Shown here: in pieces, positions 1 to 64,000 of the stretch
How the letters are laid out: every line of letters starts with the position of its first letter
Position numbering within the stretch: the stretch's first letter is position 1
DNA from: Leucoraja erinacea
Taxonomy: Eukaryota
Reading direction: 5' to 3'
Assembly (NCBI RefSeq): GCF_028641065.1
Contig: NC_073402.1
Span: 15,314,001 to 15,378,000, forward strand
Length of the DNA: 64,000 bases
Made by a program: the position numbers and the translations under genes
The notes under the pieces: model-generated
What the model was told of the DNA's origin: nothing
The model's database searches: none
Seen by the model: only the letters and a program-made list of their open reading frames with translations

Positions 1-239
1 TTCAGTTTCAGCAGTACTTTGCCAAGGGCCTGTTCTGTGATAAACAAGGCCTCTATCCTAAAATGTCAAAGAAGGCATTCTTACACCCACTTGTCATCTA
101 TGTAACAAAGTGTTCTGTTAGCACTCGGCCTGAACTCTTTGCTGTCCTTCCTCGCATTATTAACAGTACAGGATAGGCCTGCCAAACGATCGCTATTTTT
201 TCCAGAACTGCACATTTAAATCGCAAAAGAGAAAAAATA

Positions 240-465
240 GGCTTGCACTTCCTTAGCATCTCTCACGTTTGTTGTAGGATCTCCGAGACTACTTTACAGT
301 TCATCAAGTACCTCTTGAGATATTGCCCCTGTTCAAATATGGTAGCCATTTTGCACTCAGAAAGCTTCCATAATCAGCAATTTAATTGACCAAATAATAT
401 ATTTAAGTGATGCTGATTAATTGAGAGCTGTTGGTCAGGCTACCAGAGATAACTCTCTACTTCAT
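240..465 (-). mobile_element. Old Deu-domain SINE (SacSINE1/AmnSINE1-like) 3' part
   Basis: The reverse complement resembles the DeuSINE central/3' region as I recall it (cctgaccaac...ttatttggtcaatt...ttgctg...aaaatggctacc...gtaaagt). Highly diverged; ends approximate. Confidence 0.45.
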
Positions 466-839
466 TGAGTTAGACTGATCATGGCCTCACTGGCTATCCA
501 ATGATAAATACATATTTTCAGGACACAGGGAACTGTAGACACTGGTGTTCAAAAAGGACACAAAGTGCTGGAGTAACTCGGTGGGAATATGTAGAGAGGT
601 GAAGACAGGTTTAGACAGATCACATTAGAGTTGAATAGTCCATCCACAATCAATAAGGCATAGCTGCTTAAACAAAGCATTCACACCGCAGTAGCCCAGG
701 AAGAAATCGCTGCCTCTAAAAGAGAAGACAAAGGGGTGTAATTTTGGAGGTTAATGACAAAATGGATGTGTTCAAAAGAAACACATCTGAAAAATCCTTG
801 ACCATGGATTTGTGGCAACAAGTGGGTCATGGATGTTCA

Positions 840-936
840 AAGGTACACAAAATTGCTGGAGAAACTCAGCGGGTCCAGCATGCATCTGTGGAGCGAAGGA
901 AGTAGGCGACGTCATGGCCGAAACCCTTCTTCAGAC
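840..936 (-). mobile_element. Penelope-derived short terminal-repeat unit with hammerhead-like core
   Basis: Minus strand reads CTGAAGAAGGGTTTCGG...GATGC...GCTGAGTTTCTCCAGC. Flanked by a 9-bp direct repeat GGATGTTCA (831-839, 937-945). Confidence 0.7.
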
Positions 937-1190
937 GGATGTTCATCTGGGAGCAACAAGAAAGAACCAGACTGAGGACTGCTGATGAACCCTTGAAAAA
1001 GAATAACTTCAACTGTATGACTTAAGGTCAATGGTGAAAAAGAGAAGCAACTACTCATCAACAGGACTCCATGATAAAGAATCTGAAGCAGGATCTTGAA
1101 GACGGAGTGACTCAGCAGGACAGGCAGTATCTCTGGAGAGAAGGAATGGGTGAAGTTTCAGGTCAAGACCCTTCTTCAGACTCAGTCAGG

Positions 1191-1981
1191 CAGGCACTAT
1201 CGCTATCAAAATATGGAGGGGACCGGGGGACAGAGGGGGACACAATTTCTTGGCGGCAGTGCGCGCATGCGCACACTCACACACATGCGCGAGGCTTCGT
1301 TGGCTCAATCCAGCGCTAAATGCAGCTCAACTGCCTGTATCGCCGTGTTAACCTACAGCCCTGCCTGGACTGATGGGACACCAGCGCTGCTTCTCCACGC
1401 TGGCTGTAAGCCTGGGCCATATTTCTCGCAAGTCCAGGCAGGGCTGTAGGTTAACCTGGTGGGACAGGCAGAGTTGAGCTGGGTTTTGCGCTGCTTCTTG
1501 GCACTGGCTGTGGGCCTGGGGGCGCCGCGCCCGTCTGACTCCCGACCTCTCTGGCCACCCGTGGGGGGGGGCACTCGTGTGGGGACGGGACAGCGCTGGA
1601 GAGCCGGTATCTATCCTGACTGTGGATGAGGCACGGGTCTGTGCCGAGTGTGTTTTGGCACGTCCCCTCCTCCAATCACCGCGCTCTATCCTCAGTCCCC
1701 CCCCCCCCCTTCTTCTTCCTCTGACCGACACATCCCTTCCTCCAATGATCGCGCTGAATCATCATGTCCCACTCCCATTGCCTGCTGACCGACGTCCCTG
1801 TCGTCCAATCGGCGCCCTTGATCAGCAGTCCCACCCCCGCTGTCTCACGGAAAGCGGAGATTTCACCGGGTTTTAAAATCCGGATTACAAAAACTTGGGG
1901 GGGGGGGAGTGGGATCGTCCCCCACCTCTCAAAACAGAGGGGGGACATGTCCCCCCTGGCCTCCCCGGGATTTCCACCCTG
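1191..1981. mobile_element. Non-autonomous hAT-like DNA transposon (MITE)
   Basis: Perfect 8-bp TSD CAGTCAGG (1183-1190, 1982-1989); CAGG...CCTG termini; subterminal AGGGGGAC motifs near both ends; GC-rich non-coding interior. It interrupts a Penelope-derived repeat (~1100-1190, continuing after 1990). Confidence 0.75.
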
Positions 1982-2000
1982 CAGTCAGGGAACAGAGTGA

Positions 2001-2148
2001 CTTCTTCTTCTTCTTTTTTCGTGTGGCGTGCACAGCCTAAAGTTGTTGGACAACTTGTTGTTCTATTTGATCTTCCGTTTGTGCACGTCGAGTTGATTGC
2101 ATTAGTCGAAACAGGGTGGACCACGTGAAGGTTGCAATCTTCCACCCC
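2001..2148 (-). mobile_element. Short SINE-like retroelement with a 5' HDV-like ribozyme and (GAA)n tail
   Basis: Minus strand starts GGGGTGG and ends CACGCCACACGAAAAAAGAAGAAGAAGAAG. A second copy lies at 9540-9661. Possible decayed TSD GAACAGAGTGA / GAAGAGAGAGA (9/11 match). Confidence 0.8.
2095..2148 (-). ncRNA. Minimal HDV/CPEB3-like self-cleaving ribozyme (predicted)
   Basis: GGGGUGG-AA-GAUUGCA-ACC-UUCACGU-GGU-CCACCCU-G-UUUCGA-CUAA-UGCAAUC. P1 has 7 bp with a G1-U wobble, P2 7 bp, P3 3 bp; L3 is UUCACGU; P4 is reduced to a UUCG loop; J4/2 is CUAA with the candidate catalytic C. Confidence 0.85.
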
Positions 2149-2539
2149 GAAGAGAGAGACGTAGAGATATGGAAGGGTAAGTTGGCAAAATGACAGACCA
2201 AAGTGGATGATGATCAAGGGAAATGCAAAATGGTTTATTATTAGCTCACTGCAGTATCTCACTGGACTAGATGAAGTATTTATCTCCAAGGGCATTTAAT
2301 TGACAGGAGACCTTGGGGCCAAATTAATATGTAGAGAAGTGAAGACAGGTTTGGACAGATCACAGTTATAGATGGTGCATTGCACATTGAACGATGAATG
2401 TGAGAGAGGTGTGTGGGGATGAGGGAACACCTTCCCTTGTGGTGGACAAACTACTTATGATGTGTTTTAAATATGATTTGCTTTTGGGTATCTATTCTCC
2501 AAAGTAGTATGACCCCTAATTGAATTTTATTTGGCACTA

Positions 2540-2763
2540 TGGGCCTGTCGCACTTAGGCAAATTTTTAGGCGACTACAAGCACTAGTTGTCGCCAGGTTA
2601 ACGTAGATTGTCGCCGGTGCTGACTCCATTTTTCTTTGTTGCTAAAGTAATGATTTCAAAATTTATGTCGAAGTGGGGTCCAGTCGTCGGTTTTTCGGTG
2701 ACCTGCTACGACTATGACAGTCGCTGGCAGTCACCTAAAAATAGCCTAAGTGGGACAGGCCCA
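2540..2763. mobile_element. PIF/Harbinger-like MITE
   Basis: TIR TGGGCCTGTC(G/C)CACTTAGGC ... GCCTAAGTGGGACAGGCCCA; flanks CTA/TTA resemble a TWA target. Confidence 0.7.
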
Positions 2764-4294
2764 TTACTCTTCTCCGATCGGTCTTCAATCCAGAGGCATA
2801 AGATGGTGGTTCTACTGCTCGATTAGAAAAACAAATCTGCTCTATCAAATAGCAATGAAATTTGAAAAGCATTGAGTACCGTAGTGTTTATAAATGCAAC
2901 TCAATAATTTCAGTCAGACAGCAAGGCAACAGTGTGAGAAGGTCCCAGATCCCATCAGTAAATGTAGACTGCAGCTTTGTGATTCATTACGGGTTAAAAT
3001 ATGATACTAGATGTGCTGATGGAAGGGCCCGAATACTTTACCTGTTCTGGCATTGGCAGCTGCTTTCAGACTTGTTCAGACACTCCAGCTGCCATCCTGG
3101 AAAACAATTATTACACTTATGAAGAAGAAATCCAGAGTGAGCAACCCTTAAAATGACAGCTTGGATTATTTCGATGCTTAAAACAGTTTAAAGGGATGGG
3201 AACTTGGGTAGAGATAGAAAAACAGAGCAAGGCTATCAACTCCACAAACTTTCCGACCACACAGTCAGATCGCAGCTGATCTGTATCATAGCTCCAGCCT
3301 AGGGCTGAATTGCCTGTAAAATATGTACAAAATCATTTGCTCCTGTAAACCAGATTCAATCCTGACATTCGGTGCTATCTGTCATTCTCCGTGTGACCAC
3401 ATGGATTTCCACCAGAGTGCTTCGGATTCTTTCCAGTTGGGGAGTGAGTTGGCCACTGTGAATGGCTGCTGGTGGAGTGGGTGATAAAATCTGAAGGAAA
3501 TGCCTATCTTTGGTGTAAACCAACATCTGCAGTTCCTTCCGACAATGCAAGCAGGTGTTTGGTTGTTAGCATGAACTAGATGGGTCGAGCAGCCTATTCC
3601 TGTATTTCATGACTCCTTGGCTCTGTGCAGGAAATGTTGTGGCTACTGTACACATAGCAAACTCCCACAAATGCCTCGTAACATTAAATTCTTCTATCAT
3701 GTCTCCGATGTTCTAGAAAAAAAACCAATCTAAGTTTGCCCAACCTCTCTTTATAGCCAATATACCGTCTTCTGCACCCTTTCCAAAGCCTCCACGGACT
3801 TCCTGTAATGGGGCCACCAGTACTCCAGATGCGGCCTAAGCAAAGTGCCATAAAGCTGTAACGTGACTTCCTGACTCTTCTACACAATGTCCTGACCGAT
3901 AAAGGTAAGCCTAACAAATGCCTTGTTTTCCACTCTATCTACTTGTGATGCTGCTTTCAGGAAGAATTGCCACTTTCAGGTTTAGTCAATTAGCTTTGAG
4001 TCTAAATTTTCATTTCATTTTATTGATTCATTCATTTTATTGAAATATTAAAAGTGTCCTTGAGGATTATTTGATAATAATTGAGTTGCTCGATATTTAT
4101 CCTTCATCCACCATTACTCAAATAGATTATTAGTGCATTATTAATCTATTTTATTTGGTGAATGTAATCGTCTATGAGACATTCAAAAAAATGTAAAAGG
4201 TTCAGAAAGTAATATATAAACATATCTTTCTTTCTTTGCACAATCTCTGCATGTTGCTTCTCCCAAAATGCATAACTATGTTAAACTTCAATGT

Positions 4295-4558
4295 AAGGCA
4301 CAAAAAGCTGGAGTAACTCAGCGGGACAGTCAGCATCTCTGGAGGGAAGGAATGGGTGATGTTTCGGGTTGAGACGTGTCTTCAGACTAAAAGACATGGG
4401 AACGAGAATGCCTTTCCTGTGACTCAGCCTGAAGAAGGGTCTCGACCCAAAACATCACCCACTCCTTCTCGCCAGAGATGCTGCCTGTCCTGCTGAGTTA
4501 CTCCAGCTTTTTGTGTCTATCTCAGTTTAAACAGCATCTGCAGTTCCTTCCTATACAC
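4295..4558. mobile_element. Penelope-derived foldback element (inverted pair of terminal units)
   Basis: Arms ~4296-4388 (-) and ~4425-4558 (+); perfect 14-bp TSD TTAAACTTCAATGT (4281-4294, 4559-4572). Confidence 0.75.
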
Positions 4559-4847
4559 TTAAACTTCAATGTCACGTGACTGCCCATTTCACCAGTGTAT
4601 GTTCTCCAGCTCATCTGTAAACGTCACATGTTTGCTCTTTAGCTCAGTAACATATAACAAATTTTATTTTCAAAAAGGCCACATGCAGTTTACATCATTT
4701 TTATTTGAAGTGAATCCTGCTGCTGAAGATTGTTTTATTGCTGCCTTACAAATATATCTGTGCATTGAAATCATTCATTTCAAGTAGAATGCAAATTCAT
4801 TGACACATGCAAAAAATATTCTTGCAAATTATAGTTAAGAGCTAAAT

Positions 4848-5181
4848 TCATAGGTTATAGGATCAGAATTAGGTTATTTGATCCATCGAGTCTACTCCAC
4901 CATTCAATCATGGCTGATATATCTTTCCCTCTCAATCACATTCTCCTACCTTCTCCCTATAATCCCTGACACTCTCACTAAACAAGAATCTGTCAATCTC
5001 CACCTTAAAAATATCCATTGACTTGTCCCTCTCAGCCGTCGGTGGCAATGAATTCCTCAGATTCACGACCCTCTGACTAAATAAATTCCTTCTCATCTCC
5101 TTTCTAAAGGTACATCCTTTTATTCTGAGGTTATTCCACTCTCCCACTAGTGGAAACATCCTCTCCACATCTACTCTATCA
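4848..5181 (-). mobile_element. CR1 LINE 3' fragment
   Basis: Translates to the CR1 ORF2 C-terminus (FPLVGE..LRIKG..FRKEMRRNLFSQRVVNLRNSLP) plus the 3' UTR. Confidence 0.85.
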
Positions 5182-5979
5182 GTTTATCTAACGGTGTAAC
5201 TATTTAAAATCTGCTATGAAGTTTGTTGCAAATGTTTGGACAGACTCAGATAGGGTATGCTGCAAACTGTACTGCTATATTTAGGAGGATCACGTTGTTA
5301 ATCTTTGACACAAAGACCTTGGTGTTTGTGTTTTGGTTGCAAAAGATATGCCCATGGGTAGAAAAACATTTGAATGGACGAAATGTGCATATTTGGTCAA
5401 AATAATGCAATTGGGATTGATGAGCAGTGAAAGATTAAATTTTGTTCCAACAGGAAATTGCGGGCTGCTCTGAACATTACAACTGTATAACAAAGTGAGA
5501 TATGTACGAGGCCAATGGATGGTGCATGTGATTTTGGGGTGGGTATCATCAGCAATTTTGCCTGCAAAATAATTGTTCCAAGGCTACAATGGAATATTGA
5601 ATTTTCCTGCTGTTTTGTAGTTTCCAAATTGTAATTTTCTCCCACTCTTTGAAATTCAATAACTTTCTCTTGATTATGTAAACACGGCCTCCAGAATCCC
5701 TAAAAGCACACTTTCCAAAAGGGTCATTAGACAGAAAGAAAAACAAGAAACATTAGCTGATGTTTCCCTCATCCAGATGTACTGAGCCTGACTGAAGCTT
5801 TCCCCCAACCCCAACAGCTGTGACCCTGGCTGACATCAACCACAGCACAGTCCAAGGACGTACGTCACACCACCTGTTATGAGTTGTACATCACCTTTGG
5901 AGGTGTTGCATTTCTCTGTCAAAGTATCAGTGCGCTAAGTTTCCACCACACTCCTTTGAATCTTTATTGAACCCCAATT

Positions 5980-6343
5980 CATAAGGTCATAAGTGATAGG
6001 GGAAAAATCAGGCCATTCGGCCCATCAAGTCTACTCCACCATTCAATCATGGCTGATCAATCGTTCCCTTCTAACCCAATTCTCCTGCATTCTCCCCATA
6101 ACCCTGACACCCATACTAATCAAGAATCTATCCATCTCTGTCTTGAAAATATCCACTGATGGCCCGATGGCCTCCTACGGCAAAGAATTCCACAGAATTC
6201 CACAGATTCACCACCCTCTGACTGAAGAAATTCCTCCCCATCTCCTTCCTAAAGGAACATGCTATAATTCTGAAGCTGTGACCTCTGGTCCTAGACTCTC
6301 CCACTATTGGAAACATTCTCTCCACATTCACTCTATCCAAGCC
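5980..6343 (-). mobile_element. CR1 LINE 3' fragment
   Basis: GLDRVNVERMFPIVGESRTRGHSFRI...FFSQRVVNLWNS plus the 3' UTR. Confidence 0.85.
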
Positions 6344-7139
6344 AAGTTCTAACCACACTTTCAATAAAGTGGCTATAATCACGTACAGCATGTCAAACAA
6401 CTTCATAAACGAGCCTGCCGCTCTTGCAATTATTTCCTCTCACGATGCATTCCTATCCTTAATTAGTTTTGCTAGAAACGAGCTCACCTAGAATCATATT
6501 TTTACCCGATGATGGATGAAGAAGCAAATTGCTTCTTATGCTTATTATAAGACCTGTATGTGGATAGCTATTTATTTTAATAAAGTGAGTTATCTTCATC
6601 AGAATTACATGTTCCTCCCTGTGCATTGAGCTACCTATTTGGTCTCAGTTGCTTGGAATGCTTTCAATGAATACTGTGGAATGCATCTTACCGAAGCCTC
6701 CCCAGTGTAGTAGTTTTGATTAATACGAGCAGCAGAAGCCCAAGTGCAGACCCCTATGGAGGAGAAACCCCAAACTATTTATCATTTCTATTTAATTGAT
6801 TAGATTTTTCATTTCGGGCTTCTGTTTTTAATGTGATGTCCTATGGGTAAGGCATAACAATGTAGCATTAGGGATGAAACCTTTCCCTATGTGGAATTAC
6901 ATATTACATGCTATCTGCACACACAAAATCAGGCCAATTGGTCTCCACCACCAAATATAAATTCTTCTTCTTATCTAGTCCACACAGATTGGATTAGCAG
7001 TTGCTCAGCCATAGCTGAACACAATTCTCGGCACCTGCATACAATGGTGTCTGCTTTGTGCTCCTTGTGCGTGGTGGTGAAGATTGGTGAACACAGGGCC
7101 GTGACGCGAACACTCTTTCCTGGACCCCACCAAATATAA

Positions 7140-7482
7140 ATCATTATATATTATTATATTATACAGAAATTACACATAAATTTTGCAAGTCAGTAAAAAG
7201 TAAAATACCGTGCAATAAACGTCATTAGTGCTGAAAAAAACAACAAGTACATGGTAGTGCAAAAGGGGGTGCATAGTGTTCCATTACAGAGGTAGGATTA
7301 GGGTTGTGCAGGTCAGTTCAAGAACCTGATAACTGTAGGAAAGTAGTTATTCTTGAACCTGGTAGTGTGCGATTACAGGCTTCTGTACCTCCTGCCCATA
7401 GGTAACGGCGAGAAGGCGGCTGTTTCATCCCAGATGTTTGGGATCCTTGATTAGAGATGTCGCCTTCTTGAAACAATGCCTG
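7140..7482 (-). mobile_element. Rex1/Babar LINE 3' fragment (old)
   Basis: Similar to the 3' coding end of the element at 39300-40340 (IKDPxHxG...LLPxGRRYRS...RFKNNYFP). Confidence 0.65.
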
Positions 7483-8784
7483 AACCTTCCTGTCCTGTCC
7501 CTACCTCTATTAAATCCAAACTGTGTGGATTTGACATCAAAGCAGAAAATGATGGAAACTGCCAACAGGTTAAGCCATGTCTGTGGAAAGTGATATGGAG
7601 TGAATGTTTCAGTCTGAGACCCTCTGTCTGAAAATTTCATTTTGAAAGTGTCTAAGTTGGCTTGCATTGGTGTCTTAATGTCTTTTAAGGTATTAACCTC
7701 CCATCTGATCCAAACATTCTTAAGATGCCCATCCAGCATTTTTTTAAACATTGAAACATAAGGAATCCTTTCACTTTCAACTGTGAAATGCTACATTTAA
7801 ATATCTTCCATAAGATATAGTAGAGATTGACAGATTCTTCATTAGTAAGGGTGTCAAGGGTTATGGGGAGAGGGCAGGAGAATGGGGTGTGAGGGAAAGA
7901 GATCAGCCACGATTGAATGGCCTAATTCTGCTTATGCGACATATCAGAACATTTATTTTTGTCACAAACCTAAATCACAATGTTAAATCTGACATAAGTT
8001 TATAATCAGGGCACATGAATTCTCCTAGCTTCAGATTGTTCGTTGTATCTCGATTGCCTTGATTAGTGCATGAGACAGTCTTTAGTGTGAAGATTAATGC
8101 ATGAGGCAGTGATCAATGGGATGATTCATGCATGAGGTAGTATACTAGGAAAGTAAAAGGCAGAGCAGCAAATGGGAGGGTACTTACTGAGAGAGAGGGC
8201 AGCCAAGGGCAGCAAAGGCCAGCAGGGCAGGTCCATTTATTTAAGATTTCCCTTTAGTTCCCGAGGAATTAATTCCATGTGAAAGAAACAGATATTGCTT
8301 CATTCATTGCTACTAAACAGATTAATCACAAATTAAATCAAGAGTGTGTAAGAAGAAACTGCAGATGCTGGTTTAAACCAAAGATAGACGCAAAAAGCTG
8401 GAGTAACTCAGCGATACAGACAACATCTCGGGAGAGAAGGAATGGGTGACGTTTCATGATGAGATCCTTCTTCAGAGCATACGTTTAATTCTAATCATGA
8501 TTCTTGAAACTTCAGGTAACCATTTCATAAACGACGATGGATTGCTCTATGGCACTCATTTTGAGGCAATGCAATCCTTTGATGATTTAATCTTGAAGTT
8601 CACAATTTTTTCTCTGTAAAAACATCAAATAGCAGAACAAGCACTGACCTGTTGCAGACATTCTGATCAGAATGTGAATGGTGGTAATAATAATAAATGA
8701 CTACATGTTTCAGTCAGGATATGTACTCTGACACTGACACCGTTTATGTCAAATGTCACGGGTGCTAACTTGGGATTTTTATGT

Positions 8785-9233
8785 CATAGAGTCATAGAGT
8801 GATACAGTGTGGAAACAGGCCCTTTGGCCGAACTTGCCCACACTGGCCAACCAGCCCCAGCTACACTAGTCCCACCTGCCTGCGCTTGGTCCATATTCCT
8901 CCAAACCGGTCCTATCCATGTACCTGTCTAACTGTTTCCTAAAAGTTGGGATAGTCCCAGCCTCAACGACCTCCTGTGACAGCTTGTTCCATACACCCAG
9001 CACCCTTAGTGTGAAAAGGTTCTCCTTCAGATTCCTATTACATCTTTTCTCCTCCACCTTGAACCTACAGTATGTCCTCTGGTCCACAATTCCCCTACTC
9101 TGGACAAGAGATTCAGTGCGTCTACCCGATCTATTCCTCTCATGATTTTATACACCTCTATAAGGTCACGCCTCACCCTCCTGCTCCCCAAGGAATAGAG
9201 ACCCAGCCTACTCAACCTCTCCCTGTAGCCCAC
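8785..9233 (-). mobile_element. CR1 LINE 3' fragment (second subfamily)
   Basis: YRERLSRLGLYSLG.RR.R.DLIEVYKIMRGIDRVD...GVWNKL; (CTCTATGA)n-type tail. Confidence 0.85.
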
Positions 9234-9539
9234 ATGTAAGAAATCACATAAACATTTCTGAAGCGCAAAACGCTGGCCTTGATCTTGGAAAAAACTGTAA
9301 AGGAGAGAAAATCAAAAAACGTCTCACACCTTAACTGTTAACACTGTTTCCCTCTCTGCAGCCTAACCTGCTAAGTGTTCCCGTCAATTTCTGTTTGGAT
9401 ATTGGTAAAGCAGAGAAATTGATTGGAAGTAGATTTTTGAAATCACGAAGGAAGACAGTAAAATACATGGAGCTGGCCAAGGAGTTTGAAAGAAAGTCTA
9501 GAGTAATCCTGTAATGGGGTTTGCTACTATTTAGAGAGG

Positions 9540-9661
9540 CTTCTTCTTCTTCTTCTTCTTGCGTATGGCGTGCACAGCCTAAAGTTGTAGGACAACTTGT
9601 TCTATTTGATATTATTTGATTGTGCGCTATTCGTCGAAACAGGGCGGACCACATGAAGGTT
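9540..9661 (-). mobile_element. Second, 5'-truncated copy of the HDV-ribozyme element
   Basis: Shares the 3' body (GGCGTGCACAGCCTAAAGTTGT..GGACAACTTGT) and (GAA)n tail with 2001-2148. Retains ACC-UUCAUGU-GGU-CCGCCCU-G-UUUCGA-CGAA but has lost the P1/P2 5' strands. Confidence 0.8.
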
Positions 9662-10753
9662 CCATATAAGATAATTGAGAGCAAGAGTAAACTACCTCAA
9701 TTGGACAGAGTTTGCCATTAAAAAATAAGTACCAATATTAATGTGGGACTTCATATAAATGAGAAAGGAGGCTGTGTGGCGTTTTAAATTAGGTGTACTA
9801 TGAGAAGTTCTGAAGGCTGGTTGAAGGAAAGCTGGAGACCATTCACAATCTACTAGAGATTGTGTAAAGTTGTATCTGTAGCCCAGTCTGTCACACAGAT
9901 CAGACTTCCCACCATTGATCCATCGACACTACATGCTGCCTCGGGAAAGCAGCCAACATAATCAAGGACACTTTTTACCTTGGCCATTCGCTCTTCTTAT
10001 TTCTCCCCTCGGGGCAAAAGATACAAACGCTTGAAATCAAGTAGCACCACTCAGGAACAACTTCTTCCCATCTGTTATCTGAACAGAGGGGACACAGCTC
10101 CTTCATGCTCGCATGTAGTCCTGATTCTCCACACTAGCTCATTGCAGACTTCTGGAACTAATGGTGTAACCTATATTCTACACTCTACTATTTTTCTCTT
10201 TCCACTTCCTGTGTTCTTGCATCAGCTTGATTGTACTCATGTGCAGTGCGATCTGATTCAATGCAACCTAAATGGCAAATATTGCAAGTTATATTAAGGA
10301 AGGAACACAATGGACGTTAACACATTCTAATAGTATATATTGCATTGATAGTACAATGAAGGTAGGGAAAGACATATACTGATTGTATTTGCTCCCTGAA
10401 TATTATGAATAAAGTATAATTTAAAAATATAAGGAATAGAAAATGCAGTTATGTTCAGAGCTAAGCAGCCCCCAGCTATTCACTTAAAATTCTATCATTC
10501 CATCATATCTCGCTGAGAATAATGGTGAATCATAACGGATTTAACAAGAAGAAGTTACGAAAAAAACCTAATCCGTAGTTATGATTAGGCCTTGCTCCAA
10601 GGACTCCAGGGATCCCGATTTGATTCAGACCGTAGGACCTACCAGTGTGGAGTTAGTATTTGCTTTGTGTGGATTTCCTCTGATTGCTCTGGTTTACTCC
10701 CATAATCCCAAAAGGCCACTATGTTACCCTGATGTAGGTAAGAGGCAAGTAGG

Positions 10754-10906
10754 TATATCAGCCACTTGGTTTGATGTGCAGTTAGGAGAGAAAATCAAAA
10801 AAGCGTCTCACACCTGAACTGTTAACACTGTTTGCCTTTCTGCAGCCTAACCTGCTAAGTGTTCCCGTCAATTTCTGTTTGGATATCAAACCAAGTGGCT
10901 GATATA
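10754..10906. repeat. 22-bp inverted repeat enclosing a ~100-bp copy of 9301-9402
   Basis: Arms TATATCAGCCACTTGGTTTGAT (10754-10775) and ATCAAACCAAGTGGCTGATATA (10885-10906); 10784-10886 is near-identical to 9301-9402. Confidence 0.85.
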
Positions 10907-11994
10907 GAATAGTGTGCAGGGCTACAAGGCAAAAAAGATGAGGGGGAGGGAGAGTAATGGAATTGCTCTGCTGGGAAGCAAGACAAGATGAGACAAGTGA
11001 GTTTATTGTAATGTGGCCCAGGTTGGACAATGAAATTCTTGCATTGCAGCATAGATCAGATGGGCTGAATGGTCTCCTTTAGAAATACAACAAGTATGGC
11101 AAAAGTACACATAGAAAGTTAATGAACTTGCAATGCTTTCAGTTAATGAGCATGGTGGCCGATTGAGAGTACTGGATACAGAGAAGTCTCTGGACCTCGA
11201 CAACATTTACCACATGATTTGCAGCAGCCAACGACAAGGGGCAAGTATGATCTTCTCAGATTCCTGTTTAAATATAATATTGTTTTTGCCAGGTTTAACA
11301 AAAGAACATTTAAAACTGTACACCGTACTTGGAAGATGGTTTTTCTTAATTGCAAAGTTGAAAGAAAAGATTCAATCAAAAATTCATGTTTTGCGTTAAT
11401 CAGTTCATCTTCCGTCCATTAATGTGACAAAAATATGGTCATGAAGAGGCTAAAGCAACAGCAACAGCAACAATAACTCTGAGGAAAGTCTGTATTTTTA
11501 TTGATTTATTTTTCTTGGTGAAAGAGTGAGTTCTTGATATGCAGAAGTTCATTCCTGTATATCCATATAAATCAACATAGCTTGGCACCAAGTGCAGAAA
11601 GCAAAGCCAAGAATCAGAGCTAATCCGAATCTGGACAGATCAGCCAGGCTCTGATGGTTCAGCCAAGAATGATGTCGTTTCCCTCAAAGAAACATTGAGG
11701 ACTGAGCATTTTCCAATAAAAGCATTGTAAAGCAAAACAGACACGCTGCCTTCAACTGCTGCCTTGCAGACATTTTGATTACATTGGCCATTCCAAAACA
11801 TCTGTGAGCTTTTCTAAGTGACTGCCGTAAGAAAGTAATAATGTGTAAATCCAACAGTACACTAATATGGTCATGCTTCTTGAATCATATCTTTTGGCTC
11901 ACATCGCCAATTTTGGGTACGAGTCCATTAGAGTACGCATTGACACAACACAATGAGGTGGAAACCCCAGGTGAATGAAAAGGAATAACAGTAA

Positions 11995-12295
11995 TGCCCC
12001 TGTCCCACTTAGGAAACCTGAACGGAAACCTCTGGAGACTTTGTGCCCCAACCAAGGTTTCCGTGCGGTTCCCGGAGGTTCCCAAAGGTTTTTACCGGGT
12101 CAGTCCTCCCGGCGGCGAAATACCTGTTTCCGACAATACCTGCAACCTCATCAGGATGGGCAACGCACCTGCAACCTCCGGATGAACCCGTAACGGAACA
12201 GGAGTTGGGGAGGGAAGGACTGGGAGACGCGCTAAAGTCTCTTACTGCACAGTCTTTCCGTTCAGTGTTTGGTCATCACTAGTGGGACAGGGGGG
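11995..12295. mobile_element. PIF/Harbinger-like MITE (rearranged)
   Basis: TAA|TGCCCCTGTCCCACT ... AGTGGGACAGGGG inverted termini, the same TIR core as 2540-2763. Confidence 0.6.
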
Positions 12296-12528
12296 GACAT
12301 AAGGAACGGGGAGTGGTTTTACGGGAGGTCACTAAAGTCATTGGTTTTGCGGTTCCCGAGTTTTTTTTGTCACTTTTTTCACCCAGTTAGTGTAAAATTT
12401 GTATCATAGCAAGTGTTGAAATGTTAAGTTTTTGATGAAGAGTGGAATCTTCTCTGATAGTCATAGAGGCAAATAGCAGGGAAACAGCCCCTTCAGCCCA
12501 ACTCGTCCATGCCAACCAAGGAGTTGTC

Positions 12529-12622
12529 GACCTGAAGAAGGGTTTCGGCCCGAAACGTTGCCCGTCTCCTTCGCTCCATGGATGCTGCTGCACCCGCTGA
12601 GTTTCTCCAGCATTTTCGTGTA
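12529..12622 (+). mobile_element. Penelope-derived hammerhead-like unit with a 21-bp flanking duplication
   Basis: CTGAAGAAGGGTTTCGGCCCGAAACGTT...; direct repeat CATGCCAACCAAGGAGTTGTC at 12508-12528 and 12623-12643; sits inside a CR1 3' UTR fragment. Confidence 0.75.
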
Positions 12623-14437
12623 CATGCCAACCAAGGAGTTGTCCATGCCAACCATGGAGAAATATAGCAGAGAAACAGCCCCTTCAGCCTAGCTCATCCG
12701 CACAGATCAAGATGCCCCCATCCAAGCACACAACAAAAACAAGCATTTCACTGTACCTCAGTACACGTGACACTAAACTAAACTAAAGCTAGTCCCATTT
12801 TCCCACATTTGGTCCAAGCCTTTCCTATCCATGTATCTGTCCAAGTTTTTTTTTTTTATTGTTTCTGTACCTGCTGCAACTTTCTCAGCTTGCAACTCAT
12901 TCCATATACTCACCACCCTCTGAGTGAAACATAGTTTTTCTCTTCTTAACACCATTGTCCTCACAACTTCTTGAAAACATACTTTCCCCCACACAACTCT
13001 GACCAGGTTAAGGAGGGTTATGGAAGATTTAACTTTTTTGTTTAAAGCATATTCATTCCCAGGTTGTAGCTGATGCAGTACATAGCCCTTGAACTGAGAA
13101 GCAGTTCAGAATCAATCACATTAATTGCTCTGGAGTCAAGTTGAGGCCAGATCAGATAAGGAAGGCAGAGATCCCTCCATGAAGAAAAGTGGTGAACCAG
13201 ATGAGTTTTACTAACAATCCAATAGTTTCCCAGTGAGTGTGTTATTGAGACCAATTTTTTTATATACATTACAGATTTATTCAACTCTTGACTTTAAATC
13301 ACCCAGAAATTGTGCAATCTGAACTCACTTGAACACTGGATCAGTTGTCCAGGACACTGGCTGCTGGTCCACCAACTTAACTGTTACTGTTATGTAAACC
13401 CTTATGTGGTATGAGTTTACATGGGGTTTAGAACAATACTTTCACATTAAACAACTTATTGATCACAACAATAATGGATGCCCAACCCCTGACTCTCGGT
13501 CTGAAGAAGGGTCTCGACCCGAAATGTTACCTATTCCTTTTCTCCAGAGATGCTGCCTGACCCGCTGAGTTACTCAAGCGTTTTGTTTATATCTCCACTG
13601 GTGGATTTATTTGGTGGAAGGATGCTGATTCAACAATGTACCACAGAGAGACCAAGAAATTCAGTTGCATAACTCCAAACATGCAACTAAACTTTGGACA
13701 TATCCAGAGTTGAACATTTTTGCCCAAACTTATGGATGTAAGAAAGCATGGAGAAATCTAACCCTAATTCTCTGGTGCAGCTTGTATTTGCCCAGGCATC
13801 TTTCCTCTTAAAACCCACCCAGATGATATGAATGTAGATATACAGGTACAATTTACCAGGAGTGAAATTGTCAGCTTCACTGGTTTGAAGAACAGCAGTT
13901 GATACTTACTCAGAAGCCAGCATGGCCTCATACCATTCCAGGATCTTGCCTCTGATCTCTTCCACATCCCACAAGTTGCTGCTCACTGAAAAGAAATGGA
14001 AAATCAACGGCCAAATTTCCCAACTGGTGCTTACATGCCCAGTGAATTCACTGAATCACACAACTCTTGGATGCCTCAAGTAGTGGACTCTTCATCAATT
14101 TTCCCTACAGCCCACAGCTTTCTAATGATCCACAAATTGTTCGAACAGCATGGGAGGAAGTCTCAGGGCCCTGATATTTTTCTGATCTTCCCGTGGCATC
14201 CCTTTGTGACCATTTATGTAGCAGAAGAGGCAGATTGGGGGAAGGTTTTGTCATCTATCCCACAGAGAAAGTGCATTGTTTATCATGGTAGGGGACAACA
14301 CAAGGTCGTTGCATACTATCGAGGCTGTTTAGATGCTACAGCATGCACTGGCATCTTGCCTTATTATGAGGCCAAGGGAGCTGGTGGTACCCATCAACAC
14401 CCTGGTAAAGCACTCTGCGCCAGGTATTCCTTGGAGG

Positions 14438-14649
14438 TTGACACAAAATGCTGGAGTAACTCAACGGGACAGGCAGCATCTCTGGATAGAAGGAATGGGT
14501 GATGTTTCGGGTCGAGACCCTTCTTCAGACTCGACCCGAAACGTCACCCTTTTCTTCTATCCAGAAGTGCTGCCTATCCCGTTGAGTTACTCCAGCATTT
14601 TGCGTCTATCTTCGTCGTAAACCAGCATCTACAGTTCCTTCCTACACAC
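14438..14649. mobile_element. Penelope-derived foldback element
   Basis: Inverted arms ~14440-14530 and ~14531-14610; TTCCTTGG occurs on both flanks. Confidence 0.7.
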
Positions 14650-17600
14650 GTTCCTTGGGGATCACCCACCTACCCAAACTTTAACCAGGCCGTTTCCCCC
14701 ATTACAGAGACTAAACAATGTAGATCATATCCAGTATGGCATGAGGTCATCTAACACAAGAGAGGAATCAAATACCTTCTTTACATTTAAAAGAACTTCC
14801 TTTCTCTGGAGTCATTCCATTATGAGCTTTTTGCTTTTTAAATGGATTGTAAATATGTTGCTAGAACATGTGGCCAGGACTGTGCCCCATGAGAATGGTT
14901 GAAGCTGTTGCCAGCACGCTACTACTGCTTGGCTAGTTTCTGTGCAAAGTAGTGCAGACAATCCCAGTCATGAGGAACGTCTCTCCAAAGCATAAACCTT
15001 CAGAGGACTGGACTTTTCTTCATACAAAATTTTAGTTTATAGCAAAGGAATACCTTTCATTCAGAATACTAACAGCAACATATGTTTTCAGGAAAATGCA
15101 TTCACACCTCATAATGTAGAGGCACTATATGGTATCCATGTGTTTGAACCGTGACTGTAAGAATTGTTGGAATGCCTCCCTTTGGAAGTTATTCACAGCA
15201 GTGACCAATTTTAAAATGTTTTAATTAAATTTCATAAATCTTTTTTTAATCGACATGAATATTTTGGTTATCCCAGAGCTGTGTTAAATGAATGATGGGA
15301 CATTTGAGTCAGTGGAGGATTGATTTGGTGCTTTTGGCAAAGAGAAGTGCCCAGATATTCACCCTTGTTCGGTGGTGTTAAGCATACAATATACCTCTAT
15401 GTTGTACACTGCCTCTGTACGTTATTCCACTGACTTCAACAGGATGAATGAGTTTAAGATGCTGGTACCACTGTGAGCAATTAAGGAGAAAGTCTTAGAG
15501 GTGGTGGAAAACCCCCAAAAATCTGGATTTCTTTATAAATAATACAAAACTATTCTACAAAATAAATTACTGATTTGCCAAGAAACTTCCTTCCAAAGTA
15601 TGAAGTAGGAATGGTCACTGGTGATTCACAAAAGCTCAGTTCCATTGAAGGCTCCTCAGAAAGTTCTGGATAAAACATCCAGAAATAGGTGGATAATTGA
15701 TGATTGACGTTCAAGTTCAAGTTCACATTTATTGTCACATGCACCAATTATGGTACAGTGATATTTGAGTTACCATTCAATCATACAAGTAAAAAAAGAA
15801 TGCAATGCACAATAATTTTAACATAAACATCCACCACAGTGGAATCAACATTCCTCACTGTAATGGAAGGCAATAACGTTCAATCATCTTCCTCATTTGT
15901 TCACACCGGAGAAGTGCCAGTCAGTGACCAAATCTAACAAGAGTTTAGCTATCTACCCATCACAAAAGATTCTATAAGTATATGAAGAAGAAAGGGGTAG
16001 CTAGGCAGAGAAGAGGTCACATTAAGGAACAGTGTGGTCATCTGTGTGGAGAAGAACATTAATTCGGAGAAGGGAACAACAATAGCTAGGAGCACATCAA
16101 CATCATAAAGGACGTCTTGGAGGTCTTGAAATGCTTGAAGATGGAAATGCTTGGGTTATACGGAGAGATTGGATGGCCTGTCTATCTAGATGGCCAGCAG
16201 ATGTGGTCCATGCTTGGAATGTTTAACATTAGAGAGCATATTTTTAAGAGTAGGGCATTTGTAATAAGCTGCCAGAGGAGGTAGTTGAGGTAGAAATAGT
16301 AGCAACATTTATGAAGCATCTGGACATGCATGGAAGGATATATAAATAATAATGCAGGCTGATAGGATTAGTGTACATAGGCATAATGGTCAGCATTGAC
16401 ATGGTGGGTCAATGCAGTACACTTAATAACTACATGATCTTCAATGGTATAGCTTGGTTAAACTCACTCCAGAAACTGAGCACGATATTGGTGAAGCAGC
16501 TTGTGTGATTGGATTCCAATCGACCACACATATTCCTTCCACCACTGGCCCACAATAGCTTTAGTGTGTGCAAGTTCCAAACTGCAATGTAGTTATTTGC
16601 TTCGGCTGCTCCCAAAGCACCTCCCAAACCATGACCTCTATCACCGAGAAGGACAATGGTACCAGCTGCAGCTGCCCATCCAAGCGTCACGTCATCCTGA
16701 ATCACAAATATACTGTTGGTCCTTCACTGTCAGGGGATCAAAATCCTTGAACTACCTCCACAGCAGCTCTTTGGAATTGCCCTCGACGGAACAAGAGCAC
16801 TTTGAGCTGAAACATTAACTCTGTTTATCTTCCCACAGACGTAGTGGGCTGGTCAGTTGAGTATTTTCAGCATTTTCTGTTTTTTTTTAATTTTAGATTT
16901 CCAGTATTTGATATTTTGTTGATTTTCACCACTTATTCAAGGGCAGATCGGATGGACAAAACAAAACATAGTAAGTAAGTAAGTAAGTAAATGTTATTTA
17001 TATAGCGCATTTAAATCAACTCGCGTTGAAAGTGCTTTACATAGAAGAAATTAAGTTTCAATACATCCGTATGAAATAAAAAAGAGAAAAGACACAACAC
17101 ACTATAGAATTTAACATGAACACCCCCCACAGCAGAATCAGCATGTTCCACTGAGAGGGAAGGCACTAAAAAGTTTAGTCCTCTTTCTCTGTGTTTACCA
17201 ATAGTTTTGTCAACTAAGCCCTCATCTAAAAAAAATGGATAATTTTGTTTTAGGTTTATAGTATTTAAGACAGGTTGCTACAACATGGATCTAACACCAT
17301 TGGATCTGGGGTGCAGCTCATTTAAGTTATGGTGTTTTGGCAATCCCCTCGTACCTCATCATACTAAAGGGATTTCATTTAATTTCCTTTCAAAGTTTAA
17401 TTTAACTGTTACTTTGATCAAAAGCCAATGTCTGGTTGAAAGGAAATTGCTCTTCTTGCCTGATACTGAAGCAAACTCACAATGGAATGAAGACTGGGAC
17501 AAATAACCCCTCTGGCTTCAGGTTTCACAGAAATAGGTCTCTTTGATGGCATTGTCACAGTAGGCCACACAATTCTGAGAGCATGCTGAATATTAGCAAT

Positions 17601-19361
17601 GAACATTTCACTCACATGGTTGCTCAGACCTCTTGCACAAACCCTGCATAGGTATAAGATATATCTCACATTTTATATCTTCTTACAGTAGTGATGGAGG
17701 CCATTCAACCCACTGAGTCTGGGCCAGCACTCAGAGCAATCCCATCAATCTAATTTACTTTTTACAACCCGTTCTCTCTCATAAAACAATCAACTCCAAG
17801 CTCTAGTTGAAGTACGTTATAGTCCTCCAACCAACAAGACTGAGGTGTGGAAAGAAACTCTGACAGAAATCCATGGAGAACATGCAAACTCCATATAGAC
17901 AGTGTTGGTGGTTGGGATTGAACCCAAGTGACCGGGGCTGTGAGGCAGCAGACCTGTGGCTCTGCTGTGTTATCCCATTAAAGCTACAGGTGGGTAGAGA
18001 CCCCCAATGTGAAGTCAGAAAATCAAGTATAAGAAACATATTACTTAAGACCAAATATAAATTTTGATTTATCTCCTCTCATAGAGTCAAAGACATGAGC
18101 ATTCATGATCAGGACAGCTTTTTATTACCCATGTGTACATGGCTTTGGTAAGATGGTGGCCACTGAATTACATCTGGAAGATCTCATGCCACAGTGCTGT
18201 ATTGTTTCAATAATCTTGATGGCCATGATGAAGGAGGGATGAATATTATCATGTCAGGACATTGTGAAAAACACAAAGTGCTGGAGGAACTCAGCGGGTC
18301 AGGCAGCATCTTCATAGGGAAAAGGACAGTTCATCTCCAATACTGCTCATTCCTTGAGCAGTAATGAGCTGCGAGTCTTACCTGAAAGATGAACATGCTT
18401 GAAAATGTAGTTGGCATTTCATAAGGTAGATCAACTTGCCGAAACTGATAATCCCACACATACGTGTTACAGATGGATAATGTTCAGGCCAACGCACCAT
18501 GGCCACATTTTCCCAATGCTGTGGGATTCAAGCTTGATTGCAATACTCCCATATTACTCAACTGATGTTATCTAATTTAACACAGACGATGGACATATCC
18601 GATTGAATGGTAAGGAAAATGATGATGTGGTCATCAAAACCTTCAAGAAATAATTCATGATAGAATGAGTAATGGATTTGGTTCCAGAGTGGAAATAAAA
18701 TGAAGGCAAACACAAATCCTTGCTTCTTGACTGAGATTCATCAATGGAATCTGGAACTGGAATCAATTTAGAGTCCCCAGCATGACTTTGTTACGTAATT
18801 AAATCTCTGTTTAAAAAATGTAATCAGGTCTGGTCAAGGAATGTGAGAGACCTTTAAAAATGCCTGTCTCTCCTCCGGAAATTAAATGTAAATCTGAATG
18901 TTTGTTCCTTGGTGCCTGGATGCTGTATAGTACGTATTGAGCCAATCTCATGCAGCAGATAGTTTAGAAATGGACCCGGAGAAATGTTATTCTTCCCATT
19001 CTTCAAATAAGGTAACAATAGTGGCCTGTTAAATATGCCCAGCATTTTCAGTATTGAAAAATCTTCATAATTTGTTTTTGAATAAAAAATAAACTGCTTC
19101 CCTAAGTTATCTGCAGGTTCTGTGATGATTTTTGTAAGTTTCCACTCATAAAGGAAGCAATTGCTCAGTCAGAGTTGATGTCAGTGGTACCTTCAAGCTG
19201 TGATTTCAACTGACCCCCAAAACACAGGCAGGCTACTTAGTGAGAGCACCAGTAAAACCTTAGGCAATGGGGTCAGAAGGAAAATACACCAAAGTCTGGA
19301 GTCAGACCAAATACAAAGGAACATTATTGTGGGTCTCCTTCAGACATTATAGCAGGAATGA

Positions 19362-20364
19362 AATTGAATTGAATTGAATTGAATTCCTTTATTGTCATTC
19401 AGACCTTACGGTCTGAACGAAATTTCGTGCCTGCAGTCATACATACAATGATACAATAATAAACAACAATAAACACAAATTAACATCCACCACAGTGAGT
19501 CGTCCAAACACCTCCTCACTGTGGTGGAGGCAAAAATCTTAGGGCTGCAGTCTCTTCCCTCTGCTCCCTCTGCGCTGAGGCGATTCCCCACCGGGCGATG
19601 GTATAAACAGTCCCGCAGCTCACCGAACCCCGCGAACGGGCCGGTTCAAACACTGTGGCCCGGGGTGGTCGAAGCCGTCGCACCTCCAGTCCAGCACACG
19701 CAGCCGCCGGCCCGCGGCTGAACCCAGGACTCTGGACACCGCCGCCAGAACGTCGTCCCAGCCACCGGAGCACCGTCCCAGCCCCCGGACCGGATCGCCC
19801 TCACGTGAGTACCGTTCCACCCTCAGGCTGGGCCACTCCAGCGGGAGTGCCGTTCCTCCCTCGGGCTGGGCCACTCCGACGGGAGTGCCGTTCCTCCCTC
19901 GGGCTGGGCCACTCCAGCGGGTGTGCCGTTCCTCCCTCGGGCTGGGCCACTCCAGCGGGAGTGCCGTTCCTCCCTCGGGCTGGGCCACTCCAGCGGGTGT
20001 GCCATTCCTCCCTCGGGCTGGGCCACTCCAGCCCCTCACCAGGCCGCTCTCACGGGAGCACCGTTCCATCCCGGGCTGGGCCGGGAGCGAGCCCAGGACG
20101 AGTCCTGTCAGCTGCCCCCAGAGACCCGAGGTCGCCGGCTCCGCTAGGCCTCAGCGTAGACGGAGGCAAAGAAGGGGGATACGACAAAAACGTCGTATTC
20201 CCCCGAAGGGAGTGACAGCAGCCCCCGTTTCACCCCCCACCCCACATAAACACAGCATAAAAACCAAAAACATAACTAGACAAAACGAAAAAAAACAACA
20301 CAAATAGTAAAAGACAAACGGACTGCAGGCGAGCCGCAGCCGTTCCCAGCGCCGCCACTTCCGG
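19362..20364 (-). mobile_element. Non-autonomous retroelement with a Rex1-type 3' end
   Basis: Minus strand begins CCGGAAGTGGCGGCG and ends GAAATTTCGTT...ATGACAATAAAGG(AATTC)n, like the Rex1 3' end at 34581-34630. No RT motifs. Confidence 0.65.
19810..20031. repeat. 38-bp GC-rich minisatellite (~6 units)
   Basis: Unit GGGCTGGGCCACTCCAGCGGGAGTGCCGTTCCTCCCTC, tandemly repeated inside the element above. Confidence 0.95.
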
Positions 20365-20995
20365 ATTTCAATGCTCAATGCTCAGGCAATCCATTTTCAG
20401 GCCCTCCATCACTGTCTTTCCTTCCAGCATGAAGTAAGCATTGAGAATGTTTTGCTTTTTAAGGTTGCAATTCTTCAGAGAGTGAAGAATTATGTTCAGA
20501 CGTGGGCTGAACAGCGGCAAGTAACATTCCAGCCTCATAAGCACCAACCTATGACCTTGTACATCGAGCGAGTGCCTGAACACAAACCTTTGCATTTAGC
20601 AGTATTACCACTATCAGTATCTGATGAGACACCACTGAATCACACTGGAGGCGCGAGCCAGGTTTCTGCACAGCTCCTCCCAAGCATGAAACCACTGTCA
20701 TCTGGTAGGTCAAAGAAACAAGGTGCATGTGAAATAGTAAATTGTGTGCGTTGCTTAAGAGCTAAAACACACAAAAAATAGTAATATGCAGCAGTTCACA
20801 GGTTCACAAGTTATAGGAGTAGAATTAAGCAATTTGGCCCATCAAGTCTACTCCGCCATTCAATCATGGCTGATCTCTGCCGCCTAATCCAGTTTTCCTG
20901 CCTTCTCCCCATAAACCTTGCCACCCATTCTCATCAAGGATCTGTCTTTCTCTGCCTTAAAAATATCCACTGACATCTCCACAGCCCGCTGTGGC

Positions 20996-21821
20996 GACCT
21001 AATCTGTAAGTTTTGAAGAGTTTGCCTTTGACTCATACTTGCAGCATGGTCGACACGAGGTCCTAGGAGGTCTTTGTAACTCTCCTTCATGCTCGAGTGT
21101 AGTCCCCGCGTACTCGAGGCCTCAGCTAGGTCGCGGCGGATTTTTCCAACATGCTGTAAAATGCACGTGAGAAAAAAAAGGTCGCCATGTAAAAAAATCG
21201 ATATTTTTTTACTCTTAGGTTTAGTCGAGGTAGGTCGTAGTAGGTCGGCATGCTGTCCTAGGTAATCGAAGGTAATCAAACGTAGTCGAAGGTAAAGCTC
21301 GTTGAGAAAAAAAAGGTAAGTAAACCGACCGGTAATGTTAAATGCCCGCTAAACTTTATTAAACATTGTCTGGCTTCTTAAACGTGTCTCCACTTCTTCT
21401 CCCTCCCTTCTCTCCCCTTCTATCCCCTCCTCTCCCCCTCTCTCCCCTTCTCTCCCCCCCTCACTCCACGCTCTCTGAAGGACTCACCGTACTGTGACAG
21501 CCTTTTTTACCTTCCTTTTCATCGCGGGTGTGAATTTCAGACATTGCTCCCTCATTTTCNNNNNNNNNNNNNNNNNNNNNNNNNNNNNNNNNNNNNNNNN
21601 NNNNNNNNNNNNNNNNNNNNNNNNNNNNNNNNNNNNNNNNNNNNNNNNNNNNNNNNNNNNNNNNNNNNNNNNNNNNNNNNNNNNNNNNNNNNNNNNNNNN
21701 NNNNNNNNNNNNNNNNNNNNNNNNNNNNNNNNNNNTCCAGCTCAAGGTTTTTCAGGCAAGTGCCCTCGAGCTTGAAGGTCGGAGACAGTCGCTTGAAGGT
21801 CATGTCAGTGGGACAGGCCCT
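20996..21821. mobile_element. Harbinger-like non-autonomous element (left TIR missing, spans a gap) inside a CR1 3' fragment
   Basis: Right end AGTGGGACAGGCCCT|TAA; CR1 3' sequence on both sides (~20800-20995, ~21825-21910). Confidence 0.55.
21560..21735. other. Assembly gap
   Basis: Run of N. Confidence 1.
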
Positions 21822-21914
21822 TAAGGAAATTCTTCCTCACCTCCTTTCCAAAAATAGTGTCCTTTAATTCTGAGACTATGACCTATGGTCCTAGACTCTC
21901 CCGCCAGTGGATGC

Positions 21915-22275
21915 ATGGACCCTTCCAGGGGGTCGGAGGGGCTGTGTCGAGAGGGATAAACAAAGTAGAGCAGCCTCTGAGGAAAAGGGATAGGAGGACA
22001 CTGGAGAAGATGTGACTGGTGGTGGGATTACATTGGAGTTGACGGAAATAACAGGATGATGTGGAGGTTGGGGGTTGGACATTGAGAGCAGACATGTGGA
22101 AAATGGAAGAAATAGGTGGGAGAAGCCCCGTTCAATATGGAAGAGCAGAAGCCATATTTCAGGACAAAGGGATAATTTCAGAATCTCCTGAGCAGAAGGT
22201 CTCACCTTGAGAACAGATGCAGTGGTGAAGGAGTAAAAGAAATGGAACCCTTAAAGGGGATAGAGTGGGAGGTGA
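21915..22275 (-). pseudogene. Penelope-like element ORF remnant (RT thumb to GIY-YIG linker)
   Basis: FRQLQCNPTTSHIFSSVLLSLFLRGCS resembles the vertebrate PLE motif FRHLQRDPTTxHIFPSPPLSAFRRDRSL; upstream HCICSQGETF resembles RRICSxxExF. Confidence 0.65.
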
Positions 22276-22282
22276 GGGATGA

Positions 22283-22602
22283 TTTTAGAGATTAGAGCTA
22301 CAACATGGAAACAAGCCCTTCGGTCCCCTGACATCACCTTTGATCTCCCGTTCACACTGGTTCTATGTTATCCAACTTTTGTATCCACTCCCTACACACT
22401 AGAGGGAACTTACAGAGGCCAATTAACCTACAAACACACACGCCTTTGGGGTGTAGGAGGAAACCGGAGCGCCCGAAGGAAACCCACATGGTCACCGGGA
22501 GAACGTGCAAACTCCACACGGAGAGCACCAGAGGTCAGAATCAAGCCTGGGTCTCTGGCGTTGTGAGGCAGCAGCTCCAACAGCTGTGCAATGGTGCCGC
22601 CC
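22283..22602 (-). mobile_element. tRNA-derived V-SINE (HE1-like)
   Basis: GGGCGGCAC head with A/B boxes, V-domain (GTGGAGTTTGCACGTTCTCCC..GTGGGTTTCC..TCCGGTTTCCTCC) and CR1-like tail. Confidence 0.8.
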
Positions 22603-23311
22603 TGAATAACCATGGATTTCAAATAGTTGTAAAACACAACAAATATATTAAAAGTGTCTCTGTAACATATTCCTGTTGAAGGACAACATTGTGCTACACC
22701 ATTTAAATTGAGATTGCATGTTTGTTGAGACAGCTGATTGGGAAATCACAGGCCTATACAAGATATTACCTATCCATTGAAAGTCTGTGGAAAATGATGT
22801 CCTGCAGACAGTTAATATGCCAGAGTTCTGTGCAGCTGCTGCACGAATGTACAGCTTAGCTTTTGCACCACTGCACTTCCACTGTAATTATTTTCTCTCG
22901 CATGACATCACAATTATTCACGGCTGTATTTTAGTTGCTGATTGTTTTGGTATCCGTGCCGGGTTTATCCTGGTTTCAGTGCTTGAAACTTACGTAGATA
23001 GGATGCAAATGGTATTTCCTCTCAGTTAATGAGATGGCAGCCTTCTTTTGATCTATGTACATATGCTGTGGTCAGTCACCGAACTAGGCAAGTGAATTAT
23101 ACTGTAGGCATGATGAGTTCATGGCCACTGTTTGAAAAAAGTGATGTTTAGAGCTCATCGACTGGAAGGTGCCAATGCTAGGTGTTACAAGAGAACAAGG
23201 ATCTGACTAGTAGAACAGTAAAAGGCTCACTCGTCTGTTTAGTTACAAATCAGTTTTATTGGCAATAGAGAGAACAAAACAATACTTGTCTTGGTATGCG
23301 CGGGGTCTGTT

Positions 23312-23631
23312 NNNNNNNNNNNNNNNNNNNNNNNNNNNNNNNNNNNNNNNNNNNNNNNNNNNNNNNNNNNNNNNNNNNNNNNNNNNNNNNNNNNNNNNNN
23401 NNNNNNNNNNNNNNNNNNNNNNNNNNNNNNNNNNNNNNNNNNNNNNNNNNNNNNNNNNNNNNNNNNNNNNNNNNNNNNNNNNNNNNNNNNNNNNNNNNNN
23501 NNNNNNNNNNNNNNNNNNNNNNNNNNNNNNNNNNNNNNNNNNNNNNNNNNNNNNNNNNNNNNNNNNNNNNNNNNNNNNNNNNNNNNNNNNNNNNNNNNNN
23601 NNNNNNNNNNNNNNNNNNNNNNNNNNNNNNN
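23312..23631. other. Assembly gap
   Basis: Run of N. Confidence 1.
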
Positions 23632-24743
23632 TGATGGCGAATCAGCCCATTGGTGAACCCTCTTGTGCATGAACTAACTTCTGGATTACTGGCACCTGCC
23701 TTTATACGGGTAAGAAATCAGCTGTTGAAATAACCGCCAGTAAGTCCTGGCCAATACCGTTGCTTCCAAATTCAAACAAAAAACAATGGCAGGGGACAGC
23801 ATCCCAGGCAGCCCCCCACTTCCCCTTGGGACAAAGTGCTATCAGCCGCAGACTGGCATGTAAAGCAATACCCAGCCCTACAGACTCGACGCGTAAAGGT
23901 AATCCACACAGCGCCGCCGGGTTTGGCACGCAAAGGTTTAAACAGAGCGCTGTCCACTTAGTAAGTGGGAATTTAAACAAAGAGCTGTCGGCCGCAGTGC
24001 TATGGGTTCTAAATTTAGCGCTACCATCTACAGCGCTATGGGGTTTAAATATAGCGCAATGACCACAGTGCTGTGGGTCACAGACTGTTCGGGTAAAATT
24101 CTCGTATAACACAAGGGAAATAGAATTCATTTATTTTATTACCATCTGTGGTGCAGTCATATGCTGGGTAAATCTCTTCATAGTAATAATGTGCTGAGGA
24201 TGAGTGGGTATGGAAAAGATTCTGTCCCACACCCCAATTGTCCTGCCACAAATGCCTCTAACTATTCTGTCCCAAGTGAGGGTACAGTTTGTGCTGGTGT
24301 ACCTTTCAGGTTAGGAATTGGATTTATTTTGAACAAACTTATTAACTGTAAATTTTTATATTACAAATAGAATATCTACCCACCCCCCCCCCCCCCCCCC
24401 CCCCCGGTCTGCAAATGAAGGAACTAAAAATGTTACACACACAAGCTTTGTATTTCCTTGAGTTTAGAAAATTAAGGGCTAATCCAATTAAGATGTTAAA
24501 CCTGATTAAAGGTCTTGTTGATGTGCACAGACTGCAACTAATTCTTCCAGTGGAGATTTGATACTTAGGAGGTATAACCTTAACATTAGAATTAGATCAC
24601 ATTAGAAAGGATTTATTTACATTATTTGTGGTGTCATTGAGTCATGCATTATGGACACGAGCCTTATGACTCATTCATGCCGACCAACTGAGCTAGTTCG
24701 ATTTGACTGTATTTGGCCCATATCCCTCTAGACTTTTCCTATC

Positions 24744-25095
24744 TATGCAGGAAGATTGTTCCCGATGTTAGGGAAATCCAGGACAAGGGGTCACAGCTTA
24801 AGGATAAGGGGGAAATCCTTTAAAACCGAGATGAGAAGAACTTTTTTCACACAGAGAGTGGTGAATCTCTGGAACTCTCTGCCACAGGGGGTAGTTGAGG
24901 CCAGTTCATTGGCTATATTTAAGAGGGAGTTAGATGTGGCCCTTGTGGCTAAGGGGATCAGGGGGTATGGGGAGAAGGCAGGTACGGGATACTGAGTTGG
25001 ATGATCAGCCATGATCATATTGAATGGCGGTGCAGGCTCGAAGGGCCGAATGGCCTACTCCTGCACCTAATTTCTATGTTTCTATGTTTCTATGT
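24744..25095 (+). mobile_element. Young CR1 LINE 3' end
   Basis: Nearly identical to 38596-38947; intact C-terminal frame and (TTTCTATG)n tail. Confidence 0.92.
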
Positions 25096-25586
25096 ACTTG
25101 TCTAATTATCTTTTTCAGTGTCGCCATTGGATCTGCCTCTACTGCTTCCTTTGGCAGCTCATCCCATGTACCCTTTGTGTAAAGAAATTTCCACTCAGAT
25201 TTCTTTGAAATGCTTCCCCGCTCGTCTTGAACCTATGCCCTTTGTTTCTGGATTTTACCCTGGGGAAAAAAGCTGTGGCCATTCACTTTATCGCCGCTTC
25301 TCCTAAATTTTATATACCTCTATATGATCATGTTAATATTGACCAAATTGAAGACACTATAAAATGGAGGATCCCTTTTGTAAGATTTGCTGAACCTTTG
25401 TCTGTGGAAAATTACAGGCTGTGGATGGCGCCGGCCAGTCTGAGCCCTAGATTGATATGCAGGATGGGGAGCGTTCCAGATGTCCTCTCAATTGATAATA
25501 TGTATGAGGACCCTGCAAAGAAATTATTGTCACACGTACCGAGGTGCTGCCTGTTTCCAGTCAGCGGAAAGACAGTACTGCTGTGA

Positions 25587-28232
25587 CTTGGTGACTTCAA
25601 TATTCACATGGGCTCCCCCACCTGCAAGCTCGCATCTGAATTCGCCTTTTTCCTGGACAACTTCTCTCTCACTCAGCACGTCACCTTTCCCACCCATGAC
25701 AAAGGTCACATCCTTGACCTGGTCTGCTCCACAAATCAACCGGTACTCGACCTCCATCCTTGCCTCTTCCCCCTCTCTGATCATAAGCTTATACGGTTCA
25801 CCATCCCTTCTCCGACACCTCGCCCCCGCTTCCTCTGAGAAATCATCTTCCGTAATCTAAAATCCATTGATCCCCACCATCTCTCTGACCTCCTCTCCAC
25901 CACTCTCCCCCTGGACTCAACCCCCATCTCACCTGATGATCTCACAAACCATCTCAACTCCACCTTGTCTACCTCCCTCAACACTCTGGCCCCCCTCAAA
26001 ACAAGAACCGTAACTTTCAACACATCTTCACCCTGGTACACACCTGCACTTCGTAAACTGAAACAGATTGGTCGCCAACTCGAACGACTTACAAAGAAAT
26101 CATCTCTCACAGGCCACCTTGAAGCTTACAAACTCCACCTCACTGACTACAAAGATGCTCTCATTGCTGCAAAATCTGCCTACCTCTCCTCCATATTCAC
26201 CGATCCCTGCCTAAACCACAGAACCCTCTTCTCCACAGTGGGCAACCTCCTCAAGCCTCGAGTCAACACTCTCCCTACCTCTACTCCGGATCTCTGCAAC
26301 TCATTCCTCCACTTTTTCGCTGATAAAATCCGCACCATCTATCAATCTTTATCCCCTGTACTCGACTCCCCAGCATCTACTCCACCAACTACCAAGGCTC
26401 CTCCTTTCAACATCTCCACTGACCTCCTTACCCCTCCTCCACACTGCTTCCTCTCCCAGTTTGACCTGGTCACCCCTATTGAAATCTCCAAACTCATCAG
26501 CTCTTCCAAACCCACTACCTGCGCCCTCGACCCTCTCCCCACTCCCCTGCTGAAGTCCTGCCTCCCCGTTCTCTGCCCCTACCTCACTAATCTCTTCCTC
26601 CTCATTGTCCCAAGGAATTGTCCCCTCCGCTTTCAAAACTGCTGCTGTTACACCAATCTTAAAGAAACCTGGTCTTGATCCCTCCTCTCTCATTAACTAC
26701 CGCCCAATCTCAAACCTCCCCTTTCTTTCAAAAACCCTGGAGCGTATCGTTGCGTCGCAACTTCATTCCCACCTCCTTGCGTATAACCTACTTGAACCCC
26801 TCCAATCTGGCTTTCGCCCCCTCCATAGCACAGAAACTGCTCTCCTCAAAGTCCTCAACGACCTCCTCACCTCTGCTGACACTGGTTCCCTCAACATCCT
26901 CATCCTCCTCGACCTGAGCGCAGCCTTCGATACAGTGAACCATAACATCCTGCTCACCAGACTCAAAGACCTCGGCATTGAAGGCTCTGCACTCAGCTGG
27001 CTCCGTTCCTACCTTTCCAACAGATCCCACTTCATCTCTCTCCACAACCACACCTCTGCTACAGCCACAGTCACTCAAGGCGTTCCCCAAGGCTCCGTAC
27101 TCGGCCCCCTCCTCTTCATCATCTACATCCTCCCCCTTGGTCAGATACTCCGCCACTTCAATCTGGACTTCCACTGTTACGCTGATGACACCCAGATCTA
27201 CCTCGGCACCAAATCCCCCCACAACCCCCCCCTCTCCCATATCAACTCCTGTTTGTCAGCTATAAAAACCTGGATGCAACATAATTTCCTCAAACTCAAC
27301 AGCGATAAGACAGAATTCCTCCTCATAGGCTCCAAAGCCACACTCAGCAAAATCAATAACCCCACTCTCACCATCGACAGCACCACTGTCTCCCCATCTC
27401 CCCAGGCCCGCAACCTTGGCGTGATCTTTGATTCCACCCTCTCCCTTGAGCCTCACATCCGCCATGTCATTAAAACCTCCTTCTTTCATCTCCACAACAT
27501 CGCCAAACTCAGACCCTCTCTCACACCTCCCGCTGCTGAAAGACTCATCCATGCCTTCATCTCCTCCCGACTGGACTATTGCAACTCACTTCTCCTTGGC
27601 ATCAGCTCCACCTACATCAACCCACTCCAACTGGTCCAGAACGCAGCCGCCCGACTCATCACCCACACCAAATCCTGGCATCACATCGCTCCAGTCCTCA
27701 AACAACTTCACTGGCTTCCCATCTCCCACCGGATCACCTAAAAAATCCTGGTCCTCACCTACAAAGCCCTCCACCATCTGGGCTCCCCATATCTCACTGA
27801 CCTCCTCTCCCCCTACCAACCCTCACGGTCCCTCAGATCCACATCAGCTGGTTTCCTCTCCATCCACAAGTCCTACCTCCGCAGTTTTGGGGACAGAGCC
27901 TTCTCCAGGGCAGCTCCCAGGCTCTGGAACTCCCTCCCCCAACTGATCCACAATTCCGTGTCCCTCACCATCTTCCAGTCCCGCCTCAAGACCCATCTCT
28001 TCACCTCTGCCTATCCTTAGCCCCACGTGCCGTCCCTTTTCATCTGTGCATTAATTGCCTCATACTGTGTTTTGTATTGAATTCTGTATTTACTTTGTGT
28101 ACTAGTCATGTCTCTACTATTTATTTCATTCCCCTTACATGTTTTTCCTCTACCTGCTAAATTTTTGTAAGGTGTCCTTGAGACTCTTGAAAGGCGCCCA
28201 TAAATAAAATTGATTATTATTATTATTATTAT
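25587..28232 (+). mobile_element. L2-clade LINE, 5'-truncated within the APE endonuclease, young
   Basis: LGDFNIH, PTHDKGHILDL and LSDH endonuclease motifs; RT motifs [50 protein letters not shown] few stops and a frameshift (~25836, ~26600, 27739). AATAAA and (ATT)n tail. Confidence 0.95.
26605..27741 (+). pseudogene. L2 ORF2 reverse transcriptase domain (disrupted)
   Basis: 378-aa open segment containing all RT motifs, bounded by a frameshift and a premature stop. Confidence 0.92.
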
Positions 28233-28662
28233 AGTACATGATTGCATTCGAGCCATTCACTGCGTACAGATACACGATAAGGGAATTACGTTTAGTGCAA
28301 GGTGAAGCCTTCCTAGCTGCCACAGTTGTATTTGATTTATTTCTTGAAGGTGGTCATGATTACATCACCTCTAACATCTTCTAGGATATCCTAGCCTTCT
28401 CAGATGAAATTGTGGAGTTGTGTCTGCAGTTCTTCAACACCACGGATATACTTTCAGCAAGGATGTTGTTTGCTCCTGAGACCTTGTTGCCTTTGGCTGG
28501 ATATAATCTTTTTGACTTCTTGTCAGTCAGAAATGGCAAAATGGCAGCAAGGTTGGACATAATAGGCTGCTAGAGGGTGGAGCTAAGGATTCTCATGGCA
28601 TGGAGAGCATTGCAAGTGAGGTGGTCTTCAAAGCAACTGCTCTCTGTCAATCTCCACTCTTT

Positions 28663-28974
28663 TGTTTAGCTTTGGTTTAGAGATAGTGCGTGGAAACAGG
28701 CCCCGTCGGCCCACTGAGTCCGCGCCAATCAGCAATTCTCACACACTATCACTATCCTACACACACTAGAGACAATGTACAATGATACCAAGCCAATTAA
28801 CCTACAAAACTATACGTCTTTGGAGCGTGGGAGGAAACCGGAGCACCTGGAGAAAACCTACGCAGGACATGGGGAGAATGTACAAACTTCATACAGACAA
28901 GAAGTTGTAGCCAGGGTCGAACCCGGTTCTGGCGCTGTAAGGGAGCAACTCTACCGCTGCGCCACAGAGCCGCC
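28663..28974 (-). mobile_element. V-SINE (HE1-like)
   Basis: Same family as 22283-22602 and 58690-59004. Confidence 0.8.
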
Positions 28975-29357
28975 TCTGTTTTTGGCTTTCAAAGCGATGG
29001 GGTCTCGGATGTTTTGGCCACTGATAAAGTTGACAGCGCTGAAGAACCCATACGTGTCATTGAGTTGTTGAACCTGCTGCACTCATTCCTCACACCCACA
29101 ACCCTTTGGATCATTGGGTATCCACTGGGCCTTGGCCTTCAGGTGTGGGTAGAACTGTTCCTTTTCCCTTCAGGCATGGTGGAGCTTCCAATCCCTGAAC
29201 ACCTTGTGTTTGTGTTAAATAGCTTTTGGTTTTTCTGGTGATTCTCTTCAGACCAATCTTGGTTCCACTTAATAATAAATTCAAATATCTCTTCAGACCT
29301 GCAGTCAACGCATGCTCAGTGGACAGTCTATGGTATCTAAAATATCATTTCATAAAT

Positions 29358-29790
29358 TCTTGGAGCAGAATAAAACAATTTGGCCCATCAAGTCTACTCC
29401 TTCATTAAATCATGGCTGATCTATCTATCCCTCTCAACCCCATTCTCCTGCCTTCGCCCCATAACCACTGACACCCGTACTAATCAAGAATCTGTCAATT
29501 TCCACCTTAAAAATATCTATTGACTTGGCCTCCACAGTCATTTGTGGCCATGAATTCCACAGATTCATCACCCTCTGACGAAGGAAAATTCCTTCTCATC
29601 TCCTTTCTAAAGGTACGTCCTTTTATTCTGAGGCTGGGGCCTCTGGTCCTCGACTCTCCCCCTAGTGGAAACATCCTCTCCACATCCACCCTATCCAGGC
29701 TTTTAATATTTGATAAGTTTCAATGAGGTACCCACTCATCCTTCTAAACTCCAGCGAGTACAGGCCCAGTGTCTTCAAACGTTCATCATA
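29358..29790 (-). mobile_element. CR1 LINE 3' fragment
   Basis: DVERMFPLGGESRTRGPSLRIKGRTFRKEMRRNF plus the 3' UTR. Confidence 0.85.
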
Positions 29791-30291
29791 GCTTATTCCA
29801 AACACAGTGAAAGAGACATTTCAAGTGTTCCATGTCAATATTTGAAAGACAGATGGATTCCATTTAGCGGCCGGCATTCCCAAATGCATCGCAGTGTACA
29901 TGTATAAAATTCGCAATGAGCCAGCCCTATTCTTGGTACTTTTCCAGGGAAAACAATTCCTCCTTATCAAAGCTTCTTTAGCAAACCCTGTGTGAATTGG
30001 GCAGCCAGTTGGAATCTGTGGTCTGGCATAGTTAAATGCAGAATGATGGGATGCAGATTGCTGCTTGTGATTACTCAGTGCAGAGAGTTCAGGATCTTTG
30101 GGACTCTGGGGGAGACATTGAATTAATTGGAGATGTTTCATTGCAAGTGTGCAAGCGAAGGTAAAGATATACCATCACAACACAATGCCGAGCAGCTAAT
30201 GAGCTGGGAGAAGTTTCTCTTCTCACTGGAGAAGGACTGGTGAGCTCTGTAATTTGGAAAAGAACATATCTAGAAATATAATCTTGTCTTA

Positions 30292-30735
30292 TCTGAAGAA
30301 GGGTTTTGGCCCGAAACATTGCCTATTTCCTTCGCTCCATAGATGATGCCTCACCCGCTGAGTTTCTCCAGCATTTTTGTCTACCTTCGATTTTCCAGCA
30401 TCTGCAGTTCCTTCTTAAACATGTAATGTTGTCTTGTTTGGTTTAGCTTAGTTTCACTCTTTGCATATATCCCTTCATTATTACCTCTTCCACAGCCAAC
30501 AATGGACCATTGAGGACTGCAACTTTGCTTGGTCATCGGTGCCGGCTCTGATTTGTTCTGCACCTTTTCAACCCTCTAGTTTCCCTCTCCCCTGATTCTC
30601 AGTCTGAAGAAGGGTCTCAACCCAAAACATCACCTATTCCTTTTCTCCAGAGATGCGGCCAGACCTGCAGAGTTACTCCAGCGTTTTGTGTCCATCTTCG
30701 GTGTAAATCAGCCTCTGCAGTTGCTTCCTATACAC
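30292..30735 (+). mobile_element. Two tandem Penelope-derived terminal units
   Basis: CTGAAGAAGGG...AAAC cores at ~30293 and ~30604, each followed by the GATG..GCC...CTCCAGC tail. Confidence 0.65.
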
Positions 30736-30934
30736 TCTATTTCCACCCCATTAGCTTGTACTAAACGTGATAGTAACTCCAGTAAGTACCTGGTTATATG
30801 TAGTTGGGAAATCATTGACTGTTCCATATTGTTATTTAAATCATTACATTTGCAAATGGTAGGTTGGGGCTGAGCTGCCCCCATAACTGCACAAACCAGG
30901 AGCCTGCAACTCTATCATATTAACAACATTGATT

Positions 30935-31340
30935 CTCCGTGGATTGTCACCTTGTCGAGGTGGAGAAGCTTGTGTGGACCTGAGATCCTGAGAGCGATGC
31001 CGCCTGGAGCTATGCTCCTGGTAGGGCCACCCATGGTGGTAAGGTTGAGGGTGAGGTCTCTGACAAAGAGCAATCCAACCAAGACCTCAATGGTGGAACA
31101 GGCGGAGGATGATGTCTGACCTTAGTGGAGCATCACAACGGCTGGGAAGGCAGATGAAGGCTGCAGCAGAAAAGGGTCTCCGGTCATCTTGGACTCCATG
31201 ACACTGGATCCTGACCCAGATCTGTCAAGAGCCGTGGGGTGGCTGTCTGTGTTCCCACCAGTCTCCCCACGTTAAACAAAGTCAAGCACAGGCATCCTCC
31301 ATATGGGGAATAACACCCTAGAGACACCCATGGTCAGTCA
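30935..31340 (+). mobile_element. RTE-clade (Expander/Rex3-like) 5' UTR-derived fragment
   Basis: CACCTTGTCGAGGTGGAGAAGCTTGTGTG...GATCCTGAGAGC..ATGCTCCTGGTAGGGCCACCCA...GACAAAGAGCA matches the RTE 5' leader as I recall it. No ORF follows. Confidence 0.6.
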
Positions 31341-32316
31341 AGGCAGAGAGGGGCTTAAGAAGAAGAGCTTTAGAAAATCGCTGACTTACTGCTCGGAATA
31401 CAAAGTAATTTTCTTTTGTTATCTTTCATTATCTGACATCCAATTGTCTCCTTTTTGCCTCTATCTTTTGTTACTTACTTTACCCCTCTGCCGATCAAAC
31501 CAGTACCTCACCAGTAACCACTGTCACTGACCACCAGGCTTTGCAGTTTCCAGTTTTCTCTCCTCGACTCCATCAGTCTGAAGAAGGGAACCAGCCATTG
31601 AAACACCGCCTGCCCATTCTCTCCACAGATGCCGCCTGTCTTACCGAAATCCCCCAGTACTTTGTTTTTCATTCAACTCAACCTCATTCAGTATTCCATT
31701 ATTGTACACTGGCATCTTTTTTGCTCCACTTCAGCTGCACTACAATATTTGCACCATTCTGCTGTTTTGCACTCATTATTATCTTTAGTGTTGTGTTGAT
31801 CATTACCATGTATTCTGTTCACTCTGTGAGCTTCATGTGAAGAAGAAGTTTCATTGCACCCTGGTGGGTTTGACAATAAACTACTCGGAATCTGATTTGG
31901 TAAATTTCCCTGTGATCTGTTCTCCGCACATTCACACCAACAACCCTAGGTTCCATCACTTACCATCAGACTCGCGGAGATTCACCGTAGCTGAATGTGT
32001 TTGGAACGTGGGAGGAAACTAGAGCACTTGGAGGAAACTCAGGCAGTCACAGGAAGAACGTGCAAACTCCCCACAGAAAGCATTAGGGTTGAGCCCAGGT
32101 TCCTGGAGTTGTGAAGCAGCACCTATACTGGCTTTGCCCTCTGAAGCCTGTATCTTTTGGTGCATAGACTTTAGCCACCTTTCTTGGTGTCTAAAATCCC
32201 TGCCCTCATCAGTTACTTTATGTGAAACTTTTTAAAACTGTTCTGACCAACTGGGATAGGGTAAAGCTGTGGCTCCTTCACTTACAAGAAATAAAAAGAG
32301 GAGTGAAATTTGCAAC

Positions 32317-32344
32317 CTGAAGAAGGGTCTCGACCCGAAACGTC
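32317..32344 (+). ncRNA. Minimal hammerhead-like core (best-preserved copy in a Penelope-derived unit, 32316-32412)
   Basis: CUGAAGA-A-GGGUC-UC-GACCC-GAAA-C-GUC: CUGANGA and GAAA boxes, stem II, minimal helix III. Helix I is weak. Confidence 0.5.
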
Positions 32345-32543
32345 ACCTATACATTTTCTCCAGAGATGCTGTCTGACCATTTGAGTTACTCCAACTTTTT
32401 GTGTCTATCTTCAGTACAATTTCTAAATCCTTGTTTGATAAGAAAAGAGAAATATAGATAAAAGTACAGTTGTAGCAGATAACATTCGAAAACCTATCCT
32501 ATTATACATACATAAGTAACAATGCTTCCAATACTTGTGGAGA

Positions 32544-32884
32544 GAAACATAGAAACATAGAAAATAGGTGCAGGAGTAGGCCATTCGGCCCTTCGAGCCT
32601 GCACCGCCATTCAATATGATCATGGCTGATCATCCAACTCAGTATCCTGTACCTGCCTTCTCTTCATACCCCCGATCCCTTTTGCCACAAGGGCCACATC
32701 TAACTCTCTCTTAAATATAGCCAATGAACCAGCCTCAACTACCTTCTGTGGCAGAGAATTCGACAGATTCACCACTCTCTGTGTGAAAAATGTTTTTCTC
32801 ATCTCGGTCCTAAAATATTTTCCCCTTTTCCTTAAACTGTGACACCTTGTTCTGGACCTTAAACTGTGATCCCTTGTTCTGGAC
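32544..32884 (-). mobile_element. Young CR1 LINE 3' end
   Basis: Same subfamily as 24744-25095; 27-bp tandem duplication at the truncation point (32831-32884). Confidence 0.9.
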
Positions 32885-34580
32885 GAAGGAATGGTTTTCT
32901 GTTCAGTGCTTATATGGTCTTCATAATGTAAATTTATTTACTTTCCTGGAAAATATAAATGATAACTAAAATTAAATATTTAAAAAGTGCAGCATCTTTA
33001 CCTGTGGCTAATAATTTGCTGCTCCACAAGTGAACGTGATGCAATTAACATGAATCATAGGCAAACATGCCATTGCCACACCCTGTAGTTGGGAATATCG
33101 TGACAGGAATCATTAATTGCCCCCAAAATTCCATCATAAAATTAAGAAAATGTAACCTTCCCATAAACGAGCAGGGTCTGGGTAAATTAACGACCCAGAA
33201 CAGAACAAGAGATTGATCAGTGAAAGCAAGATAGCCAGTTCGATGGAGTTGGATTATAATCAGATAGAGGAGGTGTGTGTGCCACAATCCCTTTCACCAA
33301 CAGTGTAAAATAGTTGATGTAAAAATACCTACTCATTCTATACCTTTGCTGTTTTATGCTCCCAGGGATTTTATCTGATATATCTATCTTATATTTTCAA
33401 CAGGAGTTAAATTCGCCCTCATACCTCCTGCCATGTGATGTGAATATCATATTTGATGCACATGGCAGCATTGACCTTTGCACAGTGTAGGCTGTAACCT
33501 CCATCTCACAAACCTGCACTTAGATCAACAGCAGTTCAACAGCTGAAGGCTGCCATTGATCTGAAGGTTTACTTTACTCTTTTTCGTAAACTTTGAAGAG
33601 TCGGATGCTTAAACAAGACTATGGCGTAATTGTAGCACAAACCGGGCAGTGGAAGAGATTAAATTGCTTCATATGTTGCTCGCTGAATGGTACCAATTGT
33701 CTGCTTGGAAAAATTGGGGGAAGGGCAAGGTGGAGGCTGACCTTCATGTTCTTACTTATATTCTGGTCTTCATTTTCTCTCTCTCTCTTTCCTTTTAAAG
33801 TCGTTATTTGTTGTATCAAAAAATAAAGTCCTAGATACTTTGTCTCTGGATTTGGCAGCTCATGGTTTGTAGCTATCCCTATCAGTTCTCAGGCTCAGGA
33901 ATCTAAAGCTATATTTACAGAATCACATTCATTATGTATTACGTTCACATTTACGTGCAGTTTGTTTGCCCTTCAAGGCACGGTGCCAGTTCCAACTGCA
34001 GGTCCCTTGAACTTTAGAAAATCTCACCTTTCACACTGTCTCTCTCACTGGACCACCAACAGTCTTCTTCTCCCTGCACCCTATGTTCACAATCACCAAA
34101 CAACTGTCTGATGACAAGCCACAAATCCAATCCAGTGCTCACCACTACTTCTAGCTCTTAGCGTTCCTCTCCGTAACTTTGTTAGAAGTGGTAGCTTCAA
34201 AATCAGTAGGCTTCACGTGTTCCATCAGAGTGTCCACATCTCCTGTGTGGACTCAAGTACATGCGTCTTTAGTGTGGATTCCCAACCAGAGAGATGCCAG
34301 CACGAATAACCAGTCCAGCACGCCATTTTGGAAGAAAGTGCTCCACAATCAGAGGCGCCACTGACCCATTTAATCAAGATCCCATCTTTTTGCAGGTAGA
34401 TGTAAAATATCCCACATCAGTCTTAAAGAGCTGGAGATTCCTGGCCTGTGTTTAGGCCACATTCAACAAAGTAACATTACCTGTGTTTAAACCGAAGATA
34501 GATACAAAATGCTGGAGAGGCCGCATCTCTGGAGAGAAGGAATGGGTGACGTTTTGGGTCGAGACCTTCAGACTGAGAGG

Positions 34581-37110
34581 CATGAATGAATGAATCTCTT
34601 TATTGTCATTGCACATGGTACAACGAAATTTAAAAGTCAACGGTGCGATTCACAAGAGCAATTTTAAATATATAAGAAAAGGTAAAAATATATACATATT
34701 AAAAAAAAATTACAGATAAATAACAATAGCAGCTGAGGTAGAACCATTCAGTTGAATGTGAGTGTTATTTCTTATTTTGCATTGTTAAGTTCACGTATGG
34801 CTATAGGGTAGAAGCTGTCTCTGAGTCTGTTTGTGCGAGTTTTGGAAGACCTGTACCGTCTGCCAGAGGGCAGCAGGTTGTGCCCAGGGTGGGAAGTGTC
34901 CTTCAGGATGTTGGCTGCCCTACCAAGGCAGCGAGAGCTGAAGATGTCCTTCAGGGAGGGCTGTGGGCAGCCAGTGATATTATGTGCGGTGTTGATGACC
35001 CTTTGAAGGGCTCTCCTGTCTGCTGCAGAGCAGCTGGCATACCATGCGGTTATACAGTATGCCAGCACACTCTCGATGGAGCAGCGGTAGAAGGACACCA
35101 GCAGCTTCTCCTCCAGGTTGTTTTTCCTGAGGATCCTCAGGAAGTAGAGTCGCTGCTGAGCCTTCTTGACTGCTGTGGTGGTGTTTGTAGTCCAGGAGAG
35201 ATCCTCCGTAATTTGTGTGTCCAGGAATCTGTAGTCTGAGACCCTTTCCACACAGTCCCCATTGATGAATAGGGGTTTGGGGGCTGCACTGTTCTTACGG
35301 AGGTCTATGATAATTTCCTTTGTTTTTGTGGTGTTTAGGATGAGGTTGTTGTCTGAACACCAAGCTGCCAGTATTTGGACTTCATCCCTGTAGGCTGTCT
35401 CATCTCTTCCTGAGATACGTCCAACCACAGTTGTGTCGTCCGCAAACTTGACGATGGTGTTGGTGGAGTGGGCGGGGGCACAACCGTGGGTGTAGAGGGC
35501 GTAGAGGAGGGGGCTCAACACACAGCCCTGTGGGGAGCCGGTGCTGAGCGTGATGGGGATGGAGAGGTGATGGCCCAGTCTGACGGTCTGGGGGTGGTTA
35601 GATAGAAAGTCCTTGATCCAGAGGCAGATGGGTTGGGAGAGTCCTAAATCCATGAGTTTGCTGGGGATGATGGTATTGAAGGCGGAGCTAAAGTGAATGA
35701 AAAGCATCCTCACATAGCTCCCCTGGTGTTTGAGGTGAGTCAGTGCAGTGTGAAGAGCAGTGGCGATGGCATCCTCAGTGGACCTATTTGCTCTGTAGGC
35801 AAACTGGTGTGGATCGAAGGTGGGCGGGAGGCTGGCTTTGATGTGCTGCTGGACCAGCCTCTCGAAACACTTCATGATGACTGGTGTGAGAGCGACTGGT
35901 CGGTAGTCAATCAGGCCGCTGATAACAGGCTTTTTTGGTAGTGGGATGATTGTGGCAGACTTCAGGCACGGTGGGATGATGGATTGGGACAGGGACAGGT
36001 TGAAGATTTTCGTGAAGACCTCGGAGAGCTGGTCTGCACATTCCTTCAGAACCCTTCCTGTCACGCCATCCGGGCCGGCAGCCTTCCTCGGGTTCACCGC
36101 CCTGAGCACCCGCCTCACTTCATGCTCCTGCACAGTGAGGGTGTAGTTGTTGTTGTTAGGGGCTGGTGGGAGAATGGTGACGAGCTCTTCTGGTTCTGCC
36201 TCGAAGCGAGCAAAGAAACAGTTCAGCTCCTCTGCCAGTGAGGCGTCGCCGTCGGCCGTCGTGCTGTTGCTGGGCTTGTAGTTGGTGATGTGTTGGATAC
36301 CCTGCCACACCCGCCGTGGATCGTTATTGTTAAAGTGGTCCTCTATCTTCCTCTTGTGGGCCGCTTTGGCATCCCTGATGCCTTTCTTCAGGTTGGCTCT
36401 AGCAGCGCTGTACAGGGCTCTGTCGCCAGACCTGAAGGTGGTGTTGCGGTCCTTGAGGAGAGTTTGGACCTCTTTTGTCATCCACGGCTTCTGGTTGGGG
36501 TACACCCGGATGAGTTTGTCGACGGTGACGTTGTCAACACAGTTCTGGATGTAAAAGAGTACCGTGGATGTGTACTCCTCCAAGTCCTGATTTCCAAAAA
36601 TGTCCCAGTTTGTCCTTTCAAAGCAGTCCTGTAGCTGTGAGGAAGCTCCTTCAGGCCAAGTTTTAACAGTCCTGGTGGTGGGTTGAGCTTTTCTCCTGAG
36701 GGGGGTGTATGCTGGTGCTAAGTGAATGGATAGGTGATCCGACTGGCCTAAGTGTGGTAGTGGTGTGGCTCTAAACCCCTTCTTGATGTTTGAGTAGGCC
36801 TTGTCTAACGTATTTTCTCCCCTGGTGCACATTTGATGTGTTGTTCAAACTTGGGGAGAACTGATTTTAAGTCTGCGTGATTGAAATCACCAGCTATGAT
36901 ATGGGCTGCTTTGGGGTAGATGTTCTCTTGTTTGCTGATAGTGCTATGGAGGTAGCCTAGGGCTATGCTAGCATTAGCATCCGGTGGGATATACACAGCT
37001 GTAACTATGACCACGGTAAACTCACGTGGAAGGTAGAAAGGCCTGCATCTAACTATCAGGTATTCCAACTCAGCAGAACAGTGTCTGTCTATGATTGTGG
37101 TATTTGTTAA
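34581..37110 (-). mobile_element. Rex1/Babar LINE (part of EN, RT, 3' UTR)
   Basis: CRPFYLPREF, VYIPP, IAGDFNHA and LGQSDH endonuclease motifs; [32 protein letters not shown] and KFADD RT motifs; AATAAA plus (ATTC)n tail at ~34581-34605. Confidence 0.93.
34772..36832 (-). pseudogene. Rex1/Babar EN-RT ORF (686-aa open segment, frameshifted from the upstream EN)
   Basis: ORF track; small in-frame deletions and a D>H change in MLFI(D)FSSAF. Confidence 0.9.
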
Positions 37111-38948
37111 AAGAAAGAGATTAGTTAAAACAAATGTAGGTCCCTTGCAGTCAGAAACAGGTGAGTTGATCATGGGGAACAAGGATATGGCGGACCAATT
37201 GAATAGCTACTTTGGTTCCGTCTTCACTAAAGAAGACATAAATAATTTGCCGGAAATAGCAGGGGACCGCGGGTCAAAGGAGTTGGAGGAATTGAGTGAA
37301 ATCCAGGTTAGCCGGGAAGTGGTGTTGGGTAAATTGAATGGATTAAAGGCCGATAAATCCCCAGGGCCAGATAGGCTGCATCCCAGAGTACTTAAGGAAG
37401 TAGCTCCAGAAATAGTGGATGCATTAGTAATAATCTTTCAAAACTCTTTAGATTCTGGAGTAGTTCCTGAAGATTGGCGGGTAGCAAACGTAACCCCACT
37501 TTTTAAGAAGGGAGGGAGAGAGAAAATGGGAAATTACAGACCAGTTAGTCTAACATCGGTAGTGGGGAAACTGCTAGAGTCAGTTATTAAAGATAGGATA
37601 GCAGCACATTTGGAAAGTGGTGAAATCATTGGACAAAGTCAGCATGGATTTACGAAAGGTAAATCTTGTCTGACGAATCTTATAGAATTTTTCGAGGATG
37701 TAACTAGTAGCGTGGATAGGGGAGAACCAGTGGATATGGTGTATCTGGACTTCCAGAAGGCTTTCGACAAGGTCCCACATAAGAGATTAGTATACAAACT
37801 TAAAGCACAAGGCATTGGGGGTTCAGTATTGATGTGGATAGAGAACTGGCTGGCAAACAGGAAGCAAAGAGTAGGAGTAAACAGGTCCTTTTCACAATGG
37901 CAGGCAGTGACTAGTGGGGTACCGCAAGGCTCAGTGCTGGGACCCCAGCTATTTACAATATATATTAATGATCTGGATGAGGGAATTGAAGGCAATATCT
38001 CCAAGTTTGCGGATGACACTAAGCTGGGGGGCAGTGTTAGCTGTGAGGAGGATGCTAGGAGACTGCAAGGTGACTTGGATAGGCTGGGTGAGTGGGCAAA
38101 TGTTTGGCAGATGCAGTATAATGTGGATAAATGTGAGGTTATCCATTTTGGTGGCAAAAACGGGAAAGCAGACTATTATCTAAATGGTGGCCGATTGGGA
38201 AAGGGGGAGATGCAGCGAGACCTAGGTGTCATGGTACACCAGTCATTGAAGGTAGGCATGCAGGTGCAGCAGGCAGTAAAGAAAGCAAATGGTATGTTAG
38301 CTTTCATTGCAAAAGGATTTGAGTATAGAAGCAGGGAGGTTCTACTGCAGTTGTACAGGGCCTTGGTGAGACCACACCCTGGAGTATTGCGTACAGTTTT
38401 GGTCTCCAAATCTGAGGAAGGACATTATTGCCATAGAGGGAGTGCAGAGACGGTTCACCAGACTGATTCCTGGGATGTCAGGACTGTCTTATGAAGAAAG
38501 ACTGGATAGACTTGGTTTATACTCTCTAGAATTTAGAAGATTGAGAGGGGATCTTATAGAAACTTACAAAATTCTTAAGGGGTTGGACAGGCTAGATGCA
38601 GGAAGATTGTTCCCGATGTTAGGGAAGTCCAGGACAAGGGGTCACAGCTTAAGGATAAAGGGGGAAATCCTTTAAAACCGAGATGAGAAGAACTTTTTTC
38701 ACGCAGAGAGTGGTGAATCTCTGGAACTCTCTGCCACAGAGGGTAGTTGAGGCCACTTCATTGGCTATATTTAAGAGGGAGTTAGATGTGGCCCTTGTGG
38801 CTAAGGGGATCAGGGGGTATGGAGAGAAGGCAGGTACGGGATACTGAGTTGGATGATCAGCCATGATCATATTGAATGGCGGTGCAGGCTCGAAGGGCCG
38901 AATGGCCTACTCCTGCACCTAATTTCTATGTTTCTATGTTTCTATGTT
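37105..38948 (+). mobile_element. Young CR1 LINE, 5'-truncated, nested in Rex1
   Basis: [41 protein letters not shown]; +1 frameshift at RPH(L)EY near 38378; (TTTCTATG)n tail. Confidence 0.96.
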
Positions 38949-39075
38949 AACTGCCTGTTTACACTGTAATCCAATAATCAGAAGATCCTGTCGGCTGAAG
39001 GTGAGATTTGCTCGACAAAACGTAACATTGTCAAACAGACATACAAACAAAAACACACAATAATAAGGCATAAGT
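38949..39075 (-). mobile_element. Probable 5' part of the interrupted Rex1/Babar element
   Basis: MPYYCVFLFVCLF...LTFSRQDLLIIG resembles the N-terminal YSRxxLLxIG motif of Rex1 ORFs; same strand as 34581-37110. Confidence 0.6.
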
Positions 39076-39296
39076 ACTAGGACCATAATTAGGCCATTCA
39101 ACCCATCAAGTCTACTCTGACATTCAATCATGGCTGATCTAGCTCTCCCTCGTACCTTTGCCCCATAACGCCTCGTGCCATTTCCCCATAACCCTTGACA
39201 CCCGTACTAATCAATAATCTATCCATCTCTGCTTTAAAAATATCCATATGAGTCAGGGGAAGGGGCTCAGAATTATCTCTCAGTCAGCAGGTTTTA

Positions 39297-40342
39297 GATT
39301 CTAGTTCAAGAGAGTTTATTGTCATGTGTCCCTGATAGGACAATGAAAATCTTGCTTTGCTTCAGCACAACAGAATATAGTAGGCATTGACTACAAAACA
39401 GATCAGTGTGTCCATATACCATTACATACGTAAATACACACATGAATAAATAAACTGATAAAGTGCAAATGACAGATAATGGGCTATTAATGTTCAGAGT
39501 TTTGTCCGAACCAAGTTTAATATCCTGATGGCTGTGGGGAAGTAGCTATTCCTGAACCTGGTTGTTGCAGTCTTCAGGCTCCTGTACCTTCTACCTGAAG
39601 GTAGCAGGGAGATGAGTGTGTGGCCAGGATGGTGTGGGTCCTTGATGATATTGCCAGCCTTTTTGAGGCAGCGCCAGTGATAGATCGCCTCGATGGAAGG
39701 GAGGTCAGAGCCGATGATGGACTGGGCAGTGTTTACTACTTTTTGTAGTCTTTTCCTCTCCAGGGCGCTTTGCCGAACTAAGCCACAATGCAACCAGTCA
39801 GCATGCTCTCTATTGTGCACCTGTAGAAGTTAGAGAGAGTCCTCCTTGGCAAACCGACTCTCCGTAATCTTCTCAGGAAGTAGAGGCACTGATGTGCTTT
39901 CTTAATAAATGCATCAATGTTCTCGGACCAGGAAAGATCTTCAGAGATGTGCACGCTCAAGAATTTGAAGCTCTTGACCCTTTCAATCATCGACCCGTTG
40001 ATATAAACAGGACTGTGGGTCCCCGTCCTACTCCTTCCAAAGTCCACAATCAGTTCCTTGGTTTTGCTGGTGTTGAGGGCCAGGTTATTGCGCTGGCACC
40101 ATATGGACAGTCGCTTGATCTCTCTTCTATACTCTGACTCAACCCCATCAGTGATACGTCCCACAACAGTTGTGTCGTCAGTGAGCTTGATGATGGAGTT
40201 CGCACTATGACCGGCTACGCAGTCATGAGTATAGAGTGAGTACAGCAGGGGGCTGAGCACGCAACCTTGAGGTGCTCCCGTGCTGATTGTTATCGAGTCT
40301 GGCACATTTCCACCAATACGAACAGACTGTGGTCTGTGAACG
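39297..40342 (-). mobile_element. Rex1/Babar LINE, 5'-truncated
   Basis: [44 protein letters not shown]; 3' UTR with AATAAA. Confidence 0.9.
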
Positions 40343-40344
40343 AC

Positions 40345-40710
40345 TTGTTCAAGACTTGATCACAAAATCTTAGGTTGGTGTTGCATTCAGGGCAATGCTG
40401 TCTTTCAGCTGCACCGTTAAACTGAAGTCATATCTGCTCTTATAGATAGATATACTTTAAAGATCCCAAGGTAATGTTTTTTTAAAGAAAAAAATGTTGC
40501 AGCTAGTGATTCCCTCATACCCTAACATCACAATAACATATTACCTGGACACTACTGTATTGCAATCTGGGTGAGTTTAGTCTGCACAAAATGTCTGCCA
40601 TGGTCCCCAGTTCATAACAGTGACCACACTTAGAAATTCTCAAGTGATGGTAGATCACTTGGCAACGACAAGAAAGGCGGCGTTTAAATGGAAGTCCTTC
40701 TTTTTCCTTC
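40345..40710 (+). mobile_element. Old Deu-domain SINE (SacSINE1-like)
   Basis: GCTGTCTTTCAG..CGTTAAAC..AAAGATCCCA..CACAAAATGTCTGCC..ACAGTGACCACACTT..GAAAGGCG..TAAATGGAAGTC follows the DeuSINE order of motifs as I recall it. Confidence 0.6.
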
Positions 40711-42262
40711 TGATTCTTCGGAATAAAGCCAGATGCAAAAACAATTGTCAATATTTTACAGCTTTTTAATACCAAGATACTGTGTTTTTGGGTGGACGCT
40801 GGTGTCTTAATCATTGAAGAATTTTCCTAGCCCAAGATTAACACATGATTAATTGCTGCATCGTACAGTGCACTCTATGTACCTGACAAACAGCTTGACA
40901 TAGTAGAGGTAAAATGTCACAGTCTGACATTCCAGGACGACTGGGTGCTTTGTGGCTAAAGAAAAAAATTCCCATTTAGGCTTAACAATTAAGAAGTGAG
41001 ATTCCAATGTCATGACTGAAATAGAAGAATTGTGAATGAAAATCAACTTTAGATAAATAGACCCTAATGCTGACTGCCGCTTGTGATCAGTTCATTAAAC
41101 CACACCTCACCCATGTTGACAGATTCATTTCCCTGCTTCCACATATGTCACGCATACCCACCTGATGTACACACAGCATGTCGGCGTAACATCAATCATT
41201 GTGCAAGGCACATTTGGCACGCAGCCTGCCAAAATCAGTCTACATTTATGAAACTAGCACATGATGGGGGCAACACATTAAAAAAAAAATCAGCTCTGAA
41301 CAGCAGAAACCATGGTAATTTAAAGACACCATCAATTATGTGGAGCTTTGTTTGAGGATTCACTTGAAGGAAAGATTGTTGGGAGCAGCAGGACTGCATT
41401 TACAGCTGTAAATCCCTGCGCAGATTGTCCTGAACTGACTCCTGGTTTATTTCCAAAATTGGGTACTGTGGTGAAGTCCAAAGAAACCTAACCAGTAGCA
41501 GCAGCTGATGGGGGGGCACAAAGGAGGAATAGGAGAAGCCTTGTAGAGCTGTTGGCTTCGAGTTCCACTGACCCAGGTTCAACCCTGACCTCAGGTGGTG
41601 TATTTGTGGAGTTTGTAAGTTCTCCCAATGATCATGCAAACTCCTTCCTGGTGCTACGGAACCCTCTAGTGTCATAAAGACAGCTGGGTTGGTAGGTTAA
41701 TTGGCCGCTGTGAATTGGGCAAGGGGTACAACCTGAGGGGATTTGATGGGAATGGGTGGAGAAAGAAATGGGGAAACAAGGAACTAGATGCTGGTTTATA
41801 CCAAAGATAGCTACAAAGTGCTTGAGTAAGTCAGAGGGTCAGGCAGCATTTCTGGAGAACATGTCTAGGTGATGTTTCAGGGCGGGGCACTGAAGGGTCC
41901 AGACACAAAACGTCACCCATCCTTTTTCGCCAGAGTTGTTACCTGACTTGCTGAGTTAATCAAGCATTTTGTGTCTATGTTTGAGAATAAAATGGGATTC
42001 GTTTAAATGGGATTGGGATTATGAATGGCTGACATCAGGATTTAGGGGCCCTTGCTGCGATATGTTTTGGCATTGTGTGGGGAGGGGGTGGTGGATCAGT
42101 GGCTAAATGGTGTAAGGGATGGAGGGAGGACATGAATGGGCCAAGCAGCAGTCTGATGATTGGCTGAGGTGATTGGGGGGTAGGAAAAAGAGGGAGTCAA
42201 ACCCCTGCCTTTGCAGCGGGGTCTTGAGACTGGAATACCCGATTTACCTGAGAAAGAATGTT

Positions 42263-42578
42263 AGGGCAGCACAGAAGCGCAGCAATAGAGTTGCTGCCTT
42301 ACAGCGCCAGAGACCCGGGTTCAATCCGTGCTGGGTGCTAAAGACACTGTTTGTACATAGTTAGTACATTCTCCCTCTGACTGCGTGGATTTTCTCTGGG
42401 TGCTCCCGTTTCCTCCCACATTCCAACGATGTACAGGTTTATAAGTCGATTGGTTTCGGTAAAAATGGTAAATTGTCCCTAGAGTGTAGGATTGTCCTAG
42501 TGTACGGGGATCGTTGGACAGCATGGACTCGGTGGGCCGAAAGGCCTGTTTCTGTGCTATATCCCTCAAGTAAACTAA
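42263..42578 (+). mobile_element. V-SINE (HE1-like)
   Basis: tRNA head (GGGTTCAATCC B box), V-domain, GGGCCGAAAGGCCTGTTTC tail. Confidence 0.8.
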
Positions 42579-43092
42579 ATGTTTTTGCCATGGAGCGAAG
42601 GGTCACCAGACTAATTCTTGGGATGTCAGGATGGGATGTGCAGAGCAATTGAGATGATTAGCTTATATTCACAGAAGAATGAGATTTATAAAATCACGAA
42701 TGAACTGGCACACTAGTTGCGGGAAGAATGCCGCTGATGCAGGGAACATCAGGACGATGGATCACAGCCTCAGTATGCAGAGCAGGCCATGGAGAACTGC
42801 AATGAGGAGAAATGTCTTCACCCAAAGAATGACGAGCCTGTGGAATTCTGTACTGCAGAAGGCAGCTGGGGGAAATCATGAAATATATTCAAAACTGAGT
42901 TGGATGTAATCCTAAAGAGATCCAGAAATGTGGGGCGAGAATAGAAACAGGGTCTGCAGTGGATAATCCACAACCATCATATAGAATGATGGGCAGATTG
43001 GCCTACTCCATCTTGTGGTCCATATGTTTATTCCGCCAGGGGGGTGGATGCAGAAGAGGAGCAAGGCCAGAGTACAAAGAGTGGTGGAGCAT

Positions 43093-43391
43093 AGTTTAGT
43101 TGAGAGATATATAGCACGGAAACAGGCCCTTTGGCCCACCAAGTCCGCACCAACCAGCGATGCCTGTACACTAGCATTATCCTACACACTAGGGACAATT
43201 TACAATCTAATGGAAGCCAATTAACCTACAAACCTGTAGGTCTTTGAAGTGTGGGAGGGAACCGGAGCACCCGGAGAAAACCCACGTGGTCATGGGGAGA
43301 AAGTGCAAACTCCGTACGGACAGCACCCGTAGTCATGATCGAACCCGGGTCTCTGGCGCAATAAGGCAGCAAATCTACCACTGCACCACCT
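43093..43391 (-). mobile_element. V-SINE (HE1-like)
   Basis: Same family on the reverse strand. Confidence 0.8.
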
Positions 43392-44372
43392 TGTCAGGAT
43401 GGGGCTGGTGGAGTTTTAATGTGGGGGGAAGTTGTAAGCATGTATCTCAGTGTTTCACTCAACTTCCAGACTACCAAAACCTACCCAGTGGCCATCAAAT
43501 CATTTTGTCCAGAGAATGTCTATCAATGGCAGCTCCCAGGACCACATGCGAGGGACTATGCAGTTCCCCTGCCGTGTTTACAAGGAATGTATGACTTCAT
43601 GTTCCTGAAACAGTAACCGCATTGGAATTGCAATGGTGATTCATGACTGGAAGTGCCTGGTCAAATTTCCTGACTAGCCTTATTTGAACTGGAGATGTTA
43701 CAAATGTGAGTTACTCCTGGGATAAAAAAAAAATTCAGTTCCAGAGTGCCAGGAAAAGCAGCAGGATGCAATCCAATCCCCTTCATTCAATGTTGAAGTT
43801 CTGTTCTTTAAAAGGCTGTGCTTTCCTTGTCGAATACGTGTGCTGAAGGATTTTTCCACTTCTCCATGATGTGGTTCAGAAGACTGAGGCAAAAATGCAA
43901 TTCAAACCAGATGGATGAAATGCACTCACCTCAAGCTCCTTTGCTCTCGGCTCCCTCTCCTCCCCTCCCCCCACTTCCCCTCCCCCCCATCTCCTCCACA
44001 GGGGCAGCTAACGTTCTCACAGTCTCCATATATGGAAGAGCAGACTGCTGTGTGAGTCCGCCTGTCTGTGACTGTTCTGATTGAAGCTGACCCCCATCTG
44101 CATGGCTGATGCCCTTTCTCAAGAACGGAATCTAATACTAAAACCCAACGTTAAATGGAGACAAGAAAGGTTTATGCACATAACTTCAAGACAGTATTTG
44201 AGTACTATTTCTACAGAGGGTGGGGTGGGAACTGAGAGAAAGGCAGAATGTGTCCAGAAAACACAAAAAAGGATTATAAATTAACTTCCAAACAGCTCAT
44301 GGGGTAATTTATTTTACAAATATTTTAATTGCACCTCTGTTAAACATTATAAAATTCACAATAAAAGGCCAC

Positions 44373-45462
44373 GCTAATGGAATTGGGGCTCAACACCTCC
44401 CTGTGTGCCTGGGTCCTAGACTTTCTCACCGCCAGGCCCCAGGTAGTCAAGATGGGAGGGAATACATCGGAGTCCCTCACCCTGAGCACAGGATCGCCCC
44501 AGGGTTGCGTCCTCAGCCCCCTATTGTACTCCCTGTACACACATGACTGTGTGGCTAGGTTCAGCTCCAATTCAATAATTAAGGTTGCTGATGACACTGT
44601 GGTGGTGGGCCTGATCTCAGACAACGATGAGAAGGCCTACCGGGAGGAGGTGGCTGGTCTAGCACTCTGGTGCCAGGATAACAGCCTCCTCTTGAACATC
44701 AAAAAAATGAACGAGCTGATCATGGACTTTAGGAGGGCACATCATCCGAGGACGTACACTCCATTGAGGATAAATGGGGATCCTGTGGATAGGGTGAACT
44801 GTTTTAAATATCTGGGAGTCCACATCTCCGAGGATATGACATGGGCATCACACGCCTCAGCACTCGTGAGTAAGGCAAGGCAGCGCCTTTACCACCTCAG
44901 GCAATTGAGGAAATTCAGAGTGTCTCCGAGGATCCTCCAGTGCTTCTACGCAGCGGCGGTGGAAAGCATCTTGTCCGGGAACATTACCATCTGGTTTGGG
45001 AATTGCTCTGCCAAGGACAAGAAGGCTCTGCAGAGAGTAGTGCGTTCGGCCGAACGCACTATGGGAACTTCACTCACCCCCCTGCAGGAACTATACAACA
45101 GGAGGTGCAACTCCAGAGCAAACAAAATCATGAGAGACCCCTTCCACCCCTGCAACGGACTGTTCCAGCTGCTACGGTCAGGCAAACGCCATGCGGTGAG
45201 AACGGAGAGGTTGAGAAGGAGTTTCTTCCCAGAGGCAATTCGGACTGTAAACGCCTATCTCACCAGGGACTAACTCTACAGAACGTTTTTCCTTCCATTA
45301 TTTATTATGTAAAAGAATATGTGTGTTATGATTGTGTTTATAATTTGTTTGGTTGTTTTGTTGTTTGTCTTTTGCACAAAAGTCCGCGAGCATTGCCACT
45401 TTCATTTCACTGCACATCTCGTATGTGTATGTGACAAATAAACTTGACTTGACTTGACTTGA
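44373..45462 (+). mobile_element. Rex1/Babar LINE, 5'-truncated, with an open 298-aa RT C-half
   Basis: [34 protein letters not shown]; AATAAA(CTTGA)n tail. Confidence 0.92.
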
Positions 45463-45664
45463 CACAGTGTACTTCTTACGGTACGCTGTAAAAATAAGTT
45501 CCTTGAGCTCTAGAGTTGTGTAACATAGACGAAAGACTTGGACGACAACATAAAACAGCCACATCAAAATCTGAGCAGTTACCAGATTAATCCCAAAATC
45601 GGATCCCCGCCATAGGTTTCTTGCGATGCCTTTTATGTGTGTTATGTTTTATTATATTAAGTTT

Positions 45665-46765
45665 TCGGTATGTCAGAGAGGATTCTCTTAAACTTCTACA
45701 GGTGTACAGTAGAGAGCACATTGACTGGTTACATCACGGCCTGGTTTCGGCATCTTGAATGCCCAGGAGCAAGGAAGACTGCAAAAAAGTGGTGAACACT
45801 GCCCAGTCCGTTACGGGTGCTGATTTCATTAAATGGCTTGCAGATCTCATCGGTGTTGGATGTCTCTTTATTGTGCTAGTCACAACAGGGTCCTACAGCA
45901 GATATTACACTCCCCAATACTGAAGGGATTTACAGGAGTTGCCTGCATTATCAGAGACCCACCCCTGGCCACATTCATTTCCTGCCATGAAACTATAGAA
46001 TACTACAAACTCCATAAGAGCTCTGAACTAGAGCTTTAATGACTTGGGACCATTGGTTTTGTATTTTCGCTCTATTGTTTTTTGTTTATATGTGTACGCA
46101 TGCACGTATATATATATATATATATATATATACTAGACAAAGTGCAGACCCGTTGGGTCTGCTCCCCCAACGCAGCCGTTCCCTACCCGTGGTCATCCAA
46201 CTGAAGATTCGAGCACTCAGCAGTGCGGCTGTTTTTAAATGGCGTCTTTGAGGCGAGAGGCGGGCGCCAGTAGCCGTTATGGTCGCTGGCCAGCAGGAGG
46301 CGACAAAATGAGTGAGTGGTCGGGGGGGGGGGGGGGAGAAGGATTTTATTAAAAATGTGTACATAAACATGACGAAATTTAATGAGGAGTGGATACTTGG
46401 AATGAAAAGTGAAATCTCTACCGAAATGGAAAAAATCTGGGTGTTTGTGGATCTGGTGTTGGCGTAGCAACGAATCAAAGGCTGGCACCCACAGGCTGGC
46501 AACCACATGACAGGCTGAAACACACAGCACACACACACAGTTTTAAATATATATATATATATATATAAGATATATATATATATGTGTGTGTGTGTGTGTA
46601 ATGAAAAATGTTCACTACATATACTTTATATATAGTAAACTTTCTCACTTATTATATTTTTTACAGAGTACCATGTTTACATATTTTGTTTATTGGGTTG
46701 TGCCGCTGCAAGTAGGAATTTCATTGTTCTGTTTGGTATAGATGGCAATAAAACAGTTGATTCTT
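45665..46765 (+). mobile_element. Old Rex1/Babar 3' fragment, interrupted by a Helitron in its (TA)n tract
   Basis: NFYRCTVESTLTGYITAWF...LQKVVNTAQS at 45690-45815; Rex1-type 3' end (GGAATTTCATTGTT...GGCAATAAA) at 46710-46765. Confidence 0.65.
46133..46570 (-). mobile_element. Non-autonomous Helitron
   Basis: Minus strand: A|TCTTATATATA... 5' end; 3' hairpin GCAGACCC-AAC-GGGTCTGC (46144-46162), 7 nt before a terminal CTAG|T. Inserted between A and T with no TSD. Confidence 0.88.
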
Positions 46766-47121
46766 GGCTCTCTTGTCAAACGTGGTCTGATTTCCCTTGG
46801 CCATGTGCACAGTAAGCTGGTAAATAGACTGTTGCATTCTTTTTTTTTTAATAGGGTGCCTCAGGATTGAGGATCACCTTTTTCCACTCCAGTTTTGTGG
46901 GCCCTGAGATGTGTGCCGAGGCCAATTGCAAACCACACGCTCTTCCCAGCTTTTCCACAGATGGGGCAGGTGGTGGCTGACAGGACGTGTTCGTGGGTAG
47001 TTTCTGAGGTGGTGTGTTCCTCCTGACACTTCTACACGGTTTCTGGATGCTCCCACTGCATGGAATCAAGGTTCTCAATATCATCCCAAAGTTCTAACCC
47101 AGAACTGTTCCAATTGGAGAT

Positions 47122-47392
47122 AAACATTGAAACATTGAAAATGGGTGCAAGAGTAGGCCATTCGCCCCTTCGAGCCAGCACCACCATTCAACATGATTAT
47201 GACATCATCCAAAATCAGTACCCCGCTCCTGCACTCCCCCCCCTCCCCCCCCCCTCCACCAATGGATATGGGGGGGAAAGCAGGAAGGGGGTACTGATTT
47301 TGGATGATCAGCCATGATCCTATTGAATGGCGCTGCTGGTTCGGGGCCGAATGGCCTACTCTTGCACCCATTTTCTATGTTTCTATATTTCT
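47122..47392. repeat. Palindromic pair of CR1 3' UTRs
   Basis: 47122-47240 is the reverse complement of ~47270-47392, with the tails pointing outward. Confidence 0.85.
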
Positions 47393-50300
47393 ACATCTCT
47401 CTCTGATTGGAACAGTCCTGGGCTAGTTCTCAGGAATCAATGGGAACATTGCATTGTTTCTATGTGTCTATGAGCAGTGTCTTGAATATTTTCCTGAGTG
47501 TCCTGGCAAATCTCTTCTCATGACAGAGCTTGGAATTAGTGTCTGGTGTGGGTCTGGTGTCTGATTACCCTTTTTTTCAAACTGGCTGATAATGCACACA
47601 ACATGATCTCAAAAACAATAGTAGCTTGACCTCGGCACGGCTCCGAACTTCCAATTTTTTCCAATTCTCCCATTTGTGTATTATCATACCAGATCCCAGG
47701 TTACTGCATATAGGAAGTCAGGCCAGGGAAGGTCCTTCACCGTGGATGGCAGGATCCTGGGGAGTATAGTGGAGGAGAGGGATCTAGGAATGCAGGTTCA
47801 CAGTTTCTTGAAGGTGGTGTCACAAGTAGATGGTGTGGCCAAGAAGGCTTTTGGTACATTGGCCATCATCAGTCAGGGTATTGGGTATAGATGGACACAA
47901 AGTGCTGGTGTAACTCAGCGGGTCAGACACCATTTCTGGAGAGAAAGAAAAGGTGATGTTTTAGGTCAGGACCCCTCTTTAGACAGAGTTGGGGGTGAGT
48001 GGGGGGGGGGGGGGGGGGGGGGGGTGAAAGAGTTGGCAGTGACAAAAGACCAGGACAATCTGGACTAGCCGTTAATTACCTCAGGCAGGGTTGTGCCTTA
48101 GTGGGCCCATTGTATAGACAGATGCAAAATGCTGGAGAAACTCAATGGGGCAGGCAGCATCTCTGGAGAGAAGGATTGGGTGACGTTTCAGGTTGAGATC
48201 CTTCATTGTACAGATGTTTGGATGTGATATTACAGTTCTACAAGACCTTGGTGGCTTGGTTCTATGCCTCCTGGAATTCAGCCATTTGTTTCTCAATATG
48301 ATCCTTGCCCATAAATATGGTTTGTGAAACAAATGATATAGGTCTAGAAATTCTAACACAGCTGAAGATGCAGCAGTGGAAAGTTAAAATGAATCTTTGC
48401 ATTCTTTTGTATTCGAAAGGTGTGTTTTGAAGGAAGAGAATTTGGGAGCAGAGGGCAGGTCAGAGTTAATGATTGTGTGGGAACCAGCAGAGGGTATCGA
48501 TCAGTCTGAAGAAGGTCTTGACCCAAAATGTCACCCATTCCTTCTCTCCAGAGATGCTGCCTGTCCCGCTGAGTTACTCCAGCATTTTCCTACACATGGG
48601 GTGTTGGAGCTTGCCACTGCTGAGTGGGAGGAGGGAGGAGGGTGCAGCTGAAAGTCATCGGAGGAGGTTGAAGGAAGAGAAGGGCACTGCTAAAATGGAG
48701 AGGTTACTGGGTAGATAGAATGCTTCAGAGAGATCTCATCACTTGATAGGCTACCTCAAGAATGATATGATCTGGTAGCACTGATTGACCAGGGCTGATA
48801 CTGATGGGGTTTCAGGTTCTTGGCTTCTATTTAGCAACCCCCCCCCCCCCCATAAGAACTGGAATAAGCTTGTGAGAATCACGAATAATGACAGCAACAA
48901 CAATAAAGCAGAGCATACTACATCTGAAGTTTGAATCTTGGGAAGTGGGATAGATGCATGTTTGGGTTTGGGATAGGGATCAGAACATGAACGTGGAATG
49001 GTATTGTCACATGAGACACCAACAATTAACTGGCAAATAACAACATGGACATGATTTTCACATCCCTGTATTTTTGTAGTTTAAATGCCAAGAAGAAAAA
49101 CAAGGGGCTATTTCAGAAACAACTGAAGTAGTTCATCAATGATCTCACAAATCTGTATCTCTTCCTTATTTCCATCCTCTTCTCTCTCTTCCCACTATCT
49201 CTCCCCTCATCTTTCTCTAGAGGTAGTGAACCATTTTGAAGGGCAGTTACAATTATCAGCTTCCCCAAAGCAACTACTGAGTCCCACAGGCAATAATAAG
49301 ATGACAAAATAATACATGTATTTTTGGTGATATTATTGTGATAAGAACAGTCTATAGGACAGGAGCAGTGCAACACCACCACCTCAATTCACATGCAACC
49401 TGATAGTATACTGGTGGATCACCATTCTTTTTATCATTGCTGTGTCTAAATCCTGCAACCCCTCCCTTACATTGCTGTGGAAGTACTTGACTCACCACAA
49501 CCATGAGTAACTCGGGATGGGAATAAATACTGCCTCAATAACCAGTAAACACATAAAACAAAAATATAAATATTTCCCTATAAACATTCTCAGATGTCAC
49601 CTCTCAGAAAGCATCCAACTTTTTGAAATGTAAATCATGACATTGCGTTCATGTCCTGGAATGGGGATGATGGCAGCTTACTCAGGGCCAAAGACCTGGG
49701 TTCAATCCCGACCTCAGATGCTGTCTGTGTGGAGTTTGCATGCTTTCCCTGCAAACATATGGATTTCCTCCAGATGCTCAGGGTCCCCCTGCATCCCCAA
49801 AGATGTGTGGCTTGGTCGGTTAAAAGATTGGCCACTGTAAATGGCCCTGTGTGTGTGGGTGATCGATGGACAGTTGATGAGAAAGTGGTGAGAAGAAAAG
49901 AGTAGGATGAATATGTGGATTTTGATGATCAGTGAGGATTAGGTTGGCCTCAGGGCTTGTTTCCGTATGGTGTCTCTCCCTGACTTGATGGCCACAATAT
50001 AACATATGCTATGAGAGATGTTATTAAAAGGGGAATAACAAAGAGAAACAAACAAAGTGGAGAAACGTACGTGAAACTTGTTTCTAGTTTGGATATTTTT
50101 TAAGGAATGTTACAAATGACCATCTCAGCCACCTGAAAAGACTGCAAACCTCAGAGAACTAGGGTCTGAGTTGGGCCTGAGCGTATACTTGCTAAGTTTA
50201 GTTTAGAATTACAGCTGGTAAACAGGCCCTTCGGCCCACCGAGTCCGTGTCGACAATTTAAAATTGTACCAAGCCAATTTTACTTCGTAGTCACATGAGT

Positions 50301-50482
50301 GACTACGTGAAGAACCCCGCCAGGACGCATGCGTGTCATATCGCTACACGCATTGCGAAACAGTCAGGTGGGGTGGAACGACGTTCCCCCGCAGCGGCAA
50401 GTTTAAAAGCCGGGACCTGCAGGTAAGAGATACTCTGCGGTCTTTTGTGTTGTTCCCATACTGTTTTACAGGTGGGGAGTCA

Positions 50483-51075
50483 ATGGACAAGTCCAAGCAA
50501 ACAATGAGGGCTGTGACAAAGCTGGCAGGGGAGGACCGCGGCGTTGCGAGCAGCCAGCAGCAGCCAGCGGCACATGAATCACCCGTAATGGGAACAGCTG
50601 TGCCCGACTTCGCCCCCGCACCGGCCAGATCCACACCGCAGCCGGGCGGTAAGGCAAAACAAAAAACCAACAAAGTCGTTAACTCAGATGAGTCCGACTT
50701 TGAGCAGCCGCGAGCGGCCAGTGACCGTGAGCGCTGGAGCCGGCTTGTGGAGCAGGTGCTCCAACGTGACAGGCTCCGGGAGATGGAGTCCAGTCACTAT
50801 GGGCAATATATCACACCCACAGCAGCACCTCTTGTAGGGCTGCACAGCACCTCTTGTAGGGCTGCATCTCCCTCGTCAGAGGGGAGTACTGGGGGTCAAT
50901 TCTGGGCTGATCCTGAAGAGGGGTTTGCAGAACAGAAATCAAGTGTGCAAGGCGGGCAGGAACATGAAAATCTACTGGACATGGTGTCCAACTTCATACA
51001 GCCAGACCAGACTGGCCAAAACCTGGAACAAAAACTAGCTGCCAGTATTGATTATATATCCTTTAAGCAGCTTCA
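50483..51075 (+). pseudogene. DIRS ORF1 (gag-like) N-terminal part, truncated by an internal deletion
   Basis: Low-complexity ORF from MDKSKQ in the ORF1 position; it runs into RNase H sequence in another frame near 51075. Confidence 0.6.
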
Positions 51076-51711
51076 GGGTTATATCACCAGCATGTTAGAC
51101 TACAGATTGACAATACCACCGTGGTAGCATATATCAACCACATGGGTGGAAACAAATCAACATCATGTGACAATCTGGCTAATACAATTTGGCAGTGGTG
51201 TATCCAGAGAAATATTTGGATATCAGCTACTTACCTACCAAGTAAACTAAATTTAGTGGCAGACACCAGGTCACGCAAATTTAATGAAAACACCGAATGG
51301 ATGTTGAATAAAAAAGTATTTGCTGGTATTACAGCATGGTATGGAACACCAGATATCGATCTATTCGCATCCAGACTTAATCACCAGTTATCAAACTATG
51401 TTTCATGGGAACCAGACCCTGGGACAGCAGTGACAGATGCATTTTCGCTGCATTGGGGGAAATTGTTAATTTATGCATTCCCTCCTTTCTGCCTCTTCAG
51501 TCGGGTATTAAGGAAAATACAGCAAGACTCTGCGTCTGGTATTTTGGTAGTACCCGATTGGCCTACTCAACCATGGTTCCCTGTGATACTCGACATGGTA
51601 TTAGAACCATGTATCACCATCCCGAATAGACCAGATTTATTGGTTCATCCCGTAACAAGGGATAGCCACCCATGTCATAACTATATGAATTTATTAATTT
51701 GTAGAGTCTAA
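51076..51711 (+). pseudogene. DIRS RNase H C-half plus DNA N6-adenine-methyltransferase-like domain
   Basis: HVRLQIDNTTVVAYINHMGG...YLP..LNLVADTRSR (RNase H); DIDLFAS, DAF..HW, YAFPPF, LVVPDWPTQPWFP (MT-like). Confidence 0.9.
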
Positions 51712-51719
51712 AAATACCT

Positions 51720-52682
51720 CTACTACAGCTGGGACTGACGGACCGAACAGTGAACATTATTTTGGTGGCCCACAGACAATCCACCAAAAAACAGTATCTG
51801 GTATATATCAGGAAATGGGAGATGTATTGTCACAGAAACAGCATCACCTACAGATCAATGAACATCCCGTCTGTTCTGGAATTCCTGGCAGGCCTCCATT
51901 ATGATGAGGGGCTCAGTTATAGTGCCATCAACTGCGCCAGAAGTGCCCTGTCAACATATCTATGGCAAGGAACAGAGCGTCATTCTGTTGGGACTCACCC
52001 ACTGGTAACAAAACTTATGAGGGGAATTTTTAATATCAATCCCCCAAGAACCAGGTACTCTCAAATATGGGATGCGAGTAGTGTCCTGACTATGCTAAGG
52101 AATTGGTCTCCAGCAACAGCTCTGTCCCTACAAAGACTGACACTGAAAACAGTCATGCTGATGGCTTTGGTCACGGCACAAAGGGTACAGTCGTTACATA
52201 AATTAAGACTGGACAACATGACTTCTTCATCTGGGAATATAACGTTTCATATTTATGAATTAGTCAAGCAGAACAGACAGGGATCAGCAGGCCTCAATAT
52301 AGAATTTAGGTCTTACCCGACAGATGATCGTCTCTGTATAGTAAGACATTTGTTGTTATATATGGAGAACACGAAAATCATCAGAGGCAATGAGATGGCA
52401 CTTCTAATCAGCCACAAGCAACAACACAAAAAAGTGACGGTCCAGACCATCTCAAGATGGCTGAAACAGGTTCTAATACAGGCTGGGGTGGATACTAACA
52501 TTTTAAAATCTCATTCCACCAGGGCTGCACCTACATTGGCAGCGATGCAGTTGGATGTAGCAATGGACCAAATCCTCAAGACAGCAGTTTGGTGAAAAGA
52601 AAAAACATTCCAACTATTTTATCATAATCCAGTAATTAAACTTGGAACGTTTGCAGAAACAAATTTAAGTTCTGTAATATAA
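51720..52682 (+). pseudogene. DIRS tyrosine recombinase with a premature stop before the catalytic Tyr
   Basis: ST.KQY...W, LMALVTAQR (R), HSTR (HxxR), AVW, then TGA at 52593-52595. The frame continues KEKTFQLFYHNP to TAA at 52680-52682. Confidence 0.9.
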
Positions 52683-55216
52683 TTTCACCCCATAAATAGG
52701 GGCTATAATTTGGTGTTAATAAATTTATCATGGATTTCAATGTCGGATTCATGTCTAAATTAGGTTAACACAATTCCTCCCACAGTCATTAAGGCAGATG
52801 TGATGCATGGACACGTTTCCACGGCATGAAATCACAGAGCTTTGAAATCTTCACGTAGTCACTCATGTGACTCCGAAGTAAAATAGTAAGATTAAACGAG
52901 AACTTACCAGTTCGAAGTTTGATCGTTATTTTATGAGGAGTACGTTGAGGGAATACGTGCCCTCCGCTCCCACCTTTGATCATATACTCAACTGGTATCT
53001 TCTTCTCTAATCTTACTATGTTCAGTCATTACAGTTATCTGTGATTTCACACCGCTGCTTTGAAGAATGACACGCATGCGTCCTGGCGGGGTTCTTCACG
53101 CATTCCCTCAACGTACTCCTCATAAAATAACGATCAAACTTCGAACTGGTAAGTTCTTGTTTAATCTTACTATTAACCTTCAAACCTGTACGTCTTTGAA
53201 GTGTGGAAGGAAACCGGTGCACCCGGAGAAAACTCACGTGGTCACAGGGAGAATGTACAAACTACGTACAGACAGCACCCGAGGTCAGGATTGAACCGGG
53301 TCTCTGGCGCTGCAAGGCAGCAACTCTACCGCTGGGCTACTGTGCTGCCCATGATTTGCTGCTTCCCAAACCATCCACAGGAATGCCCTCAGAATTTCCT
53401 GCCTATCTGTATTGATAATCCGCCTCTGAAACCAAACATTTACAAAACGTGACACTGTGTCACAGCAGACAACTTACAACAAGATCAACGAGAGCTCCAC
53501 AACGATCATGTTTAACACCTCCCTTTTCTCTTGCATGCTGGTGTGTAAAAGTGGGAAGGGAAGGAGAAAGGAAAGAGGCAATGCTTAGAATTTAAATAAA
53601 GGATTAGGCAGAGCATTCATTAATACGTGCTTTTACCTCGTATTACAGTGAAGAAGTAAGAAATCAGGAGAAGTCTCATCCTGGCAATACTTTCCCATTT
53701 TCAATTGAAACTCCAATTTATGTCTGTCTTCTGTTACATTCAGTCAATGGATAATAAAGATGTCATCACTTTAATGATCCAGTTCTTCCTGTCAGTCAAA
53801 GGTCCAGACCACAGGGTTAGCATGTCAAGTGCTGAGCTATGCCCATGTGATCCTCCTCCTTGAAATAGACTGCAGTCTCTTTGCCGGGAGTGTATCCTTT
53901 AGTCAAATTATTTTCCAAGAATATAAGGGTGGGGCTCATTGTTTTTGATAAATGCCCAATTAGTCCCACAAAGACTCGTTCCTCTTGACCGGGGCCAAGT
54001 CAGGATTATAATGCAATACCAACCAACCACATGGATAGATGTAATTGTAGCAATGGTTCATGATTCTCCCAGGATTATGTGGTGCATTTGATAAGTGGTC
54101 GTACATTCACAAATTCTGCATTTAACTCTTCCACTACTGTGGCTCTGTGATGTACCATCTATGGATTATACTGCAGTTACTCACCAAATTTACTCATAAC
54201 ACCTCCCTGTTCTTCAAGCATGCAAGGTGGAACAAGGAGGACACAGTAATAACATCACCTTCTTCTCCGTCATGCTTGTGGTGTCTTACAAAACCATTTC
54301 CAAAGTAATTCAATCTGCAGAATTATATTGAAGCTCTAATTCAGATTAAAAATTATTATTATTTATATCAGGGTACAATCAAATTCCTTGTTCGCATGAA
54401 ACTCATATTGTACATGATGATAGATACAACAGTAAATCTGGTGTTATTTTACAAATAAGTAAACAAAATGATTGAAAATCCACCATGCTAGCATTGGAGC
54501 TATGTAACTCAATGTTTATTATCCATAAATCTTTAACAGTTATTCTGTTTTGATTTTAATTTTTAATGTAAACTTTAAAGTTCTATGTTTGAAAATTCTG
54601 GAAATATGGCTGGTGAACTACCAATGATTAATCAAAAATGATTCAGCACTTCATTCATGAATGCAAACACATCAGTTGATGTTTAATGCATGTGTGCTTG
54701 GAGACCATATATATTGTTGTGTACGCATGCTCACCTTATGATGCAGTTGCACATATGGGTAGCTATCACTGCAGAATGCATTTGGATTGGATCCCATTGA
54801 TCTGAAACAATCCATCCTCTAGCAAATAAGCTGATAGAACTAAATTTCAGGAACAATACATAATAAGCTACTAGTAAGTGCATATCTGGTGTAAATAGAG
54901 GATGTATTTCTACCTCTATACCACTGTTTCTCTCTCCATCATTGATGTCTAACTTTCCTGAACTTACTCTTTTTTGGTGCTGATTTTCAGAATCTGAAGC
55001 ATTTTACTTTTGTCCTTTCAATGCAGGCACTGCATTCAGAATCAGGTGTAAAGATTGGGTTGTTGATTAAACACAGTTGAAAAAAGTAATGAACACAGTT
55101 GCAAATCAACATGTTAAACTTTTACTGCTTTGATTTTGAGTCTTCATGAAAGAATGCAGATTTTGTAGTAAAAACAAAGTTTCGCACAATGGTGCCAAGG
55201 ATCACATTGAAACTCA

Positions 55217-55401
55217 AAGGTAGACAAAAGTGCTGGAGAAACTCAGCGGGTGCTGCAGCATCTATGGAGCGAAGGAAATAGGCAACGTTTCGGCACGAAA
55301 CGTTGCCTATTTCCTTCGCTCCATAGATGCTGCTGCACCCGCTAAGTTTCCCCGGCACTTTTGTCTACCTTCGATTTTCCAGCACCTGCAGTTTATTCTT
55401 T
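55217..55401. mobile_element. Near-perfect palindromic Penelope-derived element
   Basis: Symmetric about ~55294; 16-bp TSD ATCACATTGAAACTCA (55201-55216, 55402-55417). Confidence 0.8.
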
Positions 55402-55669
55402 ATCACATTGAAACTCACATCTTTTTCAAGCTAACGCCACAGCGTTACATCAGAGCTCCCCCAAACCAATACACATTGTCTCCTACCACTGCCACGGCCT
55501 GAATACCTAAACAGGGTGGAAAACTGAGCTAGTACTTCCCTAAACCCTGGATGTCAGGAGCTTCTCAAGTCCCTGTAATCCTTACATTACAAACCCTCAC
55601 ATTTCCTTTACTGGGTTGCTTGAAAAGGCAGTGCATTCCTTCCTTTATAAAGACCATTGAATAGGAGAT

Positions 55670-56149
55670 AGACAAAAATGCTGGAGAAACTCAGCGGGTG
55701 AGGCAGCATCTATGGAGCGAAGGAATAGGCGATGTTTCAGGTCAAGACCGTTCTTCAGACTGATATCGGATATCTCTCCATACCCCCTGATCCCTTTAGC
55801 CACAAAGGCCACATTTAACTCCCTCTTAAATATAGCCAATGAACTGGCCTCAACTACCTTCTGTGGCAGAGAATTCCACAGATTCACCACTCTCTGTGTG
55901 AAAAAGGTTTTTCTCATCTCGGTCCTAAAAGACTTATCCTTAAACTGTGACCCCTTGTTCTGGAGTTACACAACATTAGGAACAATCTTCCTGCATCTAA
56001 CCTGTCCAACCCCTTAACAATTTTGTACGTTTCTATAAGAAACGTCGCCTATTCCTTCGCTCCTTAAATGCTGCCTCACCCGAGCTGAATTTCTCCAGCA
56101 TTTTTTGTCTATCTTTGATTTTTTTCAGCATCTGCAGTTCTTTCTTAAA
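55670..56149. mobile_element. Penelope-derived foldback enclosing a CR1 fragment
   Basis: Arms ~55670-55762 and ~56039-56149; tail-less CR1 piece ~55775-56038 (-); TSD CATTGAAT(A/T)GGAGAT (55655-55669, 56150-56164). Confidence 0.75.
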
Positions 56150-57393
56150 CATTGAATTGGAGATCATTTTTTGGTTTTTAACTCACTTGGCATAATACGT
56201 AATGTTGGTCTCTGCATGGTTTGCCCACTCCAACCTTGGACCGTAACTCCAAGTGCACAGTGAGTGGGTCGAAGGGCCTGTTTCCATGCTGTATCTCTAA
56301 ATTAAACTAAAAGCAGGGAACAAAGTTAGATCCCAAGTTAGTAACTGCTTAGATGACCAGGGCAGCATTCTTGTGCTTTCTTTCATCCTTACATTCATTG
56401 AAAGCACAGCAGCAAAAAGGAACATATGCACCAATGCCCTTGGGCACAATTTATGCTCTCTGTTGAAACTCAGCCTAGTTTAGAGTGTGCGATGTCTACT
56501 GGGATATCCATTACATCATTGCTATCTTACATAAATTTGAGGTTATCCGTGACCAACAACATGACAAGGATAGAATCCAGATGTCCAATGTTAGCTTTTC
56601 CAAGAAAACATTAAGCTCTTGATTTCCTTTTTTGGCAATATTGCATAGACTTTTTGCAAGGTTAGACTCAGACTTAAAGGACAGTTTGTGATGCACACAC
56701 ACGCGAATATACGTGCAAACATGTACACACACATGTACACACACGCTCCAGTAGAAAATACATATTAAAATGTCTTTGTTTCTTCCTGTAAACATCGCAA
56801 AACATTTTCAAATTATCTGTTTCTATTAACCAAAATGAGTGCAATTTCCAGACCAATTTAGGTAATTAGTTTTCAAGAAGGAACTGCAGATGCTGGAAGA
56901 TCGAAGGTACACAAAAATGCTGGAGAAACTCAGCGGGTGCAGCAGCATCTTTGGAGCGAAGGAAATTAGTTTAGTGAGATTAAAAAATATTTGTGTTTGA
57001 TATCACAATGGTATGTTGTTCTAATTAGCACAGAAAATGTTACGTATTAATATTAAAAGTACTTTAAAAGTCAACTGCCAACCCACCTTTTGTATTATTA
57101 TCTTGCCGACATTACATTAATGATTGTACTCGCAAAGACTAGTTAACTTAAAGGAGGACTTTAATGCAATTCACTGTGAAATCACTATCTTAATTACAGT
57201 TTTTTTTATCATGTTTCATATGTACGAGACCAAACTGCCTTAAAAACGTCAGTTACAAGCTCCTCCTCTCAAAGTGATGATTTACCTTTCACCATAATAT
57301 TTAATGTTGCATTTTAAACGACTGCTACCAGGATTTATGGGGTTAGCAACTAAATAATTTTAATCATAGGGTACTTTTAAGATTGTGGGCAAT

Positions 57394-57716
57394 GCAAGGG
57401 TGGCACAGTGGCACAGCTGTTGCCAAACAATGCCAGAGACCCAAGTTTGAACATGACCTCGGGTGCTGTCTGTACGGAGTTTGCACGGTCTCGCTTTGAT
57501 CACGTGGGTTTCCTCCTGGTGCTCCTGTTTCTTCCCACATCCCAAAGACATGCGGGTTTGTGGGTTGCCTGGACTTTGTAAATTGTCCCCAGGGTGGAGG
57601 AAGTGGATGCAGAAGTGGGGGGAAAACATAGAAATGGTGTGAACAAGTGATTGATGGTCAGCATGGACTTGGTGGACCAAAGGGCCTGTTTCCATCCCGT
57701 TTCATTCAATCAATCA
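57394..57716 (+). mobile_element. V-SINE (older copy)
   Basis: tRNA-like head, V-domain and CR1-like tail. Confidence 0.75.
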
Positions 57717-58689
57717 AAGTACAAATTTGTTGTAAATAAATGATGCTATGCTTCATTTGGAAAAAATACTTATCACAAAGATATTACTACAACAAATATA
57801 GAAAATGCTGGAAATGGTTAGCTTGTATGATCCTATCTTGGGAAAAGAAGAAATCCTTTGTTTGAAACATTGACTTTTTTTCTTTTCCCACAGATGCAGC
57901 CCGACCTGGTATTTCCAGCATTTTATGCTTTTATTATAAATTTCCAGCATCTGCAATTAAAAAAAAATCCCATTACTTCAACAAACTATTTTAATGTAGT
58001 ATAATTACCTGGTAGAACTTGCCTCCAGTTTTTGACCTGTCAACCAAATTCATGGCATGTGCTGTATCAGTAAGACAATGTTTTTGCACAAAGTCTGATT
58101 GATTTGTGTGTGTGGGTGTGTGGGTGGAGGGGGGGGGGGGGTTGACTATCAGTTAAGGAAGGTGATGAACTTAGTGGGTCAATACTGGAAGTAATTTCAA
58201 ACTTGCTTTTCGGCAGCAAGATGATCCCTGTGGTCGGGCTGGATTCAGTACAGGAAGGATGAATGAATAAGTTTATTGGCCAAGTATATTCACGTACAAG
58301 GAATGTGCCTTGGTGCTCCACCCGCAAGTGACAACATGACATAGAGGGACAGTTAGGAATGACACAAACATTAAACATTAATAACAAAACATTATCGATT
58401 AAAATGTGACAAATTTAACCGTGGGGATGTTATTCGATCCCCAACTCTCTTCAAAATGCCTGAGCAATGGGGAGAAGTGGGGTATCAGGTAGGAGCAGAT
58501 CATCACCATTTTAAAGTAAGTTGTTTAGTAGACAGTGATCATGTAGGAATCGTGATGGGCAAGGGCAGGAATGAGGAAAGAACACACGCTGCTCTGACTG
58601 CTTTGGAAATCCGAATTTCACATTTACATTTCCCAGCCTCGTTGAATCCGCGCCCGACATGCATCACTTCAGCATTCAATACCTGACTT

Positions 58690-59004
58690 GGGCAGCAAGG
58701 TGGCGCAGCAGTAGAGTTGCTGCCTTACAGAGCTTGCAGCGCAGGAGACCCGGGTTTGATCCTGACTATGGGTGCTGTCTGTACGGAGTTTGTACGTACT
58801 CCCCGTTACCGCGTGGGTTTTCTCCGAGATCTTCGGTTTACTCCCACACTCCAAAGACATTCAGGTATGTAGGTAAATTGGCTTAGTAAATGTAAAAATT
58901 GTCCCTGGTGTGTGTAGGATAGTGTTAACATATGGGGATCGCTGGTCAGCACAGACACGGTGGGCCGAAGGACCTGTTTCCGCGCTCTATCTCTAAACTA
59001 AACT
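58690..59004 (+). mobile_element. V-SINE (HE1-like), full length
   Basis: GGTGGCGCAGCAGTAG A box, GGGTTTGATCC B box, V-domain, GGGCCGAAGGACCTGTTTCCGCGCTCTATCTCTAAACTAAACT tail. Confidence 0.85.
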
Positions 59005-59199
59005 TGGCTGGGCTAACACTGGTGATTTGTCAACAACTGAATCATCCCCTCAGTTATAATTCCCTCTACCACCAACTGGTTCACACGGAGGTGTCAACAT
59101 TCTGTTCCTTGCATCCCCCAACCAATGTTCTGATTCTTTCGCCTTTCTACATCTCTGTTGTGAATGTGCAGAGTATTCAGTCACACTTCAAACAGTAAC

Positions 59200-59660
59200 C
59201 AATGTGGTGAAGAAAGCATTTGGCAGTCAGTGTCTTTTTTTTTTAACTAAATACAGCAGTTGGGACATGATGTTACAGTTACACAAGACATTGGAAGCCC
59301 ATATGAAGGTTAAAGAATTCTGTGGGGGCATAAAGAGTGTAGATACTCACAATCATAATCATGGTCTTTTTCCAAAAGTAGCTCTTAATTAAAAATAAAA
59401 CTAGAGGGCATAGCTTTAAAGTGAGTGGCATGATTTTTCATGCGGGCATGCGGAACAAACATACATGGAACAAGCTGCAGAGAAAATGGCAGAGGCATGT
59501 ACAATTAGAACATTTGAAAGACACTTGTGCAGATACATGGAAAGGATGTGAGAGATATGGGCCAGAGACATGTAAGTGGAACTCGAGCTCAGTTAAGCAA
59601 CTTGGTTGGCATGGATGAGTTGGGTCAATGCCTGTTTAAGTACTAAAACTCTCTGACTTT
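59200..59660 (+). mobile_element. Old CR1 3' fragment with deletions
   Basis: VVKKAFG, SWDMMLQLHKTL, CTAGAGGGCATAGCTTTAAAGTGAG and a degraded 3' UTR. Confidence 0.65.
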
Positions 59661-62600
59661 AATGGACATTATCACTCTTTAAATCCGACCTTCTCTAAAT
59701 TCATTTATCTGCACTTGACCTTACAATATACCTGAAGAGTACAGTACAATCCTCGACCCATTCCCTTTCCCTTCAAACAGAGCATTGTTTTCACTGGGTC
59801 AAAGCAACATGCCACGAGTGGACACATCAGCTCAGTGCACAATGCTGCTGATATACACTTTGGCACATTACAGTTCAACCTTACACAGTAAATATCCAAA
59901 CTTTGGACCTATTCTCTATGGATACAACATTGAAAAATCAGGGTGTGCACGTTGCCAGAATTGGAGAAGTTCAGAGAATTTTTGCTGAAGAAATTGAAAC
60001 AATCCCATCCTCTCTTTCAATATTGCTGTGCACTTCTCACAAAGTGATGAGGAACTAGGAACCCAACTTTTTTTCCTCAGGTTGAGGCCAGAGACCAATT
60101 GGTGTGGCCCATTGGTCATTGTGTTGTGTTGTACAAGGGAAGCTTTGTACAAGGGAAGACCATTAATTCTGCTCTTCAGTATCTTATCCTCATCTTGGCA
60201 CTGGAATGGATGTTCGCATTTAATGAAAGGACAATATACAAATGGGATAAAGTGAAATCAGGGCCAACAGAAAGTTCAGGCTAATTTCTTTATTTTTGTG
60301 CAAGCATTTTAGAAAAAAAACATAAATGAAAAAGTAAGTCAGTCAGGCAGAAAAACTAAACTAAACAGACGTTTTAATGCTACAGTGCATATGTTAAACA
60401 ATGCACAAATACTCTGACTTACCAGCATCAAAGCTTTTACAAGTGTTATATATGAATTTGGCTTAAGTGGTTAATTAAAAAAAAAAACTTGACATGCATA
60501 ACATTCTGCTATATGTAAACTCTCTTGTGAGGCGTGGGACTGGCCCACTATTCCCAATAGTATTTGGTTACAAATCACGTGATCAAAACAGGAAAAAAAG
60601 ATTTCAAAAGAACAACAAACAACAAGAAAAAAAAATCAATGCGCACACACACACCAACATTTGGCAATTTTACACTTTTTTGTTTGTTGTAACATCAAGG
60701 GAATTTCCATGAGGGGATAAGCAGGAATGTGTGTACCACAACACAGAAGCCATCACCAAGTTTCCATTGTTGGTGGACTATTTTATTTTACTTTTAGTTT
60801 TCTCACACATTCATTTTTTATGCACTGTTCCAATATCATAGCTTTGGGTCGCAGGGTGGTGGAAGGAGGTTTGATTCTGCCAACGGTTATTGTTTTTTTT
60901 GGGCACTAGTAATAAATCTTTTGGGCTTCTGGAATTTGTTGGATAAGAAGGAGCATACCAGGTTCATGTGATGTACATGTAGGGAGCCAAGTCATTTAAA
61001 GTTTATTTTGTACACTTTGAGGCGTCTCTCCTCAATAACAAAGTCAGTTTAAGTAAATGGTATTTGATAAATCACGATCAAGTCTGAATGTCCTCAGCTG
61101 GCACTTCTAAATACCTGGTGATGTCTGATATTTGTTGCGGTTTTATGGCAAATTATTCCTTCTTGAGTGCAGGACTGTTGTGGCTAACTTAGTCAGCTAA
61201 TAGAATAGAGATCATGACAGGATCTGTGCTTGCTGTTAAACATTTTATTGAGTGAAAGTACTGCAAATATTCCATGTTGTATGTGATAGTTGGAGCCATT
61301 TTGCTATTCAGTCATCCCACCTGCAACAATGTCAAAGAGCACATTCATTGAAAACCATTCTGCAGTACCATTACTGATAGATCAACTCGAACCAACTATT
61401 CTACCCCACCCTTCTACCTGTAGTTAGGACATATCACTTCAGCAAGGGGCTCAATTGAAGAGTTTGACAAACCAAGCTCAAAGATTCACTGGATTGATGA
61501 AACAAAGTCAAATCCACAATACTTATGGTGATTTGCGGCTCACCCCATTGTGTCTCTATAATGATTAACCACTGTACAAGTATCACACTGAGACACACAA
61601 TTACCGGGAACTATTGTGAATTCCTCAAACAGGAAACTTGTTACAGTAAATACAAAAAAAAGATGACTATATCTGGACATATGAATGACAAACTACAAAC
61701 CTCTAAATCAGAGAGTTGAAGTGTTTGGAATTGTATCAACTCATCTGTAAACAAGAACTCCGTCTCAGTAAGATTTTAGACTGAAGCCAGTGACGCAGCA
61801 CCAATGTTTGCATTTCCAATCCTTTAATCCATCTACTTCTGAGCAGTTGAAATGTAACTTACTCATTGACTTGATAGAATCAGCTTTCAGTGAAACTCAG
61901 CAACTTATCTTATGAAACTAGTGAAGATATAAACCTCCTAGTTTCAGTGAGAAGAGTGTTCAATATTGCTGTAGGGCCACATCTGTGGCCAAAACAGATG
62001 ATAAAAATCTAGTTGTTGCTTTTAAAATTATTGACAAAGCAGCCAATTGATGATTAATATTGCACATCTCTACATTATATTACTGCTTGTAGAGCGTTGT
62101 AACCATGTCTTTCATTAGATGAAAAGAAACCCCACGTGCACAGAGCATCTTCCCTCTCTTTTTCTCTGACACTGGTCAAAACAAGAAAAAAAGCAAGTGC
62201 CAATTTCAACATTGGGTGAAATACAACATTCCAAGCATGGTGGACTATTAACTTTAAATCTCTTCAAAACAAGTGCAGCCATGCACTTCTAACCCATTTG
62301 AACCCACTGAGCCGCATCACAACACCCAGGCAAAGGAATGATGATGAACCTTGCAAGGTCGGGTGCAACTTTGCTAAATACCAACAGGTGGAACGGGCCA
62401 GGTTTTTGTTTCAAATTTATCGAATCTTCCAAATTGGTGGACACAGAGAAGGCACAATCTGCTGTACAATGTGTAAAGGGCATAATCACTTGATTGCATA
62501 TTCGCATAACAGAGTTTTAGAGAAGAGATTAGGCAAGCATTGATTGAGTGATCTATTAATTGATCCTAAGAGCTGGGGAATTGTTCAATCCAATCGCGCA

Positions 62601-64000
62601 ACACGCAAATTCAAGAATTCACTCACGGCCAACTTTTTTCATGTGACTTACTGCAATCCGAGTGGTGTTTATTATGCCTTGCTAATAAGAACTGCAATGA
62701 ACCATTGTGTTATTGGCAAATGAACTGATGTGGATTCTGGATGGCTGGCTGTGGAAAAACGCGTTTATTTAAAGATCAGGTCAATTAACTGATGGGCGGG
62801 GTGCAAAGAAGTCGGAGACAGGGATTTCATCAGCGAAGCAGAATTAATTATACCAGCTGACGAGTAACAGATTGGAATGATATCACAGGTTACCATCAAT
62901 CAAGGAATGGGTATCCAGTTTAAAATACAACTGAAAGGGTATTGAGTTGCGAAGTCTATTTTCTCCTAGTCTTCCAGAATACCAACTTGGCTGCCTTTTG
63001 AGTTGCAATATTGGTGTGTTTCATAAATTAATTTAGTGTTTGCACGTCAGCCACTCCACTTGAAAACTGCTCGAAAGGATGGTAACATTTTCATAAATAA
63101 TTACTCCCAGATGTCTAATCAAAATCTCCATCTCCCCATTTCCAAACAATTCTGTTGTGTTCTGCTGCCATTGATTTGCCCAAATGTAGTGGGATGATAT
63201 GGGACACGGCTGCTTTTCAGGTCACTCAGGAGGTTTACACACCAACCCATGCACGCTTGTGTGTAAGGTGTGTAATGTCCAGTATCACTTCTTGCGGGTG
63301 TCAGCGATGTAGAAAAACACATTCTGAGTGAATACCTAGTGATGGCAATTATTTCACTATTCATTCATCCAATTGAAAATGGTGTCTTGCAGGAGAGACA
63401 AGAAAAATATTCCGTCTTAAGTACCTTTATGACAAACTATTTGCTTGTATAACCTTGGTCAGGCTGTGGAGGAGAGGGTAGGGATTGGGGTTGGAGTTGG
63501 TGGTGGAGGGTTGCAAAATAACTGGCAGTCCAGTTCTATCTTTATTTAATATCCATACTCAGGGGTGCTTCAACCAGCGATCACCTACTCTGGACCAGCA
63601 GTATTAGAGCTAGCAGTATCTTTGGATGTGGTTCTGCAATTGTAACATCGTAAGGTGACCATGACAGAGAAGAACACATTCACCACAGTCTAGGGAACAA
63701 ACTAGAATTTTTCAGGTATGAATGGCTCAATATGATCTTAGTTTGAGTGGGCATGTAGCATGGTTGGGACCAGAATGGTGCTTGTCACGCATACATCTCG
63801 TTCTACCCATGGACTCAAAGGATGATGATATGTGATGGGAAGCATATTTAGCATCATTTTGTGCCCTATGGGTTGAGTTTTTAACTTTTTGAACATTTAC
63901 CTTTTAAACCATTCAGAAGTTTGTGTTACTCATTTGGCATCTTAAATGTGTTGCGATAGAAAGCATAACTTTAACACTATTGAATAAGTAACAGAAATGA

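Follow-up and report, generated by a model that had tools for sequence, protein, structure and literature searches.

A dispersed retroposon beginning at the predicted cleavage site of a minimal HDV-like ribozyme fold in a vertebrate-type genome

Introduction

Short non-autonomous retroposons which combine a 5' self-cleaving ribozyme with the 3' end of a LINE are already known, among them the R2 SIDEs and R2/R1 hybrid SIDEs of Drosophila (Eickbush and Eickbush 2012, PMC3414825). These are short elements without an ORF and not of the pol III type, in which a 5' HDV-like ribozyme is fused to the 3' end of a non-LTR element; they are mobilised in trans with the target-site duplication of their partner (the R2/R1 hybrids using the R1 machinery), and the ribozyme frees their 5' end from a cotranscript. 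SIDEs are found only in 28S rDNA sites, are rare (a few to tens of copies) and carry large R2-type ribozymes. In trypanosomatids, NARTc, RIME and SIDER are dispersed non-autonomous derivatives that keep the 5' HDV-like ribozyme (Pr77) of L1Tc, an Ingi-clade LINE, and spread with it (PMC3185411, PMC4035085, PMC5786205); in these protist elements the 77-nt head doubles as an internal promoter. Bipartite non-autonomous LINEs, in which the 5' and 3' ends are retained and the coding part is deleted, are described for RTE, Ingi, Vingi and R2, and the retention of their true 5' ends has been linked to 5' self-cleaving ribozymes (Kojima 2018, PMC5786205).

Two further groups are relevant to the fold itself. 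Minimal HDV-like ribozymes from metagenomes, and theta ribozymes of gut phages, have the double-pseudoknot core with the P4 domain missing, their origin and function being called largely undetermined (PMC10879173). The mammalian CPEB3 ribozyme (Rfam RF00622) is a single conserved intronic locus with a full P4, for which an NMR study describes a U20-G25 wobble, C22 in P1.1, a P1.1 of one G-C plus one U-U pair, and a 4-nt J4/2 holding the active cytosine (PMC4836649).

Here we examine an element lying on the minus strand near the start of a 64,000-nt stretch of Leucoraja erinacea DNA (contig NC_073402.1, positions 15,314,001 to 15,378,000), referred to below as the window, all coordinates being those of the window. 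An earlier note, made from the sequence alone, had claimed that a 54-nt minimal HDV/CPEB3-like ribozyme starts at the first base of a 148-nt SINE-like element lacking a tRNA, 5S or 7SL head, and had inferred a promoter-less non-autonomous element which frees its 5' end by self-cleavage and borrows its reverse transcriptase from a LINE, possibly of the Ingi/Vingi type, in a family not known to the note's author as described.

Results

Fold at the 5' end of the element

The observation made in the earlier note is correct: the minus strand from 2148 down to 2095 reads as given there, and every pair was confirmed by script. P1 (2142-2148 with 2113-2119, positions 1-7/30-36, GGGGUGG/CCACCCU) has 7/7 pairs and starts with a wobble between G1 (2148) and U36 (2113), J1/2 (AA) lies at 2140-2141, P2 (2133-2139 with 2095-2101, positions 10-16/48-54) has 7/7 Watson-Crick pairs, and P3 (2130-2132 with 2120-2122, positions 17-19/27-29, ACC/GGU) has 3/3. 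The L3 loop, UUCACGU, lies at 2123-2129, and C22 pairs with G37 (2112) as a one-pair P1.1 in which U21 faces U38. The strand order is that of the HDV nested double pseudoknot. P4 is absent, a 6-nt linker (UUUCGA, 2106-2111) standing in its place as in the described minimal variants, so that its absence does not exclude the fold. The linker is followed by the 4-nt J4/2 (CUAA, 2102-2105), which opens with C44 (2105), the candidate catalytic cytosine by position only.

A structure-only descriptor was used as a chance control, requiring G1, P1 of 7 bp, J1/2 of 0-5 nt, P2 of 6-8 bp, P3 of 3 Watson-Crick bp, L3 of 7-8 nt with C at position 3, G after P1', 3-60 nt, then C-N-A-A and P2'. It found this one site in the window (in two registers of P2) and none in 272 random 64-kb first-order Markov replicas searched on both strands, although it was written after the site had been seen and is therefore not blind.

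No Rfam family reached its gathering score anywhere in the window. In E-value mode, HDV-F-prausnitzii (RF02682, 17.5 bits against a gathering score of 44) and HDV_ribozyme (RF00094, 16.4 bits against 50) align end to end at 2095-2148 and 2093-2150, respectively, skipping only P4. Scores far below the cut-offs are expected for a P4-less form, and these matches support the placement but not membership of either family. The CPEB3 model gave no match here at E-values up to 10, even though the numbering is that of CPEB3 through position 37, the L3 loop is letter for letter that of the Rfam CPEB3 consensus line, and U20 and G25 in L3 and the P1.1 plan are as described for the CPEB3 RNA. Other Rfam hits at 1900-1966, including Guanidine-II and miRNA families, are sub-threshold matches to a GC-rich palindrome and were rejected. 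Nested-only folding energy is ordinary (z = -0.39), which says little for a pseudoknot; with a 42-nt native leader, P1 still forms in both the MFE and centroid folds.

Body, tail and absence of a pol III head

The element, hereafter copy A, runs from 2002 to 2148 (147 nt, or 148 if G2001 is counted, as in the earlier note). The body of 81 nt (2014-2094) ends in A6, and the microsatellite tail is (GAA)4 (2002-2013). The two ends of the body form an 8-bp closing stem (2080-2087 with 2027-2034) just after the ribozyme fold and 13 nt before the tail, present in both the MFE and centroid folds (z = -1.83, 11 of 200 shuffles folding as well). The only ORF across the element, a 136-aa frame at 1885-2295, matches no family and is a read-through of repeat and flank. 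ARAGORN found no tRNA in 1-12000, which, together with the Rfam result, agrees with the absence of a head derived from tRNA, 5S, 7SL or snRNA. A scan for sigma-70 promoters and terminators was set aside as irrelevant to a eukaryote.

Copy A is flanked by a putative target-site duplication, the 5' copy of which (GTCTCTCTCTTC, 2149-2160) abuts G1, while the 3' copy (GTCACTCTGTTC, 1990-2001) directly follows the tail; the two match at 10 of 12 positions.

Abundance and the 5' boundary

Logan contigs of four public runs, three probably DNA (X1, X3 and X12, from three organisms) and one guessed to be RNA (X15), were compared with positions 1700-2600 at 80% likeness or more. On this whole 901-nt stretch, flank repeats included, 13,332, 13,755 and 12,240 contigs were placed for X1, X3 and X12, respectively, and 557 for X15. 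In the DNA runs summed depth is 0.4-2.5 million over 2010-2133, against 22-33 in the unique flank 2258-2319; this is not a copy number, but as an order of magnitude it means 10^4-10^5 genome equivalents. The largest classes of loose ends listed lie exactly at 2148, with 285, 279 and 299 contigs in the three DNA runs and 37 in X15, and the sequences running on beyond this base are unrelated to one another (agreement 0.35-0.38). Of 32 pieces examined, a further 39,916 lying outside this subset, 4 end at 2148 and none bridges 2148/2149. The 3' boundary scatters over 2005-2010, inside the tail. If X15 is indeed RNA, its 37 contigs running on upstream of G1 indicate that uncleaved or read-through forms exist, though contigs cannot show where transcripts start.

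Depth is 2-3 times higher over the P3-L3-P1' core (2103-2133) than over the body, the core therefore being either better conserved or shared by more subfamilies. Copy A differs from the family majority at 2023, 2047 and 2117. Only the last of these lies inside the ribozyme among the differences examined (these do not include 26 further variable places, so the rest of the ribozyme can not be called invariant): it changes A32 to G, accounts for 58-61% of depth in the DNA runs and 92% in X15, and keeps a wobble with U5. No empty site was seen in the three DNA runs, and given the differences from the majority the insertion of copy A is not recent.

The flanks are themselves repeated. The 5' flank 2165-2226 has depths of 86,569 and 6,093 in X1, with a consensus differing from the window at 2182, 2185, 2186 and 2198, and the 3' flank 1738-1947 has a depth of roughly 30,000-70,000. 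We read this as an older repeat split by copy A, but no other copy of it lies in the window and a minor subfamily with an upstream extension is not excluded.

Further copies and a second family

A blastn search within the window identified a second member of the family, copy B (9541-9664, minus strand; aligned at 9543-9664), which is 78% identical (E = 9e-27) to positions 13-148 of copy A. It lacks the 5' strand of P1, P2 and P2' and is therefore 5'-truncated and internally deleted, but it keeps P3-L3-P3'-P1' (L3 UUCAUGU, P1' CCGCCCU, J4/2 CGAA), the 3' half of the body and a (GAA)6 tail. One further copy was found by searching a protein collection with the translated element, as a spurious ORF in an ENA contig (P0001, 87% identical over the element), this being the only sequence recovered in two such searches. 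Its seven residues before the G1 codon are unrelated to the window's flank. Copy B and P0001 both carry G32, and P0001 still encodes U5.

A looser descriptor returned mostly noise but pointed to 7128, where a 167-nt element (copy C, 6962-7128, minus strand) with an unrelated body and a (GAA)3 tail (6962-6970) represents a second family. Its head (7075-7128) has the same plan, with P1 GGGGUC/GGCCCU (6/6, also opening with G1-U), P3 GUG/CAC (3/3, every letter differing from copy A), L3 UUCGCGU (one change), G, a 6-nt linker (UGUUCA) and CCAA; P2, however, has only 4 contiguous pairs, against 7/7 in copy A. The CPEB3 model RF00622 matches 7095-7128 over model positions 13-46 with 17.0 bits (E = 0.014), below its gathering score of 35. 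Copy C is flanked by a perfect 12-13-nt duplication (ATTTATATTTGGT, 5' copy at 7129-7141, 3' copy at 6950-6962) which abuts its G1, the boundary being ambiguous by 0-2 nt because GG follows both copies. The body of copy C closes with a 7-bp stem, so that in both families the base just after the ribozyme fold is joined to the region 10-13 nt before the tail.

A MAFFT alignment of copies A, B and C misaligned the L3 of copy C, and helices were therefore compared by script. A covariance model built from copy A alone gave 90.3 bits for copy A, 16.0 for copy B (E = 0.016) and 10.1 for copy C; the other 20 of its 23 matches are noise, the two that were read (45869-45915 and 2676-2722) having neither the L3 core nor the tail. 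Scans of viral contigs with the core and tail patterns returned no hits, as did a scan of genome contigs. A scan of metagenome contigs with a core pattern returned 17 loci, none of which has the 3-bp P3 or the fold around the match, making these chance matches. None of the RT-bearing LINE fragments in the window shares the tail, and a search with an RT ORF placed it only as Eukaryota, often Chordata.

Discussion

Copy A is most likely one copy of a very abundant, ORF-less, bipartite non-autonomous retroposon of the SIDE type whose minimal HDV-like ribozyme defines its own 5' end. In this view a copy lying inside any host or neighbouring transcript is transcribed by read-through, the head folds into the nested double pseudoknot and cuts 5' of G1, and the resulting RNA, whose first base is G1, is copied through target-primed reverse transcription by a LINE reverse transcriptase that recognises the 3' module and tail, giving the 12-13-bp target-site duplications and occasional 5' truncation typical of that process. 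Because the cDNA would run to G1, each full-length daughter copy would carry the whole ribozyme again. The analysis itself shows the pairing, the family boundary at G1, the abundance, the duplications and a truncated copy, whereas read-through transcription, self-cleavage (from the fold and the boundary), the catalytic role of C2105, the body as a LINE 3'-UTR-like recognition module and mobilisation by a LINE partner are inferred.

The interpretation offered in the earlier note is partly supported. Its predictions concerning abundance, copies ending at G1 rather than continuing 5' of it, duplications abutting G1, placement by HDV models (below threshold) and retention of stem pairing all came out in its favour. 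The best evidence for covariation is that two families with different stem letters keep the same architecture and nearly the same unpaired core, each at a 5' end defined by a target-site duplication, although this rests on two families plus one listed variant and the weak P2 of copy C counts against it. The Ingi/Vingi attribution remains a conjecture, and the suggestion that the family was undescribed is too strong for the kind of element. Our literature searches found no paper on this vertebrate family, but did not cover supplementary material, the Vingi paper (PMC3002237) or Ruminski 2011 (PMC3308841), and the supplementary ribozyme lists of the 2009-2011 genome searches might already contain fish or shark hits.

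Compared with the R2 SIDEs, this element is dispersed rather than bound to rDNA, very abundant, ends in (GAA)n and has a 54-nt P4-less head with a CPEB3-type L3. Compared with the trypanosomatid elements it lies in a genome of vertebrate type and no promoter role is known for its head. Where the P4-less ribozymes of microbiome and phage DNA are concerned, the minimal form has here a clear eukaryotic context, the first base of a retroposon. In contrast with the single CPEB3 locus, thousands of retroposon heads lacking P4 are present, none of the matches found reaching the gathering score of that family.

Among alternative explanations, the one that survives best, though unlikely, is that the head is a conserved structured 5' module but not a working ribozyme, the uniform 5' end arising from transcription initiation, for instance at an internal pol III-type promoter, and the fold serving RNA stability or binding of the reverse transcriptase. 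A precise 5' end shared by thousands of copies is also what an internal promoter gives, the 6-nt linker and its neighbours in copies A and C loosely resemble a pol III B box, and the R2 protein is reported to bind a pseudoknot in its 5' ribozyme region (PMC6765202). However, there is no tRNA, 5S, 7SL or snRNA match, we saw no A-box-like partner or T-run terminator, the tail is (GAA)n, and a promoter does not explain why the family boundary coincides to the base with the predicted scission site in two families whose stems differ.

It is also possible, but improbable, that the ribozyme once worked in a master LINE or SIDE and that copy A and most others are dead relics in which the fold is merely inherited. 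Copy A is not young, as its differences from the majority and the 2 mismatches in its duplication show, no empty site was seen, and copies B and C are damaged or weak in P2. On the other hand, all 17 helix pairs and the core letters of copy A are intact, so nothing in its sequence predicts inactivity, and this reading concerns the copy rather than the family mechanism and is compatible with our main explanation. Chance resemblance of an ordinary short retroposon or LINE fragment is the least likely, since, despite the sub-threshold Rfam scores, the ordinary nested folding energy, the descriptor written after the fact and a rough estimate (about 8e-9 per position) that a genome of this size should hold tens of chance fits, no random replica was hit, the fit sits at the exact 5' boundary of the family, L3 is identical to the CPEB3 consensus, the core is the most deeply covered part of the element, and a second family with other stem letters repeats the plan at its own duplication-defined 5' end.

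A more far-reaching reading, which we regard as tentative, is that stripped-down HDV-type ribozymes with the CPEB3-type core are active in a cartilaginous-fish-like vertebrate genome as the 5' processing device of retroposons numbering in the tens of thousands. The "mammal-only" CPEB3 ribozyme would then be a domesticated head of such a retroposon or of its LINE partner, and P4-less minimal HDV-like ribozymes would have a eukaryotic mobile-element source.

If the head cleaves, it would be a natural P4-less HDV-like ribozyme with a clear job in a eukaryote; the origin and function of such minimal variants are said to remain to be determined (PMC10879173). The link drawn between 5' ribozymes and bipartite non-autonomous LINEs (PMC5786205) would be extended, and should the partner prove to be Vingi-like, this touches a clade now used for gene-writing tools that need its 5' and 3' UTRs (PMC13708176). 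The CPEB3-type core, with its L3 and P1.1 plan, would exist outside mammals in a mobile element, and one vertebrate-type genome would carry on the order of 10^4-10^5 near-minimal ribozyme copies inside introns and transcripts, with possible effects on host RNA processing.

Other elements in the window

A second family of retroposons headed by a predicted ribozyme is represented at 6962-7128 (-), flanked by a perfect 12-13-nt target-site duplication (7129-7141 / 6950-6962), with an unrelated 113-nt body, a (GAA)3 tail and a head that matches Rfam CPEB3_ribozyme at 17 bits, which is below threshold. At 9541-9664 (-) lies a 5'-truncated, internally deleted copy of the same family as the principal element, with a (GAA)6 tail and an L3 in which the CpG is changed to TpG. 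In both families the body forms a closing stem, of 8 bp in the principal element (2027-2034 / 2080-2087 (-)) and of 7 bp in the second family (within 6971-7074 (-)), joining the base after the predicted ribozyme to the region just before the tail. A pseudoknot-like arrangement of 5-bp and 6-bp crossing helices was also picked up at 2676-2722 (+) by our own model, at 9.2 bits, but it has no L3 core and no tail nearby and is therefore probably due to chance.

Both flanks of copy A, the principal copy of the element, are themselves high-copy repeats (2149-2226 and 1738-1977), with a summed depth of about 6,000-86,000 against 33 in unique DNA, and they may constitute one older element split by the insertion. 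The stretch 1938-1957 is a GC-rich palindrome that draws sub-threshold Rfam hits (Guanidine-II, miRNAs).

Five LINE fragments with RVT_1 were found in the window, at 34772-36832 (-), 37091-38494 (+), 44377-45273 (+), 26605-27741 (+) and 39778-40305 (-), three of them also with the ALKBH8_N-like C-terminal motif, and none of the five shares the 3' end of the element. The interval 26001-28000, over an RT-bearing fragment, shows a strong negative GC skew (-0.547) and the highest GC (0.525) of the window. ORFs at 50333-52595 (+) gave weak tyrosine-recombinase (Phage_integrase) and Dam-like methyltransferase matches, consistent with a DIRS-type element, while 19782-20047 holds a tandem array with a 38-nt period (5 overlapping 114-nt copies, 74-86% alike).

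A copy of the element, 87% identical when translated, was also found in a public metagenome assembly (protein P0001, from an ENA contig of 8,483 nt), and host DNA of this or a related animal is therefore present in that sample.
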